A model generated the notes under the pieces. The model saw nothing but the letters and a program-made list of their open reading frames with translations. It was not told the origin of the DNA and did no database searches. 64,000 bases of DNA. Source: an uncultured Planctomycetales bacterium (GTDB lineage: Bacteria; Planctomycetota; Phycisphaerae; UBA1845; PWPN01). The translations under genes were made by a program, and so were the position numbers. The stretch covers positions 19,893 to 83,892 of the forward strand of contig CAZPIO010000008.1 of NCBI GenBank assembly GCA_964586235.1. Reading direction: 5' to 3'. Shown here piece after piece: positions 1 to 64,000 of the stretch (position 1 is its first letter; every line of letters starts with the position of its first letter).

Positions 1-24
1 CGATTTGCCGGCGGCCGGAAGTGG

Positions 25-1164
25 GTGGACTGCGGCCGGCTGGGCAGCGACCCGAGCTGCCATTCCGTCATGTCCATGTTGATTCATCGCGACCGGCTTT
101 ACGCCGGCAACGGCACCTGGGACTGGGTGGCGGTCAACCAGGGACAAACCGGTCAGGCCCACGTGTTTCGATACGAAGGGGGGGCGCAATGGCACGACCT
201 TGGTGCCATCGACGACGCTCGCCGGGCCACCTCCCTCGCTTCCTTCAACGATGACCTGTACGTCGCCGATGATCGCATGCACGTCTTCCGACTCAACAGG
301 GACGGCACATGGGAGATGCTCAAACAGTCGTCGGCCAAGGTTGACCGGATCGATTCCATGATGCTCTACCGCGGCCGGCTCTTCGGCTCGCGAACCTATC
401 CCTGGCTATATCAGGGCGGAACGGAATGGCTCAGAATCGGCGACCTGGTTGACTCCCTTCAGATCAGCCAGATTCACTCGATGGTTGTCTATGGCGGACG
501 GCTCTACCTTGGCGGCTGGCCCTCGGGTCGTATTATGCGCTACGGTGAGCCGGGCAAGTGGACGGAGTGCGGCATCGTCGGTATCGATCCCAAGCTCGTG
601 TGCAACGAGATCAATGACTTCGCGGTCTACAACGGCAAGCTGTATGCAGGCGTGATTCCCAGATCACAGGTGTGGCGCTACGAAGGCGGGAAGGACTGGA
701 CGCTCATCAGGCAAATCGTCAACAACCCGCATTGGGACGCCGGGGACCGCGAAACGTGGAACCGCGTTCCCTGCATGGCCATTTTTCAGGGCCGGCTATT
801 CCTGGGTGCTTCCACTTGCCGCGGCTACGCTGACGCGAGCGACAACACTGAGGCAGGGCATGTCTTCTCCTGGCAGGCCGGTCAATGCGTCTCCTACGAT
901 CATGATCTGGGGGGCGACTGGAGTCACCTGGCCGCCGTTCGTGAAGGTCCCCATCTGAAGTTGTACGTCAACGGCCGCCTGGCGGCGGTGTCGCCTTCCT
1001 TTGCCCCGGCCGACTTCGACATCTCGAATCGTCAACCGCTGATGATCGGCTTCGGCGCCGAGAACTACTTCAATGGCCGGATGTGTGAATTGCGCGTTTA
1101 CCGCCGGGCCTTGGTCGGCCGTGACATCGAGGACCTCTGGCGCCGGCCGATGGGCGGCCGGTAG
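25..1164 (+). CDS. Kelch/beta-propeller-like repeat protein with C-terminal LamG (concanavalin A-like) domain; possibly 5'-truncated by the window edge
   Basis: Recurrent '..LY.G..' blade-like repeats (RLYAGNG, DLYVADD, RLFGS, RLYLGGW, KLYAGVI, RLFLGAS). C-terminus 'LKLYVNGRLAAV...FNGRMCELRVYRRAL' is typical of LamG domains. The frame is open from base 1, so the true start may lie upstream of the window. Confidence 0.6.
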   Translation: MDCGRLGSDPSCHSVMSMLIHRDRLYAGNGTWDWVAVNQGQTGQAHVFRYEGGAQWHDLGAIDDARRATSLASFNDDLYVADDRMHVFRLNRDGTWEMLKQSSAKVDRIDSMMLYRGRLFGSRTYPWLYQGGTEWLRIGDLVDSLQISQIHSMVVYGGRLYLGGWPSGRIMRYGEPGKWTECGIVGIDPKLVCNEINDFAVYNGKLYAGVIPRSQVWRYEGGKDWTLIRQIVNNPHWDAGDRETWNRVPCMAIFQGRLFLGASTCRGYADASDNTEAGHVFSWQAGQCVSYDHDLGGDWSHLAAVREGPHLKLYVNGRLAAVSPSFAPADFDISNRQPLMIGFGAENYFNGRMCELRVYRRALVGRDIEDLWRRPMGGR

Positions 1165-1238
1165 CCCGACTCAACGATGAGCGGCGACAAATCTCATGAT
1201 GCCGGCCAACCGAGTGAGGCCAAGAGGAGGACACCAAC

Positions 1239-3371
1239 TTGTGGCTCATGACACCGGGTACCCGGCCGGCCAACACTGCTGCACGGGATTGCGGCAGGGA
1301 GAGTCGCTGCCCAAGCACAATTGGGAGCTGGCTGGCGTTCGGGCTTGTCATCTGCGCGATCAGACTACCTGACGCCGAGGCAGCACGCCTCTATGTTGCC
1401 CCCAACGGCCGAGCGGATTGGTCGGGCTCGCTGGCCGACCCGAAGGCCGACCAGTCCGACGGACCGTTGCCGTCCATCCTCGCCGCTCGCGACCTGGTCC
1501 GTGCCGGCCGGGCCAGGGGGGAGTGGCCGGACGAGGCTGTCACCGTCCTTGTTCGCGGGGGAACGTACCACCTCCCAGAGACGATTGTGTACGAGGCCCA
1601 GGACTTCGGGTCGCCGGGCAAACCGGTCACGTACGCCGCCTATGGTGATGAAAAACCGGTGCTCAGCGGCGGGCGGCTGATCACCGGCTGGCGGGCGGGC
1701 GAAGTGAACCGCAAGGCGTGCTGGGTGGCCGCGATTCCGGAGGTCAAGCACGGCCGATGGTACTTCCGCCAACTGTTCGTTAACGGCCAGCGGCGCCATC
1801 GGCCGCGGGTACCGCGGGAAGGCTATTACCGACTGGCCGCGCTGCCGGATCCGCCCTCCGGGCAGAAGAAGAAGCCCACCAGCGACACGGCGTATTTCAG
1901 ACCGGGTGATCTGCGCAACTGGCGCAACCTCGCTGATGTCGAGTACGTTTCCATGGAAGTCTGGGACGAATCCCATCTCTTCCTCAAGGAAATCGACGAG
2001 GCGGCACATAGGGTCAGGTTCAACCTGGAGAGCTACTTCCTGCTCGGCACCACCAAGGAGGGGCAGGACATCCTGACCCGGTATTACCTGAAGAACGTCA
2101 TGGAAGAGCTGGACGCCCCGGGCGAGTGGTATCTCGACCGGACAACCGGCCTGCTCTACTACATCCCGATGCCCGGAGAATCGTTGGAGGCCGTGGAGGT
2201 CATCGCCCCGTTCCTCGATGACCTGCTGCGGATTACCGGAGATCCCGATCGCGACCGCCCCGTTCACGACCTTCACCTGAAAGGGCTGACCTTCAGTCAC
2301 AACGACTGGTGGCTGCCGCCCGGCGAACGCCAGGGGGGACAAGCGGCCAGGCTGATACCGGGTGCGATTATTCTTCAGGACGCGGTCAACTGTCGAATCG
2401 ATGATTGCACCGTGACGCACGTGTCCAACTACGCAATCGAGTTGCGGGCCGGATGCGCGAACAACCTCGTTTCCGGCTGCACGCTGACCGACCTGGGGGC
2501 CGGCGGGGTCAAGATCGGTCACGACAGCAGCCACACAATGGTAACCGATTGCGAAATCGGCGATGCCGGCATTGTTCATCACGGTGCCGTGGGCATCTGG
2601 GTGGGCGATAGCTGGGCCAACACCGTCTCTCACAACCACGTGCACCATCTGAACTACTCAGGCATCAGCGTGGGATGGACGTGGGGTTATCGGCCGAGCA
2701 AGGCGGCCTGCAATACCATTGAGTACAACCACGTGCATCACGTCGGACAGGGCATGCTGAGCGATCTGGGCGGAATCTACACCCTGGGCATCTCGCCCGG
2801 AACGGCAATCCGGTTCAACCTCATTCACGATGTACAGGCCTATGACCGCGCCGGTCGCGGCATATACAACGACGAGGGCAGCAGCTTCATCCTCGTGGAG
2901 AACAACGTCGTCTACCGGACTTCACAATCGGCCTATCACCTGAACTACGGCCGCGAGAACACCATCCGTAACAACATGTTCATCTGCGGCACTGACGAAA
3001 ACGTGACCCGCAGCGGCCAGGAGGAGCATCTGTCGTTTTCTTTCGAGAAGAACCTCGTGTACATCACCGCTTCCCGCATGTTCGATGGGCAGTGGCGGTG
3101 GGACAAGGGCCATTTCCGACTGGACCACAATCTCTACTACCGCGAAAGCGGCCAGGCCTTCGACTTCCCCGGCGACCGGACGTTCGCGCAATGGCAGGAA
3201 TGGACGGGACAAGACCGACACTCCGTGATTGCCAACCCGCTGTTCGTCAACCCCGGGAAGGACGATTTCACAATCAAGCCTGGATCACCTACGGAGAAGA
3301 TCGGGTTCAAACCGATCGACATGACAAAGGTCGGGCGGCTCCGGACGCAGGCTTCGCGCACCGGAAACTGA
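1239..3371 (+). CDS. Secreted right-handed parallel beta-helix repeat protein (pectate-lyase-fold, polysaccharide lyase/hydrolase-like)
   Basis: N-terminal hydrophobic signal (WLAFGLVICAIRLPDAEA). Repeated beta-helix coils (NYAIELRAGCANNLVSGCTLTDLGAGGVKIG, GAVGIWVGDSWANTVSHNHVHH, SGISVGW, NTIEYNHVHH, RGIYNDEGSSFILVENNVVY). The start codon is uncertain (TTG at 1239). Confidence 0.7.
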   Translation: MWLMTPGTRPANTAARDCGRESRCPSTIGSWLAFGLVICAIRLPDAEAARLYVAPNGRADWSGSLADPKADQSDGPLPSILAARDLVRAGRARGEWPDEAVTVLVRGGTYHLPETIVYEAQDFGSPGKPVTYAAYGDEKPVLSGGRLITGWRAGEVNRKACWVAAIPEVKHGRWYFRQLFVNGQRRHRPRVPREGYYRLAALPDPPSGQKKKPTSDTAYFRPGDLRNWRNLADVEYVSMEVWDESHLFLKEIDEAAHRVRFNLESYFLLGTTKEGQDILTRYYLKNVMEELDAPGEWYLDRTTGLLYYIPMPGESLEAVEVIAPFLDDLLRITGDPDRDRPVHDLHLKGLTFSHNDWWLPPGERQGGQAARLIPGAIILQDAVNCRIDDCTVTHVSNYAIELRAGCANNLVSGCTLTDLGAGGVKIGHDSSHTMVTDCEIGDAGIVHHGAVGIWVGDSWANTVSHNHVHHLNYSGISVGWTWGYRPSKAACNTIEYNHVHHVGQGMLSDLGGIYTLGISPGTAIRFNLIHDVQAYDRAGRGIYNDEGSSFILVENNVVYRTSQSAYHLNYGRENTIRNNMFICGTDENVTRSGQEEHLSFSFEKNLVYITASRMFDGQWRWDKGHFRLDHNLYYRESGQAFDFPGDRTFAQWQEWTGQDRHSVIANPLFVNPGKDDFTIKPGSPTEKIGFKPIDMTKVGRLRTQASRTGN

Positions 3372-3394
3372 CACCGAGACCGATCGACTCCCTG

Positions 3395-4915
3395 TCAAAC
3401 CCGGTCGGGCACGACGAACGGCCTGCGGTAGTGTCGCGTCAGCAGAGCATCGGCCTGCGGGTCATCAACCACCATCTCGGACATCGGATCAACGACCAGC
3501 TTCCGCCCCAGTACGTACCCGTCCTTTTCGAGACTGATCCCGTGCGTCGCGAGATGCTGCTCCGTGCGATCCAGCACCTCCCTGACGTCCGCGTCGCCGT
3601 TCAGCTCCTCGGGCTGCGGGCGGAACGGCACCTTGCCGCCCAGCCGGAACGAGGCGTTGGCCAGGTGGACCAGAGCGCACGAGTGGTGAGCATCCAACGC
3701 ATCACCTCTCAAGTCGGCGATCTTCCGGCTGCGCATCACCGCCAGGAAGTTCGTGAACTTCCGTATCTCCCCTTCTCCCTCGACAGACCCCATCTCCACC
3801 GGCACCTCGGGAAGAGGGGCGGTCTCACTACTGCCTTTCGGGTAGAAAAGGATCTTCTCAAAATCACAGGCGATGGTTCCGCCGTCCAGATGCAGAATCA
3901 CCCCGATCTGCAGATCGAAGTATGGATCGGATTTGAGGCCCCGGGTCTCGAATATGAGCTTGGTCTCGCCGTAATCGGCAATCGTCACCAGCGTGCTCGG
4001 CGTCTCGCCCTGGTCGTGATACCCCAAACGTCCGCCGAAGCTGATGACGCTCCCGGGCAGCGTGGAGTTCGGAATCGCCCACCGCACGATGTCCAGCTCA
4101 TTGATACCCTGATTGCCAGTGTCACCGTTCCCGAAATCCCAGAACCAGTGCCAGCGGTAGTGCACGAGATTCTCGTGATAGGGTTGCCTGGGGGCCGGAC
4201 CGAGCCACATGTCAAAGTCCAACTCCGCCGGCGGCCGCTTGTACGGGGCATAACCGATGCTCCCGCGGGTGTTCTGTTCCCCCCAGCCGGGCTTGTAGCA
4301 AAGCCCCCTGGCCACCTTCAGCTTGCCGAGTTTGCCCGACCGGACCACGGATATCATCTGGTTGTACGGCGTGCTGTCGCGGTTCTGTATGCCGTGCCGC
4401 ACCACCCGCCCGTACTTCCTCGCGGTTTCGACGACGATGCGCCCCTCGTGCATATTGTGGCTCATGGGCTTCTCGACGAGCACGTCCTTGCCGGCCTGGC
4501 ACGCCCAGATCGTGATGAGCGAGTGCCAGTGGTTGGGCGTGGCAATGGAAACCGCGTCGACGTCCCGATCGTCCAGCGCCTGGCGGACGTCCTGAACGCA
4601 CTTTGCCGGGCGGTAACCGGCCTGGTCCTCGACGATCTTGACTCGCGACTCGAACAGTCGGGAATCCGGATCGACCAGATAGACGATTTCCACGTTGTGC
4701 GACTTCGCCAACTGCGAGTAGTACTTGATGTGCGCGGATCCCTGGTTGTGGATACCCGCGACCGCGACGCGAATCCGATCGTTCGCCCCCAACGGCCGGC
4801 CAAGGGCCCTCTGCAGTCCGGAGACTCCCTTGGACTGCCTTGCAGACAACAGCGCCGTTGTCCCGGCGGCCAGCAGCGATTTCCCGATCAACGATCGTCG
4901 GCTCAGTCTGGACAT
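3395..4915 (-). CDS. Gfo/Idh/MocA-family oxidoreductase with twin-arginine (Tat) signal
   Basis: 'MSRLSRRSLIGKSLLAAGTTALL' Tat-type leader. Rossmann segment 'IRVAVAGIHNQGSAH'. 'ATPNHWH' and 'GKDVLVEKP' are motifs typical of the family. I chose the ATG at 4915 over the ORF-track start at 5029, which would overlap the upstream gene. Confidence 0.85.
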   Translation of the reverse strand: MSRLSRRSLIGKSLLAAGTTALLSARQSKGVSGLQRALGRPLGANDRIRVAVAGIHNQGSAHIKYYSQLAKSHNVEIVYLVDPDSRLFESRVKIVEDQAGYRPAKCVQDVRQALDDRDVDAVSIATPNHWHSLITIWACQAGKDVLVEKPMSHNMHEGRIVVETARKYGRVVRHGIQNRDSTPYNQMISVVRSGKLGKLKVARGLCYKPGWGEQNTRGSIGYAPYKRPPAELDFDMWLGPAPRQPYHENLVHYRWHWFWDFGNGDTGNQGINELDIVRWAIPNSTLPGSVISFGGRLGYHDQGETPSTLVTIADYGETKLIFETRGLKSDPYFDLQIGVILHLDGGTIACDFEKILFYPKGSSETAPLPEVPVEMGSVEGEGEIRKFTNFLAVMRSRKIADLRGDALDAHHSCALVHLANASFRLGGKVPFRPQPEELNGDADVREVLDRTEQHLATHGISLEKDGYVLGRKLVVDPMSEMVVDDPQADALLTRHYRRPFVVPDRV

Positions 4916-4929
4916 GGTTCTTCTCTCTG

Positions 4930-5841
4930 CTATTTCGACGTTGCGCACCAGGGTCTGATGAACTCGATGAAAAATCGGGCGTAGCGGTCGAGGTTCTCGA
5001 TGTCGCCCCCGCCTCGCAGAGGCGAACACATCTCGAAGCCCACCGCGCCGCGGTAGCCGATCTCACCCAATGCCGTGAAAAACTTCTTGTAGTCAATGAA
5101 CCCCTCGCCGGGCGGCACGGCCCGGATTTCGTCGAGGCAGCGCTCGTAGTTGTTGCCGCGACCGGGATGGTGATACTTGAACCGCGGCCGTCTGACATAA
5201 TCGGCAACCGTCGTATGCACGATCCGCGGGCCCATGTGCCGCACGGCTTGGGCCAGATCGTCCCCGTGGAGGGCCACGGACCATGCGTCGAAACAGGCCT
5301 TGCAGTTGGGCCGGCCGACCTCGTCGATCAGGTCCGCCAGCGAAAGATAGTGGGCGGCGATATCGTCATGATTCTGAACCCCGACGATCACGTCAAACTC
5401 ACCGGCAATGTCGCAGGCCTGACGGAGAAACTCCACGCTGCGTCCCCATTGGGCGGTGTATTCTTCGTGATCGTTGGCCGAGCCGGTGAACAGGCGGAGA
5501 ATACGGGCCCCCAGAAGCCGGGCCATCTCCGCCCACTGCCGGATGGCCATCAACTGCATTTCCGCCAGGGGGGCGAACGGCACGCCGCCGCCGGCACGGC
5601 CTGCACCCGGATCGCCATAGCCCGCCAGGCAGGGCACGCTGAGCCGATGCTTCGAGAGAAGCTCCCGGAGCCGCTCAAGCCGGCGACGATCATAGTCCAG
5701 GGGAGACAGGTGAGGCCGCTTGGTCATGAGCATGACCCCGGAGTAGCCCAAGTCAGACGCCCGAGGGATGAACTCCTCCAGGCTCAGCCGAGCCTGCCCC
5801 CAGAGACCGGCATAACTCACCGAATGGAGAACCGCTTCCAT
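4930..5841 (-). CDS. Sugar phosphate isomerase/epimerase (xylose isomerase-like TIM barrel)
   Basis: 303-aa ORF with family-typical layout (MEAVLHSVSYAGLWG..., 'VGVQNHDD', 'GAVGFEMCSP'). Lies immediately upstream of, and co-directional with, the oxidoreductase. Confidence 0.75.
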   Translation of the reverse strand: MEAVLHSVSYAGLWGQARLSLEEFIPRASDLGYSGVMLMTKRPHLSPLDYDRRRLERLRELLSKHRLSVPCLAGYGDPGAGRAGGGVPFAPLAEMQLMAIRQWAEMARLLGARILRLFTGSANDHEEYTAQWGRSVEFLRQACDIAGEFDVIVGVQNHDDIAAHYLSLADLIDEVGRPNCKACFDAWSVALHGDDLAQAVRHMGPRIVHTTVADYVRRPRFKYHHPGRGNNYERCLDEIRAVPPGEGFIDYKKFFTALGEIGYRGAVGFEMCSPLRGGGDIENLDRYARFFIEFIRPWCATSK

Positions 5842-5892
5842 GAGTAGAACCTCCCATCGTGTGTGGGATCGGCTTTCGACCGGTTGAGCGCG

Positions 5893-6456
5893 TCAGGAAC
5901 CCGAGAGAAACCGCCGCACGCCCGCCTGCAGCGCCTTGGCTCGCTCGGCGGTCATCTCCGCCGGGATCTCGCGGTAGATGTCCGTGATGTCACCAGCCTG
6001 ATCGCGGAGCCGCTCGCAGAACTGGCGGGCCGTCAAACGATCACCCGCGGAGAGTGTCAGACGTTCGCACCACCGCCTGTCGATAAGCAGGTTCCAGTCC
6101 TGCTTGCCAGGCGGAGCGTTCGGCCGATACGAGGTGTCGATAACATCATCACATCTGCCATTGACGTTGTGCTTGCACGGCTTGCAGATGTCGTCCGCCC
6201 CCAGTTCCATGACCAGGGTGATGTCGCGGTGGCTCAGGATCCGCTCGGCCACGGTGTGAACGGCGTGCCCGTACGGGTGCGGCTCAAACTTTTCTCCGCG
6301 ACCGTACGACGTAATGATATCGACGAAGTGATGCGGCTTGATGCGAATCACCCCCTGGTCTCCCGTTGCGCTATGGTTGAGGTCGATGCCGTTCCGGGCG
6401 CCCCCAGCGCAGCCCCAAACAAGACAAGCCAGTACGAACAAGCTCGCGCGAATCAT
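5893..6456 (-). CDS. DUF1284-like Cys/His-rich protein with N-terminal signal peptide
   Basis: 'IRIKPHHFVDII' and 'DDICKPCKHNVNGRCDD' resemble the conserved HH and Cys-cluster motifs of DUF1284. The N-terminus 'MIRASLFVLACLVWGCAGG' looks like a signal or lipoprotein-like leader. Confidence 0.55.
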   Translation of the reverse strand: MIRASLFVLACLVWGCAGGARNGIDLNHSATGDQGVIRIKPHHFVDIITSYGRGEKFEPHPYGHAVHTVAERILSHRDITLVMELGADDICKPCKHNVNGRCDDVIDTSYRPNAPPGKQDWNLLIDRRWCERLTLSAGDRLTARQFCERLRDQAGDITDIYREIPAEMTAERAKALQAGVRRFLSGS

Positions 6457-6918
6457 GGCCTGCGGGCCTCCAGACAGATACAGACATGCACACGCCGGCT
6501 ATCGCGTTCCTCGGGGGCAGCAACAGCATAGATGATCGCCCAAACCGGGTCAACGCCGGTGCCGTCCGGACCCACCCGTCGTCAGATGGTTATGCCTCCG
6601 GCTTCCTGGAGAAGCTCACGCGCCGCCAGGTTCTTCGACTGAATGTAAGAGTGAGACAGGAACGAGCCCGCCCGGAAGGGAGGAGATGCGGGCCTTCAAG
6701 GAGAGGTGATGATTGTGGCGGGAAAGCGTTGGAGACCCGCGGCGGCCGATTAGCCGGGTGACTGCCAGCAGGACGGCATGGGACTCCAGCGCGGAGGATG
6801 AGCACGACAGCGTCCGCGCGGTGACCCGCCGGCTGCGCTCAAGCGGATTCGCCTCCCGCGCTCCGCGGATGTGCTCTGACAGGCGTCGGGCGGCCAGACA
6901 GAGGTGAGCGGAGTCCGC

Positions 6919-9900
6919 TCATGAGCCTATCAGTTTGGCGGCTTCGCTGCGTTCCGCCTCGGTCAATACGCGATGCTCCTGGTCGATCCGCAGGGCTTGC
7001 TCCAACCGCACCTTCGCTGCCTGCGCTTCCTTCAGCTCGCGCAGGACTCTTGCGAGACGAATCGCGGCATGTGCCTGCGTCGAGGGCAGACCCTTGGCGA
7101 GGTCCAGGCAGCGCTCGAGGTCCCTGCGCGCGTCGGTCCACCGCCCCAGGCGCATCAGAATGGCCCCGCGTGTGTCGAGAAGATGCGGGTCATTAAGATA
7201 CCGGGCGGCGGCCTTGTCGGCGATCTCCAGGGCCTCCTGCGGCCTGCCCAACTGTTCGCCCAACAACCATGCCAGGTCATTGCTGGCCCGCTGGTGGAAA
7301 GGCTCCAGTTTGAGGACATCGTGGTATGCAGCAGCAGCAGCCTCCAGGTCGCCTGCCTGCCGCGCCGCCTCCGCCCGTGCGATGTGCCCTTCGGTGTAAT
7401 TCGGGAACGCGGCGACGAGTTCATCGGCGACCTTGCGTGCCGTCAGAACGGCCTGCTGGTCACCCGAATTCACCAGAGCGCTCGCGGCCACCAGCAACGC
7501 CGCCGGCCGATCGGGATTCTCCGAGCGGTAATCCGCCAGAAGCCTGGGGACGGCGTCGAATTCCTTCCGCGCGGCCAGCAGGTTGACGCGGGCGGCGAAG
7601 ACGGCCGGGTTACCCCGGGCCATCGATTCAGCGCTGTCGATGCAGGCTGCGGCCGCCGGCAAGTCTCCGTTCGCGCGGTGCAGATCGGCCAGCATGAGCC
7701 GGGCGGCCGCACTGCCTCGCCCCTCTTCGCTCCGGCAGAACGCGTCAAGATGCTCTATGGCCTCGTTTCGTCGCCCGGAGGCGGTCAGGATCTCCGCCCG
7801 CACAACGTGGAGCATCTCGTGGCCGGGGGCAACCTTCAGCGCGTCGTCATTGAGGGGCATTGCCACGTCGAATTCCCCTGCTTTAACCGCAAGGGTTGTC
7901 AGCAGACCGCAGGCGGCCAGGTTTTTGGCATCCCTGCTCAGTACCGCTCGAGCCAGCGCCCGGGCAACCAGATCGTTGCCTGCCTCGGCCTCGACTTCCG
8001 CTCTCATAAGGAGAAGCCGGGGATTACCGGGGTTGGCTTCCAGCGCCCGATCAAGCCGCTCCTGAGCCTTGGCGGGGTCCCACCGAGCGCGAGCCAATTC
8101 CACAAGCCGCAGGTGAGCATCCACGTTCCCAGGATTCAGCCCGGCAGCGTGCTCGAGAAGTGTCTCCTCCTTACCCAGCCTTTCCCCCATGTCCGCCGGT
8201 TTCGTGTCGGTCGAAAGCAGACCGTTGTGAAGAGCGAGCAGATCGGCGTCATCGGGCGTCTGAGCAAGGAGATCCTCAAGCATCGCCCGGCCCCGGCTTC
8301 GCATCCCGGCTTCCTGGCTGTCCAGAAGCTCCTTCACCAGGCGCTTCTGAAGACCGACCGCGTCCGGGGCTTTCTTCAGCCCGGTCTCCCAGGTGGCGAT
8401 TGCCTTGGCCGAATCGCCGCGGCTGTCGTGGAACCTGCCCAGCAGTTCATAGCCGGCCGCGACCGCGTCCTCCATCTGGGTCAGATGAGCATAGTCGGCC
8501 TCGGCGAGGTCGTACTGCTTCATCGCCTGGTGAAACTGAGCCCGCAGCAGATATGAAGCGAAATCCTTGCGTCGGTCGACTGCCGCGTTCATCACCTCCA
8601 GCGCTTCCTTGTCCCGGCCTTCGGCGTGCAGGATCTCAGCCCGTGCGGACACTGCCCCAAATGAATCCGGCTCAATCGACTGGGCCTCGTCGAGAAGCTG
8701 CATCGCCCTGTTCACATCCTGGCCGGCACCGTAGACCAGCCTGGCCAACACGACCCTCGATGCCGCGTCCTTCGGGTCAGCGGCGACGAGCACCTCGACA
8801 TCCCGGATGGCCGAGTCTGTATCACCTGCCCCAATGGCAACGCTCACTGCCTGCCGTCTCATGTCAGGAAGGGCGCGCATCTGCTCGGGGACCTGCCTCA
8901 GGATCTCCGCGGCGGGCACGTAGCGCCGCTGACGCAGCAGCAGCCGGACGAGCCTCTCGGCCACCTCCGCCTGTGCTGTCTGGGCCTGAAGATACTGCCG
9001 GTAGGTCTGCTCCGCGAGATCGTCCTTGCCGATCAGCTCCTGCATGGCCCCGAGCATCATGACCGGCTGGGCCCAGGCGGGGTCCGCGGCAATGCAGGCG
9101 TTGAGGTGCTCGGCAATCTCCGCCTCCTGCGCCGCCGTCTTGCTCCGCGCCTCATCGGGTGTCCCCTGCGAGGTTGTATGCAGCAGGAGACGGGCCTGCT
9201 CCAGGTGCCATCGGAACGGTCTGTCACCGCCGATTGCTTTCAGCTCGTCGATCAATCCCTGGCTCAGCTTCGAGTCGGACAGCACCTCGGGAATCCGCAG
9301 AAGAGACATTCGGAGATCCAGGTCCTTCGGCCGCTCCGTCGCCAACTGTTGAAGCAACTCGATGCCTTTCGGCCGCTGCCCCTGGGAGAGGAGGAATTGA
9401 GCCAGAGCCTTGGCGGCGAGAACCCTCTCCTCGCCCGCAAGAGCTGAGCACGCTTCCTCCAGAACAGACCGAGCCTCATCTTTTCGCCCGAGACGCACGT
9501 AGAGTTCCGCCAGGGCCATTCGCGGCATGGCCACATCCCCCTGCCGTTGGATGGCCCCTTTCATCAACGCCGCTGCCTTGTCGGCAAGGTTCTTCCGTTC
9601 GTAACACTGCGCCAGCATCAGTTCCGCGGCAAATGGCCGATCGCACTCCTTGAGTGCGGTCTCAAGATCGGCGATCACGTTGTCGAGATACCCCTGGCGG
9701 GCACCGATCGTGGCTTGCAGGAGGCGGACATCCACAGACCGCGGGTACTGCTGGCGCAGGACGGTCAGCTCTCTGAGCAAGTGGCTGCCAACCTCCTGGT
9801 CGGCCCCGCGGGCAAGCCAGACATTGACGCTCAGGCGTATTCGTGCCAGGCTCTTCCCAAGGTCGGCCGGAGATGACTGCTCAGCCAGGGTGGCATACTT

Positions 9901-11364
9901 GAGGGCCTCGCTCCAGCGACCTTCCGCCTGATACGCATCCGCGAGCTGTGAGGCCAGATTGGGATCCTTGGGCCACCGTCCGGCGCTGGTCTCCAGCGCA
10001 TACAGCATCTGCTGCCGGCGGGCAGTCTGACGATATGCCTGAATCAGCATCAGCCAGGCCGCTTTCTTGTCCGGCTTGGCCGCCACAAACGGGCTCAGCA
10101 GGTCAATGACTGCGTCGGGCTTCCCCTCTGCCTCGGCCAATCCCGCTTCAACCATGACGACGTCGTCCTGCAAGGCTTCGCCCGGCTCGATCTTCTCATT
10201 GACCCCTCGGCGGTACTCGTCAACCATCTGGCGGGCTTCATCCAGGAGCCCGCCCAGCAGGTAGGCCCTCACGGCCGTCGGCAGAAACACCAGGCGGTCG
10301 TCGCCGGTCAGCTCGGCGAGGGCCTGGTCCACAGTAACAACAGTCTGTTTCGGATCTCCTTTTCGCCTCGCAAGACTCACGGCGGCCAGGAGGCGCGGCA
10401 GGGCCAGTTCCCGCTTGTCCTTGTCGTGCGAGGCGAGAGTCGCTTCGTCCAGACCCTCCAACAGCCGCAGTTCCGCCTCCGCCCGGGCTACACCGTCTCC
10501 GGGTTGCTCCAGCCACTCCTCGAACAACAGCAGAACCAGATCAGGGTCGGAGGGTTTGAGCGCGTCCACGGCCTCGAGGTCCTTCCTCGCTGCCGCCGCG
10601 TTCCCGCGAACGAGTCTCATGAACTGCGCCCGGCGCACCAGCGGCAGGAGGGAAGCCGGGTTCCTCTGGATGCCCAGCGTCAACAGTTGCTCCGACAGGT
10701 CCGCCGGCTTCGAACTGGCGACTCCTGCCCCGATTGCGAGGACTTCGAGAATGTCCTTCTGCACAGGTGGCGACTCGTCGGCTTGGGCAATGCCCGCCAG
10801 GAGAACGTACGCCTCGGGCGTGGCCGGTTCTTTCTGAACGACGATCTTCAGCTCGCGGGCGGCGTCCGGAAGCTTGCGATACCCGATCAGCGCCTTGGCA
10901 AGCAGCAGGCGCGCTTCCTGGTCGTCCGGGGCTGCGTCCAGGCGCTGCCTGCAGACATAGGCGGCCTCGCTGAATACCCGCACCCGTATGTAGAGTCCGG
11001 CCAACTCGTGGCAGACCTGCGCATCATCCGGCCTGAGCCGCATCAACCTGCGGTACGCCGCGATGGCGGCCAGGGTGTTGGCCTGGGTCCTCGGCCGGAC
11101 GGCCAGGTTCGCTCTTGCGTACCGGCCGAGGACTTCCGGATTCTCGTCCGCGTACCTCGACACGTATACCTTCAATTGCTTGCAGGCCTCAGGCCAATCC
11201 CGGCGGTCGAAGGCAGCCTGGCCGGCAGCGAGGGCTCTGTTTGCCACGACCCGCTTGCGGATCTTGTACCCGCCGACAAACGCGCCCCCCAGGAGAATGA
11301 AGACCAGCCCCAGGATCACCAGGGCCTTGACGTTGATACGGCCGGGCAAAAGCGAATGACGCAT
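6919..11364 (-). CDS. Very large TPR-repeat protein with N-terminal membrane anchor (PrsT-like, exosortase-system associated)
   Basis: About 1481 aa of tetratricopeptide-like repeats (A/L/R/E-rich, repeated 'A..Y..AL...P....A...LA'). TM segment 'ALVILGLVFILLGGAFVGG' follows the ATG at 11364, which has a GAGGA Shine-Dalgarno (SD) sequence just upstream. It is the last gene of the exosortase gene train. Confidence 0.85.
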   Translation of the reverse strand: MRHSLLPGRINVKALVILGLVFILLGGAFVGGYKIRKRVVANRALAAGQAAFDRRDWPEACKQLKVYVSRYADENPEVLGRYARANLAVRPRTQANTLAAIAAYRRLMRLRPDDAQVCHELAGLYIRVRVFSEAAYVCRQRLDAAPDDQEARLLLAKALIGYRKLPDAARELKIVVQKEPATPEAYVLLAGIAQADESPPVQKDILEVLAIGAGVASSKPADLSEQLLTLGIQRNPASLLPLVRRAQFMRLVRGNAAAARKDLEAVDALKPSDPDLVLLLFEEWLEQPGDGVARAEAELRLLEGLDEATLASHDKDKRELALPRLLAAVSLARRKGDPKQTVVTVDQALAELTGDDRLVFLPTAVRAYLLGGLLDEARQMVDEYRRGVNEKIEPGEALQDDVVMVEAGLAEAEGKPDAVIDLLSPFVAAKPDKKAAWLMLIQAYRQTARRQQMLYALETSAGRWPKDPNLASQLADAYQAEGRWSEALKYATLAEQSSPADLGKSLARIRLSVNVWLARGADQEVGSHLLRELTVLRQQYPRSVDVRLLQATIGARQGYLDNVIADLETALKECDRPFAAELMLAQCYERKNLADKAAALMKGAIQRQGDVAMPRMALAELYVRLGRKDEARSVLEEACSALAGEERVLAAKALAQFLLSQGQRPKGIELLQQLATERPKDLDLRMSLLRIPEVLSDSKLSQGLIDELKAIGGDRPFRWHLEQARLLLHTTSQGTPDEARSKTAAQEAEIAEHLNACIAADPAWAQPVMMLGAMQELIGKDDLAEQTYRQYLQAQTAQAEVAERLVRLLLRQRRYVPAAEILRQVPEQMRALPDMRRQAVSVAIGAGDTDSAIRDVEVLVAADPKDAASRVVLARLVYGAGQDVNRAMQLLDEAQSIEPDSFGAVSARAEILHAEGRDKEALEVMNAAVDRRKDFASYLLRAQFHQAMKQYDLAEADYAHLTQMEDAVAAGYELLGRFHDSRGDSAKAIATWETGLKKAPDAVGLQKRLVKELLDSQEAGMRSRGRAMLEDLLAQTPDDADLLALHNGLLSTDTKPADMGERLGKEETLLEHAAGLNPGNVDAHLRLVELARARWDPAKAQERLDRALEANPGNPRLLLMRAEVEAEAGNDLVARALARAVLSRDAKNLAACGLLTTLAVKAGEFDVAMPLNDDALKVAPGHEMLHVVRAEILTASGRRNEAIEHLDAFCRSEEGRGSAAARLMLADLHRANGDLPAAAACIDSAESMARGNPAVFAARVNLLAARKEFDAVPRLLADYRSENPDRPAALLVAASALVNSGDQQAVLTARKVADELVAAFPNYTEGHIARAEAARQAGDLEAAAAAYHDVLKLEPFHQRASNDLAWLLGEQLGRPQEALEIADKAAARYLNDPHLLDTRGAILMRLGRWTDARRDLERCLDLAKGLPSTQAHAAIRLARVLRELKEAQAAKVRLEQALRIDQEHRVLTEAERSEAAKLIGS

Positions 11365-11771
11365 GACTGGTTCCTCTGAACAGACGATCTGATGGAAGAC
11401 CTGTTGTGCAGGTCGGCAATCCAGCGGCCTGACGCGGCAGGGACTGGGAACAGGTAATCGGCGGGTGACCCGGTCGAGGGGCAAGCGACGCGAAGGAGAC
11501 CGGCTGGGCGCGGGTGTCCTCCGGGATCAGCGGGCAGAACCATTCACCGGAAGGACGGCGCGAGAATAGGTGCGGGGCCGGCGTCCAGCGCCGGTGGATA
11601 TCCCCTCTGCCCCTCGTCTAAACACGAATTGCACAGCGAAAGACCTATCGCGGGTGTCGAGCTAATCTCCGACGCATGGGAGGTCCGGAGGGTTTCAGTG
11701 AAAAGCATGCCGGCCTGTACTGCAAACACGCTCGATGCGAAATGCCCTGGACCCGTGGCATACGCGGCAAG

Positions 11772-12671
11772 TCATTCCACCTGGAGGTCCACCTCGCGGT
11801 GCGAGGCCACCTTGAACTCGACGCAGCCGTAGACTGTCTCCGTCGCTTCAACCGTCTGGCGGTAGATATCCGCCTTCGCGAAATCGGTGTAGCCGAAATC
11901 CATCAATGCATTCACCATCTCCGCCGGCACGGTGAACGAGCCATTGTCCTCCGCCTCGCAGACAAGTCTCACCGGCCAGATCTCCTCCTGGTCGATGCTG
12001 ATCGTCAGCACGATGCTGCCCTCGTCGTCCCCGGACGGCGTCCACGAGACCGTCAGCGGCTGGTCATACCGCAGGACCCACGATTCGTCGAGGATCTCGA
12101 GCGGGGTCACGCCGAATCCGTGGAGCGTAAACCCGGCGATGTCGCCGCCCTCGGCGATCAACTCAACGCAGGCGTCGGAGTCGAATGCGGGATGGGGTAG
12201 CGGATTGTCGAGGTAGGTGTTGCCAGGGACGCTCGGCTCCATGGTGACGCGCTCGCTCAGACCTTTGACGACGACGGTGCCCACGCTCAGCGAACTGGGA
12301 TAGGGAATGCACGTCCCGTCGTAGTTGCATGTGGTCCCGGGAGAACAGGAAGGCTCACAAATGGGGGCGACTTCCCACAGCAGAACGCAATCGCCGCTCT
12401 CACTGACCTTCTGAAGGATCGTGGCCGGCACGACCCCATCGGCAACCTCACCCGAAAGAACCGAATAGCCCTCCTCGTGCATGACACTGAAAGAGCCGAT
12501 CTTCTCGCCTGCCGCGCAGGTGGTCCCCGACGTCGCTCCCTGGCAGTCGGCGAGGTTGTCGCCGGGATCCGGGTTGTCAGGAGGGGGATTCGGGCCGTCT
12601 GAGGGGCTGGGGCCGCACGCGGCCAGAGCCAGCATGGACGTTGTCATCAGCAGGAAGGCAAGGAATCGCAT
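11772..12671 (-). CDS. Cys-rich secreted lipoprotein, unknown function
   Basis: Lipobox 'SMLALAAC' followed by a Pro/Asp/Asn linker (GPSPSDGPNPPPDNPDPGDN). The ATG at 12671 has GGAG 9 nt upstream. Co-directional with the PEP-CTERM genes. Confidence 0.65.
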   Translation of the reverse strand: MRFLAFLLMTTSMLALAACGPSPSDGPNPPPDNPDPGDNLADCQGATSGTTCAAGEKIGSFSVMHEEGYSVLSGEVADGVVPATILQKVSESGDCVLLWEVAPICEPSCSPGTTCNYDGTCIPYPSSLSVGTVVVKGLSERVTMEPSVPGNTYLDNPLPHPAFDSDACVELIAEGGDIAGFTLHGFGVTPLEILDESWVLRYDQPLTVSWTPSGDDEGSIVLTISIDQEEIWPVRLVCEAEDNGSFTVPAEMVNALMDFGYTDFAKADIYRQTVEATETVYGCVEFKVASHREVDLQVE

Positions 12672-12867
12672 GGGCGTCACCTCCGGGTCCTGATCCGGCT
12701 CGCGTCAACGGTCTCGATACGGGCGGACCTTCTGGACAGGCCGCGCCCGTCCCGGATCGCATCTCCGTCAAACTCGAATTCCACGGCCATAGCATACTGT
12801 TCGCCCGCCTCCCGACCACAACCTGGCCGGGAGACGGGCGATCACAATCAAAACGAACTTCGCAACC

Positions 12868-13434
12868 TCAGGTAAACCGCCGTTTGACCCAGCCGATCAG
12901 GCTGAAGCCCAACAGGCCAAGCAAGACGGCACCAGGGACGGGAACAACCGTGACAACAGGAGGAGCCGGAGGGTCCGGCGGCAGGGGGCCCGAACCAGAG
13001 CCTCCCGGAAGAGCATCGAGGCCGCCGCGGTTATCCACGACGCCGCTCGTTTGCCAGGAACCGGCCAGCCAGCTATTGGCCCGGTCGATGACGCTGCTCG
13101 ACCCGCCGCCAGCCACGGACAGATCGCCGTTGATCAGGGAGTATGTGCCGCTACCCTCATACATGATCTCCCAGATCGCGAGCTGAAAGGCCTGGCGGTC
13201 CGTCGCATCCTGGTTGCCGTCAGAGAGCTGATTGGAGTAGGCGCCGTAGAAGCGCTGCAAGCGATCGGTCCTGGTTCCACCCATCCGCTGCCCGACCCGG
13301 GTGATGTCAACGGACGTGATGCTGCCGCCCTTGGAGGTCAGGGCGCTCGCGTAATAGTCCGCCCGCGCGACGGCCGGACACAACCCGAGGACCAGGGCTG
13401 CGACGGTGGCCATGATGGCTTTGATCGCAGTCAT
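12868..13434 (-). CDS. PEP-CTERM sorting-domain protein (exosortase substrate)
   Basis: Signal peptide 'MTAIKAIMATVAALVLGLCPAVARA'. The extreme C-terminus 'VVPVPGAVLLGLLGFSLIGWVKRRFT*' is a P-x-P motif plus TM helix plus basic tail, i.e. a PEP-CTERM signal. Strong SD (AAAGGAGAGG) sits before the ATG at 13434. Confidence 0.9.
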   Translation of the reverse strand: MTAIKAIMATVAALVLGLCPAVARADYYASALTSKGGSITSVDITRVGQRMGGTRTDRLQRFYGAYSNQLSDGNQDATDRQAFQLAIWEIMYEGSGTYSLINGDLSVAGGGSSSVIDRANSWLAGSWQTSGVVDNRGGLDALPGGSGSGPLPPDPPAPPVVTVVPVPGAVLLGLLGFSLIGWVKRRFT

Positions 13435-13504
13435 GCAGCCTCTCCTTTTGTTGTCTGCCCGCCGGCTTCCGGCAGACGACCGCAACTCAGAAATCGAACG
13501 GCGC

Positions 13505-14239
13505 TCACGCAAAGCGTCTCTTAATCCAGCCGATCAGGCCGAAGCCGATCAGACCCAGCAGCACCGCCGCGGGGGCGGGTACCGGCCTGATGGACTCGAC
13601 CATCACGACCATGTCCTGGAAATCCTTGTCGGACTGATCGAACGCGACCTCCTCAAAGGCAATGATGTACTCATCCACCCCGAAGGTACCGGCGGCGTAG
13701 GGCGGAATCTGGAGCACGGTTGAGCCGTCGCCCCGATAAATAAGGGCTTGAGCATTCCCCCCGGGGTTAAGCACGTCTTGCGAGTAGAACGTGGCCCTGG
13801 GTACGCCCAGATAAAAGCCGAACGCTGAGCCGAAGCCGGAGGCCATCACGGTACCGTTGACCATGATGTCGCCGTTCGCCAGAAAGGCTATGAGAGCGAT
13901 CGCTCCTTGCCCCTGTGCACCAGCGAACACTTCGGCTTTGTTGGCGGGGTCAGCGATGTCATAGAGTCCGAACGTGTTGGCGCCCGGATTGGCTGCGAGT
14001 TCGATGATCATCGTGGCAACGGACCCGCCGGATGCACCACTCGAGAACGCCGCAAAGGGCGTCTGATCGGCAATCGCATCGATCCCGCCCGATACGGTGA
14101 TGCTGTCAAAAACCTCCTGAAGATTGTTGTCAACCCCATTGTCGCCCAACGGGCTGATCGGGCGGTTGTTGTAGTAGGGGTCTGCGTAGGCGGTTGCCGC
14201 CACCATCAGCAGAACGCCCATAATGGTCATTGTTTTCAT
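13505..14239 (-). CDS. PEP-CTERM sorting-domain protein, DUF4114-like passenger
   Basis: Signal peptide 'MKTMTIMGVLLMVAATAYA'. C-terminus 'IRPVPAPAAVLLGLIGFGLIGWIKRRFA*' is a PEP-CTERM signal. 'FGFYL...FYSQDVLNPGG' and an acidic 'FEEVAFDQSDKDFQDMVVMVE' stretch resemble DUF4114. The ATG at 14239 has a GAGGA SD. The 153 codons further upstream in the track ORF are compositionally non-protein-like. Confidence 0.88.
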   Translation of the reverse strand: MKTMTIMGVLLMVAATAYADPYYNNRPISPLGDNGVDNNLQEVFDSITVSGGIDAIADQTPFAAFSSGASGGSVATMIIELAANPGANTFGLYDIADPANKAEVFAGAQGQGAIALIAFLANGDIMVNGTVMASGFGSAFGFYLGVPRATFYSQDVLNPGGNAQALIYRGDGSTVLQIPPYAAGTFGVDEYIIAFEEVAFDQSDKDFQDMVVMVESIRPVPAPAAVLLGLIGFGLIGWIKRRFA

Positions 14240-14423
14240 TTCACGTATCCTCTTCGTTTTCCCGTTTCGCGCCGTTCCCGGGTTACCGGAAACAACGCCG
14301 TTGAAATCTGTCTTCGTCGCTGCACTGCCTGCCCGTTTGTGCCCCGCCTTGTCAGCAGCGGAACTGTCATCAAAAGAGGCGGCCGGACAAGTCAGCAAAG
14401 AGAGAACCCGACCGGGCTCAGTT

Positions 14424-15062
14424 TCAAGAAACGCTCGGAGGCCCGCGAGGAGCGGTAACGGGAAGGAAGAATTGCTGTTCGCATCGCGAGCAAGGCTCGC
14501 GCAGGTACTCGTGGAAAGCCGGGGTGTTGTCCGGCACGCCCGCCGCCGCCATCTCGGCCGTGAAGCAGACCGGCATGTCCGCCAGGTCAAAGTCAAACAC
14601 GACCGCGTGGGCAATCTGCTCGGGGCAGGCGTCGTGGTACCAGGCCGGCAAATGGCCCATGTGCACGTTGCGGGCCTTGCGGGCCAGGTGCAGGGCACCG
14701 GCGCTCAAGACCGCCGAAAGGAACAGGCTGGAACTGCCCGGCAAGGCGGGCACCTGCCAGATGTGATCGTTCGTGCTGGCCGGGATACCGGTGTCGGAGG
14801 GGGTCTCGCTGGTAATCTGCTCGCTCGTCCGGCCCGAGGAACCTTCAAGCCAGAACAGAGACTCGGCCGTTGTGGCAGAGGCCTCGCGGCCGGCCGTCGC
14901 TTCCGTCTGAGCAAGTGCAGGCAGGGACGTCACCAGGCTGCCGCTGACCACGGAGGATCGTACCAGAGGCGCGCAGACCGGATCCGCGCTCGCGGATTGC
15001 ACGACACCCGCTACCGAAAAAACCAACAGGATGGATCGAACGATCCTCAACCGGTACCTCAA
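14424..15062 (-). CDS. Secreted/membrane protein with an internal PEP-CTERM-like signal followed by a ~80-aa Cys/His-rich tail
   Basis: Signal peptide 'RIVRSILLVFSVAGVVQSASA'. Ser/Thr-rich spacer. 'VPALPGSSSLFLSAVLSAGALHLARKARN' (P-x-x-P, TM helix, basic cluster) sits at residues ~104-132 of 212, then a tail containing HDAC, PVCF and PCSRC. Only TTG starts are available (15062 or 15050). Confidence 0.5.
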   Translation of the reverse strand: MRYRLRIVRSILLVFSVAGVVQSASADPVCAPLVRSSVVSGSLVTSLPALAQTEATAGREASATTAESLFWLEGSSGRTSEQITSETPSDTGIPASTNDHIWQVPALPGSSSLFLSAVLSAGALHLARKARNVHMGHLPAWYHDACPEQIAHAVVFDFDLADMPVCFTAEMAAAGVPDNTPAFHEYLREPCSRCEQQFFLPVTAPRGPPSVS

Positions 15063-15486
15063 CTCAGTTCACCGATTCCCCTGGCGCGAACTGTGCGCGG
15101 ACACCACCAAAGATACCCTACAGTCTATCCCACCCCGACTGCACCGTCAACGGAATTGCGCCCGCCTTCGGGAAAAAACTTGCCTCGCCGACCGTAACAA
15201 TACTATCCGAGCGATGAAAACCTGAAGCTGGCGGCAGCTCGCCAACCGCGGTAAACCACAATGGGAAGGCATGCTAATCTTGCTTCGTAAACGCTTTGCG
15301 ACTGCCAGGCCCGGGCACGCGGGCGATATCCCGGCTGCGGCATCCTGTTGCCCGCCCGGTTTTGTTATGACGTGCCTGCCATCTCGCATCGGGACCGGCT
15401 TTTTGTCGTTCTTATTCTCACAGGCGCTCACAGCGGCGTCCGTCGCCGCCGCCGCCAGGCACCGGCGGGGGCTGCCACGTCGCCTC

Positions 15487-16503
15487 TCATGACCCGACCG
15501 GTCGCCCATTCTTGTCCTCAATATGGAGCAGTGAAAGGATACGCAGTTCAACGACCAGACCCAGGAGGGCGAGCGGCATCATCGCAAAGCCCGCGAAGTC
15601 GTGGAAGAACTTCTCGGCAAACCTGCTGCCGACCGCGATCAGCAGGAACACGGTCACAACCGCCCTCGCCCAGTTGCACAGGATGGCAATGGGTATGCTC
15701 GAACAGAGCAGGATGAACTTCTGCCAGGGTGGCCGCTGGATGATGTAGGCCATGCCGGCGGCAACGGCCACGAAAGCGGTCAGCATCCTGAGCCCGCTGC
15801 AGGCCTCCGCAACGCCGATCCGAAGGTTGTCGTTCACCACCATCACGTGCCCTTCCTGCACCACGGTGATGCCCAGGAGTTCCAGGGTCATCACCGTCCC
15901 GGTGGTGGCGAGCAACTGCAGCGGTCCGGAGACGAGATTGTGTACTCTGCCCGGCAACGGGACCATCAGGAACAGGAACAGCAGGACCCAGAATGTCTTG
16001 CGGAATACCTCCCGGCCGCCAATCAGCAGTACGAGCCCCGCAATCATCACGACAAGCGAATACCGTTCGGCGGACTCGAAGAGCGCGACCATACCGAAGG
16101 CCCGTCCCAGAAGGGCCAGGATGATGATCGCCAGCCCCCACAACGAAGGCTGAACGGTGCACTGGGCCAGTGTCTTCCGATCGGTCCAGAGCAGAGCGAT
16201 CGCCACCAGCGGAATCAGCCCGCCGACTGAGTAGTTGTCATCCGTTCGCCATTCACTGATGAGGGAACTGATCACCGGCCAGTAAGACCAGAGCAGCGCT
16301 GCGAGCACCCCTGCGACGCCGAGCCATCGAGCGCCGAGGCGGACCGATGCATCGATCTGCCACCTGCGGGCCACGGAACAACTGGTATGTGTGCCGGTCA
16401 TTTTCTTGCGGTCTCCATGCGCCTTGCGACGGCGGCCTGCTCGGAGCGCCACCTGAGGTGGCCGACTCGTTCGTCTCAGCGGCGAGGTCGTTATGTGCGA
16501 CAT
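15487..16503 (-). CDS. Exosortase (EpsH/Xrt family transpeptidase)
   Basis: Polytopic membrane protein carrying the catalytic signatures 'AEACSGLRML' (Cys), 'ILCNWARAV' (N..R) and 'FHDFAGFAMMP' (His). The ATG at 16503 is preceded by an AGGAGGA SD. Confidence 0.92.
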   Translation of the reverse strand: MSHITTSPLRRTSRPPQVALRAGRRRKAHGDRKKMTGTHTSCSVARRWQIDASVRLGARWLGVAGVLAALLWSYWPVISSLISEWRTDDNYSVGGLIPLVAIALLWTDRKTLAQCTVQPSLWGLAIIILALLGRAFGMVALFESAERYSLVVMIAGLVLLIGGREVFRKTFWVLLFLFLMVPLPGRVHNLVSGPLQLLATTGTVMTLELLGITVVQEGHVMVVNDNLRIGVAEACSGLRMLTAFVAVAAGMAYIIQRPPWQKFILLCSSIPIAILCNWARAVVTVFLLIAVGSRFAEKFFHDFAGFAMMPLALLGLVVELRILSLLHIEDKNGRPVGS

Positions 16504-16545
16504 ATCGTTGCTCCTCCTGAAGCGGCATCGAGGAATGAGGAGGGC

Positions 16546-17292
16546 TCAGGGGTTTACGCGATCAGGTATCGAGGTGACCGCGGGGTCCGTACCGCCCACA
16601 GCGTCGGCGAGTAGACGGCGAATGAGCGGCGCTGAACCGACGGTCAGGTCAAGAAGATACTTTTCTGTCTCATATGCGGCGCTGTCGGGGCAGGTCAACT
16701 GTATTTGCGCGGAATAGCTGCCGGCGGTGTCCGCCCGCCACGCCTTGGACCGCAAGAGCGACACATCCGGACAGTAGCGGCCGTCGACGATGTAGTAGTT
16801 CAGTACCAGTATCTTCTCGGAGGTGAGGGTGCCCTTGTGGAATCGCAACAACCGGCAAGGGATCGGCGAGCCGTCGGCTCCTTTGAGTTCGAGCGACCGG
16901 CTGTCATCCAGTGTCCAGCCCGCGCCCGGGTAGCAGACCTCCGGACGGTGAGGGGAAAGGTCTCGCAGACGCACGCCATAGGCCACGAACAGGGACACCG
17001 CCTGGCTTCCGCCCCTTCGCTTGTACAGGCGGTTAATGAGGTCATCCGTGTTCGTCTTCCGCACGATCCGCTCTTCCATCGGGGTGTCCTCGCCAACCCA
17101 ATCGCCGATGTGAACCGGCAATTTCGCGAGCGTGCCCTTGGGAATCGGAACGCTGGTGGGCGGCCGTGAGTAGTACGCCGCCAATGCTCGAAAACCGCCG
17201 CCGGTCAGCAGCAGAATGACAACGCCGACCGTGATCGCAATGAAAAACGATCGGCCGGTCAGCTCGGGGCGCTTGGTAATCTCAGCTTTCAT
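16546..17292 (-). CDS. epsI: EpsI-family exosortase-associated protein
   Basis: Single N-terminal TM (FFIAITVGVVILLLTGGGF) and the EpsI hallmark 'HRPEVCYPGAGW'. Sits directly upstream of the exosortase. The ATG at 17292 has a GGAGAAGG SD. Confidence 0.88.
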   Translation of the reverse strand: MKAEITKRPELTGRSFFIAITVGVVILLLTGGGFRALAAYYSRPPTSVPIPKGTLAKLPVHIGDWVGEDTPMEERIVRKTNTDDLINRLYKRRGGSQAVSLFVAYGVRLRDLSPHRPEVCYPGAGWTLDDSRSLELKGADGSPIPCRLLRFHKGTLTSEKILVLNYYIVDGRYCPDVSLLRSKAWRADTAGSYSAQIQLTCPDSAAYETEKYLLDLTVGSAPLIRRLLADAVGGTDPAVTSIPDRVNP

Positions 17293-17719
17293 GATGGCCT
17301 TCTCCGACAACCGCCTTCGCGGCAATGCTCTCCCATGGTCATGACGGGCAACCGTGCCTCAGCGTGCGGGAGCGAGCAAACTTATGCATCCGGAGATCGC
17401 GGCCGCTCGTCACGGATAACCACCACCAACGATTCTTGCCCCGGACAGCAGGACGGCGTGTCCGCGCGGGCGCGATCCCGATAACCTTCTGACCGCTTTT
17501 TCGGGGGTGGCTTGGCCGGCAGATCAGCCGTTTCGTCACCCGGCCGGTCTGATAAGCCACCGCACCGGCAGCTCGAATCGAAGTGCCTCATTGATGACGG
17601 TCTGTTTCGGCCCGAGAAACTTGTCCGGGAGCAACGCGTGACGATATAGGCAACGCAGCTTTTATATCCGGTCTCCCCACCGCGACCGGTCTGAGCCGCT
17701 TACCAGACACAATCTTATT

Positions 17720-17748
17720 TTGCCTATACCACCTACATTTACTATATT
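17720..17748 (+). promoter_or_regulatory. Candidate sigma70-type promoter (TTGCCT-N17-TATATT) for the large lipoprotein gene
   Basis: Read directly in the only AT-rich patch of the 17.3-17.9 kb divergent intergenic region. The consensus used is the E. coli-type one, which may not apply to this lineage. Confidence 0.3.
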
Positions 17749-17943
17749 CTATCGACTTTGACTAGATCTCGTCAGACTGGGGCAACTGACGCGATTGGGG
17801 GAGAGGGAAGCATGGATCTTCGACGATCACCCGGCCGGCCTTGCTGTCAAGACAGGCACTCTCGCATCCGACAGTCCGTCGTCAGCCTATTCGTCTCGTC
17901 CCGAGGAAGCCGCAACCCAAGCTTGTTCACTCCGTGTGGGGGT

Positions 17944-20900
17944 GTGCTGCGCCGGCTTGGCCAACTCGGTCTCCGCTTCGCACTGCTGATTGCCTGCGCG
18001 GGACAGACGTGCATGCAACCGGGTGAGGACGTCGGCGGATACCACCCCAGGAACCCTCGCGCTGGCGACGTGATCGATCCAAACCCAGACAACACAATCG
18101 ACCCGGCTTCAGTCAACGTGATGGCCGATGCCGGAGAGGACCAGACTGTCGATGAAGGCACACAGGTTGGGCTTGACGGCAGTCTCAGCACCGGCGATGG
18201 AGCGTTAAGCTACACTTGGTTCCAGGTTGCCGGAACCACGGTCGAACTCAGCGGCTACGATCAGCCGATGGCCAGCTTCACGGCCCCCCCGCCTTTGGCT
18301 GAGAGCGAAGTGTTACAGTTTCGACTGATGGTTCGCGTCAACACAGACGTTGCGGACGGCGTCTCGGTCCAGCCCGTTGTTAAGAGCGATACCGACGATG
18401 TCCAGGTGGTCGTCAGGGGGTTGGACTTTGATGGCGACGGATTGGCGGGTGCGGCGGACAACTGTCCGCAGGTGTCCAACCCAGCCCAGGAAGACGCCGA
18501 CGGCGACGGTGCGGGTGATGCGTGCGACCTCTGCCCGAATGATGCGGCCAAGACCGAACCCGGTCTGGCCGGGTGCGGCAATCCGGAACCGGCCGACCCG
18601 TCTGCTGTGGATAGTGACGACGACGGCGTTCCAGACGACACTGACAACTGTCCCGACACGCCAAACGCCGACCAGGCCGACTGCGACACGAATGGTGTAG
18701 GAAATGCCTGCGAAGCTGTACCCACCCCGCTCGTGACGGTATCGTGGAGCCCGGCCAGTCCAACAGCAGGCGATGCGGTGACGTTCCAGGCCAATCCGGC
18801 CGCCTCCGAAACGAGCTGTGTTCTGGACTGGTATCTCGCCAACGGGGGCAGGCTGACCTGGGATTTCGGCGACGGCAAGATTGCGGAAGGAAATCCGGTG
18901 TCCACAGCCTACGATTCTTCAGGTACGTACACGGTTAAGGTCACCCTGGTATTGACCGCGTTGGGCCTGGGCACGTTAAGCTGTGACCAGGGTCTGACCG
19001 ACGGCTCCTGCAAACAGGTCTCGGTCCCGGAGCGCGGCGCCACGGTCGTGCCGATCATCGCGGACGTCGCGGATCACACCGCGGCAGTCGGAGTCGCTTA
19101 CACCAGCAGCCCGACACTGACCCAGGGGACGGCACCGGTGACCTGGTCTCTCGTCGCCGGCCCGGCCAACATGACCGTCAACACGACCACCGGCCAGGTA
19201 TCCTGGCCCAACCCGGTGGCGGGCACTCACACGGTGACGATTCGCGCCGCCGGCACGACCGGCAGTGACGATGAGACGTGGGTTCTGACCGTCCAGGCCC
19301 TGCCCGTAATCGCGGATGTTCCGGACCACTCGGCCGTGGCCGACAGTCCTTACAGCCGCAGCCCGACGCTGACTCAGGGATCTACACCGGTCACCTGGTC
19401 GCTGGTATCGGGACCGTCCGGCGTCACGGTCAACGCGAGCACCGGTGCCGTGGCCTGGCCGAGCCCCGTGGTCGGCGCAAGCACCATCACGATTCGCGCC
19501 ACTAATGCCATCGGCAGCGATTATGAAAGCTGGACGCTGACCGTCTCGGCGAGCGCGCCGGTCATCGCGGATGTTCCGGATCACACGACCACGACCGGTC
19601 TGGCTTACAGCCGCACGCCGACCCTGGCGCAGGGCAGCATCCCCGTGACCTGGTCGCTGGTCAGCGGTCCGGCGGGGATGTCGGCCAACCCGAGCAGCGG
19701 CATTGTTTCCTGGCCCAGCCCGACGGTGGGCACCCACAGTGTGACCATTCGTGCCACCAACGGCGGCGGAAGTGACGATGAAATCTGGGCACTGACGGTC
19801 GTGCCGATCGGCAACTTCGCGATCATCTCGGGCAAGGTCACCCGCGTCATTACCGGCGGCGGCACGGCCCCGGTCGGTAACCTTGATCTGACATTCAGCG
19901 GCAGTGGCCCCTCGACCGGGCAGAATGTCACAGCCACCACAGCGGCCGACGGCTCGTACTCGGCCCTGGTTCCCCTCGGCTGGACAGGCAGGGCAGCCGC
20001 GACGGATCCCGACACGTGGCGGCTTACGCCGGCCAGCCTGAGCTTCACGGACGTCCGAACCGCACGCCCGAGCCAGCACTTCGCTGCCGCGCGGAACTAC
20101 TACGTCGCAACCACGGGCCGCGACACCGCTGACGGCACACTTGGGCGTCCGTTCGCAACTCCAAAGCGGGCGGCTTCCGCGGTGGAACCGGGAGACACGG
20201 TGTTCTTCCGCGGCGGGACCTATCGCGAGGCAACATCGACCCAGCAAGTTGTGCCCGTAATGGAAGTACTCAAGAGCGGCGCGGAAGGACATCTCATCAC
20301 CTTCAGGAATTATGGGAACGAGGTGGCGGTGTTCAGCGGTAGCATTCCGTCCATGCCCGGCAGCAAGAAGTTCGATGCGATCAGAACGGGTACGTACCCC
20401 AGCGACACGGCCAGCGCCTCGGGCAGCGGAGTCTCGTATCTCCACTTCGAAGGCCTGATCTTCGAGGATACGGCGCGGGCGGGGATTCTGGTCTGTGGTC
20501 CGGCGGCCAAGCTCGGCTTCGAGTTGCCCGGTCCGCCCGCGATCCGCATCACGATACGCCGCTGCGTTTCACGGGGCGGCGCCGGCTGGGGCTTCCTGAC
20601 CAGAGGCAAATGCAGCGAGATCATCATCGAACTCTGCGAAGCTTACAACCACTGGCAGACCGGCATCTTCCTCGGAAGAGTGTCCAAAACATACGACGAT
20701 GGTCTGCCGGAAGCGGATCGCAACACCGCAAGCTACAGCGAGATCCGCGACTGCCTTGCGCACAACAACGTGAACCCGGCCACCCCGGGCAATACGGATG
20801 GGCTCGGTGGAAGCCACACCTGGCGATGCGCGTTCAAGGACAACGTCGTGTTCACCAACAGCGATGATGGAATCGACATCTATGCGTCAATCGAGGCCGC

Positions 20901-21513
20901 CATCTCCGGCAACATCGTATTCGACCACAACCATCCGGACGGGAACGGATGCGGTTTCAAGATCAGCGCGGGTGGCGGCGGCAGGCACACCGTGTCACGC
21001 AACATCGCCCTGAACAACAAGGCCTGGGCATTTGAAACGTCGAACCCGAGTAATCCGCTGACGCCCTACTACGCAAACAGCTTCTACAACAACCTGGCGT
21101 ATGCCAACGGTCGCGACGCCTTCTGCCTGGGCAGCAACGCGGTCACGGGTGTCTGGATTCTCTCCAATAACATCACGCTGGCCGGTCTCACCCGGGACTA
21201 CAAGGTCTATGATCCGAAGATCACCAATTCAGACCACAACTTCATGCGGCAGTCGGACCTTCTACTTCTCCAGCAGAATGGAGACGATCTCCATTCGCGC
21301 ACTGGTGACGCGGCCTTCTCGAACCCGGGGACGGCTATCGACACCAACTTCGTCTCAGGCTGGAGCATCGAGCAGCGGTTGGAGCACGTCCGGTCGCAGG
21401 TTCGGGCGCGGTTCACGCTCAAGGCGTCTTCACCGTGCATCGACGCCGGCACCGACGTGGGTCTTCCGTTTCTCGGCAATGCCCCGGACATGGGACCGTA
21501 CGAGGCACGGTAG
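17944..21513 (+). CDS. Large multidomain lipoprotein: thrombospondin type-3 repeats, PKD domain, 3 tandem Ig-like (cadherin/dystroglycan-type) repeats, C-terminal right-handed beta-helix
   Basis: The GTG at 17944 gives 'MLRRLGQLGLRFALLIACAGQTC', a lipobox leader (an alternative ATG lies at 17811). TSP3 calcium-binding repeats 'DFDGDGLAGAADNCPQVSNPAQEDADGDGAGDACDLCPND' and 'DSDDDGVPDDTDNCPDTPNADQADCDTNGVGNAC'. PKD-like 'TWDFGDGKIAEGNPVSTAYDSSGTYTVKVTL'. Beta-helix coils in the last ~450 aa (e.g. NTDGLGG, SDDGIDIY, ISGNIVF). Confidence 0.85.
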   Translation: MLRRLGQLGLRFALLIACAGQTCMQPGEDVGGYHPRNPRAGDVIDPNPDNTIDPASVNVMADAGEDQTVDEGTQVGLDGSLSTGDGALSYTWFQVAGTTVELSGYDQPMASFTAPPPLAESEVLQFRLMVRVNTDVADGVSVQPVVKSDTDDVQVVVRGLDFDGDGLAGAADNCPQVSNPAQEDADGDGAGDACDLCPNDAAKTEPGLAGCGNPEPADPSAVDSDDDGVPDDTDNCPDTPNADQADCDTNGVGNACEAVPTPLVTVSWSPASPTAGDAVTFQANPAASETSCVLDWYLANGGRLTWDFGDGKIAEGNPVSTAYDSSGTYTVKVTLVLTALGLGTLSCDQGLTDGSCKQVSVPERGATVVPIIADVADHTAAVGVAYTSSPTLTQGTAPVTWSLVAGPANMTVNTTTGQVSWPNPVAGTHTVTIRAAGTTGSDDETWVLTVQALPVIADVPDHSAVADSPYSRSPTLTQGSTPVTWSLVSGPSGVTVNASTGAVAWPSPVVGASTITIRATNAIGSDYESWTLTVSASAPVIADVPDHTTTTGLAYSRTPTLAQGSIPVTWSLVSGPAGMSANPSSGIVSWPSPTVGTHSVTIRATNGGGSDDEIWALTVVPIGNFAIISGKVTRVITGGGTAPVGNLDLTFSGSGPSTGQNVTATTAADGSYSALVPLGWTGRAAATDPDTWRLTPASLSFTDVRTARPSQHFAAARNYYVATTGRDTADGTLGRPFATPKRAASAVEPGDTVFFRGGTYREATSTQQVVPVMEVLKSGAEGHLITFRNYGNEVAVFSGSIPSMPGSKKFDAIRTGTYPSDTASASGSGVSYLHFEGLIFEDTARAGILVCGPAAKLGFELPGPPAIRITIRRCVSRGGAGWGFLTRGKCSEIIIELCEAYNHWQTGIFLGRVSKTYDDGLPEADRNTASYSEIRDCLAHNNVNPATPGNTDGLGGSHTWRCAFKDNVVFTNSDDGIDIYASIEAAISGNIVFDHNHPDGNGCGFKISAGGGGRHTVSRNIALNNKAWAFETSNPSNPLTPYYANSFYNNLAYANGRDAFCLGSNAVTGVWILSNNITLAGLTRDYKVYDPKITNSDHNFMRQSDLLLLQQNGDDLHSRTGDAAFSNPGTAIDTNFVSGWSIEQRLEHVRSQVRARFTLKASSPCIDAGTDVGLPFLGNAPDMGPYEAR
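19045..19806 (+). repeat. Three tandem ~255-bp coding repeats (Ig-like modules 'P(V/I)IADVPDH...PTLTQG..PVTWSLVSGP...TIRATN..GSD.E.W.LTV')
   Basis: The repeat units begin near 19045, 19301 and 19558. Conservation between the units is visible at both the DNA and protein level. Confidence 0.85.
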
Positions 21514-21638
21514 TCTCATCGTGGTGATGGGCTCCCAGCGTTCGGGCTCATCCCCCGACGGGAGCCGGGGCATTTGCCTGGCAGGGCCTCGCAACCGGCT
21601 CAAGTCCGCATCGTGAGCGGCGAGGGCCGCCAGGACTG

Positions 21639-23090
21639 TCAACCCGTCGGGCTGCCGCGCGGCCCGGTGCGAGCACCGGCACCGACAGGAACGATCCGCT
21701 GGTCCACGTAAATCACCTTGCCACGCGGGGACAGAGAAATCGAATCGACGAGCTGTATATCGGCTTGCAGGCGGCCGTCGAGCTTGCGGCCAAGGTTCTG
21801 GCGGATCCGCTCACGGCTGTGGCGGTCAAAACCGTTGCCAGGGACGATTCGCAGGACTGCCCGGCCCGGCGTGTCCTGGTAGAACTGGAACTGCCGGACG
21901 TTGAGGAACGTGTCATCGTGCATGTTCATCGCGGTCCATGAGATCTCCGAGCCGTCCGACGCGATCAGCATCTCCTGAGTTCGATGACCGCGGATATCGC
22001 GGATAATCGCATGCTGCCGGCCGCAGGCCTCGCAGCGGTCGCCGGCCCATGTCGCGTAGTCGCCCGTGCGGTACCGGATGAAGGGCACCACGGTGTTGAT
22101 GAATCCGGTGCCGACGATTTCCCCCTGCTGACCAGGCGCCGTGACGGGTCGGCCCTGCTCGTCCAACAGCTCGAAGCAGCCGTACGTGGGCCAGACGTGA
22201 TAGTCCGTCGAGTGCTCGCATTCGGCGGCCAGGACGAGCTTCTCGGTATGACCGTAGCATGAGAAGAACCGACAACTGAACACTTCCTCGACCATCGCCC
22301 GTTGCTCGGGGTACACGATTTCCGATTCCGCGATGATCCCACGGACGTTGCGCGGCGGAGTCAACCCGGAGCGATGACAGAATTTCGCCAACGCGAACGC
22401 TGACGACGGGTACACGTGCAGAAAGCACGGGCCGATCGTGGCGACATGCTCAAGGTACCGTCGCATGTTCTCATCGGTCATGTGGAAGTTGCTGTAGTAG
22501 TGATGCCGCAGGATCGGGTCGTACTGATGCCGCAAGCCGTCTTGATTTTCCCGAACCACGCGTCCTCGGAAGACGGCCAAGGGGCACCCCACCGTGTAAC
22601 CGCACCGCTGCCAACTGCCCGTGAGATGGGCGTATTCGACAGCCGAGCGATCCGCGTTGAAGTAGAAGTGCAGGGGAACGCCTCCCGTACCTCCCGTGGA
22701 CACGTAATCGACGCTGCCCGCGTTAGGCGAAGTCGCGCACATCTCAGCCAGATGATCCCGAACGGTATCCTTGTCGATCGTTGGCAGATGAGACAGATCC
22801 TCGGGCCCTGTCAGATCACCCGGGCGGAAGCCCACGCTGTCAAAGAGGTGACGATAGTAGGCCGTCTTCTCGTATGCCAGGCGACAGATGCGCCGGAGTT
22901 GCACCAGTTGATATGTCCGTGACTGCTCCGCGGACCACCACTGGGCGGAATCCACAAACCGACAGTTGGCCCGAAACCGGGATCCCAGCCAATAGCGGCT
23001 CGGGACCAGCCCCAACACACGGCCAAACCGCTCCTTAACTGGGTCGGGGAGCTTCTCCCACAGGTTCTTACGTGATAATGCCCGCTTCAT
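21639..23090 (-). CDS. Adenylate-forming enzyme, phenylacetate-CoA ligase/CapK (COG1541, F390-synthetase-like) family
   Basis: 'VSTGGTGGVPLHFY' (P-loop-like), 'YRTGDYATW' (adenylation core), plus the overall length and layout of CapK-type proteins in capsule loci. The ATG at 23090 overlaps the stop of the upstream DUF362 gene by 23 nt. Confidence 0.75.
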   Translation of the reverse strand: MKRALSRKNLWEKLPDPVKERFGRVLGLVPSRYWLGSRFRANCRFVDSAQWWSAEQSRTYQLVQLRRICRLAYEKTAYYRHLFDSVGFRPGDLTGPEDLSHLPTIDKDTVRDHLAEMCATSPNAGSVDYVSTGGTGGVPLHFYFNADRSAVEYAHLTGSWQRCGYTVGCPLAVFRGRVVRENQDGLRHQYDPILRHHYYSNFHMTDENMRRYLEHVATIGPCFLHVYPSSAFALAKFCHRSGLTPPRNVRGIIAESEIVYPEQRAMVEEVFSCRFFSCYGHTEKLVLAAECEHSTDYHVWPTYGCFELLDEQGRPVTAPGQQGEIVGTGFINTVVPFIRYRTGDYATWAGDRCEACGRQHAIIRDIRGHRTQEMLIASDGSEISWTAMNMHDDTFLNVRQFQFYQDTPGRAVLRIVPGNGFDRHSRERIRQNLGRKLDGRLQADIQLVDSISLSPRGKVIYVDQRIVPVGAGARTGPRGSPTG

Positions 23091-24570
23091 TATCTGTCTC
23101 GGCAGCCTCGATCCGCCCTTCCCATCCGAAGTGCGGCTTGAAGGCGGCAGATGACCCGTTGACATCGACGAGGTTCCCGGAGAATCGGGCATCGTTGGAC
23201 CGCGCTTCAATATCCGCAAATCCGGGCAGGCCGGACAGCAACGGATGCCTCGCGGTTGCCCTGGAAAGAACCGGCAGTCGGCGAGGGTCAAAGCCCATCA
23301 GCCGGGCGCAAGCCACATCCACCGTCACCGGATTGAAGCCGGCCACCACCACTCCCGCCGGCTTTGGCGTCGGATCCAGCGGCCCGTTTCCTTCGCCGCC
23401 AATGATCCCGTCCACGACACTGAAGAATTGCCGGGCCGGCCGATCGCCAAGCCTGCCCTGGCTGTCCGCGTAGAGCAGGATGCGGTTGAGGTCGAGCACC
23501 ATCCGCCAGGTCGTGTCGTTGCCATACCAGTTGCCGGAACGGATCGTGCCGTTGTTGGTGTCCCCGAATACGCGTTTCCCCAGCGACTTCGCGGGCTTCG
23601 CAACCGCCGAGCGTAAGGGGCCCAGCAGCGGGAAGACCCGTCTGAAGCCGGTCATCAAGCCCCGCTCCATGCGATGGAGCAGCCCGTCGTCGGCAAACTG
23701 GTCGCCGCCCTGCGACGGCGTTCCCTCACGATGATGAGGCAGCCAGTTCTTGTTGCCGTTGATGCCGACGAGGTTCTTCAGGTTAACGGTAATGCCGGTT
23801 TTCTTGTGGGTCTTGAGCTTGGGGAGGCTGATCACGACATCGGCGTCCAGAACCGTCTTCGAGATCAGGTACTCGTGAACGTCGTCATGGTGGTGGCGGC
23901 GGATCTCGCTCGTATCGTACTCCGAGCCGTACAGCCGATGGCAGAGATGGTTGATTTCGGCAAACTCGGAATCCAGACCGAGGTTCACTCTGACATAGCC
24001 GGCCGGGTCGCCCGGAAGCGGCTCATGGCCGACGATGACGCCGTCAATCTTGCGGGCCCGCTCGGGACGCAGGTCGTAGACCTCGACCTCAAAGCCCGCG
24101 TGGCGGCGGTAGAAGTCCTGGATCTCTTGCAGGCCGGCGATGCGTGCGATGGCCTCGAAATCCGCGTCGTTGTGAGGGGCGTCGGCGATGATGATCCGGC
24201 CGCAGCCCTCCAAGGCAAGGTAGGCATAATCCAACACCGCTCGGATCACGGAACCGTGGGTGATCAGGCAGTCGCCGTGGCCCGGCCGCGTCTCCCGGAA
24301 CTCGCGCACGAAGTTGGGCTTCAAAACGACCGTGTCCCCCCGCTTGATGATGCCTTGGAGGGGATTCCATCCCGCCGAGAGGCTCCGGTCCGCGTCCAGT
24401 TCCAGCAGTTGCAGAGCCTGCCGGACCGCGGCGTATGCGGCGTTCGGACCGGGCGAGCGCGGCCCGCCCCTGAAAGGATACTCCGGGTAGCATTCCTGCG
24501 GCGAATAAGGGGGCGATTGCGGATAAGCACCATGCCCCGCGGAAATCGCAACGGATCGCGACGTCAACAT
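23068..24570 (-). CDS. DUF362 domain-containing protein
   Basis: 'IKRGDTVVLKPNFV' and 'CLITHGSVIRAVLDY' match the DUF362 core pattern. I chose the ATG at 24570, which avoids overlap with the upstream GT4 gene. Confidence 0.7.
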   Translation of the reverse strand: MLTSRSVAISAGHGAYPQSPPYSPQECYPEYPFRGGPRSPGPNAAYAAVRQALQLLELDADRSLSAGWNPLQGIIKRGDTVVLKPNFVREFRETRPGHGDCLITHGSVIRAVLDYAYLALEGCGRIIIADAPHNDADFEAIARIAGLQEIQDFYRRHAGFEVEVYDLRPERARKIDGVIVGHEPLPGDPAGYVRVNLGLDSEFAEINHLCHRLYGSEYDTSEIRRHHHDDVHEYLISKTVLDADVVISLPKLKTHKKTGITVNLKNLVGINGNKNWLPHHREGTPSQGGDQFADDGLLHRMERGLMTGFRRVFPLLGPLRSAVAKPAKSLGKRVFGDTNNGTIRSGNWYGNDTTWRMVLDLNRILLYADSQGRLGDRPARQFFSVVDGIIGGEGNGPLDPTPKPAGVVVAGFNPVTVDVACARLMGFDPRRLPVLSRATARHPLLSGLPGFADIEARSNDARFSGNLVDVNGSSAAFKPHFGWEGRIEAAETDNEAGIIT

Positions 24571-24575
24571 GGGAT

Positions 24576-25826
24576 TCACCGCCGGCTTTCCTTCTCGCGC
24601 CCCGCGGGGTAAGCGGACCGGATCGCCTCGCCTATGCAGCAGCGCCACCGCTCCGCGATCGCCTCAATACTGCAGCGTCCGGCAGCCTGGGCCGCCGCCC
24701 GCGAGAACTGCCGCCATCGCTCCTCGCTGCTCAAGAGCGAGAGGATGTGATCGCAATAACCGCCAATGCGGTTGGGTTGCACCAGAAATCCGCTCGTGCC
24801 GTGGGTGACCAGTTCTCCCAGTTCGCCAACATCGGCGACAACAGGCACCGCGCCCGCCGCCATGGCCTCGAGCATCGCGATCGAGAGCCCCTCGGATCTG
24901 GACGTGAGGACAAACACCTTCGACTGCGCCAGGATCGTGCAGACGTCGGATCGCCTGCCGAGAAAACTGATCTGCTGTGTCACGCCCGCCTGAACGGCCT
25001 GGATCTGGAGGAGCGGCAGGAGAGGTCCCTCTCCGACCATCACCGCCCGCACTCCGGGAGCCGACTGCTTCACAGCCGCGACTGTCTCAACGAACTGGTC
25101 AGGCTGTTTGATCGGCGCCATCCGTCCGACGAAGGCAAGGTCGTAGCAGCGATCACCGTTGCCGCCGGCCACGTCGCCAACGCTGCCCGTGATAATGTGG
25201 ACGGAAGCCGCGATGTGATGGGCAAGGAGAAAATCCTGCGCCTTGTGACCGCGCACCACGACCGTGTTGAATTCGCCGATGACCGCGATCGCCAGACGCT
25301 CAAGAAACGGGCGAGGCCGGCCCAGGTTGGCCGTCAGCCAGCTCTCACTGGCAAAACCGCCGCCAACGATCTCGAGCGGTCCGCCGGTCATCTGATAGCA
25401 GGTTGCGCTGCCGACCAGCTTGCCGACGATGAGAGCCGAGAGGCCGGCGGGGATGATGTGATAGCCCATGATCACATCGGGGGCAAACCGTACGCCGGCG
25501 ATGAAGGTCCAGATGAACTTGGCGAACGCCCTGCTGACCAGGCGCGAGAGCCATCGCGGGGGACAGAAAAAGCGGACGCGAGCGATCGGGGATTGAGGCT
25601 CGTCCACCACCAGAATCACTTCCTGCACGCCGCTGCGAGCCAGGGGAACTATGTGTGATTGATACCAGCCGGGATTGTGGAAGGTCCCGGTAACCAGAAC
25701 GCGTCCGGACGGCTTCCTGCGAAATCGGGGCAGAATCCGCGACAGGCGAGCAACGGCGAGAGCGATGCCGAAGGCGGACGCCAGGAGGAGATACGTGGAC
25801 GCAAAACGCAGTCTGGCCGCGATCAT
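24576..25826 (-). CDS. Glycosyltransferase family 4 (GT-B, group 1)
   Basis: C-terminal donor-binding signature 'VFVLTSRSEGLSIAMLEAMAAGAVPVVADVGELGELVTHGTSGFLV' (E-x7-E type). Confidence 0.85.
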   Translation of the reverse strand: MIAARLRFASTYLLLASAFGIALAVARLSRILPRFRRKPSGRVLVTGTFHNPGWYQSHIVPLARSGVQEVILVVDEPQSPIARVRFFCPPRWLSRLVSRAFAKFIWTFIAGVRFAPDVIMGYHIIPAGLSALIVGKLVGSATCYQMTGGPLEIVGGGFASESWLTANLGRPRPFLERLAIAVIGEFNTVVVRGHKAQDFLLAHHIAASVHIITGSVGDVAGGNGDRCYDLAFVGRMAPIKQPDQFVETVAAVKQSAPGVRAVMVGEGPLLPLLQIQAVQAGVTQQISFLGRRSDVCTILAQSKVFVLTSRSEGLSIAMLEAMAAGAVPVVADVGELGELVTHGTSGFLVQPNRIGGYCDHILSLLSSEERWRQFSRAAAQAAGRCSIEAIAERWRCCIGEAIRSAYPAGREKESRR

Positions 25827-25922
25827 TGTGGAGGTCGCCGCAGTGCTTGTGTCCGTGCTGGCTGCAAAAACGTATCGGTACCGACGCAGCCAGCACCTTT
25901 CGAATCACCCGGCCCCAGGAAC

Positions 25923-27140
25923 TCAATCATCACCGGCGGATCTCCGGGGCTTGTGGCCGTTCCTGTGAAGCAGATCCAGGTAGACCGCTTCCGTTTTCCG
26001 GGCCAGTGCCGCCGTGGAGAACTGTCTTGTTACCCATTCTCTCGCGTTCCGGCCGGTTGTCCGGCAGAATTCAGAATCGCCCAGCAGTTGGCAGACGCGA
26101 TCCGTCAATGCGTCGACATCTCCGAGAGCTACGATAAACCCTGTCTGCCCGTTCGGGACGATTGCGGCGTTGTCCGCGACATCCGTTGCCACCACGGGCA
26201 CGCCGCAAGCCATGGACTCGAGGAGCACGTTGGGGGTTCCCTCGCGGACGGAAGACAGCACGGTCACGTCGCACGCGTTATAGACAGCGGGCATGTCATG
26301 GCGGTTGCCGAGCAGGTGAAACCTCCCGGCGATACCGAGCGAATCGAGCAGGCATCGCATCTCGCGATGGTAGTCCGCCGCGCCCTGCTGGTTGTCACGC
26401 AGCGGCTCGCCCACACACAAGAACCACGTGTCACGGAATCTCTTGAGCACTTCGCGGGCCATCCGGAAGAAATCGCCGTGATTCTTCTGCCGCTTGAAAT
26501 GGGCCACCATGCCCACCACGTGATCTTCCGAGCGAATCCCCAGCTCGCGCCGAACCGTATCGCCGCCGCCCGGCGTGAATCGCCGGACGTCGACGCCGTT
26601 GTGTATCACGTGGATCCGATGGGCGGGGATGCCCAGCGTCCGGATGTTGAATCGCTTGCCCGCGGTGGAATTCGCGATCATGGCATGAAAGAATGGCCGC
26701 GTGAGCCGCAGGCACGCCTCCTCCACCAGCGACAAACGGTAGTCGGTGTTTCGCTCGGATGCGATCACGACAGACACACCCGCCATGCGGGCGGCAAGGC
26801 GGGCCACGATCTCGGCATCGTGCAGGAATGCATGCACCACCTGGATTCTGCGCTCCCGCATCACCCGCGCCGCCCGCAGGACCGTGGTCGCATCGAACTT
26901 CCAGCGTTTTTCCACGATGACCAGCTCCCGGGCGGGGTCGGGCAGCGCGTCGGCCAGCGGAACCTCAGCCGACAGCGAGCACACGACCGGCGCGAAGCGT
27001 GAACGATCGATCTCGCGCATCAGTTCCACGACCTGTCGCTCGGCCCCGCCGCACTCCAGGCTGCTGACCAGGAGCATCACCGGGATGGGGCCTTGATGAT
27101 CCGAACGCGTCTTGTTGATCGTGGAAACCATCCTTGACAC
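25923..27140 (-). CDS. Glycosyltransferase family 4 (GT-B, group 1)
   Basis: 'GGAERQVVEL' N-terminal motif and 'VTVLSSVREGTPNVLLESMACGVPVVATDVADNAAIVPNGQTGFIV'. Start is either the GTG at 27140 or the ATG at 27131. Confidence 0.85.
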   Translation of the reverse strand: MSRMVSTINKTRSDHQGPIPVMLLVSSLECGGAERQVVELMREIDRSRFAPVVCSLSAEVPLADALPDPARELVIVEKRWKFDATTVLRAARVMRERRIQVVHAFLHDAEIVARLAARMAGVSVVIASERNTDYRLSLVEEACLRLTRPFFHAMIANSTAGKRFNIRTLGIPAHRIHVIHNGVDVRRFTPGGGDTVRRELGIRSEDHVVGMVAHFKRQKNHGDFFRMAREVLKRFRDTWFLCVGEPLRDNQQGAADYHREMRCLLDSLGIAGRFHLLGNRHDMPAVYNACDVTVLSSVREGTPNVLLESMACGVPVVATDVADNAAIVPNGQTGFIVALGDVDALTDRVCQLLGDSEFCRTTGRNAREWVTRQFSTAALARKTEAVYLDLLHRNGHKPRRSAGDD

Positions 27141-27149
27141 CCGACCGCC

Positions 27150-29009
27150 TCAGACGTTGAACGCCCGGCACCAGTGCTCGAACATCAGCAGCGACCATAT
27201 CTTGCGGCTGAAGTCGCGCATGCCCATGCCGTGCCCCCGAATGATGTCGGCGATTGCGTCGCGGGCCAGGTAGCGGGTGCATCTGCTGTTCGGAGACAGA
27301 AGAAGATCCATCGCGTAAGGCTGCAACTCATTGCGGAACCAGTGCTTGATCGGTATGCCGAAGCCCATTTTCCGGCGACCAAGAGTCTCCGAGGGAACGT
27401 GCGGCGCCAGCAATCGTTTGAGCAGATACTTCCCGCTGTTGTTCCGCATCTTCAGGTTGACGGGCATTGAATTGACAAGTTCGACAACGTGATGATCGAG
27501 GAGCGGAACGCGCACCTCCAGCGAATTCCGCATCGACATGCGGTCCACCTTGACCAGGATGTCATCGGGCAGGTAATTCTTCTGGTCGACATGCTGGCGG
27601 AGCGACACTTCGTCCCTTCCGTTGGCCTCCGCAAACTGCCGTTCAAAGCATCGGGCGGTTCTGGAGGCTACGTCGGCCCCGTGCCCGGCGAGTAAGGTTC
27701 GTCGGTCCGCGAGGGTGAACTCGCTCATCTCCGCCTGGTACCGCCCGAGACGGTCGTACCCGAATCGTTCCACCATCCCCCGGCCCCACAGGGTCTGCGG
27801 CATGACGGTCAACAGCAGCGTGCTGAGAACCTGCCGGGGCCGCAAGGGCACACCGTCCAGGCACCGGCGGAGACGTCCCTCTCGATAACGCGTGTAGCCC
27901 GCGAACGTTTCGTCCCCCCCGTCTCCGGACAGGCACACTGTCACGTGCCGTCTGGCCTCCCGGCAGATGTAGTAGGTGGGCAGCGACGAAGGATCACCGA
28001 AAGGCTCATCCAGATAGTAGGCCAGATCACTCAGCACGGAGATATCATCGTCCCGGACCGTGATTTCGTGGTGATCCGTGTGATAGCGCCCCGCCATCAG
28101 CCGGGCGTACCGCAGTTCGTCGAAGTCCGGCTCGTCGAACCCCACGGAGAACGTCTTAACGGGCGCGCCCAGTTCCTGGCTGGCCAGGGCAACTACCGCG
28201 CTCGAATCGATCCCACCGCTGAGAAAGATCCCCAGCGGCACGTCGGCCCGCAGACGGAGCCGGACCGCCTCCCGAAGGACCGCCTCCACCCGCTCTGCCC
28301 ACTCTTGCTCATCGCTGACGGTCTCGTCGACCCGGAAGTCCACATCCCAGTACTGCGTCATGGAAACGCGGCCGTTCTTCCACCGCATCCAGTGCCCTGG
28401 CGGCAGCTTCTCGATGCCCGTGAATATGGATCGATCCGTGGGCACGCACGTGTATGTGAGGTAATCATCCACGGCACCGATGTTGAGTTCTCGCGGGACG
28501 GCGGGGTCCTCGAGAATCGCCTTCAACTCGCTGGCGAAGACAAGTCGCCCGTCCCGAAGATGATAGAAGAGCGGTTTCTTGCCGAGACGGTCGCGAGCGA
28601 TGAAGACCGACTGGTCCCGGCCGTCCCAGACCGCCAGTGCACACATCCCCATGAAATGCTCGAGGCAGCCGGAACCGTACTGCTCGTATGCATGCACGAT
28701 CACCTCTGTGTCTGATTCCGTGCGGAATACGTGACCGAGCCGCTCCAGAGTCGTACGCAGTTCGCGATAGTTGTATATCTCCCCGTTCAGGACGACACCG
28801 ATCGAGCCGTCTTCGCTGTAAATCGGCTGGTCGCCCGTTTGCAGATCGATGATGCTCAAACGCCGGTGCCCCAGCCCGACGTTCCGCTTGACCAGGTATC
28901 CTTCGCCGTCCGGGCCACGATGGATCAGCCGCCGGGTCGCGCGCCGAAGCAGGTCTTCGTCGACTCGGCCAAGCGGATCGGCCTCGCATATGCCCACGAT
29001 GCCGCACAT
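27150..29009 (-). CDS. asnB: Asparagine synthase (glutamine-hydrolysing)-type amidotransferase, EPS/exosortase-system associated
   Basis: N-terminal nucleophile 'MCGIVGI', PP-loop 'FLSGGIDSSAVVA', full 619-aa length. Embedded between glycosyltransferases. Confidence 0.9.
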   Translation of the reverse strand: MCGIVGICEADPLGRVDEDLLRRATRRLIHRGPDGEGYLVKRNVGLGHRRLSIIDLQTGDQPIYSEDGSIGVVLNGEIYNYRELRTTLERLGHVFRTESDTEVIVHAYEQYGSGCLEHFMGMCALAVWDGRDQSVFIARDRLGKKPLFYHLRDGRLVFASELKAILEDPAVPRELNIGAVDDYLTYTCVPTDRSIFTGIEKLPPGHWMRWKNGRVSMTQYWDVDFRVDETVSDEQEWAERVEAVLREAVRLRLRADVPLGIFLSGGIDSSAVVALASQELGAPVKTFSVGFDEPDFDELRYARLMAGRYHTDHHEITVRDDDISVLSDLAYYLDEPFGDPSSLPTYYICREARRHVTVCLSGDGGDETFAGYTRYREGRLRRCLDGVPLRPRQVLSTLLLTVMPQTLWGRGMVERFGYDRLGRYQAEMSEFTLADRRTLLAGHGADVASRTARCFERQFAEANGRDEVSLRQHVDQKNYLPDDILVKVDRMSMRNSLEVRVPLLDHHVVELVNSMPVNLKMRNNSGKYLLKRLLAPHVPSETLGRRKMGFGIPIKHWFRNELQPYAMDLLLSPNSRCTRYLARDAIADIIRGHGMGMRDFSRKIWSLLMFEHWCRAFNV

Positions 29010-29028
29010 CAGATCACGTCCGATCGAA

Positions 29029-30249
29029 TCAACAGTCGCGGAAAAGACGCTCGAACTGAGGCATCACCGCCTCGACCGCGTGGTGTTCTCCGAAGTACTT
29101 GAGCGCATTGCGAGATACCCGGTTCCATGATGCCGGTGAGGCAAGCAACTGCCGGATCCCGGCGATGAGGGCCGGAACGTCACGGGCCGCCTCGCCGAGG
29201 CCCCGCTCAACTATGAGATCATCCGGATCGAAGGTCGACACAACCGGCACCCCGTGGCTCCATGCCTCAAGGAACGTATTCGGAAAACCCTCGAAGACCG
29301 ACGTGCAGCACAGCACGGCCGCACTTCGGTAGAACCCGCCCATCTCCGAGTGCGGCACTCGTCCGTGCATCCGTACGTTCGCGAGACCGTCAGCTCGCCG
29401 GAGGAGTGCCGAGACATACGCCGACTGAGTGTTGGCGCCGCCCACGACCGCAAACATGAGGTCGGGACACTGCTCCGCGATCTCCAGCAGCCATTCCAGC
29501 CTCTTCTCCTCGCTGATCCGGCCGACCCAGAGCACACAGCCTGGGTCCGCCGGCGACGGCCGAGGGGCTTCGCGCTGGCAGGCGTCGGGGACCTCGCACG
29601 GCATGGGGAGCACCGTGCTGGGTATGCCGAATCCCTCCCACAGCTTCTCCTGCTGGCCTCGGGTCTGAACGATGACACGGTGAGAGTGCCGCAATCCGTA
29701 CCGGTACAGGAATCGCTCCCGAAAGGGCTCGAGACAGGATAGCCGAGGATCGCAGGCCGGATCGCTGGCGACTGAATACACGACGGTCCGCCGGTATCGC
29801 CGACACCAGAGAGCGATCTGGCCGAGTCCGAGATCCCCGCAGTTGTAGTAGTAAAGGTCGGCGTCGGCCTTGCGCAATGCCCGGTGAAGACTCGTCCACC
29901 GTGGGTGAACGAACCGCAAGGTGGGCCAGCCGGCGTCCCGCCGGCACATCTTGATCACCCGCACGCCATCAATGACCTCTTCCGGCGGGCCGGCCTCATG
30001 CCACGTCACCATGCTGACCCGCCAGCCGCGCGACGCAAGCCATCGCGCCATAAGCGACTGCTGTCGCTCGATTCCCCCGATGTGGCCGGTGCAGGTGCGC
30101 GCCAACGCTCCGTAGGCGTTGTGCGCAACAAAACAGACACTGGGCGAGCCGGCCCTCTTCCGCCGGCCGACGGAACAAGCCCCGTCAGGCCCCATGGTCG
30201 GCACCTTCCCGGCGCTGCATTGCTTCACCTGGACGCGCGGACAAGTCAC
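29029..30249 (-). CDS. Glycosyltransferase family 4 (GT-B, group 1)
   Basis: 'VLCCTSVFEGFPNTFLEAWSHGVPVVSTFDPDDLIVERGLG' donor-binding motif. The start may be the internal ATG at 30195. Confidence 0.8.
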   Translation of the reverse strand: MTCPRVQVKQCSAGKVPTMGPDGACSVGRRKRAGSPSVCFVAHNAYGALARTCTGHIGGIERQQSLMARWLASRGWRVSMVTWHEAGPPEEVIDGVRVIKMCRRDAGWPTLRFVHPRWTSLHRALRKADADLYYYNCGDLGLGQIALWCRRYRRTVVYSVASDPACDPRLSCLEPFRERFLYRYGLRHSHRVIVQTRGQQEKLWEGFGIPSTVLPMPCEVPDACQREAPRPSPADPGCVLWVGRISEEKRLEWLLEIAEQCPDLMFAVVGGANTQSAYVSALLRRADGLANVRMHGRVPHSEMGGFYRSAAVLCCTSVFEGFPNTFLEAWSHGVPVVSTFDPDDLIVERGLGEAARDVPALIAGIRQLLASPASWNRVSRNALKYFGEHHAVEAVMPQFERLFRDC

Positions 30250-30282
30250 GAACCCTCTCCTCGCCGGTCATCGTTCGCGGGA

Positions 30283-31887
30283 TCACACGCTCTCGACGGT
30301 GAGTTGCCCGAAGGTGCGTCTCAACGCCCGAGCCGCCCTGCCCCGGAAGCTCGGCGGCACGACGAACCGCCAGTAAAGCAGCGACAGAATCAGCATCGCG
30401 CTGCCCGCGCCGAGCAGGAGCGCTCGATACGCGTTATCGGCACAGAACGCCCGCCCCAGGACCAGGATGACGGCGAACGGCACGGCACAAAGCAGCGGTC
30501 CACGGTTGATCTCGGAGAGGTAGCGGCGCAGCGGCATTCCGACCCTGCGGCATGCGTACAAGGGAACGTACACCCCATTCACGAGGGCCAGCGGCAGGGA
30601 TATTGAGACGGCAGCGCCGATCAGACCCCAGCGAAGCACGCCGACGGCCAGGACACCCAGTACCACCGAGCACAAAGCCGCTGCCAGGCCGGCAATCGCG
30701 AGCCGGCCGTGGGCGTTCAGTCCCGCAAGAATGCCCATCACCGGCTGCCGGGTCATTTCCGTCAGATGGCCTATCGCCAGGATCGCCAGCACCCAGCCCA
30801 ATTGGTACCTCGGCCCCATCCAGATATACAGTATCGGATCTCCCATGATAGCCAGCAGGAGCACGACAGGCAGCGACAGGTATGTCGCGAGACGAGAGGT
30901 CGTGACCAGCAGCGCCCGCAACTCCTCGCGTCGGTCGGCCGCCTGCAGTGATCCGGCCATCGGCGTCAGCACGAAGCCAAACTTGTTGATGAAGGTCTGG
31001 GCATGACTGACCAGCGATCGCGAGCGGGAGTACACCGCCAGGGGAGCCGGCCCGAGAACGGTCATAATAATCAGGCTGTTTGTCTGGTAGAGCAGGAGAC
31101 GCGAGAGACTGCCCGCCAGCGTCTTGCTGCCGAAGACCAGCATCTCCAATGCCTGACGCCAACGCACGTGCGACAGCCTCACGGACAGCCCCGGGCACAC
31201 GCGGTACGCCATCATGGCCCGGGTGATCTCGGTGGCGATGACGCCGATGAGATAGGCGGTTGCCTGGCTCCGCAGACCGCCGCCGGCGATCAACAGGCCG
31301 ATCATGGCGACGACTGTCAGTGCGTAGAACAGGGCGTTGATGCCGTTATGCAGGTCCCAGCGATGACAACCCGTGATGACTCCACGATACGAGTCGAAGG
31401 CCATCTGCACGGCCAGGCCCATGCCCAGAAGAAAGACCACCCAGCGGGCATCGCCGACCTGCTCGCGCAGTTGTCCGCTGAGCAGGGATGGAACCAGCCA
31501 GGTCGCCAGGCAGGTCAGCAGCAGGACGATCACCGTCGCCACCGCCTGCACACACATGACCGAGGCAACCGCCCGGTTGACCCCGGCCTGATCGCCCTGC
31601 GCCCGGTGCCGGGCAACGAATCTGTTGACCGAGGAACCGATGCCTCCCTGAGCAAGGCTGAGATAGCTCACCAGCGACCATCCGAAGTCCCATACGCCGA
31701 GGGCGGCCTGTCCGATGTGCCGATCCATGAACCGAGGCATCACGAATCCGGCAACGACGAACACCATCTGCCCGGCCCAACTGGCGAAGACATTCCACGC
31801 CATGCGCTCGCGACCGGTCAGGTCTTCGGCGGGCGGCGATGGCTGCCCGCTCGGATCAGGCAATGATTCGGTAAGGGGATCGGACAT
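30283..31887 (-). CDS. Polysaccharide/oligosaccharide flippase (Wzx-like, MOP superfamily)
   Basis: 534-aa protein with ~12-14 predicted TM helices across its length. Its position within the EPS operon fits this role. Confidence 0.75.
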   Translation of the reverse strand: MSDPLTESLPDPSGQPSPPAEDLTGRERMAWNVFASWAGQMVFVVAGFVMPRFMDRHIGQAALGVWDFGWSLVSYLSLAQGGIGSSVNRFVARHRAQGDQAGVNRAVASVMCVQAVATVIVLLLTCLATWLVPSLLSGQLREQVGDARWVVFLLGMGLAVQMAFDSYRGVITGCHRWDLHNGINALFYALTVVAMIGLLIAGGGLRSQATAYLIGVIATEITRAMMAYRVCPGLSVRLSHVRWRQALEMLVFGSKTLAGSLSRLLLYQTNSLIIMTVLGPAPLAVYSRSRSLVSHAQTFINKFGFVLTPMAGSLQAADRREELRALLVTTSRLATYLSLPVVLLLAIMGDPILYIWMGPRYQLGWVLAILAIGHLTEMTRQPVMGILAGLNAHGRLAIAGLAAALCSVVLGVLAVGVLRWGLIGAAVSISLPLALVNGVYVPLYACRRVGMPLRRYLSEINRGPLLCAVPFAVILVLGRAFCADNAYRALLLGAGSAMLILSLLYWRFVVPPSFRGRAARALRRTFGQLTVESV

Positions 31888-31926
31888 GGGAGAAGAGAGG
31901 CTGATTGCCGGTCGCTGTTTACATCG

Positions 31927-32919
31927 CTACTGATATCCGTAACGCCGGTTCGTCGCTCCCGCGACACGGTCGAAAACCGCCAGGTCATCCTTTGACAACG
32001 CACTCTTCCATCGTTCGTCAGGCCGGATCTCAGACGTCGAGTCGAGGCGCATGCCGTTGCCGATCACATGATGATCGACCGAACGGAAACCCCGCACCCA
32101 TCGGCTCGGGTCCAGGTCGAGGAAGTCAAGGATCCGGCGGAGTGTACCCTGAGGGTCGGCGCACAGCTCCTCGTAGCGCACTTCAACCCATCGCGAACGG
32201 TCCAAGCCACCGAGCACGTGCTCAACCTCCTCGTTGCTGCGGCGCCAGGCCAGGGCGGCCTGGGCCATGGACAGCCGCTCGGCGTCGCGATCGCCGCCCA
32301 TGCCGCCACCTCGCCTCTCCGGATTATTCGCGTCGGCAAACCGGGCCGGGTCCGTGTAGGTCAGCGCCACCGCCCGGCCGTCGCGGACCAGCCGGATCAC
32401 CTTCAAGTCGAACTCCGGACCGCGCAACAGATACTTGAGGCGAAGTGCAACCTTGGAGGAATCCACGACGGTCTTCGCACCGGTCAGCTCCCGGATGGCG
32501 TCGACCAGGGCCGCGTTTCGACGTCGTATCTCCGGAAACTGCGCCCGCCACACCGGGGACAGCCCGAGCGCGAAGTCCCGACATCGCTCGAACACGGCTC
32601 CCCTGTGCAGGGCTCCGGCCAGACGCCGCGTGAGCCCTCGACCGTTCAATCGGAAGTCGGTGCCCGCATGAGCAATGTCAAACGAGATCCCTCTGAGCCC
32701 CAGGGCGTCGCGAACACGGTTCCAGAACGGGCACTGACGGATGAACTCTCCGCACGAGCAACGGTAATGCTCGACGTCACCCAGACTCGTCGCTTTCAAC
32801 TCTCCGACGCTGCACACGTCCGGATGCGCATTCAGAAGCATGGCCAGCAACGTGGATCCGGAATGGCTGGCGGACAGGATGTAGGCGAGGCGGGTGATCG
32901 GCCTTGAGTTGTCAGACAT
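31927..32919 (-). CDS. Sulfotransferase family protein (PAPS-dependent)
   Basis: 5'-phosphosulfate-binding loop 'ILSASHSGSTLLAMLL'. Later 'VRLVRDGRAVALT' resembles the 3'-phosphate-binding region. I preferred the ATG at 32919 to the TTG at 32943. Confidence 0.75.
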   Translation of the reverse strand: MSDNSRPITRLAYILSASHSGSTLLAMLLNAHPDVCSVGELKATSLGDVEHYRCSCGEFIRQCPFWNRVRDALGLRGISFDIAHAGTDFRLNGRGLTRRLAGALHRGAVFERCRDFALGLSPVWRAQFPEIRRRNAALVDAIRELTGAKTVVDSSKVALRLKYLLRGPEFDLKVIRLVRDGRAVALTYTDPARFADANNPERRGGGMGGDRDAERLSMAQAALAWRRSNEEVEHVLGGLDRSRWVEVRYEELCADPQGTLRRILDFLDLDPSRWVRGFRSVDHHVIGNGMRLDSTSEIRPDERWKSALSKDDLAVFDRVAGATNRRYGYQ

Positions 32920-32953
32920 GGGGAGAGTCAGCGACCCACACAAGCAGCGATAC

Positions 32954-34624
32954 TCAGTTGCCCAATGGGCGTACCTGCACCATGCGGTAGTCCCAGATGG
33001 TGAATCGAACAGGCGGTTTCAACCACCGGCGAAGACCTTCCTGGTGATAGGGCTCCGACGCGTAGACCTCCCCTGCCGGCGACGGGCGGAGTTCATACCC
33101 CGGCCTGCCCGCCAACCGGGCCGGAAGCTTGATCCGGCGGTTGTCACGACGGTCAATCGGGACCTCATAGTCGACGATGTGCGTGACCCCGCAGTCAGCC
33201 AGGTACTCGGGCAACCGCCCCGCGCCGAGAGCTGCCTGGTACTCAAAGCCGTTGATGACACCGTCCAGATTGACCGTGGCCCTGCCGGAAAAGTAGCCGA
33301 AGTAACCCGCGTCCGTCATGGCAAAGACGGCGTTCTCGGGGGTGTGATTCCGGGCCCACATCGCCGCATCGCGCCATACCTCGCGACAGCCGTGACGCCA
33401 GAGATGCTCCACCACCAGTCCGGCCACGCCGGCGCATGCCAGCACGCACACAACGATCCAGCGGGTTGCACGTCCTGCGCCGCGCCTGCGCATCAGATCG
33501 CCGCATGCGGTTGCCACCATAACCGCGGCTACGGGCAGGTAACTGGCGAAATGCCACCATTGCACAAGGTGGTTCAAGAAGGCGACCGAGTAGACGAAGT
33601 GCATCACACAGCCGATCCACAAAACGGCCAGGAGCGAAACCTGGCGCGGCTGCGAGTGATCCTTCAGGAATGAAACGATGCGGTTCTTGAAGCTCTGGTG
33701 CGAGATCGCTACCCAGGCGACGGTTCCCGCGATGAACACCGCCGACGCCAGCCACCAGGGGTGAACGAGCCTGTGAAAGTCCGTACACGGGCGCGGAAAA
33801 GTGCTCTTCAAGGCCCCCGAAATCGGCATGATGTGACCCGTGGACAAGATATTCCAGAGAATATAGGGGGCCGTAAGGATCAGAAAGATCGCCAGCACGG
33901 GGGCACATCCGGCGACGGCGGCAACCACGCTGCGCCAGGCGGGAGAACGGCCGAGATACAGGCAGGCTACACCCGCGAAGATCGCCGCGACGATGAACGC
34001 CATGTCCAGCCTGCCCAGGAAGAGCATCGCGCAAAGCACACCGAGCAGGGCCTTCCTCGAAAACGGCATGGGAACGCTCAGGAGTCTCATCCGCTGATCG
34101 AGGAGAAGCAGCAGGAACAGGATGAACAGCAGCAGACCCGTTTCCAGTCCGTTAAGAAAGACCCGGCTCGCAACCGGATTCACCAGGATAAACAGCGCGA
34201 TCGCACCTGCGAGTCTTCCTGCGCGCGCGCTGACGTACGCCCAGCACATCAGGAGGGTTCCGCCCGCGAGCAATGTGGAGAGCACGGACACAAGCCGGAT
34301 CGGCAGATCGGGGTCATCGGGGCAGGCGGCAAAAATCGGTAGAATGACCCCCATCCAGAGAGGATGAAAGCCGTTGGTGCGGTTGATCCCGTCAAAAGTG
34401 ACGCCGTGTCCGGCCACGATGTTCTGCGCCGTCTTGAAGTAGTAATACGCATCGTCACTGGCGTAGACCGAGACGTCATCAATGGGCGCGTATGCAAGCC
34501 ACACCAGGCGTGCGGCGACGAGGCCGATGATCAGAACCGCCACGAACAGGTTGACCGGGGCCGGTCGAACCGCGCTTCCGGCTGGTGATGCCGTGGTCAT
34601 ACTGGCTGCCGCTATGCCGGGCAT
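32954..34624 (-). CDS. Polytopic membrane protein with C-terminal soluble domain; possible GT-C-fold glycosyltransferase
   Basis: At least 10 hydrophobic helices. An early loop 'YASDDAYYYFKTAQN' resembles the acidic first-loop motif of GT-C enzymes. The ~130-aa C-terminal domain is non-membrane. The functional call is tentative. Confidence 0.5.
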   Translation of the reverse strand: MPGIAAASMTTASPAGSAVRPAPVNLFVAVLIIGLVAARLVWLAYAPIDDVSVYASDDAYYYFKTAQNIVAGHGVTFDGINRTNGFHPLWMGVILPIFAACPDDPDLPIRLVSVLSTLLAGGTLLMCWAYVSARAGRLAGAIALFILVNPVASRVFLNGLETGLLLFILFLLLLLDQRMRLLSVPMPFSRKALLGVLCAMLFLGRLDMAFIVAAIFAGVACLYLGRSPAWRSVVAAVAGCAPVLAIFLILTAPYILWNILSTGHIMPISGALKSTFPRPCTDFHRLVHPWWLASAVFIAGTVAWVAISHQSFKNRIVSFLKDHSQPRQVSLLAVLWIGCVMHFVYSVAFLNHLVQWWHFASYLPVAAVMVATACGDLMRRRGAGRATRWIVVCVLACAGVAGLVVEHLWRHGCREVWRDAAMWARNHTPENAVFAMTDAGYFGYFSGRATVNLDGVINGFEYQAALGAGRLPEYLADCGVTHIVDYEVPIDRRDNRRIKLPARLAGRPGYELRPSPAGEVYASEPYHQEGLRRWLKPPVRFTIWDYRMVQVRPLGN

Positions 34625-36012
34625 GGGTGGCCCTCCGATCTTGCGGCTGCCGGGCGCACCGGCCACGGTATGCCGCTGGCCACCGTGGAAATCCTGCACT
34701 TTTCGCGGTGCAGGCGAAGCGTCAGCCCGATGGCAGCCCACATGCCCACGGCCCACTGGCGGGGGTAGAACGAGTGGCTGCCCATCGAAGCGACGAGCAG
34801 GGCCAGCACCAGCGCGCAGGTTATCCCGCCGACCACCGCGCACCAGGGCTCACGAGAGTCGAGAAAGAGCCGCATCGCGTAAGCCGTCACAAGGATATAG
34901 AACACGATCACCGGTACGAATCCCGCAAGGCCATTGTCCAGAAGGCATTCGAGATAGGCATTGTGCGGATGGTTGAAGTAGAGTCCCTGACTGTCGGCGT
35001 TGAGCCCGGTCCGGATCATCGCCTCGCGACCATAACCGGTTCCCGGCGATTCCATGATCTTGTCAATCACGCTCGGCCAGATCAACAATCGGTCCGACGT
35101 GAGCTCCGCGTGGTCCAGTGTCTTTTCACCGGTCGCGCTGGTGACACCAACACCTTGCAGCATCCTCTCGGCCACGCCCGGCATGGCGATCGCCACCGCA
35201 ATCGGGATCAGCGGGGCAATCAACAGCATCCGGCGCCACTTGAACAGGCACAATATCAGCCCGACGATACCCCACGTGACATAACCCATGCGGCCACCGG
35301 TCAGCGCCTGGGCGTAGGCGACGATCGCAAAAGCGGCGAAAACGAGCACCTGTTGCCATCGCCGTTTCATCAGCGGCATGGTGGCCAGCACGGCCCAGGA
35401 TGCGCCGGCCAGCAGCATGGACACGGTGACCCGACTGTAGCCGATGTTCTTCTGGATGGGCGCGCTCACCATTTCCGCCAGTTCATCCCCGCCGCGAACC
35501 GCCGCGCCGGGAGGCACCTGCCTGATCACCTGGACAGCCAGCAGGAGGTACAGCGCTACGATACATCCGACTGCCCACTTCAACCGCGGACGTGTCCTGC
35601 AGCCGTCAAACAGCAGCAGGCCCGGAATGACCCATTTGACGCTGTTGATCAGATACTCCGTCAACAGATCCAGAAAAGTGAAATACTCGATGCCTGTGGG
35701 ATCGACCATCATCCGGACGAGGCTGACTACAATAACCCCGAGGTACAACAGGAGCAGGGCCGTCATGTGTCGCGGCATGTCCCAGACGAGCCCCTCCCGC
35801 CTGCGCGTGACGACCCAGACCAGCAGGATGACGACCATGAGCAGATTCCACGGGTTCAGACCCGGGATACCCATGATCTTCTTGGGCATGTCTGGGTGCT
35901 CGATCACCGCCATGAGCAGGATCAGCCCGCACAGCGACTTGTACCAGTCGCGCCAGGCGTAGATCGCCAGAGCGATCACCAGCAGTGTCAGTAGAACGAT
36001 GCGAATGGACAT
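34612..36012 (-). CDS. O-antigen ligase/polymerase-like (Wzy_C) membrane protein, exosortase-system associated type
   Basis: 466-aa multi-TM protein. N-terminus 'MSIRIVLLTLLVIALAIYAWRDWYKSL' and a large periplasmic loop are typical of the O-glycosylation-ligase-like proteins found in PEP-CTERM EPS loci. Confidence 0.7.
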   Translation of the reverse strand: MSIRIVLLTLLVIALAIYAWRDWYKSLCGLILLMAVIEHPDMPKKIMGIPGLNPWNLLMVVILLVWVVTRRREGLVWDMPRHMTALLLLYLGVIVVSLVRMMVDPTGIEYFTFLDLLTEYLINSVKWVIPGLLLFDGCRTRPRLKWAVGCIVALYLLLAVQVIRQVPPGAAVRGGDELAEMVSAPIQKNIGYSRVTVSMLLAGASWAVLATMPLMKRRWQQVLVFAAFAIVAYAQALTGGRMGYVTWGIVGLILCLFKWRRMLLIAPLIPIAVAIAMPGVAERMLQGVGVTSATGEKTLDHAELTSDRLLIWPSVIDKIMESPGTGYGREAMIRTGLNADSQGLYFNHPHNAYLECLLDNGLAGFVPVIVFYILVTAYAMRLFLDSREPWCAVVGGITCALVLALLVASMGSHSFYPRQWAVGMWAAIGLTLRLHREKCRISTVASGIPWPVRPAAARSEGHPCPA

Positions 36013-36021
36013 GGGCGATGG

Positions 36022-38391
36022 TCAACTGGCGGCGTCGACGGTCTCCTCGGTGTTTTCGTAACCGTATCCATAGCCGTAGCCGTAACCGTAGCCGTAGCCA
36101 CCGAGGCCATGGTGGCCGCCAACAAGGATCGTCCCCAGGAGTGTGCCCCCCGAGGCGCTCAGATAAGCGTACGCCTGGGTGGCCTCAGGCCGGCGGCAGT
36201 GCCGGGCTTTCAGGACCATCACTGTCCCGTCCACCTGCCGGGCAAGCATCCCGGCATCGGCCACCACCAGGACCGGCGGCCCATCGAGAAGAATCAGGTC
36301 ATATTGTTGTTTCCATCTCTTCAGACATTTCGACAGAACACCGTTTCCGAGCGATTCCGTGTTGAAACCCTCGGGCCTCTCGCCGGCCAGGAGCAGGTCG
36401 AGCCCGCTGGCCTCGTCGTGGACGATCGGATCGCCACTATGAGCCAGACCGGCCAGCAGGGTAACCAGCCCCTTGTCCTGCTCGAGGCCGAGCCGCCGGC
36501 CCAGACACGGACGTCGCAGATCAACCTCGACCAGAAGAACCTTCTTCCCAAGCTGCACGACGCTTCTGGCCAGCAAAACCGAGACGCTGGTCTTTCCCGT
36601 TTGCGGAGTCGGGCTGGTCACCAGGATCACCGGAGCCTGCATGCCCTGCAGGTGCTCCAGCAGGGTCGTGCGGATCATGCGGATGCTCTCCAGCAGCGCG
36701 GCGGGAGAGTTGGCGATCGGGTCAACCGGGAATGGCGATTGGCACACCTGCCCAAGGAACGGCACCCGAAGGCTCTTGGTCACGTCGCCGGCCTCACGGA
36801 TGGTCGTGTCTGCATTTCCTCGCAGATAGGCGAGGGCTATCCCGGCCAATAATCCCCCGACAACCGCCCCAACGGTCATGAGTATCCGCCGGTCGTTGCT
36901 GGGTTCCGCGGGCAGCAGACCGTGGGAAGCGATCTGGATCCGGGCCGGTCCCTTGCCTTCGACCTGCAGTTCCTCGATTCGGGCCGCGATGGCCCCGCTG
37001 ACTTCGACGTTCTTGCTGGTTTTCGCGTCGAGGTCGGCTATCTGCCGGGAGACTTCGCCGACCTCCTTCAGCTCGGCCCGTACTTTCTTGATATCCTCAT
37101 CGAGCAGCTTCAGCTTCTGCTCATGCTCCTGCGCGAGGACCTCAAGAGCAGCCTGGTCGGGTGTCCCCGCCAGGCCCGGGGTCCCGGCCGATCCGGCGAT
37201 CCTTGCCGCCTGCTGGTCCGCGCGGAGTTGTTCCTCCCGCTCCTGCCTGAGCTGTTCCACGAACCGCAGTTGAGCCTGGAGCTCCTTCATTCTCGGATGG
37301 GCTTCCGCCAGTTTCTCGGCGGCGCGCTCAATCTCATAGCGGGCCCTTTTGACTTCCAGGTTGCGAGCCCTCCAGTCGGCGTCGTACACGTACCAGCCGG
37401 CGGAGGACCCGGCCGGGGCCGTCGCGGTCGCCGGATCCGCCGTGACGGCGGCCGGCTGACTGGCGGCAGATGACAACCTGCCAAGCTGCCACCGGACGAC
37501 GTTGAGACTCCGCTCCACCTCGCCGAATTCGAACTCCAGCTTCCGCAGGTCCGTGCCAAGCTGGGCCCGGCGCTGTTCCGAATCGACGGCACCCATCTGC
37601 CTGAGGAACAGGAATTTCTGGTCCCTGAGACCGGCGATCATCCGCTCGCGGTCATTCCGCTCGGCCTTCAGGGTCTCAATCAGCGTGGAGTCGCGATTCC
37701 TCTCCTGGCTGTCACTGATGGTCTGATACTCGTCTACCACGGCATCAACGATGATCTGCGCGTCAGAGGCCTTCAGTGTGCTGATGGACACGTCGATCAG
37801 TTCCGTTTGGGGCCGCACCTGAACCTTGAGGTCGTCCCTCAGCCGGTTCAGACGCGGTACGGGGTCGCCCCAGAGCGAGCGCCGTTCCGCCTTGTACCAG
37901 TCGGTCTTCTGGACGTCGCTGCGGTCGAGCACGCGTTCGAGAACGCGCGGATCGCGAATCAATGAGACCTGCGTGTTCAGGAAGCTCTGATACAGCGGCA
38001 CGATCCCGTTGTCTTCGGTCTTGAACACGATCCGGGAAACCACCGGCGACACCCGAACGACCGCCGTCGACTGGTAGGTCGGTTTGATGAAAACCCATAT
38101 CGGCGGAATGGCAAGGACGCAAACCGCCAGGCATATGCCGCCGATCAACCACTTCTGCCGGAGCAGCATCGGGGCGATGGATCGGCTCGCGGGCGCCCGC
38201 TCTCCGGACGGGGAGTTGAGAAGCAGGCTGCCGCCCTCCTGCTCCGGCTGAGGCGGCATTTCAGGCTCGTGTGCCGGCGTGAGCGGCGCGAGAGGGCCGC
38301 CGGAACCCACGATCGTCGATTCGCTGTTGTCGGAAGGCATTGAAATATACTCCTGGTCTCGTTTTACCCTCGGCAGTTCGTCACTTGTCAT
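36022..38391 (-). CDS. Polysaccharide co-polymerase fused to bacterial tyrosine (BY) kinase (Wzc/GumC-like)
   Basis: Wzz-type N-terminal TM plus a long coiled-coil periplasmic region and a second TM. Kinase motifs are Walker A 'TSPTPQTGKTSVS', A' 'VLLVEVDLRRP' and B 'DLILLDGPPVL'. The C-terminal Tyr cluster is 'GGYGYGYGYGYGYGYEN'. ATGA overlap with the stop of the upstream GT26 gene. Confidence 0.9.
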   Translation of the reverse strand: MTSDELPRVKRDQEYISMPSDNSESTIVGSGGPLAPLTPAHEPEMPPQPEQEGGSLLLNSPSGERAPASRSIAPMLLRQKWLIGGICLAVCVLAIPPIWVFIKPTYQSTAVVRVSPVVSRIVFKTEDNGIVPLYQSFLNTQVSLIRDPRVLERVLDRSDVQKTDWYKAERRSLWGDPVPRLNRLRDDLKVQVRPQTELIDVSISTLKASDAQIIVDAVVDEYQTISDSQERNRDSTLIETLKAERNDRERMIAGLRDQKFLFLRQMGAVDSEQRRAQLGTDLRKLEFEFGEVERSLNVVRWQLGRLSSAASQPAAVTADPATATAPAGSSAGWYVYDADWRARNLEVKRARYEIERAAEKLAEAHPRMKELQAQLRFVEQLRQEREEQLRADQQAARIAGSAGTPGLAGTPDQAALEVLAQEHEQKLKLLDEDIKKVRAELKEVGEVSRQIADLDAKTSKNVEVSGAIAARIEELQVEGKGPARIQIASHGLLPAEPSNDRRILMTVGAVVGGLLAGIALAYLRGNADTTIREAGDVTKSLRVPFLGQVCQSPFPVDPIANSPAALLESIRMIRTTLLEHLQGMQAPVILVTSPTPQTGKTSVSVLLARSVVQLGKKVLLVEVDLRRPCLGRRLGLEQDKGLVTLLAGLAHSGDPIVHDEASGLDLLLAGERPEGFNTESLGNGVLSKCLKRWKQQYDLILLDGPPVLVVADAGMLARQVDGTVMVLKARHCRRPEATQAYAYLSASGGTLLGTILVGGHHGLGGYGYGYGYGYGYGYENTEETVDAAS
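36058..36099 (-). repeat. Hexanucleotide (TAC-GGN)x7 microsatellite encoding the (YG)7 tail of the BY-kinase
   Basis: Plus-strand 'gta acc gta tcc ata gcc gta gcc gta acc gta gcc gta gcc', read directly. Confidence 0.9.
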
Positions 38392-39149
38392 TGTGCCGGC
38401 TGCCGCAACCTTGACTTGAGAACATCGAACACGAACAACGGCAGCACCGCTTGTCTGGCCAATCTTCCGGGCTGAACCATCAGGCGATACAGGAACTCCG
38501 TTCCCGTTCGTCGGAAGAGGCGCGGTGCCCGCCGGGCTTTTCCACTGAGGACGTCAAAACTCCCACCTACCCCCATGCAGAAGGGCACGGCGAGAACCGC
38601 CCGATTCCTGGCGATCCAGTACTCCTGCCTCGGAGAACCGAGCGCCACAAAGAGCAGGTCGGCCTTGCTGTTGTTGATCCTGTCAACCAGGCCGGCATCG
38701 TCCGGCTGATAGCCATGTTCAGCACCTGCGATCCGCAGGGTCGGATACCTGTCGACGAGCGCCGCACGAGCACCCTCGTTGGATTCGGGCGAAGCGCCGT
38801 AGAGAAAAATGGACCAGCTTTCGACGGACGCGGCACGGGCCAGCTCCAGGAAAAAATCGACGCCCGTGCAGCGCCGAAGCCTGTGCCCATAGAGCACCCG
38901 CGCGGCGATCGCGACGCCGATACCGTCGCATATCCCAACCTCGAATCCGTTCAACGCGGAGCGCAAGGCCGGGTCGCGCGTCGCATGCATGATCTTCTCG
39001 GGGTTGATGGCCACGGCGCATCTCCGCGAACGCTCCCGGATACCCCCGGCGACGCAGTCAACGGCCTCCTGATACGAGGCAAAGGGCGTGACGGAAACAC
39101 CCATGATCCGCAGGGGCTGGGGCAGAGAATTGGACTGGGCCACGCTCAT
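38388..39149 (-). CDS. WecB/TagA/CpsF-family glycosyltransferase (GT26)
   Basis: 'AINPEKIMHA', 'ICDGIGVAIAAR', 'LLFVALGSPRQEYW' and 'MGVGGSFDVLSGKARRAP' are characteristic GT26 blocks. The ATG at 39149 has an AAGGAG SD. Confidence 0.85.
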   Translation of the reverse strand: MSVAQSNSLPQPLRIMGVSVTPFASYQEAVDCVAGGIRERSRRCAVAINPEKIMHATRDPALRSALNGFEVGICDGIGVAIAARVLYGHRLRRCTGVDFFLELARAASVESWSIFLYGASPESNEGARAALVDRYPTLRIAGAEHGYQPDDAGLVDRINNSKADLLFVALGSPRQEYWIARNRAVLAVPFCMGVGGSFDVLSGKARRAPRLFRRTGTEFLYRLMVQPGRLARQAVLPLFVFDVLKSRLRQPAQ

Positions 39150-39197
39150 CGCTCCTTTCAAAGTGACGGGGTCAGTCGCGCAAGGCTGGTTCGCGGA

Positions 39198-40778
39198 TCA
39201 CGTCGGCTGGCGCAGCGGCCAGGAGGGTGGAGTTTCCTTTTCATTCCGTCGCCGCCGGCTCTCAACGCGAACCCCGTTGTGCCCGAGCGGGCGCAGCCTG
39301 GAGTGTGCCGGACCACCGCCGGACACCGGGACGTCAACATCAGGAGGCATGGCGAATTCGTCGATGAGACGGTTGAAGAGGGTCACTCGCCGTCCCGCCG
39401 ACTCAAGAGAACCGTTCTGCTTGACCGTGGCCTCGATCTGGAGCGGGCAGGACCTGGGGCTGTGGTTAAGGGGCACCACGATACGCATGCCGACGGGCGT
39501 CGCTCCGTTACGCTCCGTGCAGCGCCAGGTCCGTATGCGGCGGTCCGGATGGCCCCGGCTCCTGGTCAGCGATATTTCGACAAACGCAAGCCCCTCGGCA
39601 GCCCTGCACACCGCCCCCCACCACGCCTCAAAAGACACCGCCTCACGCAACAGGAGCTGCATCATCTCGAATCGCCGTTTCTCTTCCTTCCTCTCGCTGG
39701 CCATCGTGAAGTTGCGCCGGGCCACCGCCAGGCTGTCGCCAAGCCTCACCGCTCCAAAAAAGCGGAATGCGAAGAGCAGGAAACATATCGCGACCCCGAA
39801 AATCAGCAGCGTCAGCCTGTCATGAACGATCATCATCAGCATGCCGGTACCGGTTGCCGCCAGAGTCACTCCGTACAGGACCAGCACGGCCTGCCGATGG
39901 GCAAGACCGCGCTCCAGGAGCCTGTGGTGTATGTGACGGCGATCGGGCGCGAACAAGGACCTGCGCTCCAGAACTCGCCGCAGCATGCTGAAGAGAGTGT
40001 CGAACAGGGGAACGCCCAGGGCGATCAGCGGAAGGCCCAGGCCGGCCACGGTGGCGTACTTCGCGCCTGAAAGCATACTGCAGCCCGCGACGGCAAAGCC
40101 CAGGAAGAGGCTTCCGCAGTCGCCCAGGAAAATCCTGGCCGGGTTGAAATTGAAGACCAGAAAGCCGATCAGGCTTCCCAGAAACGCAAGCATGAATACG
40201 GATGCGATAGGCAGCGATGCATGTATGGAGATCATTGCGATGACGCCGCAGGCGACCGCGGAGATGCCGGCAGCCAGGCCGTCGAGGCCGTCGATGAGGT
40301 TGACCGCGTTGGTGATCGCCGTCACCCATAGGATCGTGGCGAACAGCGAAAACCATCCGAGATCGATGACCAGGTTCTCGGTCAGGCCGATGGAGTCGAT
40401 TCGCGTACCCGACAGGTAGAGGATCACGGCGGCAACCACCTGCGCAAGCAGCTTGTGACGGGCCCTAAGGCCGACAACATCATCGACAAGCCCGACCGCG
40501 AAAATGAACAAGCCCGCCCCCAGCAGCGCGAAGACCTGCAGTTGCAGGGCATTAAAAGCGTTTCCGACGGGGTTCTGCAGAAGGAGGACGGGGAGCGTGG
40601 CGGCTGTGACCGCGATGAGTATCACCAGACCGCCGAGACGAGGAATTTCTGATCGATGGACCTTGCGCGGGCCCGGTTTGTCCACCACGCGTGTTCGTCG
40701 GGCAAACCGAATGACCAGTGGCGTAGCCAGCATCGACACGATCATCGCTATGAGGAAAACAACAGTGTAGGTTTTCAT
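39198..40778 (-). CDS. Polyprenyl-phosphate HexNAc-1-phosphate transferase (MraY/WecA family) with ~180-aa C-terminal extension
   Basis: 'VVDKPGPRKVHRSEIPRLGGL', 'NAVNLIDGLDGLA' and 'GDCGSLFLGF' are WecA/MraY family motifs. The protein is 526 aa, against ~350-370 aa for typical WecA. The tail after the last TM helix has no motif I recognise. Confidence 0.85.
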   Translation of the reverse strand: MKTYTVVFLIAMIVSMLATPLVIRFARRTRVVDKPGPRKVHRSEIPRLGGLVILIAVTAATLPVLLLQNPVGNAFNALQLQVFALLGAGLFIFAVGLVDDVVGLRARHKLLAQVVAAVILYLSGTRIDSIGLTENLVIDLGWFSLFATILWVTAITNAVNLIDGLDGLAAGISAVACGVIAMISIHASLPIASVFMLAFLGSLIGFLVFNFNPARIFLGDCGSLFLGFAVAGCSMLSGAKYATVAGLGLPLIALGVPLFDTLFSMLRRVLERRSLFAPDRRHIHHRLLERGLAHRQAVLVLYGVTLAATGTGMLMMIVHDRLTLLIFGVAICFLLFAFRFFGAVRLGDSLAVARRNFTMASERKEEKRRFEMMQLLLREAVSFEAWWGAVCRAAEGLAFVEISLTRSRGHPDRRIRTWRCTERNGATPVGMRIVVPLNHSPRSCPLQIEATVKQNGSLESAGRRVTLFNRLIDEFAMPPDVDVPVSGGGPAHSRLRPLGHNGVRVESRRRRNEKETPPSWPLRQPT

Positions 40779-41045
40779 GGCTGCAGATCCATTCTGAAAT
40801 AGACGGCGGTCGTAGTCGGCTCAAGAAGCTGAAAGCGGGCGGTCCCCGGCAGACTTGCCCGGCATGTCGTGATCGCGGTTCAGGGTCTGGTGATGGGGAA
40901 GCATGCAGCGGCCTTCTGCCCAGGCGCCTCGGGAGGCCTCACCCTCCCCACCAGACCCCCAGCCGTACGTGCGCTGTGGTCAGCGATCCGGACGATCCTG
41001 TCGCACACGCTTATCCCGGACCGGCCGGCCCGGTGTGCTGTTACC

Positions 41046-43124
41046 TCATACAAGCTGGCTCTGGCCGTGCATGCCTCGGCTGCGCAGGGCCGGTCGCCGG
41101 ACGGGATCACTGAAAGCGATCACGCTTCGCAGAGCAGTGTTGCCGTCGACCGTGCATCGTGCGACAAGCGTTACGGTCGGAGTCTTCCTGTGGTATCCGT
41201 CACTCACCCACCCCCCGATGGGCGCCTCGCTCCCTTCCAGCGTGTGAATCACCAGCCGCTCATCGAGTTCGAAGATCAACTGTCCGGCGCCCGTGTCCAC
41301 GGCGAACCTGTTCGCTTCGTGCTCGAGGACGCGGCATTGCGGGGCGAGGTGGAAGAACAGCTTCACCTCATGTTGCCCGGCCGTGATGAGCTCATCGAGG
41401 ACCGACAGGCTGCGGGCGGCGCCGTCCAGTTCCAGCCGGCGCCTGTGAATCACCGGCGACTTGAGACGCGTGTAGCCGTCATGCTCGCCGACGACCGTCC
41501 CCCCGTTAGCGCTGACCTCAAAGTGCAGACACCGGGCCCGAGCCCGTGCACCCCACAAGAAACGCCCGGCCATGACAGATTGATCGCAGTCATCGACCAG
41601 AAGCGTATTGTGAGCTCTGGTGCTCCGGAAATACTCCCGCCAGGCCGGAAAGCGGAAGTAGTCATACGTTCCGGGGTCCACCAGCACCGGCGTGCCGGAC
41701 AGGCGCAAGGTGAAGCTCAGCGCGTCGGCATGGCCGTGACCGGCCAGGGGCGGCAGTCCAAGCTCGCCACAGTCAAAAACGACGCTCATACAGCCGTCGC
41801 GGCCTGCTTGCCCATGCTGCAGCACGTAATACCCGGTTTGTGGAAAGCCCTTGCTGGACAGCCGGCCATCCCATGCCCTTTTGTCGTCGTACACAAGCCG
41901 TTCATATGCCTCCCGGCCGAGCGACCACAGGACCGATTCACCGGATCTGGACGCCAACGCCCTGAAATCGCTGCGATCCCACAAGGCTGCTCCTACCGCC
42001 AGCAGGCTTCGAACGCGGTCACCGCCTTCTCCGAGATCCAGCACGTACCCATCGTCACAGTCGCCGAGCATCGGCGGCCCGTCACCACCTTCGGTCAGCG
42101 CGGCCAGGAAACCGAACATCCTCCCCAGCCGTTCCCAATAAGATGGCGGGAAATCGCAGCCGCAGTTCCGAGCCGCCAGTCCTGCCACCAGAAAGAACTC
42201 GAGTACAAACAGGTGGTACCCCATTGACAACTCGCGGTGGCCGCCGTCCTCGTGCGTTTGCGTCTGCATTTCTCGCAGCAGAATCGCGCGGGCCTCCTGC
42301 CTCCAGGCATGCGCCCCACGAAAGCCGGAGAAGTAACAACTGCCTACGAACACGCCGGCCGCTTCGCCGACCAGATGGTTGCCTACGGAGGAATAGCGCG
42401 AGTACTTCCTGGATATCTCCCACAGATGACGATACACCGCTGTCAGCAGCCTGGCCTGGAAATCGTCGCTGAGCCGCAGCGCCGGCCGAATCAGCTCCAG
42501 TGCCCAGACCCAGTTGATCAGGCGAATGGCCAGCTCCAAGGGGCTTCGCCAGTTCATCCCGCGACCAAACGGGCATTGTTGCAGCCAGCTCTCCAGGTGC
42601 TCAATGACCTTGTGAGCGTAAGTCGGGTTGCCGGTGAGCCGGTAGGCGCGGCCCAGTACCACCAGGTGCTGATGCCGGTTGAGCTCCCACACCAGCTTGG
42701 CATCTCCGGTCAAAGCGTAGTCACGATAGTCGATCGCCGCGGCAGACCCGAGCGGAGTCGGTTGCTGAGCCTCATACTCGTAGTTCCAGTTCAGGGGACG
42801 CTGCCCTGGCACATCCAGGATGCTGAGGAAACGCAGGTGATTCCCGCAGATCGTGTCAGCCCGCGCGATCAGAGCGGCACGCCACCCGTCGGCTCCCGGC
42901 AAATCCTTCAGTTGTTCTGACGACGGGAGCTGTCTCAGCACGTCTGGGCATGTGGGATCTCCATTACAGCCGGCCGTTGTAAGACGTCCAGGGGAGATCG
43001 GCCTGGCCCGCAACCACAGCAGACACCGGTCTGTCCAAGCCTGGATCGCAGCCCCGGCGCGCCAGCAGACCTCCGCGGGCGACATGAACCTGAGCCGGCG
43101 AGCGTACCACTGCAAAGACTGCAT
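41046..43124 (-). CDS. Heparinase II/III-family protein (alginate-lyase-like N-domain plus Hepar_II_III C-domain)
   Basis: 'NWRSPLELAIRLINWVWAL', 'VGNHLVGEAAG' and 'GHGHADALSFTL' are family hallmarks. The ATG at 43124 has a GGGAGGA SD. Confidence 0.85.
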   Translation of the reverse strand: MQSLQWYARRLRFMSPAEVCWRAGAAIQAWTDRCLLWLRARPISPGRLTTAGCNGDPTCPDVLRQLPSSEQLKDLPGADGWRAALIARADTICGNHLRFLSILDVPGQRPLNWNYEYEAQQPTPLGSAAAIDYRDYALTGDAKLVWELNRHQHLVVLGRAYRLTGNPTYAHKVIEHLESWLQQCPFGRGMNWRSPLELAIRLINWVWALELIRPALRLSDDFQARLLTAVYRHLWEISRKYSRYSSVGNHLVGEAAGVFVGSCYFSGFRGAHAWRQEARAILLREMQTQTHEDGGHRELSMGYHLFVLEFFLVAGLAARNCGCDFPPSYWERLGRMFGFLAALTEGGDGPPMLGDCDDGYVLDLGEGGDRVRSLLAVGAALWDRSDFRALASRSGESVLWSLGREAYERLVYDDKRAWDGRLSSKGFPQTGYYVLQHGQAGRDGCMSVVFDCGELGLPPLAGHGHADALSFTLRLSGTPVLVDPGTYDYFRFPAWREYFRSTRAHNTLLVDDCDQSVMAGRFLWGARARARCLHFEVSANGGTVVGEHDGYTRLKSPVIHRRRLELDGAARSLSVLDELITAGQHEVKLFFHLAPQCRVLEHEANRFAVDTGAGQLIFELDERLVIHTLEGSEAPIGGWVSDGYHRKTPTVTLVARCTVDGNTALRSVIAFSDPVRRPALRSRGMHGQSQLV

Positions 43125-43134
43125 CGATCCTCCC

Positions 43135-43521
43135 TCAACTCACCAGTTCCAGCCCTGCATCGGGGTCCAGGTCGGTGAAGGACTTCGGCTGAACCGGCAC
43201 GAAGGGGAATTCGGTCTCTACCCGGGACCAGTCGATCCGAGTGCCCTTCGACAAGCTCTCGGTCAGAATCTTCTGGACCTCCGGCCAGACACCCGCGAGC
43301 TGCCAGTCACGCAGACGGCGAAGACAGGTCATGCCGCAACCGCAGCCTAACTCGGCCGGCAGGTCGCCCCACGCAATCCCCGTCCGCAAAACAAAAACAA
43401 TCCCGGTCAGCGCTTGCCGGTCCGAAAGCGCCGGCCTGCCCCCCTTCGGCCGTCGCCGGCGAACAGGCAGCCTTTCCTTGACCAATTCCCAGACTCGGTC
43501 GGGCAACACTTGTGTAGGCAT
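43135..43521 (-). mobile_element. IS5/IS1182-group transposase N-terminal fragment (DUF4096 region only); IS remnant/pseudogene
   Basis: 'GRPALSDRQALTGIVFVLRTGIAWGDLPAELGCGCGMTCLRRLRDWQLAGVWPEV...IDWSR' matches the N-terminal HTH/DUF4096 part of IS5-family transposases. No DDE domain follows: the frame runs into the SD of the next gene. I did not identify any inverted repeats. Confidence 0.7.
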
Positions 43522-43688
43522 GAGGTCTATCCTTGCGATCAGCTAAACGTGTCCATCGAGCGGCAATTACGTGAAGTGCCTTGCAGCGGTGTGTGGTCTT
43601 CAGACGGGTCCGTCTGGACTCCGTCCCCGTCGACTAAGCTCATTCTTGGCCGTAACCGCTTGGGAAGAAGTGAGTTATGGCCTTTCTG

Positions 43689-44285
43689 CTAGTCGATTGC
43701 TTCAAGCATGGCAGGGTCGATTTCGAGCTCCGCCGACTGGCCAAGCGTCTCGACCCCTACATAGATCCGGCACGAACCGCGTCGCCGGAGCACAACGCCC
43801 TCCAGGCCCGCCAGACTCCCTCGCACGATCCGGCAGCGCCGGCCGCGACACAGGTGTGGATACAGGTCCACTGATTCGCTGCTGGTGGTGACGAGGTACA
43901 CATGACGGAGTTCCGTTCTCAGTTGCCCCTGGTCCACCACGTTGATGACGGCCGCCGCCCGATGCGTGAGTAACGTCGCATACCGTTCGTCGTCGCCGCC
44001 GCACATGAAGAGGTAACCAGGAAAGAGCGGTATCTCGGTTAATGAAACGTGGCCGGCGTGCTTCCGCCGCGTTCGAACCAGCGGAAGAAAGTAACCGATT
44101 CTCATGGCGGTCAGGTCGCCAGCCAATGCTTTCTCATTGCGTGACTTGGTGTGAACCAGCCACCATCGTCCGTCGTATATGTCGACCGGGCAAGCCGCAG
44201 GACCGTCGAGCATGCGGATCCGACCCGCCATCGCCGGTGCCGCCTCCGTCTGACTGCTCGCTGCTCGACCATCCATCGCCATCAC
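43689..44285 (-). CDS. NusG-paralog transcription antiterminator (RfaH/UpxY-like), first gene of the EPS operon
   Basis: NGN domain 'WWLVHTKSRNEKALAGDL...IPLFPGYLFM' and KOW motif 'GRRCRIVRGSLAGLEGVV'. Positioned at the head of a ~22-kb co-directional polysaccharide gene train. The start could be an internal ATG (e.g. 44213). Confidence 0.8.
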   Translation of the reverse strand: MMAMDGRAASSQTEAAPAMAGRIRMLDGPAACPVDIYDGRWWLVHTKSRNEKALAGDLTAMRIGYFLPLVRTRRKHAGHVSLTEIPLFPGYLFMCGGDDERYATLLTHRAAAVINVVDQGQLRTELRHVYLVTTSSESVDLYPHLCRGRRCRIVRGSLAGLEGVVLRRRGSCRIYVGVETLGQSAELEIDPAMLEAID

Positions 44286-45882
44286 ACGAACCTGCCGGCC
44301 TCTGCCCCCGGTGACTGCCCGGCGGGTTCTTCATCCCGCTGCGGGCGCGTAACAGCGTCCCTCGCCGCAAACGCGCCCCGGTCGCGCGACAAGGTGGTGC
44401 TGCTATCCGTTTTCAAAAAGGGAAAACACGCGAGAGACCCGCCCCCATAGGCGTTATCGGTACTGCCGGCTGAGGCCCGGGCTTGACTACCGACACCGGG
44501 GGCCTAGAATGCTGAACAATGCGCAGGCCCACTGCGCGTTTCCCCGGGGTTAGCCAGCCCATGACTGTGACAAGGACAAGCTGGCCAACCCCCTTTTTAT
44601 GTCCGAAAGTCCTGCCTCCTCTGTTCTCCGCTCCCGAAGCACTATCCCCTTGTCCCCAAAGGTATCGAAACCAGGGCTTCTGCCCGTTTTCGGGCAGGCC
44701 GGGGCGACACCAAGACCCCCGGGCCGGTTAAGGCCCCTGGAACACCATCGCGCAGGGCCCGAGCCCGTCTGTCATTCCCTGTCGAAGAGAGAGAATCTGT
44801 GATGTTCTCCCACAGCCCTGACGTGAAGTCCCTTTCGCATCGTCGGCCGAACACTTCTTATGGAAGACTCAGCCTTCCACCTACAACCGCAGATGCCGTA
44901 CCTCCTTCGCTTGGAGGCCCTCCGGGAAGCATCGATTGGCCGGAAACTCCCCCAACTTGTGCGGAATTACGCCTGGAGCACAACCTCCGGGCAACGCACG
45001 CGAGAGTCATCATTCGCCAGACTTACAAGCCTAAAGAAACGTCCAGTCGAAGCACAGATCGTTCCCCGTATTCCAACGTCTCACGTGCAGTAACCATAAG
45101 CCCCCTTCACTGGCCTGTCAATGGGGTGTTTTGTGATTCCCGGTTAAGGCGCCTCTGTGGCCGCATGGGGGAGCAGTCCTGCGGCCTTCGCAACGTGTTT
45201 GTTTTCAGTTGCTTACACAATTCAAGATGCAGACCCTGTCGGCGGTTGCGGTGTGCGCGTAAGAAGTTTTTTTTTAGGGTTGTGAGATTCTCGGGGGTGC
45301 GCTACTCCATTTCGATGCGGATGCGAACCAGAAAATAACCAACCATATGATGGATGATTCGGCCCGAGTTGTGCCCGAGCGTACGTGTTTGGCGTGCGGG
45401 CGTCTGGCTCTTTTTGCCCGGATGCGGTTCTACGTGTGGTCTGGGGATGCTCGCCGAGCCCGGATGACACTTGGCGGCGCAGAAAAGTCGGCAAAAAATG
45501 CCTGACCCGCTCTCTTGCACGCTAAACACGTACGTGCGGGTACCGCACGCAACCGCCGCCACTCGCGAACGCCTGCCTGGATGAGCGATCGTTGCCCGCT
45601 CCGACCAGACCGATACGGCCTCCGCCCTTCACGATTTCGACATAACCTCATGCCGAGAATGTCCTGCATGCCCTTGGGGGCCGTACAATGGTAACGCATG
45701 ACCCGGCCCTGCGACCGAACACGGCTATCCGGCAGATCTCGGCTCGAGAACGCTCATGCGAAGTAGTGTGACGCCGATCGCGGATCATCGCTGACGGGGC
45801 ACGGTCATCGGAACACTCTTCAGTGCCTGCCAGACCGCCGGCCGGATGGGGTCTGGCCATGGCCCTGGATCGGAGGTGCCCA

Positions 45883-46734
45883 ATGCGATGGGAAAATCGA
45901 CGCGAGAGCTCGAATGTTGAAGACCGCCGTGGAACGAAAAAACTGGCGATCGGCGGAGGAGGGCTGGTCACGCTGATCATCGTTGTGATTGCCCTTTACA
46001 CCGGCCGCGACCCCACACCCCTGCTGAATCAGGCCGCCGTGGATAACACCGCCGCACCCGCGCAGGTCGACCCCGCCCAGGAGCCGCTTCGCCGCTTTGT
46101 GAGCGTGGTCCTGGCGGATACCGAGGATGTCTGGGGAGATCTGTTTCCCAAGCAGTTCAATCGCCCATACCAGCAGCCGCACCTGGTCTTGTTCAGCGGC
46201 CGGGTGGATTCCGCCTGCGGAATGGCCTCAGCCGCGGCCGGACCGTTCTACTGCCCGGGAGACCACAAGGCCTACCTCGACCTCGAGTTTTTTCAGCAGA
46301 TGCGGGACCGCTTTCACGCTCCCGGCGACTTCGCGATGGCTTATGTCATCGCCCACGAGATCGGACACCACGTTCAGAACCTGCTCGGGATCAATGACCA
46401 GGTCGATGATGCCCGAAAACGGTTAAGCGAAGCCGAATATAACCGCCTTTCCGTCCGGCTTGAACTCCAGGCCGATTTCCTGGCGGGCGTCTGGGCGCAC
46501 CATGCACATCGAACCAAGAACATCCTGGAGGACGGCGACGTCGAAGAGGCTCTGGGGGCTGCCCAGGCCATCGGGGATGATACCCTCCAGAAGCAATCGC
46601 AGGGCTACGTCGTCCCTGATTCATTCACCCACGGCACCAGCGAGCAGCGGGCGAAGTGGTTCCGCGACGGACTCCGGACGGGCGATGTTTCGCGGATGCG
46701 GCTTCTCTTCGATCTGCCCGACCACGAGTTGTAG
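45883..46734 (+). CDS. ypfJ: YpfJ-family neutral zinc metallopeptidase
   Basis: 'MRWENRRESSNVEDRRG' N-terminus, a TM segment, and the zinc motif 'IAHEIGHHVQNLLG', characteristic of the YpfJ/PF04228 family. Confidence 0.88.
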   Translation: MRWENRRESSNVEDRRGTKKLAIGGGGLVTLIIVVIALYTGRDPTPLLNQAAVDNTAAPAQVDPAQEPLRRFVSVVLADTEDVWGDLFPKQFNRPYQQPHLVLFSGRVDSACGMASAAAGPFYCPGDHKAYLDLEFFQQMRDRFHAPGDFAMAYVIAHEIGHHVQNLLGINDQVDDARKRLSEAEYNRLSVRLELQADFLAGVWAHHAHRTKNILEDGDVEEALGAAQAIGDDTLQKQSQGYVVPDSFTHGTSEQRAKWFRDGLRTGDVSRMRLLFDLPDHEL

Positions 46735-46818
46735 ACCGCCCGCCGCGGCAACGCCGTTGTGACGCGTCCTCGGGTTAGTGATTCGCCCGTGTCCGAACGG
46801 GACAACCGGACGTCGGAG

Positions 46819-47244
46819 TCAGGACTGCCTGCCGCCCAGGAAGGATTGCAGCAGGCCGGCCAGGCCCGCGCCATCGGGCAGCTTGCCATCCGGTGAGAGC
46901 TTGTCGACAAGTTGCGGCAGCAACTGGGCCAGCCCTCCTGCGGTCTCCTCCTTGGACAGCCCGGCACTCTGGGCAATCTCTGCAATCTTCTGCTCACCCA
47001 GCGAAGCCTGCACATCCTGGCCGCTGATGGGCGTGTTCGAGCCGGTCCCGATCCACGACTGCACGGCCTCGCCAAGCCCCTTCTGCCGGAAACTGTCCAG
47101 GAGGCCGTTGAGCCCACCTCCTCCGATCATCCCCATGATGCTGTTCACCAGGTTCTGCTGACCAGCCGAAGGAGCCGCTCCCTGTCCCTGGGGTCCCTCG
47201 CCCTGCGAGAGAATGGAGTCCATCAGGTTCTTCAACATGCTCAT
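46819..47244 (-). CDS. yidB: YidB-family protein (DUF937)
   Basis: 'GLGEAVQSWIGTGSNTPISGQDVQASLGEQKIAEIAQSAGLSKEETAGGLAQLLPQLVDKLSPDG' matches the YidB family pattern. The ATG at 47244 is 6 nt downstream of GGAGG. Confidence 0.8.
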   Translation of the reverse strand: MSMLKNLMDSILSQGEGPQGQGAAPSAGQQNLVNSIMGMIGGGGLNGLLDSFRQKGLGEAVQSWIGTGSNTPISGQDVQASLGEQKIAEIAQSAGLSKEETAGGLAQLLPQLVDKLSPDGKLPDGAGLAGLLQSFLGGRQS

Positions 47245-47810
47245 CTGCATCCTCCAATCATGTGTCCTATCTGGTTCTCCTGGTCCTGCCTCAGTCTCTT
47301 CGTTCAGCGCCAGGCTATGCTGAGCGAACGCCACGCAGTTGCTCTTGGGCTCAAAAAAAGACTCTTCGCGTTGACCTCGGTCATGAACTCAACTTTGTTT
47401 CGTTCGTCTTTCTGTACCGGCGGCCGTTCTGCTCGTGGGACCACCGACAAGCACCGAGGAACGACAAAACGCGATCGCTCACACGATCGTGCGTCAGAGA
47501 CTGCTCAGTCGAAGGCTCGTGGTCATGGTAGGTTTGTCCTAGAGACAAGGCAAGAGCAGTACGTATATTGCAGTAGGTATTTTCAGTATCTCAGGCAGGC
47601 AAATGTCGGTCAGCCTGCAGGGATCGCTGTACGCGGTCTGTCCTGCTCTGGGGCAAATAACCGGGGTGATTCACCACTCCGCCTGTTCTCGCAGGCATCT
47701 CGACAGCACCGCCGATCTTCGAGGGCGTTTCACGACCACGGGTCATGGCAGAACCGGCACGACTTCATGCTGATGGCCAGGCGGTCGCCCGGCTGCCCTG
47801 CTCGCCGCTG

Positions 47811-50800
47811 TCACTTTCTTGGCGCGGCCTTCTTCCCCTGCTCACGGTCCTTCAGGAGGCTGTCGAGCAGCTTCTTTGTTGCGTCCTCCAAGGGCTTAGC
47901 GGTCGGCTGCGTAGATGACGACTGATCGGGCGGCTTTTTGCCAGCGGAATCCTGTTTTGACTTGCGGAGGGCGTCTATCACACCGGCCGCCTCCCCCGCC
48001 ACGGCTGACCGCATCGCTCGTTCGACCAACGGCTTGATGTCCACGCGGGTCAGGTCCACTTTCGGCAATAGCCGGTTGCCCGTCATCGGGACCGCCACGC
48101 GGGCGCCTTCCAGCAGGCGCGCATATTCGATGACCGGCCCGCGGACACCGAATCGCTCGAGCAGCGCGGCCCGTACGGGAACGGACACAGTCAGGTCAAC
48201 CGTCTCGTCAAGCCCGACGGAGCCGGAGAACTTCAGGTCGAAGTTCTCCGGAAAGACCATTGTCAGGTTGTCATACCAGATGCGACCGTCCCTCAGGGTG
48301 AAGTCCACGCCGTCCATTGTCACCGCCAGCATGTTCTCCTTGTCCAGTGCCCCCAATTCGAGCAGCACGGCCATCGGCCCGCCAAACTGGACCTTGAAGT
48401 CCTTCATGTCCAGTCGGCCCCGGCCGCTGCCGCTTCGATTGATCTCCTCGCTCAGCGGCACGAGCACATCCTGCGTCGTGAGCGAGAGTGTGCCCTCCGC
48501 GCGAGTCATGAAAGCGAAAATCGGATTGACCCGGCTGAGCACGTGCCGGCCGATCTCCGGCGTAATCTGGGCTCCTTCGACCACAAGAACTCTGCCGGGC
48601 AGACGGAACATCGGGTCCGGTGTGCGAAGGTCGATCACGCCGCCGAGGCGGACTTGCCCGATGCTCGCCGGGATAGCCGTCACCGGCATTGTGAGCTCTC
48701 CGTCGCGCAGAGCGGGCGAGAGCTTCGCCTTGCCCAGGGTCACCCCATATGCCTTGACGGAGGTCCATCCGGCATCCAGCCCGCCGGTGATGCCGCGATA
48801 GACCGGGCGGATCTCCGGCTGATGCGCGGGGCCCGCCACGGTAAACGCACCCGCGGCGGTGCCGGCGAAAGACAGCGCCTCGCGTGTTGCCGGGGCCAAT
48901 TCGTGGATGAGGGAGGTGATACGGTCCCAGGATCCTTCGTACGACCCGGACAGCGACAAGACGCACGCGGTCGAATAGCGATCGATCTTGCCCGTCATCC
49001 TGGCGGACAGCAGTTGGGAAGCGAGCTGAAACTGTTTCAGGGTGATGTTCTCTTCTCGCGTGTTCACGGCTGCGTCGTAGATGAACTCAACCCGGTCTTC
49101 GCGAACAGCCTGCTTGCCGGCACCGATTTCGAGAGAGTCGACGCGGCAATTGCCTGACGCATCGATAGCGCCTGCGGTTGAAGCGCAGGTCCCGGCGAGC
49201 GTCAGCCGGCCGGCGATTTGCGGCGGGGTCTTCCATTGGCCGATACGGCCGGCCGTCGCGAGGCACCGGGCCAGGTCCGCGGTCGCCTCGACCTTGCCGT
49301 CGAGGCTGAGTCTCTCACGAGTCTCCAAGTGGACTTGTCTGGCGGTCGCGCGCGCCAGACCACTATCCAACTCCGCGGTTTCGATGCTCAACGTGCCGAG
49401 CGCCGGCGACCAGCGCGCGTCCGACCAGCCGAGCACGATGTCCTGCTTCGCAAGCAGTTCGCCGTCCACGGTGGCATTGCGCAACGCGGCCTGTCCGCCG
49501 GAGACAACCGGTCCGTCAGCCGAGGCCCGATCGATCTTCACACGAACAGCAGCCGTACCCGCATAGCGATTCAGGTCCTTCACGCCATACCCGGCCGCCT
49601 TGGAGCCCAGGTAAGCCAGGTCGGCGTTCTTAACATCCGCCTCGGCGGAGCAGGTGCCCTGGTCAAAATCGAACCACCCGGAGCCGGAGGCAACAACCTG
49701 GCCGTCGACGTCGGCGGCAAAGCCGGAGGTTACGAGCTTCACGACCCTTCCGCTCGCCAGTTCCAGATGCCCCGTCTGCTTCAGCGCTGCCTTAGCGGCC
49801 TCCAGTCGGCCCTTCTCTGTCTCATAGCGCAGGTCGCTCGCGACCAGGTCGCATGCCACGTCGATCCGGTCGTCGCCGGCACGCTTCACGCCGAGCGTTC
49901 CGGTTATCAGCCCGGCCGGTTCTCTCAAACCGATGTCAACCACTTGCCCGAGCTGCTGGTTGAGTTTGCCGAGGTCCGCCGTGAGATCCGCGTGCAGTTC
50001 CGAAGCAGTGCCGGTGGCGACGACTCGAGCGAAGTCCGACTCGACCTCGGTTCGGTGTATCTTCAGGCCGTGCTTTGCCTCCAGCGACACGTCGAATGCC
50101 GCGACGATCGGCTCCCAGCGTGTGGTTCGTCCCTTGTCGACGGCAGTCAGTTCAGCCAGTCGGATCGATCCCTTCAGGGCCGGCTGCGCGCCGCCGCGAA
50201 TGCTCAGATCCTCGATCCCGAGATGCCCGCCGGTGATCTGCACGCCGGGCCGGATGTGGAGCAACGCCGGCACCGCCTGCGCCAGGACGGCGAGATTCAC
50301 GTTGGAGCTTGCGTCGACGGTCAAGTCCGGCATCGCGATCTCGCTGCCCGTCAGCACGGCGGACAGCAGTTGCCGCGCCGAGATTCGGACAGGCTGACCG
50401 GACAGCGCATAGGTCATGCGGACCTGGGCGTTCCCCGCTTGCCCGGCCAGAGAGACATCCGCGGACATCCCGGCAGACGTCATGCGCGTCTGACCCTCGA
50501 TCGCCAGGTCGGTCGGGTTGATCGCCGCCGTCCCCGCCCGGGCAATCTGGACCCCGGTCACGCGCGACTTGACGTCAACCAGCGTCTCGCCCGGCTTGAA
50601 CGTCAATCTGGCGTCCAGGTTGCCCTTCCCGGCCGCGCTCACCTGTTCCATAATAAACCGGGTAAGACTGGCAATATCTACTTCGCCACTGGTGATGGCT
50701 TTGACCTGCCCGGATGTCTGAGACAGGTCCAGTCGGCCGTTCGTGGTGAACTGCTGGATCGCCGCGTCGACGGCCACGGTCGAGGTGTCGGCAAGTGTGA

Positions 50801-51458
50801 TCTGTACCGTTCCCTTCAGGTCGCGCAGACCATCCACATCACACTTCGCATCCAGTTGGGGCACGTCGTACGCTCGCCCATCGGCCTGGACCAGGCGGAC
50901 TGAGCCCTTGTTGAGAACGACGCGTCCGGTCAGCGGCGGCAGCACGATTGGCTCGGTGCTCGTCGAAGGCTTGCGGGGACTGAATGCCTCCACCAGCGAG
51001 ATCTGATTGTTCTCGTCGATGCAAAGCACGGCCCGCGGTGAATCGACCCTGATCTCCCCGAGCTGTTGCCGGGATAGCAGCACGGTCCACACCCCGCCGG
51101 GCCAGGCGGCCTGGTCGACGGTCAGGACGTCCCTACCCGCCGGGTCCGCCACAGTCAGCCCGGTGAGCTTTGTCGGCCCGCGCCAGGACAGCGAGATCTG
51201 CTCGACGCCGACGCGGCCCCGGATCTGATCGTTGACCAGACTGAGGATCAACCTGGAGCCGGTCGCAGTCGATGCCAGATACGGAGCAAGGGCGACCAGG
51301 ACGATCAGAAGAACCAGGATCCCCAGCGGCACACGGATCCACCAGCGCCGGCGTCGGCGCTTCCTTTGAGGCGGCACCTGCTCGGGCCCTTGGGAACCGG
51401 CATAAGATTCCGGGGGAGCGTCAACCGCGCCCCGGTCGGCTTCGGGATTGGCGGGCAT
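47811..51458 (-). CDS. AsmA/TamB-like large envelope protein (N-terminal anchor, long beta-rich body)
   Basis: 1215 aa. N-terminal TM 'VPLGILVLLIVLVALAPYLA' is followed by 'GRVGVEQISLSWRGPTKLTGLTVADPAGRDVL', typical of AsmA-like N-domains. The remainder is G/T/V/A-rich and beta-prone. The family assignment is by pattern only. Confidence 0.6.
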   Translation of the reverse strand: MPANPEADRGAVDAPPESYAGSQGPEQVPPQRKRRRRRWWIRVPLGILVLLIVLVALAPYLASTATGSRLILSLVNDQIRGRVGVEQISLSWRGPTKLTGLTVADPAGRDVLTVDQAAWPGGVWTVLLSRQQLGEIRVDSPRAVLCIDENNQISLVEAFSPRKPSTSTEPIVLPPLTGRVVLNKGSVRLVQADGRAYDVPQLDAKCDVDGLRDLKGTVQITLADTSTVAVDAAIQQFTTNGRLDLSQTSGQVKAITSGEVDIASLTRFIMEQVSAAGKGNLDARLTFKPGETLVDVKSRVTGVQIARAGTAAINPTDLAIEGQTRMTSAGMSADVSLAGQAGNAQVRMTYALSGQPVRISARQLLSAVLTGSEIAMPDLTVDASSNVNLAVLAQAVPALLHIRPGVQITGGHLGIEDLSIRGGAQPALKGSIRLAELTAVDKGRTTRWEPIVAAFDVSLEAKHGLKIHRTEVESDFARVVATGTASELHADLTADLGKLNQQLGQVVDIGLREPAGLITGTLGVKRAGDDRIDVACDLVASDLRYETEKGRLEAAKAALKQTGHLELASGRVVKLVTSGFAADVDGQVVASGSGWFDFDQGTCSAEADVKNADLAYLGSKAAGYGVKDLNRYAGTAAVRVKIDRASADGPVVSGGQAALRNATVDGELLAKQDIVLGWSDARWSPALGTLSIETAELDSGLARATARQVHLETRERLSLDGKVEATADLARCLATAGRIGQWKTPPQIAGRLTLAGTCASTAGAIDASGNCRVDSLEIGAGKQAVREDRVEFIYDAAVNTREENITLKQFQLASQLLSARMTGKIDRYSTACVLSLSGSYEGSWDRITSLIHELAPATREALSFAGTAAGAFTVAGPAHQPEIRPVYRGITGGLDAGWTSVKAYGVTLGKAKLSPALRDGELTMPVTAIPASIGQVRLGGVIDLRTPDPMFRLPGRVLVVEGAQITPEIGRHVLSRVNPIFAFMTRAEGTLSLTTQDVLVPLSEEINRSGSGRGRLDMKDFKVQFGGPMAVLLELGALDKENMLAVTMDGVDFTLRDGRIWYDNLTMVFPENFDLKFSGSVGLDETVDLTVSVPVRAALLERFGVRGPVIEYARLLEGARVAVPMTGNRLLPKVDLTRVDIKPLVERAMRSAVAGEAAGVIDALRKSKQDSAGKKPPDQSSSTQPTAKPLEDATKKLLDSLLKDREQGKKAAPRK

Positions 51459-51690
51459 CAGTCCGGCTCCTTATTCGTTGCGGTGTTGCGGCTTACCCTC
51501 GGGCTATGATAGCACATGCCATGTCACCTCGACACCTGCAAACGCTCATCCCGGCGTCGGGTAAAGTGCGGCCCACTGCCCATCGGAGAAGGAGATCAGA
51601 ACTCGAACGGCAGGATACGCGGCGGCGGATTCGGATCTCTGTGCCGCCGCCTGGGTGGCGTGCAGTTGCCGCTCGGCACCGCGCACAGCC

Positions 51691-53565
51691 TTATTCCTGC
51701 GGATCGCGGCGATTCGATGAACGCGTGCCGGGCCTGACCTTCGGATCGGGCGCAGCCGCTTTGGGCTTGGCGGGCGGAGTCTTGAGGATCTCCAACAAGC
51801 TCCGCGAGCGGCTGACCAGCGGCGATCTTTTCAACTGCAACTGCGTCGGCTGAGCGAGACTACGCTGGGCCGTCTCAGACACCGCCGGTTGGCCCGACCT
51901 GGTCACCCGCGGAGGCGTCGCGGCCGGCGGGGCCGATGCTTGTCGCTGTCTGGCCGGTGCCGGCTGCACCTGGCCGGGCGCCGGCGAGCTCCGATCTGGT
52001 GACGGCACCTTCCTTGGCTCGGCAGTTCGAATCGTCGGGACGGGGACCGGCTCCTTCGGGGTGGCCGCCGGTTTCGGGGTTTCCACGTCCTTGCGATGGT
52101 CCCTGTACTGCCGTGTTTCTGTGATCGTCTGGCGGTACTTCTTGATGCGGTCCTGCGAGATCGATTCGAACCGGAAAGGCAGGTCCGAGCGTTTAACGAT
52201 CCTGTCCAATGGCTCCACCATTTCGGGCTGGACGGTCACACGGAAGTCGATATCGCGGCGAGTTTCCAGTCTCCCAGGTGCCGCATAAGTGCGAGGCGGC
52301 CGGGCCTCCGGATGATCGCGCCGATAGTGGTATTCGTCGCGCAGTCGCTGTGTGAATTCGGTCGCGGCCATGCGCTGCGTCGCAACATACCGGGCGAAGA
52401 CAGGATCATAGCCGTAACGGCTGTTATGAAATGAAACCATCGGATAGATGCCGGAGCGGAAAAACGCGCTATCGTAGTAGTCGCCGAAGTAGAAATGGTC
52501 GTAGCGAGGCCGGGCGAAGAGATCTCCGATGAGCAGGGACACATTCACCACCGCGCTTGGCGAATAGATCAAGGTACGCCGGGCCCGGATCTGAGGCGGC
52601 ACATGAATCGGTGCAAACACCACACCCCGGCGGGGCACGATATGGTCCCAGTAACCGCTGACGAAGACATATCCTCTCGGTGTCCAGACATAGTGATCCG
52701 GAACCCACACCCAGTTGTCCTGCGGCGCCATCCAGCATCCCGCTCGCCAGAGATAAGTCGTTTGACGCCACACCCAGATGCCTGGGACCCAGATGTGATT
52801 CGGTCTGGGTGGCTGACCCACTGGTCCGCTTTCGAGCGATTCGGGAGGCGGCGGAAGGTATTGCACCGTCTCGACCTTGTGGGCCTGCCAGAAGCCCGAG
52901 ACCCACTGGAAACCACCCTGGACCTCGCGCCAGTAGCCCGGCACAAACTGTCTGTCAGGCGGCATGTTCCGCCAGATGCCGCTCACCCAGACGAAGTCGG
53001 AGCGCTCGTCGTCCCAGCCCCAGTAACCCGCAATCCACGCCATGTCGTCACCGCGAGGATACTGATCAGGCGGAACCTCATCGATCAGAGGCGGCGGGGG
53101 CTTGGAGACAATAAGCCCGGGCGCCGGATCGAAGAGGACCGGCACGGCGAACGCCTCATGCACCAAGCCGCGGTTTTCAACAACGTAGGAAGTATCTGCC
53201 GGGACTATCGAGGCTGCTGGGACTGGCGGCACTACCGCTGCCGGCGGCGCGATCGGCGCTGGCGGCACCACGGGAGTTACCGGCGCAGGAGGAGGCGGCT
53301 GGACCCGGACTACCGCCGGTCGCTGCTGAACACTGTCACTGCTGTGTCGCTTCTCATCCTTGTCCCGATCGCGCCGCCTTTCATCATCGTCTCTGTCACG
53401 TCGCTTCTCATCTCGGTGATCATCACGCTGCTCGTATCGTTGCGGGTAGCGGTGCCGATCTTCGCGAAAGCGATCTCCGTGATCGTCGCCACATCCAGTC
53501 AGGGCTGTCAGCACGGCCAGGGCGAACGGAACCGTCGTCAACAGGCATTTTCCTGGATCGCTCAT
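51691..53565 (-). CDS. YXWGXW-repeat lipoprotein with highly charged R/D/E/K linker and Pro-rich regions
   Basis: Lipobox 'LTALTGCG'. 'RDDHRDEKRRDRDDDERRRDRDKDEKRH'. Repeats 'WIAGYWGW', 'WVSGIWR', 'FVPGYWRE', 'WVSGFWQ', 'WVPGIWVW', 'RAGCWM', 'FVSGYWDH'. Confidence 0.75.
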   Translation of the reverse strand: MSDPGKCLLTTVPFALAVLTALTGCGDDHGDRFREDRHRYPQRYEQRDDHRDEKRRDRDDDERRRDRDKDEKRHSSDSVQQRPAVVRVQPPPPAPVTPVVPPAPIAPPAAVVPPVPAASIVPADTSYVVENRGLVHEAFAVPVLFDPAPGLIVSKPPPPLIDEVPPDQYPRGDDMAWIAGYWGWDDERSDFVWVSGIWRNMPPDRQFVPGYWREVQGGFQWVSGFWQAHKVETVQYLPPPPESLESGPVGQPPRPNHIWVPGIWVWRQTTYLWRAGCWMAPQDNWVWVPDHYVWTPRGYVFVSGYWDHIVPRRGVVFAPIHVPPQIRARRTLIYSPSAVVNVSLLIGDLFARPRYDHFYFGDYYDSAFFRSGIYPMVSFHNSRYGYDPVFARYVATQRMAATEFTQRLRDEYHYRRDHPEARPPRTYAAPGRLETRRDIDFRVTVQPEMVEPLDRIVKRSDLPFRFESISQDRIKKYRQTITETRQYRDHRKDVETPKPAATPKEPVPVPTIRTAEPRKVPSPDRSSPAPGQVQPAPARQRQASAPPAATPPRVTRSGQPAVSETAQRSLAQPTQLQLKRSPLVSRSRSLLEILKTPPAKPKAAAPDPKVRPGTRSSNRRDPQE

Positions 53566-53935
53566 GTCGAGTTCCTTGCAGTGAGGAGCCCCATTCGAAA
53601 TCCAATCGCGCACAATCATCGCGAATCACCAGAAGCTGATAACCTTAACCGGCGTTGGGCGCTGCGCAAAGCAACCGGTGCCGGCCTGATAGAAGAAGCT
53701 CGGAAGTCATCTGTCTCAGTTCGGCAGAACAACAAGCCCATCATTTCAGGAGCCGTTGAAGTCTGCCCGCACCTGCACCGAGTGACCCCGATCACGTCTG
53801 CCGTTGTCGCCCGCGAGCCGCGGACCGCTGGTCAGGCCCTGAAGCCCCGCGCCGACAAAGCTGATAGAATGACACAATATGGCCGGGCAAGAGTTGCATG
53901 GGCAATGCCGGTTCATGATGTTTGGAGACCCCCGC

Positions 53936-56056
53936 ATGCCTTTCTGCAGAATCGTGCTCCTTGCGCACCTGGCCCTGATGACCGTGCCGTCGCTTGCCGC
54001 TCAGTCGGCCCCTTCTTCCGTTCCCGAACAGTTTCCGAGATTCGTTGTGCCGGGCCACGACAAGGAAATGGACAGCCTGCGGCGGCTGTTCTGGTTGCAC
54101 TACCGGCCGGCTGGCCCGTTGATCACATTGTGGGACGAGTGGATGCCGATGTCGACGCTGTGGCCGGCCATGGGCGCCGGGCGTGAAATGGAGTCGATGC
54201 GTCTCCGCTGGGCGGCGGCACTGGCCAGTCGTGGGGTGAACAACGAGGGTTACGTCCACACGCACCAGCACGATGGCCCGGCTCACGCCGAGGGCTGGCC
54301 GTTCCCCCTCTGGATGCAGGCCGGAGGGATCGGCTGGCATTTTCGCGGCACGGGCGTGTCGGGATACGACGCGCCGCCGGCCACCCCCGACGGATGGACG
54401 CTCACAGGGGCGACCAGCGGCGGTGTAAATGAAAAGGGCTGGGTCGTCGACCTGACTGCCGCCCGCTCCACCGCCCAGACACCCCCGTTCGCTGTCGAGG
54501 CGAGAATCGCCCCCTGGCTCCGGCTGAACTGGTGGGCCGGCGGACTGGCAGGCGCCAACTGTTACGTTGAGTGGACGACAAAGGACCAGCCGGACTACTC
54601 ACTCGAGCGCCGATGCTATTTCACACCGGCGATCGGCCGCGACAAGGCACAAACGCACCTGCCCATGGGAGGCGACGACGGAGCACTCAAGACCGACGCC
54701 GTCGAGACCCGGACCATGATCCCGGTATGCCGCCTGCCGGCCTGGAAGGGAACCATCACCGGTCTGCGAATCGGCTTCGACAACCCGGGGCCCGCGAAAC
54801 TGGTCATCAAGTCCTTTCACACGGCCTGCGACACGCGTCACAACATCAATAACTCCAACTTCATTCGCGGCTGCCACGATCATTTCCTGTGGTCCCTCGA
54901 CTACACATTCCTGCGCGATCAGATCGGCAGGTTGCGCAGCGCGATGCGGTTCATGATGCGCGAGTTCGACACGCGCAACCGCAAGTGCATTTACACAACC
55001 TGGCCCGGCCACGAAGGCCGCAGCGGCGTGCGGTATGTCGACGGCAAGAAGGTTGTGGTCGCCGGCGAAGGCATCGGCAGCAACTACTGGGACCTGCTGC
55101 CCTTCGGCGGCGAGGATGCGCTCGCGACGATCTACTACTACGACACCCTGCTGGATCTGGCGAACCTGGAAGAACTGATCGCCGCTCATCCCGGGTGGAA
55201 CATCGCCACCGGCGCCGACGCTTTTGACCCGGCGGATCTGCGCCGCCATGCACAGGAGGTGAAGAGCTACGGCACCAGGCGGTTCTGGAACGAGAAGACC
55301 GGCCGTTTCGGCACCGTTGACCTCGACGGCCGGATGCACGATTACGGCTGGACGTTCCTCAACAACGAAGCCATCTACTACGACTTCGCCACGCCCGAAC
55401 AAGCCCGGTCCATCCGCGACTGGATCAGCGGACACCGCAGCGTCGCAGGTGATACCTCACAGGGACCGGATATCTACCACTGGCGTTTCGGCCCCCGCTC
55501 ATCCACGTTGCGCAATCTCGACTACTACTTCTGGGGCTGGTCGAATCCGGAATCGGTCCCTTGGGGCAACCAGGTGCAGGATGGCGGCGGCGTGCTCGGC
55601 TGGTCCTATCACGACCTGATGACCCGCCTGCTGGTCGACGGGCCCGACGACGCCTGGCGGCGGCTGCGGGAAATCCTCGTGTGGTTCGACGAGACCCAGG
55701 CGGCGGGCGGCTATCGCGCCTACTACAGCGACCCGGCCAAGGGCACTCTGCAAGGCGGCAATGTCCCCGGCGGCCTTGGTCTGGACAGGGAGTTCTTCGA
55801 GTCTATCCTGGTACCCCAGGTGATGCTCTATGGGTTCATGGGGTTCAGGCCGACGGCCGAGGGATGCGAGGTTGCGCCCCGATTCCCGGCCGACTGGCCC
55901 TCGCTGACCATCACCCAAATCCACCTGCACGACCATCTGCTGGACATCACGGCAAAGCCCAACGCGTTGCAGGTAACCGATCACGACACAGGCGGTAGCC
56001 CGTTGCGGATTAAGGCCCCGCCCGGCTGGACGGTGACCAGGAGCAATGCCCGTTGA
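53936..56056 (+). CDS. Secreted putative glycoside hydrolase, (alpha/alpha)6-barrel-like
   Basis: Signal peptide 'MPFCRIVLLAHLALMTVPSLAAQ' with a GGAGAC SD. 'NYWDLLPFGGEDALATIYYYDTLLDLANLEEL' resembles the catalytic-barrel helices of rhamnosidase/trehalase-like six-hairpin enzymes, and a similar block occurs in the 59855-62482 protein. The functional call is tentative. Confidence 0.5.
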   Translation: MPFCRIVLLAHLALMTVPSLAAQSAPSSVPEQFPRFVVPGHDKEMDSLRRLFWLHYRPAGPLITLWDEWMPMSTLWPAMGAGREMESMRLRWAAALASRGVNNEGYVHTHQHDGPAHAEGWPFPLWMQAGGIGWHFRGTGVSGYDAPPATPDGWTLTGATSGGVNEKGWVVDLTAARSTAQTPPFAVEARIAPWLRLNWWAGGLAGANCYVEWTTKDQPDYSLERRCYFTPAIGRDKAQTHLPMGGDDGALKTDAVETRTMIPVCRLPAWKGTITGLRIGFDNPGPAKLVIKSFHTACDTRHNINNSNFIRGCHDHFLWSLDYTFLRDQIGRLRSAMRFMMREFDTRNRKCIYTTWPGHEGRSGVRYVDGKKVVVAGEGIGSNYWDLLPFGGEDALATIYYYDTLLDLANLEELIAAHPGWNIATGADAFDPADLRRHAQEVKSYGTRRFWNEKTGRFGTVDLDGRMHDYGWTFLNNEAIYYDFATPEQARSIRDWISGHRSVAGDTSQGPDIYHWRFGPRSSTLRNLDYYFWGWSNPESVPWGNQVQDGGGVLGWSYHDLMTRLLVDGPDDAWRRLREILVWFDETQAAGGYRAYYSDPAKGTLQGGNVPGGLGLDREFFESILVPQVMLYGFMGFRPTAEGCEVAPRFPADWPSLTITQIHLHDHLLDITAKPNALQVTDHDTGGSPLRIKAPPGWTVTRSNAR

Positions 56057-56160
56057 GTATCAGATGCAGCGTGCGGCACCCCGGAGAATCGATATCAGCA
56101 GAGGAACGTGGAGTCACCCCCCGGGCGCAGAGAAGTGCTGAACCAGTAAGGGGATTGTCT

Positions 56161-57732
56161 ATGAAACGTCCTGTAATCGTCCTTTGCGCCGTGTCGGCGA
56201 TCATCTCGTCGGCCGGGTCCCTCGCGACTGCGGCATCCGCGGCTGAGATCACCAAGCCGGAGAAAAGGAAAAACATCTGCCTGATCCAGTTTGACAGTTG
56301 GGACGGACGGGTCCTGGGCAGCATGGGGCACGCGGTGGTGAAGAACGCCACGCCCAACTGTGACCGCCTCGCCGGGCAGGGCGTGCTGTTTCGCAACGCC
56401 TATTGCAGTCATCCCATCTGCTGTCCTTCGCGAGCCAATATGTGGGCCGGCAAATACACCCATCACCTCGAAAGCTGGAACAACTACAAAGGGCTGGAGC
56501 CGGGCGTGCCGACCTTCAAGGACCTCCTCGAAAAAACCGGCTATCGTTTCGCCTCGGATGAGGGCGGGATCGGCAAGCACGACTATCGCAGCGGGGGGCA
56601 CAGCCAGTTGGCCCGCATCACCGCCTGGGCCGGGACGGCGAATATCGCCCTTCCGTTCTTCCGGCCCGAGGCCCCCAGGATCATCGAGAGCCAGGAGAAG
56701 AGGGTTCATCGGTCCGATTGGGAGCGGGTGGACGAGGCGTGCACATGGCTGACACAGAACGCTCGCGGCGAGCGGCCCTTCTTCCTCTACGTCTCGATGG
56801 GAATTCCCCATCCCGCTTTCGTGACCTCGCGGTACTGGCTTTCGCGGATCAACATGGACGCGGTGACCCTCCCGCCGGCCGACGACGAAGACCACCCCGT
56901 CATGCAGTTTCAGCGCACCGGCAAGAACTGGCAGCACGGTTTTGACGATGACACCGTTCGCAAGACCCGGGCCATCTACTACGCGATGTGCGCGGAGGCC
57001 GATGCGATGGTCGGGCGGTTGCTGGACAAGCTCGATGAACTGAGGCTCGACGACGAGACCTACGTCATCCTGATCAGCGACCACGGCGAAAACAACATGG
57101 AGCATCGCCAGTGGTACAAGATGAACATGTACGAATCATCCGTGCGCGTGCCAATGATCGTAGCCGGCCCGGGCCTTCTGAAGGGTACGACCATCGACAA
57201 CATCGTTTCGCTGATCGATCTCTATCCCACCCTCATGGACATGGGCCAGACCGCCGGGCCGGATGACCTCGACGGCGAATCCTTGATGCCGCTGCTGACC
57301 GGCCGAACAACCAGGAGCCGGAACTGGGCTCTGACGCTCTTCACCGGATGCAGCGCGAACACGTCAATGTTCATGCTCCGCCAGGGGGATTGGAAATACG
57401 TGGCCTATCCCGGCTACAAACCCCAGTTGTTTAACCTGAAGGACGACCCCGACGAGGTGCACAACCTGGCCGGCCGGCGGGCCGAAGTGACCGGCAACAT
57501 GGACCGTCAACTGCGTTCGATCGTGGACTACGAGGAGGTTCACGGCCGCTGGGTTCGCTACTGCAAGTCGGCGTTCAGGCAATGGCGCGAGCAGATTAAG
57601 GCGCACCCCGTTCACCTGAAGGAATACGGCAGCGACATCCCCGCCGCCACTTACGAACAGATCATGGCGAATACCTACATCGGCTGGAACGACGATTGGG
57701 CAAAAAAGATTGACGACTGGCTCGCCCAGTAG
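56161..57732 (+). CDS. Sulfatase (formylglycine-dependent arylsulfatase family)
   Basis: Signal peptide 'MKRPVIVLCAVSAIISSAGSLATAASA'. Active-site 'CCPSRANMWAGKY' (C-x-P-x-R). 'ISDHGE' metal-binding block. Confidence 0.9.
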   Translation: MKRPVIVLCAVSAIISSAGSLATAASAAEITKPEKRKNICLIQFDSWDGRVLGSMGHAVVKNATPNCDRLAGQGVLFRNAYCSHPICCPSRANMWAGKYTHHLESWNNYKGLEPGVPTFKDLLEKTGYRFASDEGGIGKHDYRSGGHSQLARITAWAGTANIALPFFRPEAPRIIESQEKRVHRSDWERVDEACTWLTQNARGERPFFLYVSMGIPHPAFVTSRYWLSRINMDAVTLPPADDEDHPVMQFQRTGKNWQHGFDDDTVRKTRAIYYAMCAEADAMVGRLLDKLDELRLDDETYVILISDHGENNMEHRQWYKMNMYESSVRVPMIVAGPGLLKGTTIDNIVSLIDLYPTLMDMGQTAGPDDLDGESLMPLLTGRTTRSRNWALTLFTGCSANTSMFMLRQGDWKYVAYPGYKPQLFNLKDDPDEVHNLAGRRAEVTGNMDRQLRSIVDYEEVHGRWVRYCKSAFRQWREQIKAHPVHLKEYGSDIPAATYEQIMANTYIGWNDDWAKKIDDWLAQ

Positions 57733-57953
57733 CCGTCGCCCCGGATCAAACTGCAAACGGACTCCAGCGAACGGTTGCCGGCTCTGTCCGTTCGACATAT
57801 GCTGCTCATGCGCCTGTGGGCCTCAGAAAACGAGCGGCCAAGAAGGAGCATCATCGCGCCCGAACCAGACAAGGCTCGAATGCCCCAAGCCCGAGCAGTG
57901 AATTCAACGGCTCGGCAGGCACCACCATCACACATTGATTGAAGGAGACGACA

Positions 57954-59516
57954 ATGAGGCATCGAAAATGGTCACGCATCTGCCTGTGCTTCATGATGGG
58001 CTTGGGCTGCCTGGGCTGCGCCGCCCGGAACTCCTCCACGCCGATCGATGTCGGTTCACGCAAACAACTATTTGTCGACGATCGGTTCATCGCATCCAGC
58101 CGGGGCGTGCAACTCACCATGAACCCGCCGGTCAAGATGAACGAGCCCGTTCTCGCCAACTACATCCCTTGGGAAGGCGAGGAGGGCGCTTCGGCCATTT
58201 CCTACTCCTCGGTCCTCAAGGATGGTAACAAGGTCCGCATCTGGGGGGCGGGCAAGGCCCTTCTGCCGGTCTGGCTCAAGGCCGACGGCCCGATCGTCGA
58301 TCTCTATGCCTACGCCGAATCCGCCGACGGCATCCACTTCACGAAACCCGATCCGAGCCTGTACCGCTACGATGAGGCGCGAGCCGAGGTCGGCAAGCAC
58401 GGCCGCACCGGCGGCGTATCGGTCTGGTTCGACCCCCAGGCACCGCCCTCACAGCGATACAAGACGCAGGCGAAGTTCTATCCGCCCGGAGCCACCGCTC
58501 AATTCCATATCTGTGCCTCGCCGGATGGGTATCGTTGGACGCTCCTCACCAAACCCGCCATTAAGGAAATGGACACCCAGAGCGTTGCCTTCTGGGATGA
58601 AAGCATCCGGAAGTATGTCCTCTATACGCGCAAGAACCCACGCCGCCACACGCCTCAGCGGTACCGGGTCGTCCGCCGGTTTGAGTCCGTCGATCTCCTG
58701 GACTGGCAGAACGAGGTTTTTGTGATGCAGGCGGACGAGATCGACAAGTCGATCTACGTGTCTCCGACGCCCCAACCGCCTGTGGATTACTATGGGGCAG
58801 CGGTCTTCAAATACCCGGCAGACTCCCCTGACGGCGTGTACATCATGCTCGCTCAAGCCTTCTGGCACTGGCAACGCCGGCCGCTCGAGCAACGGCGAGG
58901 GGGCCATCCGGATCACAAGTTCGAATTCGAGGTTCTGGCCCCGGCCACATTGGATGTCCGGCTGGCAGTGAGCCGGGACGGCGTTCACTTTCAGCGGGTC
59001 GGCGGCAGAAAGTCGTTCATCAGCCTCGGCATGGAGGGCACCTTCTCCGCCAAGCGAACCTGGGCGCTGCCGAACCCGATCCGCATGGGCAGCGAGCTAT
59101 GGATCTACTACTTTGGGGAAAACCGCGACCACGACGGTTTTATCGATCCCGTCGCATCCAGGTACTTGTGCGGGATTGACAGGGCGATCCTGCGGCTCGA
59201 CGGGTTCGTGTCGGCCGACGCCGATTACGCAGGCGGCGAACTGGTGACTCCGCTGATCACCTTCCAGGGTCGGCGTCTGGAGCTCAACCTCGACGCCGGC
59301 GCGGGAGGCAGTGCCCGCGTCGAGCTGCTGGACCGGCAGGGTCGGCCGATCAGCGGATATACCCGTGAAGATGCGTCGCCCCTCTACGGCAACTCGGTTC
59401 GCATGCCGGTAAGCTGGCGCAGCGGAACCGACCTCCAGTCGTTGGCGGGCAAGCCCATCCGTGTCCGCTTCCTGATGCGCGACTGCAAGCTGTACGCTTT
59501 CCAGTTCGTGAACTGA
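57954..59516 (+). CDS. Secreted lipoprotein, possible beta-propeller glycoside hydrolase-like protein
   Basis: Lipobox-like 'CFMMGLGCLGCAA' and an AAGGAG SD before the ATG at 57954. 'KQLFVDDRFI' and 'GSELWIYYFGENRDHDG' recall 5-bladed propeller GH-like families. No catalytic motif is securely recognised. Confidence 0.45.
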   Translation: MRHRKWSRICLCFMMGLGCLGCAARNSSTPIDVGSRKQLFVDDRFIASSRGVQLTMNPPVKMNEPVLANYIPWEGEEGASAISYSSVLKDGNKVRIWGAGKALLPVWLKADGPIVDLYAYAESADGIHFTKPDPSLYRYDEARAEVGKHGRTGGVSVWFDPQAPPSQRYKTQAKFYPPGATAQFHICASPDGYRWTLLTKPAIKEMDTQSVAFWDESIRKYVLYTRKNPRRHTPQRYRVVRRFESVDLLDWQNEVFVMQADEIDKSIYVSPTPQPPVDYYGAAVFKYPADSPDGVYIMLAQAFWHWQRRPLEQRRGGHPDHKFEFEVLAPATLDVRLAVSRDGVHFQRVGGRKSFISLGMEGTFSAKRTWALPNPIRMGSELWIYYFGENRDHDGFIDPVASRYLCGIDRAILRLDGFVSADADYAGGELVTPLITFQGRRLELNLDAGAGGSARVELLDRQGRPISGYTREDASPLYGNSVRMPVSWRSGTDLQSLAGKPIRVRFLMRDCKLYAFQFVN

Positions 59517-59569
59517 ACGGTTGGCCTTCGCGGTGCCTGGCAGGCACTCGGTGGTCAATGACGCAGGCC

Positions 59570-59695
59570 CATGGACCATTCGTAAAATCGGCAGGAGCGG
59601 TCACTTATGTTATGACCACTCCTGTCGCCCGAAGGCAGCTTCAGCCGCCAGACCCCAGGAGGACTCGAACTGCTGTCTCCAGGATGAGAACCTGA
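59570..59695 (-). repeat. Copy 1 of a ~125-nt repeat: tRNA-like 3' half (degenerate T-arm) plus 7-bp hairpin plus terminator-like hairpin
   Basis: Aligns by eye with 63008-63132 ('ccat.cgtaaaa...aggagcgg.cacttatg..acc.ctcctgtcgcccgaaggcagcttc.gccgcc.ga..cccca.g.ggactcgaac..c.gtctccaggatgagaacctga'). The hairpin at 59594-59622 has one mismatch and, read on the minus strand, a weak T-run. Confidence 0.6.
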
Positions 59696-59854
59696 CCGAG
59701 GCCATCAGTAAGGCTTTCAACCGCAAGACTTGCGAACACGCGGGCGATTTCTTTGTGGATTTCTTGGTGTCCATGGAGAAGGCATGTCCTGATCTGGTTG
59801 CAGTCATCAGTACTCGAAATCGCTAACATGTGGTCAAAACGGGAGCACACAAAA

Positions 59855-62482
59855 ATGAACTGGCGAATCCTGCAGATGACATGGCTCTGTGGCGGCGTTT
59901 GTGCCTGCGGCCCGGTTGCTCCGGTTTCAGCCCAAGAAGCGGCCGTCAATCCGACGGAACAGAACGTTGCCTTGGCGTCGGTGGGTGCTGTCGCGGTGGC
60001 TGATTCCGAGTACGCCGGGTCGGTGTATCAGCGTCCAGGCGGGACAGTCAGGCAGATCAACGACGGCGTGTGGCCCGAGCCCGGCAAATCGTCACCCTCG
60101 AATCGATGGGTGGCCTCGATCTCCGATCCGCATCCTCATTGGGTCTGGATTCGCTTCCGCAAGCCGGCACGGATCACCCGCGTGGTGCTCCACGGTGTCG
60201 ATCTGACCACGCCCCCAGTCGATTTTGTCGGCCAGTACAGCCCGAACGGCGGCCTCGAGGTGCGGAACCTGTTCAAGGCCACCGGCAGCCGGATGAATGC
60301 GGATACTCTGACCACGGAGCAGTCTTTCCCGCCCGTTGTCACCGACAATTTCCGCCTGTTCATCGGGAAGTCGGCGGACGTCAAGCACTCTGATGAGACC
60401 GAGCTCTCCGAGATAGAGGTCTTTGGCCACTTTGTCTCGGCGGCAACCCAGCCCTCCCCCGCTACGAAAGCACAACAACCGCTTAAAGCAATCCTCCAGC
60501 CGACGACGCAGCCGTTCAGGTTCTTTCGGACCAGGCGAACCGAACGGGAAATCGAATTCAGCTCGCGATGGCTTCGTGTGGTGATGGCCGCGGACCGACC
60601 ACAGATCGTCGCCCTCTGCTGGGACAGTCTCGGCGAGGGGAAACTGGATCTGAATCTGCTCAAGCCCGGGACCGAGGGCGGCGGGCGGCTGTGCAGTGCC
60701 CCGCTCTTCTCCCAGGTCATGTTCGCACAGAAGGCCGAGGTCGAGTGCGAGGGCAACGTCGTCCGTTATCTGACGGATCTGGCCGACGGTCTGCCCGCTC
60801 GCTGGGAGGTGCGAGTAGAGGAGAAGTCGATACGGATGGCCGTCAGTTGGTCGGCCGCCGACGAAACGGCATTTCGCATACCCCCCGCCGTGTCCTTCGC
60901 CTTCGATGTGAGCCGTACGCCGACGGCTCCGCTGGCCAACCCGCGGCCGGGCCTTTCGGCACCCCTGCCCTGCCTGCTTCATGCTGCTGACCAAGGCAGC
61001 CTCTTGATGCGACGTCCCGATGGCGGGTTGTCCTCTCTGAAGGGTCGTCGCTCTGCGGCCCCGAAACAATGGGATGCTTGTATCGTCGAGGAGGCCGGCC
61101 GTCGTTCGGCCGATGGGCTCTACATTCTGCCTGTAGGACCGCGCGGTTGGGAACTGGCCGCTTCGGTGGAGGGTGTCACACCGCTTGCGACCCTGGCTGG
61201 CGAGGATGCCCGTCTGCGAGGTCTGCCACGTCATTGGCTGAACGTCTTCCAATACCGCGACGACATCGGGATCCTCAGCAACAACATCATCAGCGCCAAT
61301 GCCCTCAGTTCCTGTCTGCTCTCGTTCATCGAACCCGTGGTGTTCACCCCACCGCTTCCAGGGGGCGTGGAGGCCGTTCAACCGGCCCGCGAAACCCTCG
61401 ACCGATACATTGCCGGGGCTCGCGGTTACGGAACCGAAGGTGACCAGCCCTGGATCTTTCTCGATTCATACCCGTCCTTGCTGATCGCCGCCTGGGACGT
61501 GATCCGGGTGACCGGAGACCTGGAGTTGCTCGGCAAATGGCTGCCGAGCCTGGAGCAATATGCTGCACACATCAAGAAGCAGGACCGTGACGGCAACGGG
61601 GTGCCGGAGGGGATCAAGCCGGGTAGGTCAGGCGTGGTCCACTGTCCGAATACCAACTGGTTTGACCAGATCAATTTCGGGCACGAGGATGCCTACTCAG
61701 CGGCGCTCACCTACAAAGCACTGCACGATCTGGCTGACCTTGAGCGGCTGGCGAACAGGCCGCAGCAGGCCAATGATTACCAGCGCGACGCGGAGAAACT
61801 GCGCGCCGTCTACCTGCGGAATTTCTTCAACCCCCAGACAGGGATCATCGCTGGGTGGAAAGACGCTGACGGGAAGCTGCACGATTACTGGTTCGTGTTC
61901 GTCAACGGCGCGGCTGTCACCTATAGGCTCGTCCCGACCGACAAGGCGAATGAAATCGTGGACCGGATCGAAGCGAAGATGCGCGAGGTCGGGTTCGATC
62001 GCTTCGATTTGGGCTTGCCGGGCAATCTGGTGCCGATTCGCAAAGCCGATTACGGCGTCAACACCCTCGGTACCCCTCGCGAAGAAGACGGGAGCGACAG
62101 CTACGGCGTCTTCGAGAACGGCGGGGCCACTGCGGCCATGGCCTACTTCTATATTCAGGCCCTCTATCAGCTCGGTCGGCGTCAGGAGGCTGACCGCATT
62201 CTCTGGCCGATGATGAAGACCTATGCCGCTGGCGGTTTTCAGAACGGTATCGAACCGGGCTGGGAGATCGGTGGTGAATGGCGCCACTGGAACGGCACCC
62301 CCTCCGGCTATGAAGGGTTCCTGGCGGATTGCTACTACACCCAGTTGGCCCTCGTGACCGGCTACTACGGAATCGGCTTCGGGCCCGATGGTTTCCATCT
62401 CGAACCCTGGTCACCGCACAAGGGCAAGACGATTCGGCTCGGGTTGCGGTACATGGGCCGGATCGTCGAGGAAATCCGTTGA
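59855..62482 (+). CDS. Secreted protein with N-terminal F5/8 type C (discoidin/CBM32-like) domain and (alpha/alpha)6-barrel glycoside-hydrolase-like domain
   Basis: Signal peptide 'MNWRILQMTWLCGGVCACGPVAPVSAQEA'. 'NRWVASISDPHPHWVWIRFRKPARITRVVLHG...PVDFVGQYSPNGG' is discoidin-like. 'NWFDQINFGHEDAYSAALTYKALHDLADLERL' and 'ENGGATAAMAYFYIQALYQLGR' are six-hairpin-like blocks. Confidence 0.6.
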   Translation: MNWRILQMTWLCGGVCACGPVAPVSAQEAAVNPTEQNVALASVGAVAVADSEYAGSVYQRPGGTVRQINDGVWPEPGKSSPSNRWVASISDPHPHWVWIRFRKPARITRVVLHGVDLTTPPVDFVGQYSPNGGLEVRNLFKATGSRMNADTLTTEQSFPPVVTDNFRLFIGKSADVKHSDETELSEIEVFGHFVSAATQPSPATKAQQPLKAILQPTTQPFRFFRTRRTEREIEFSSRWLRVVMAADRPQIVALCWDSLGEGKLDLNLLKPGTEGGGRLCSAPLFSQVMFAQKAEVECEGNVVRYLTDLADGLPARWEVRVEEKSIRMAVSWSAADETAFRIPPAVSFAFDVSRTPTAPLANPRPGLSAPLPCLLHAADQGSLLMRRPDGGLSSLKGRRSAAPKQWDACIVEEAGRRSADGLYILPVGPRGWELAASVEGVTPLATLAGEDARLRGLPRHWLNVFQYRDDIGILSNNIISANALSSCLLSFIEPVVFTPPLPGGVEAVQPARETLDRYIAGARGYGTEGDQPWIFLDSYPSLLIAAWDVIRVTGDLELLGKWLPSLEQYAAHIKKQDRDGNGVPEGIKPGRSGVVHCPNTNWFDQINFGHEDAYSAALTYKALHDLADLERLANRPQQANDYQRDAEKLRAVYLRNFFNPQTGIIAGWKDADGKLHDYWFVFVNGAAVTYRLVPTDKANEIVDRIEAKMREVGFDRFDLGLPGNLVPIRKADYGVNTLGTPREEDGSDSYGVFENGGATAAMAYFYIQALYQLGRRQEADRILWPMMKTYAAGGFQNGIEPGWEIGGEWRHWNGTPSGYEGFLADCYYTQLALVTGYYGIGFGPDGFHLEPWSPHKGKTIRLGLRYMGRIVEEIR

Positions 62483-62608
62483 GAGGGACGAGAGGTTGCT
62501 GGGTATTGTGGGTGGCCACGCCCTGATGAAATCGGGGTGCCGCCATGTCTGCCGGCCACGGGGATCCCCGCCTGTTCTCCCTCACATCATTGGCCCCGGT
62601 CCCATGGC

Positions 62609-62986
62609 TCAGAGTTGATTCATGAGTTGCTGTTCATGAGGCCGCTGCGGCTCTGGCTGTGGCTGCTCAAGCGGAGCCTGCATCTGATCCGTGTACTGCT
62701 CCACACTTTGGGCCTGCTGCTCCAGGCCGCTGACCATCTCTGCGATTGGATCGGACGAGAAAAACGAATCGACAATCTGCTCCAGGGGCCCAGAATCCAC
62801 CATGTCATCCAGAGCTACCCGTTGCCCTCTCCCAGCAGCTTCAGTGTCGGCATCTTGCCGATCCATGCGCCACTGCTGCATCAGGTGCTCGAACAACCCC
62901 GGGGTCATCAGGCAGTCTTCGTATCCTGGCGGCGGCTCAGGCCACTCAACCCGTTCCGGTGGCCTGAAGCCGTCATCGGAGGGCAC
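62609..62986 (-). CDS. Small acidic Gln/Glu/Pro-rich hypothetical protein
   Basis: 125-aa ORF with a GTG start (internal ATG at 62908). No recognisable domain. It is more protein-like than the overlapping plus-strand ORF 62537-63013. Confidence 0.35.
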   Translation of the reverse strand: MPSDDGFRPPERVEWPEPPPGYEDCLMTPGLFEHLMQQWRMDRQDADTEAAGRGQRVALDDMVDSGPLEQIVDSFFSSDPIAEMVSGLEQQAQSVEQYTDQMQAPLEQPQPEPQRPHEQQLMNQL

Positions 62987-63007
62987 TCCGGAATCAACAA
63001 CTCACAG

Positions 63008-63132
63008 CCATGATCCATCCGTAAAAACAGAAGGAGCGGCCACTTATGACCGCTCCTGTCGCCCGAAGGCAGCTTCGGCCGCCGGATACCCCCAAGGGGA
63101 CTCGAACCCCTGTCTCCAGGATGAGAACCTGA
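63008..63132 (-). repeat. Copy 2 of the ~125-nt repeat: well-formed tRNA-Glu(CUC)-like 3' half plus hairpin plus intrinsic terminator
   Basis: Read on the minus strand: anticodon-arm-like 'tcagg-ttCTCat-cctgg' (63116-63132), variable 'agac', T-arm 'agggg-ttcgagt-cccct' (63095-63111), acceptor 3' strand 'tgggggt' plus 'a' (63087-63094). Then hairpin 'gccgaag-ctgc-cttcggc' and the terminator. No complementary 5' acceptor, D-arm or encoded CCA is present. Confidence 0.6.
63021..63056 (-). terminator. Rho-independent terminator (minus strand)
   Basis: Minus-strand 'ggagcgg-tcataagtgg-ccgctcc' is a perfect 7-bp GC-rich stem (63033-63056), followed by 'ttctgttttt'. Confidence 0.5.
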
Positions 63133-63284
63133 TATACGAGAACGCGGTTTTTGGCCTGTTTTCTGTAAGTCGCCCCAGAGCGACTATTTGCCACTAAGTT
63201 ACGCATTTCAAGCAACTTACGTCTTTCCTGTTGTTGCTCGTTCTTGCCAGCCGTTTCCTGTCTCAGACGGTCATTTCGGCAGAA

Positions 63285-63306
63285 ACTATGGACAGACTAT
63301 GGACAG
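63285..63306. repeat. Perfect tandem 11-mer 'actatggacag' x2
   Basis: Read directly. It lies in the unusually AT-rich, ORF-poor stretch next to repeat copy 2. Confidence 0.8.
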
Positions 63307-64000
63307 GAATCAGTGATCACGGGCTGCGCCGACATGGGAAAAACGACCATCCCGGGGTGGGGGAAACGCATCGCTTCCGCCGCACGACTTGCGTATGGGC
63401 TCCGTACGAGTCGGCCGCGGATGGGACGGCAGCAGCCAAACCCGCCCGTAGGTAGCCGCATTCAACCTGTCCGATGACGTGACCTGCGGTTTACAAAGTC
63501 TACCAGCCGGCTCTTTTTATGTCGCATTCCTTAAGGAATACGCGTTTTTGTGCCCGTGAAGGCCAACGTCATGCCAGTTGCCTGCCAGTGATACCCTGCG
63601 GCGCGCACGGCGCCATGCACTTTGGGGGCACACTTTGGGGCGCATTCTGGCCAAGCCGCGCCGCAGTTCTCCAATTCAATCTCCAGTCGCCCCCCAGAGC
63701 TATGCCTGGTTTGGTCCAGCCTGTCCCTTTCGACAATTTCGCGAGACCGAGCGGGGCGAACACCTGTGGGCAAGAATCCCATCCGGTACCCTTCGCATCC
63801 AACACGGCACATGGCTCGGTCCTCCCGGTCTATGTAGCGGTTGAACTCAGTCGCGAATTGCAGCGCCACACGAGTCCCGGTGCGCCCCGACCTGCGTGCA
63901 TAGCTGCAACCTGCGGTGTTTCACCGACCACGGCAGGGTTCAGATTGCCATAAGCCGTTCAATCTGGGTGGCCCGCCGATGGGCATCCTGCTCGTTGTCA

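Follow-up and report, generated by a model that had tools for sequence, protein, structure and literature searches.

The two direct repeats at 59543-59704 (copy 1) and 62962-63135 (copy 2), both on the minus strand of the window (the whole 64,000-nt stretch of DNA analyzed here), are very probably truncated copies of an ordinary planctomycete (Phycisphaerae-type) tRNA-Glu(CUC) locus, including its native 3' trailer and intrinsic terminator (Table 1). Alignment with relatives showed that copy 2 sits at what is evidently the ancestral tRNA-Glu locus, with everything 5' of gene nt 25 replaced by unrelated DNA, and that copy 1 is, by the same comparisons, an older, decayed partial duplicate that predates the truncation of copy 2. 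The pair is a known phenomenon, a routine footprint of mobile DNA rather than a new RNA, and neither copy encodes a functional RNA.

Table 1. Coordinates of the repeat copies and neighboring features in the window
Feature	Position	Strand	Remark
Copy 1, trailer and terminator of tRNA-Glu locus	59543-59652	-	Stem-loop at about 59593-59623
Copy 1, decayed tRNA-derived part	59653-59704	-	Alignment to intact L023 locus
Secreted glycoside hydrolase (GH) gene, 875 aa	59855-62482	+	Pfam PF17389, PF22422, weak PF00754
421-nt segment bounded by 6-nt direct repeat GGCCAC	62520-62940	.	Absent from L118
Acidic ORF, 125 aa	62609-62986	-	Mostly within the 421-nt segment
Copy 2, native tRNA-Glu trailer	62962-63086	-	Small hairpin, intrinsic terminator, about 60 nt of downstream flank
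Copy 2, tRNA-derived part	63087-63135	-	Gene nt 25-73 of tRNA-Glu(CUC)
End of the DNA that truncated the tRNA-Glu gene	63136-64000	.	Runs off the window; absent from L118

The first-pass annotation, made from the letters alone, had reported direct repeats of about 125 nt. The repeat itself is real, but the unit is longer: the copies align in two ungapped blocks of 91-93% identity, a pairing upheld by gapped alignment, and the 22-mer and 24-mer cores each occur twice in the 64 kb, with zero occurrences expected. Both copies carry an anticodon stem-loop with CUC in the loop, a 4-nt variable region and a 3' acceptor strand; of the five T-arm pairs, all form in copy 2, where the arm is perfect, and two in copy 1, where it has decayed. 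All this is as originally described. The terminator hairpin was conserved across all loci compared; in copy 2 it was called by the scanner (63057-63032, minus strand) with a T-run at 63022-63031, confirming the earlier description there, but in copy 1 it amounts to a 13-bp stem with only a 4-U tract and went uncalled. The middle hairpin of the trailer, in turn, differed at each locus compared and was not conserved in relatives; described as a perfect 7-bp hairpin, it has 6 bp in copy 2 (CCGAAG/CUUCGG). ARAGORN detected no tRNA in the full window, in agreement with the view that neither copy is a tRNA gene, and a search for a 5' half of tRNA-Glu in the window found none. Rfam yielded no family at threshold over the repeat units; its tRNA model matched copy 2 only, with the D-arm deleted and at 28.8 bits, just short of the gathering score of 29.

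The tRNA-derived part of copy 2 runs from the last D-stem base through the anticodon arm, the 4-nt variable region, the T-arm and the 3' acceptor strand to the discriminator A. Over these 49 nt, identity to the intact genes in two relatives, L118 and L023, is 100%, and a BLAST search against a phage collection returned annotated tRNA-Glu genes only. Likewise, 104 of the 111 occurrences of a 29-mer from the unit lay inside intact tRNA-Glu(CUC) genes of Planctomycetota. The overall finding comes close to a possibility that the first-pass annotation had raised against its own readings, namely that a normal tRNA gene had been misread from its 3' part. L023 is a metagenome-assembled genome of the Phycisphaerae, and its complete tRNA-Glu is followed by the same trailer and terminator as in the window (L023 6207-6380 versus window 63135-62962, 92% identity over 174 nt). 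L118 matches window positions 54143-62519 with 96.4% identity over 8.4 kb and carries an intact tRNA-Glu(ctc) at c[8515,8591] (ARAGORN), exactly at the position of copy 2. Around copy 2, the two sequences are 96.9% identical over 196 nt, with homology reaching 62940 on one side and breaking between 63135 and 63136 on the other, that is, between gene nt 24 and 25, 3 nt 5' of the anticodon stem. The intact gene in L118 and the position of this break together point to copy 2 as a fragment of attR type, displaced by an insertion that continues past the right edge of the window.

Reading the repeats as att-type scars at a tRNA-Glu was thus essentially right for copy 2, and neither objection originally raised against it stands. 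Conservation past the tRNA 3' end ceases to be a problem because in L023 and L118 the intact gene has this trailer and terminator as its native 3' flank; the lack of an integrase between the copies falls away because the truncating insertion lies to the right of copy 2, from 63136 onward.

At the place of the inserted DNA, L118 has the 5' part of the tRNA, the upstream region of the gene and an aminotransferase gene. The 865 nt of insertion inside the window dip in GC content to 55-56% and hold the end of a minus-strand gene (63940-63999), whose final 19 codons yielded no identification; the ORFs here gave no Pfam match, and comparison with phage, plasmid and viral collections returned nothing. 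These 865 nt contained no integrase and no regenerated tRNA-Glu, as both would lie outside the window. An 11-nt tandem repeat (CTGTCCATAGT, two units, 63285-63306 in minus sense) stands 160/171 nt from the junction, and an equivalent repeat stands 158/169 nt from the identical junction at locus L082; at L038, which belongs to the same assembled genome as L082, an intact tRNA-Glu is followed by a TGTCCA-type motif. Such tandem pairs numbered only 6 in the 1.75 Mb scanned, and we regard these TGTCCA-type repeats as candidate integrase arm sites. The inserted flank showed weak similarity to L082, reached by 7 of 500 shuffles, and similarity within noise to viral contig L003. No integrase was found within 4.5 kb in L082 or within 2.7 kb in L038.

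Comparisons across the phylum indicate that tRNA-Glu(CUC) is a recurrent integrase target in Planctomycetota. PF00589 integrases adjoin the intact gene at four loci (L018, L031, L071 and L044), and the viral contig L003 contains a 29-nt stretch identical to copy 2, with an integrase 173 nt upstream of it. Stand-alone fragments starting at the anticodon stem or at most 3 nt from it occur at L082, where the boundary matches the window to the base, and at L067, L107 and L112. A tRNA followed downstream by a direct 20-nt fragment was seen in L022 (at 2.5 kb) and L110 (at 1.35 kb). These observations make it improbable that the break at copy 2 is instead a chromosomal rearrangement in the tRNA-Glu gene (inversion, translocation or deletion) or a chimeric join in the metagenome assembly. 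Such an origin would fit the missing integrase and regenerated tRNA in the visible 865 nt, the absence of matches in the mobile-element collections and the fact that the genes flanking the intact tRNA of L118 lie on a different contig (87,524 bp) in the NCBI assembly. Against it speak the shared fragment boundaries in one anticodon-arm region, the like spacing of the tandem repeats in the window and L082, and the repeated targeting of this gene by integrases; contigs also commonly break at elements that only some strains carry.

Copy 1 is in a different state. In its tRNA-derived part the anticodon arm is still intact, but only a remnant of the D-arm is left (59696-59704), two of the five T-stem pairs persist, and two deletions of 3 nt have occurred, one of them in the acceptor strand. 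The remnant (TGGCCTCGG versus TGGCCTAGG in the tRNA) agrees at eight of nine positions in register, a score reached by 16 of 20,000 shuffles, so that copy 1 keeps part of the D-arm, first thought missing from both copies. The two copies therefore differ in their 5' ends, with copy 1 beginning in the D-loop and copy 2 at nt 25; since they differ in age as well, picturing them as two repeats bracketing one 3.3-kb element is misleading. Just 27 nt separate the end of copy 1 from the stop codon of a convergent 520-aa gene. Copy 1 is present in L118 at the same place (95.7% identity in one comparison, 95.1% in another), and the latter value is close to those of neighboring intergenic DNA and of third codon positions (94.4%); copy 1 thus drifts at about the neutral rate.

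This decay also bears on the suggestion that both units, or copy 2 alone, encode small RNAs, each with a 3' module resembling tRNA and a terminator of its own. A strong terminator hairpin does end each unit, the anticodon arm and T-arm of copy 2 are intact, and a promoter-like hexamer pair (63211-63183, minus strand) lies about 50-75 nt upstream of copy 2 in the inserted DNA. Yet such promoter sites were no commoner than in shuffled sequence (2 found versus 1.2 expected), three of the five T-stem pairs of copy 1 are broken with no compensating changes, in addition to its two deletions, and its conservation between strains is no better than that of intergenic DNA or third codon positions. As the middle hairpin varies from locus to locus, the two putative RNAs have unrelated 5' parts, no Rfam family matches and a truncated tRNA gene with its native trailer accounts for the whole unit, we consider paralogous small RNAs highly improbable.

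Copy 1 and the tRNA locus bound an integrase-less islet carrying the GH gene, the product of which has a six-hairpin fold of the rhamnosidase or mannosylglycerate-hydrolase type and a weak discoidin-domain match. In L118, this is the sole gene between the tRNA-Glu locus and copy 1. Its orthologues in L001 and L002 (77-81% identity) stand in unrelated contexts and without the repeat unit, and in all other relatives examined, orthologues of both the GH gene and the 520-aa gene had unrelated surroundings; the position of the GH gene in the window is therefore lineage-specific. Among the relatives compared, none showed this locus without the islet. The acidic ORF gave no Pfam or NCBIfam match and is doubtful as a gene, as it is not conserved in L118 or L023.

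How copy 1 arose is less certain. Segmental duplication, one of the original readings, is possible for this copy: as a lesser but real alternative, part of the tRNA-Glu locus (gene and trailer) would have been duplicated locally, with 5' loss and decay of the redundant downstream duplicate, the GH gene being ordinary chromosomal cargo and copy 2 still the product of a later insertion. L023 shares downstream flank beyond the repeat with copy 2 and none with copy 1, for which local duplication thus fits at least as well as integration. In the same line, the GH gene extends a polysaccharide-degradation cluster on the same strand and is normal in GC content, with no compositional anomaly; the islet contains no integrase or other mobility gene, and a 5' end in the D-loop would be a non-canonical crossover sublocation. 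Against this, a short gene segment lying between a tRNA and a direct copy of that tRNA's 3' part is the standard island signature, which recurs at tRNA-Glu in L022 and L110; the GH position is lineage-specific; and plain tandem duplication would also have doubled the intervening genes.

Under the preferred history of insertion at both copies, the unrelated DNA beside copy 2 would be the end of an integrative element, prophage or genomic island, inserted by site-specific recombination of a tyrosine integrase at the anticodon-arm sublocation. The element would bring its own tRNA 3' part, regenerating a complete tRNA-Glu at its far end (attL) and displacing the attR fragment with the terminator of the original gene still attached. 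Copy 1 may, less certainly, be the downstream repeat of an earlier recombination that put the GH segment of about 2.9 kb directly behind the tRNA-Glu gene, possibly of Campbell type or integrase-mediated, with about 170 nt of homology including the trailer. The GH segment would then be an integrase-less islet, similar to a cis-mobilizable element (CIME), that a newer element later joined in tandem.

Among the closest known systems are genomic islands and prophages in tRNA genes, bounded by a regenerated tRNA and the 3' fragment that they displaced (Reiter et al. 1989; Williams 2002; Islander, Hudson et al. 2015, PMC4383910). In Islander, attP was anticodon-centered in 2083 of 3919 islands and a 3' tDNA fragment was present in 3760 (PMC4383910). 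The window resembles these in that its fragment, in direct orientation, reproduces the 3' part of a real tRNA gene exactly, with the boundary at the anticodon arm, a close relative keeping the intact gene at the site, and integrases beside tRNA-Glu(CUC) in related genomes and a viral contig; it differs in that island body, integrase and regenerated tRNA would lie outside the window. The copy 1/copy 2 repeat, moreover, reaches into the terminator, about 110 nt beyond the 3' end of the tRNA, and is longer than the usual identity block. In actinomycete integrative elements such as pSAM2 and SLP1, attP and attB share long identity segments that start close to the anticodon loop and extend through the tRNA 3' end, sometimes beyond it; the window, unlike these, comes from a different phylum and has no associated integrase. 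Copy 2 also behaves like the attR-type partial tRNAs that confuse annotation, which come from partial tRNA-gene duplication during integration of foreign DNA (PMC9897764, RNA Biol 2023), such partial tRNAs scoring slightly below or above tRNA-model thresholds and copy 2 slightly below; unlike those examples, which come mostly from archaea or model bacteria and have complete islands, the window holds two fragments of different age, 3.3 kb apart. Finally, the GH islet recalls CIMEs and tandem accretion (Pavlovic et al. 2004; PMC5704250) as a short segment between att-type direct repeats without integrase and transfer genes. It is unlike CIMEs in that its repeat includes non-tRNA flank and that both descent from a decayed element and an ability to excise are putative, local duplication being possible. 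As in tandem accretion at att sites (PMC5704250), a second element would have inserted at the target-gene end, giving a tandem array.

The two copies form a genuine direct repeat. A repeat search aligned them in two ungapped blocks (59653–59695 with 63090–63132 and 59610–59652 with 63044–63086; 91% and 93% identity, respectively), gapped alignment joined these into a single continuous unit, and invariant 24-mer and 22-mer cores each occurred exactly twice in the 64-kb window, with none expected from shuffled sequences. On the minus strand, both copies present the order of elements described in the first-pass annotation: an anticodon stem-loop whose loop contains CUC comes first and is followed by a variable region of 4 nt, the T-arm and the 3′ strand of the acceptor stem; a short hairpin and then a long, GC-rich one with a U-tract behind it complete the unit. 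In copy 2, the long hairpin was called by a terminator scanner; copy 1 has a 13-bp stem and a weaker U-tract. The same annotation had stated that neither copy is a tRNA gene, and this held up as well: across the entire window, ARAGORN reported neither a tRNA nor a tmRNA, and no Rfam family reached its gathering threshold. The only Rfam hit was that of copy 2 to the tRNA model RF00005, which scored 28.8 bits (gathering score 29); the alignment deletes the D-arm, and five of the seven acceptor-stem pairs are G–U. No full cloverleaf with paired acceptor stem and D-arm was recovered by either tool, and the tRNA-Glu 5′ half is absent from the window. Two further candidates were discarded: a tmRNA or two-piece tmRNA was detected by neither ARAGORN nor Rfam, and a functional tRNA lacking the D-arm would have to use the mostly G–U acceptor stem while an intact gene is present in L118, a metagenome contig from a relative.

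The unit corresponds to part of a tRNA-Glu(CUC) gene together with its native trailer. Scanning a collection of species-representative genomes with a 29-mer spanning the variable region, T-arm and acceptor strand returned 110 stretches, nearly all from Planctomycetota metagenome-assembled genomes, and 104 of the 111 occurrences lay inside intact tRNA-Glu(CUC) genes. One such intact gene reads GCCCCCATCGTCTAGCGGCCTAGGATATCAGGTTCTCATCCTGGAGACAGGGGTTCGAGTCCCCTTGGGGGTA, which shows no difference from copy 2 once ATATCAGG is reached; the tRNA-derived part of copy 2 matches nt 25–73 of the intact genes in L118 and in the Phycisphaerae genome L023 with 100% identity. L023 also carries this hairpin and terminator module behind its intact gene (L023 6207–6380 versus window 63135–62962, 92% identity over 174 nt), showing that the conservation beyond the tRNA 3′ end represents the native trailer and intrinsic terminator of the gene. 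This conservation had been held against reading the copies as att-type scars, an objection that the gene's own trailer removes. The terminator hairpin was kept at every locus compared; the small hairpin 5′ of it adopts a different pairing at each. An exact trailer 24-mer gave no match in genome or metagenome contigs, a degenerate trailer pattern none in metagenomes and a longer tRNA 3′ part none in the viral collection. Elsewhere, the post-tRNA sequence of locus L038 (TAAGCGTTTGAATCGTAA, 2690–2707, minus strand) resembles what follows a displaced fragment at locus L082 (TAAGCGTTGGGATCGTAA, 7983–8000), so the window is not alone in having repeats that run beyond the 3′ end of the tRNA.

The decisive comparison came from L118, a JGI metagenome contig reached through cluster mates of window proteins. 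It aligns to window 54143–62519 with 96.4% identity over 8.4 kb and shares the order GH65-like gene, sulfatase gene, 520-aa gene, copy 1 and GH gene. The counterpart of copy 2 in L118 is a full-length tRNA-Glu(ctc) gene, c[8515,8591]. Base-level alignment revealed no difference among the window, L118 and L023 once gene nt 25 is reached; on the 5′ side of this position, both L118 and L023 contain the remainder of the tRNA and an upstream region that is conserved, whereas the window contains unrelated DNA. Homology between the window and L118 ends at window position 63135, and none of the L118 sequence beyond the tRNA, for example its aminotransferase gene, was found in the window. An intact gene in the relative and unrelated DNA 5′ of nt 25 in the window identify copy 2 as the 3′ part of a tRNA-Glu gene split by an insertion that begins at 63136 and runs off the window. 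Three features used in Islander-type mapping are present at copy 2: a true tRNA-gene part, an unoccupied site in a close relative and a canonical boundary sublocation. The insertion marks a strain-level presence/absence difference between two Phycisphaerae-type genomes of 96% identity. Immediately 5′ of the intact tRNA-Glu genes is a conserved block, GGTTGATCTTT...CTAAG.TA.T (L118 8592–8660, L023 6120–6182), which is missing beside copy 2 and is probably the tRNA promoter. Orthologues of the genes flanking the intact L118 gene reside on an 87,524-bp NCBI contig and the genes of the window on a 105,676-bp contig; in the source assembly, the inserted element may be where the locus was divided between contigs.

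Features of the repeat region, the neighboring genes and the candidate arm-type sites
Feature	Location	Strand	Remark
Heparinase II/III-like gene	41046–43124	minus	
Gene with GH65 C-terminal domain	53879–56056		
Sulfatase gene	56053–57732		
520-aa protein gene	57954–59516		distant homologue named GH32 by one source
Copy 1	59543–59704	minus	homologous to the intact locus from D-loop (59704) to trailer end (59543)
Six-hairpin GH gene	59855–62482		
421-nt segment	62520–62940		6-nt direct repeat (GGCCAC) at its ends
125-aa acidic ORF	62609–62986	minus	
Copy 2	62962–63135	minus	tRNA-derived part 63087–63135; terminator 63057–63032
Promoter-like hexamer pair	63183–63211	minus	TTGAAA, 17 nt, AATAGT
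Tandem 11-nt repeat, CTGTCCATAGT ×2	63285–63306	minus	160 and 171 nt from the junction
Last 19 codons of an edge gene	63940–63999	minus	...DNEQDAHRRATQIERLMAI*
Tandem repeat TGTCCACTGA/TTGTCCACTGT	L082 7765–7786		158 and 169 nt from the L082 junction
Tandem repeat with TGTCCA motif	L038 about 2615–2638	minus	68 nt after intact tRNA-Glu

We infer that the insert is an integrative element. Its boundary with copy 2 lies 3 nt 5′ of the anticodon stem, exactly as in the stand-alone fragment at L082, and fragments at three other loci (L067, L107 and L112) start at the anticodon stem. Recognized crossover sublocations include the anticodon loop/arm and the T-loop/acceptor junction; in the Islander data, anticodon-centered attachment sites account for about half of the mapped islands, and almost all of these leave 3′ fragments (PMC4383910). 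Comparison loci carry integrases or displaced fragments at the same gene: PF00589 tyrosine integrases lie immediately downstream of intact tRNA-Glu(CUC) in four of them (L018, L031, L071 and L044), viral contig L003 has an integrase that ends 173 nt upstream of a 29-nt perfect match to copy 2, and L022 and L110 combine the tRNA with a 20-nt direct fragment, which lies 2.5 kb downstream in L022 and 1.35 kb downstream in L110. tRNA-Glu(CUC) is thereby marked as a recurrent integration hot spot in Planctomycetota.

Within the window, the insert comprises 865 nt of lower GC content (55–56%), in which we found no credible ORF, no Pfam-positive ORF, no ORF with a box II motif and neither an integrase nor a regenerated tRNA. 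The final codons of a minus-strand gene that starts beyond the window lie at its edge and point toward copy 2, an arrangement also seen on L003; this tail, DNEQDAHRRATQIERLMAI*, is compatible with an integrase C-terminus, although it is very short. The 865 nt had no match in phage or plasmid collections, and the DNA of the edge gene had none in the viral collection. Similarity of the insert flank was marginal to L082 and within noise to L003; tblastn detected no homologues of the L003 integrase in the other loci or the window, and no integrase was found near L082 or L038. Two candidate reading frames were rejected: a 442-aa ORF on L003 is a GC artefact, and the sole support for a decayed integrase on the plus strand (63519–63953) was a tblastn hit from a tiny database (E = 0.06), Pfam giving no match.

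The insert further carries a tandem repeat close to its junction, with counterparts at L082 and L038, two loci from the same assembled genome. All three repeats have an 11-nt period and the common motif TGTCCA, and those of the window and L082 are spaced almost equally (about 160/170 nt) from identical tRNA-fragment junctions. Only six such tandem pairs occurred in the 1.75 Mb scanned, and the motif had no match in the viral collection. They look like candidate arm-type integrase sites on attR and attL in a family of elements targeting tRNA-Glu(CUC).

Copy 1 has a different history. It occupies the same place in L118 with 95.7% identity and hence predates the split of the two strains. Its D-arm remnant, TGGCCTCGG versus TGGCCTAGG, agrees at eight of nine positions in register, a level reached by 16 of 20,000 shuffles. 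Copy 1 has suffered two 3-nt deletions, and three of its five T-stem pairs are broken without compensation. Between strains, it is 95–97% identical, hence conserved no more strongly than neighboring intergenic DNA (94–97%) or third codon positions (94.4%). Copy 1 is a decaying pseudo-locus. Gene callers placed a 71-aa 'gene' on it in L118.

Together with the tRNA-Glu gene, copy 1 bounds a segment of 2.9–3.3 kb, in which the GH gene is accompanied by no more than a doubtful 125-aa ORF. L118 has the order intact tRNA-Glu with trailer, GH gene and copy 1, and the window the order copy 2, GH gene and copy 1; the segment is thus flanked by direct repeats of att type that stem from the target gene, and no integration or transfer genes were found in it. 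It resembles a cis-mobilizable (CIME-type) islet, in which a tRNA gene, short cargo and a direct partial copy occur without an integrase and a newer element sits in tandem (PMC5704250). Exactly this structure, including the trailer within the repeat, would result if a circle with about 170 nt of homology integrated by a single crossover, and the newer element would then have been added in tandem to the decayed islet. It is also possible that copy 1 arose by local partial duplication. The L023 flank is common to copy 2 and not to copy 1, and the GH gene fits the surrounding cluster, a run of polysaccharide-degradation genes from 41046 to 62482. Moreover, no true empty site for the islet was found among the relatives compared: L118 also has the islet, the L023 tRNA locus shows no GH gene within 1.7 kb, and distant relatives carry the GH and 520-aa genes in other, unrelated contexts without the repeat unit. 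Synteny was not conserved around the GH gene (loci L001 and L002) or the 520-aa gene (L114–L117), so those loci could not reveal the ancestral state. If the segment did arrive by integration, an integrase-less islet with tRNA-derived repeats would be one way in which polysaccharide-degradation genes could move.

Next to copy 2, a 421-nt segment with short direct repeats at its ends has no counterpart in the 96%-identical L118. Most of the 125-aa acidic ORF lies within this segment; the ORF had no family match and is not conserved in L118 or L023, and it is probably not a real gene, or is strain-specific.

The first-pass annotation had also considered that the copies might be paralogous small RNAs with a tRNA-like 3′ module. 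This reading is not supported: a gene fragment plus trailer accounts for the whole unit, the regions 5′ of the two copies are unrelated, the stems of copy 1 are decaying, and no Rfam family matched. Neither compensatory change nor conservation above the neutral level was seen in copy 1, and the middle hairpin is not conserved between loci. Copy 2 does keep its anticodon arm, T-arm, acceptor strand and own strong terminator, and a promoter-like hexamer pair lies in the insert about 50–75 nt upstream of it; a promoter scan returned no more sites than in shuffled sequence. That copy 2 is transcribed from this site into a stable tRNA-half-like RNA of about 150–190 nt strikes us as very improbable. 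Such an RNA, if it were made, could titrate tRNA-processing or tRNA-modifying enzymes or act for the element.

The main value of the analysis is that a false lead has been cleared, as an odd tRNA-like module with a terminator resolves into the truncated form of a tRNA-Glu(CUC) gene and the trailer belonging to it. The locus also exemplifies the spurious ORF calls and near-threshold tRNA matches that tRNA fragments attract. Gene callers and ORF lists set ORFs across the tRNA gene or its fragments at L118 5468–5683, at window 62691–63197 (plus strand) and at ORF ends in L018, L031 and L071, and a translation such as ...PQGDSNPCLSRERAMS comes from reading the tRNA on its reverse strand. In the same line, attR-type partial tRNA genes are known to score near tRNA-model thresholds and to be mis-annotated (PMC9897764). 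Copy 2 and the insert are probably a new instance of the standard footprint that integration leaves in tRNA genes (Reiter 1989; Williams 2002; both cited in PMC4383910). Only two features of the locus are slightly unusual: the length of the repeat formed by copies 1 and 2, which includes the terminator of the gene, and an islet that carries nothing but a glycoside hydrolase gene as cargo.
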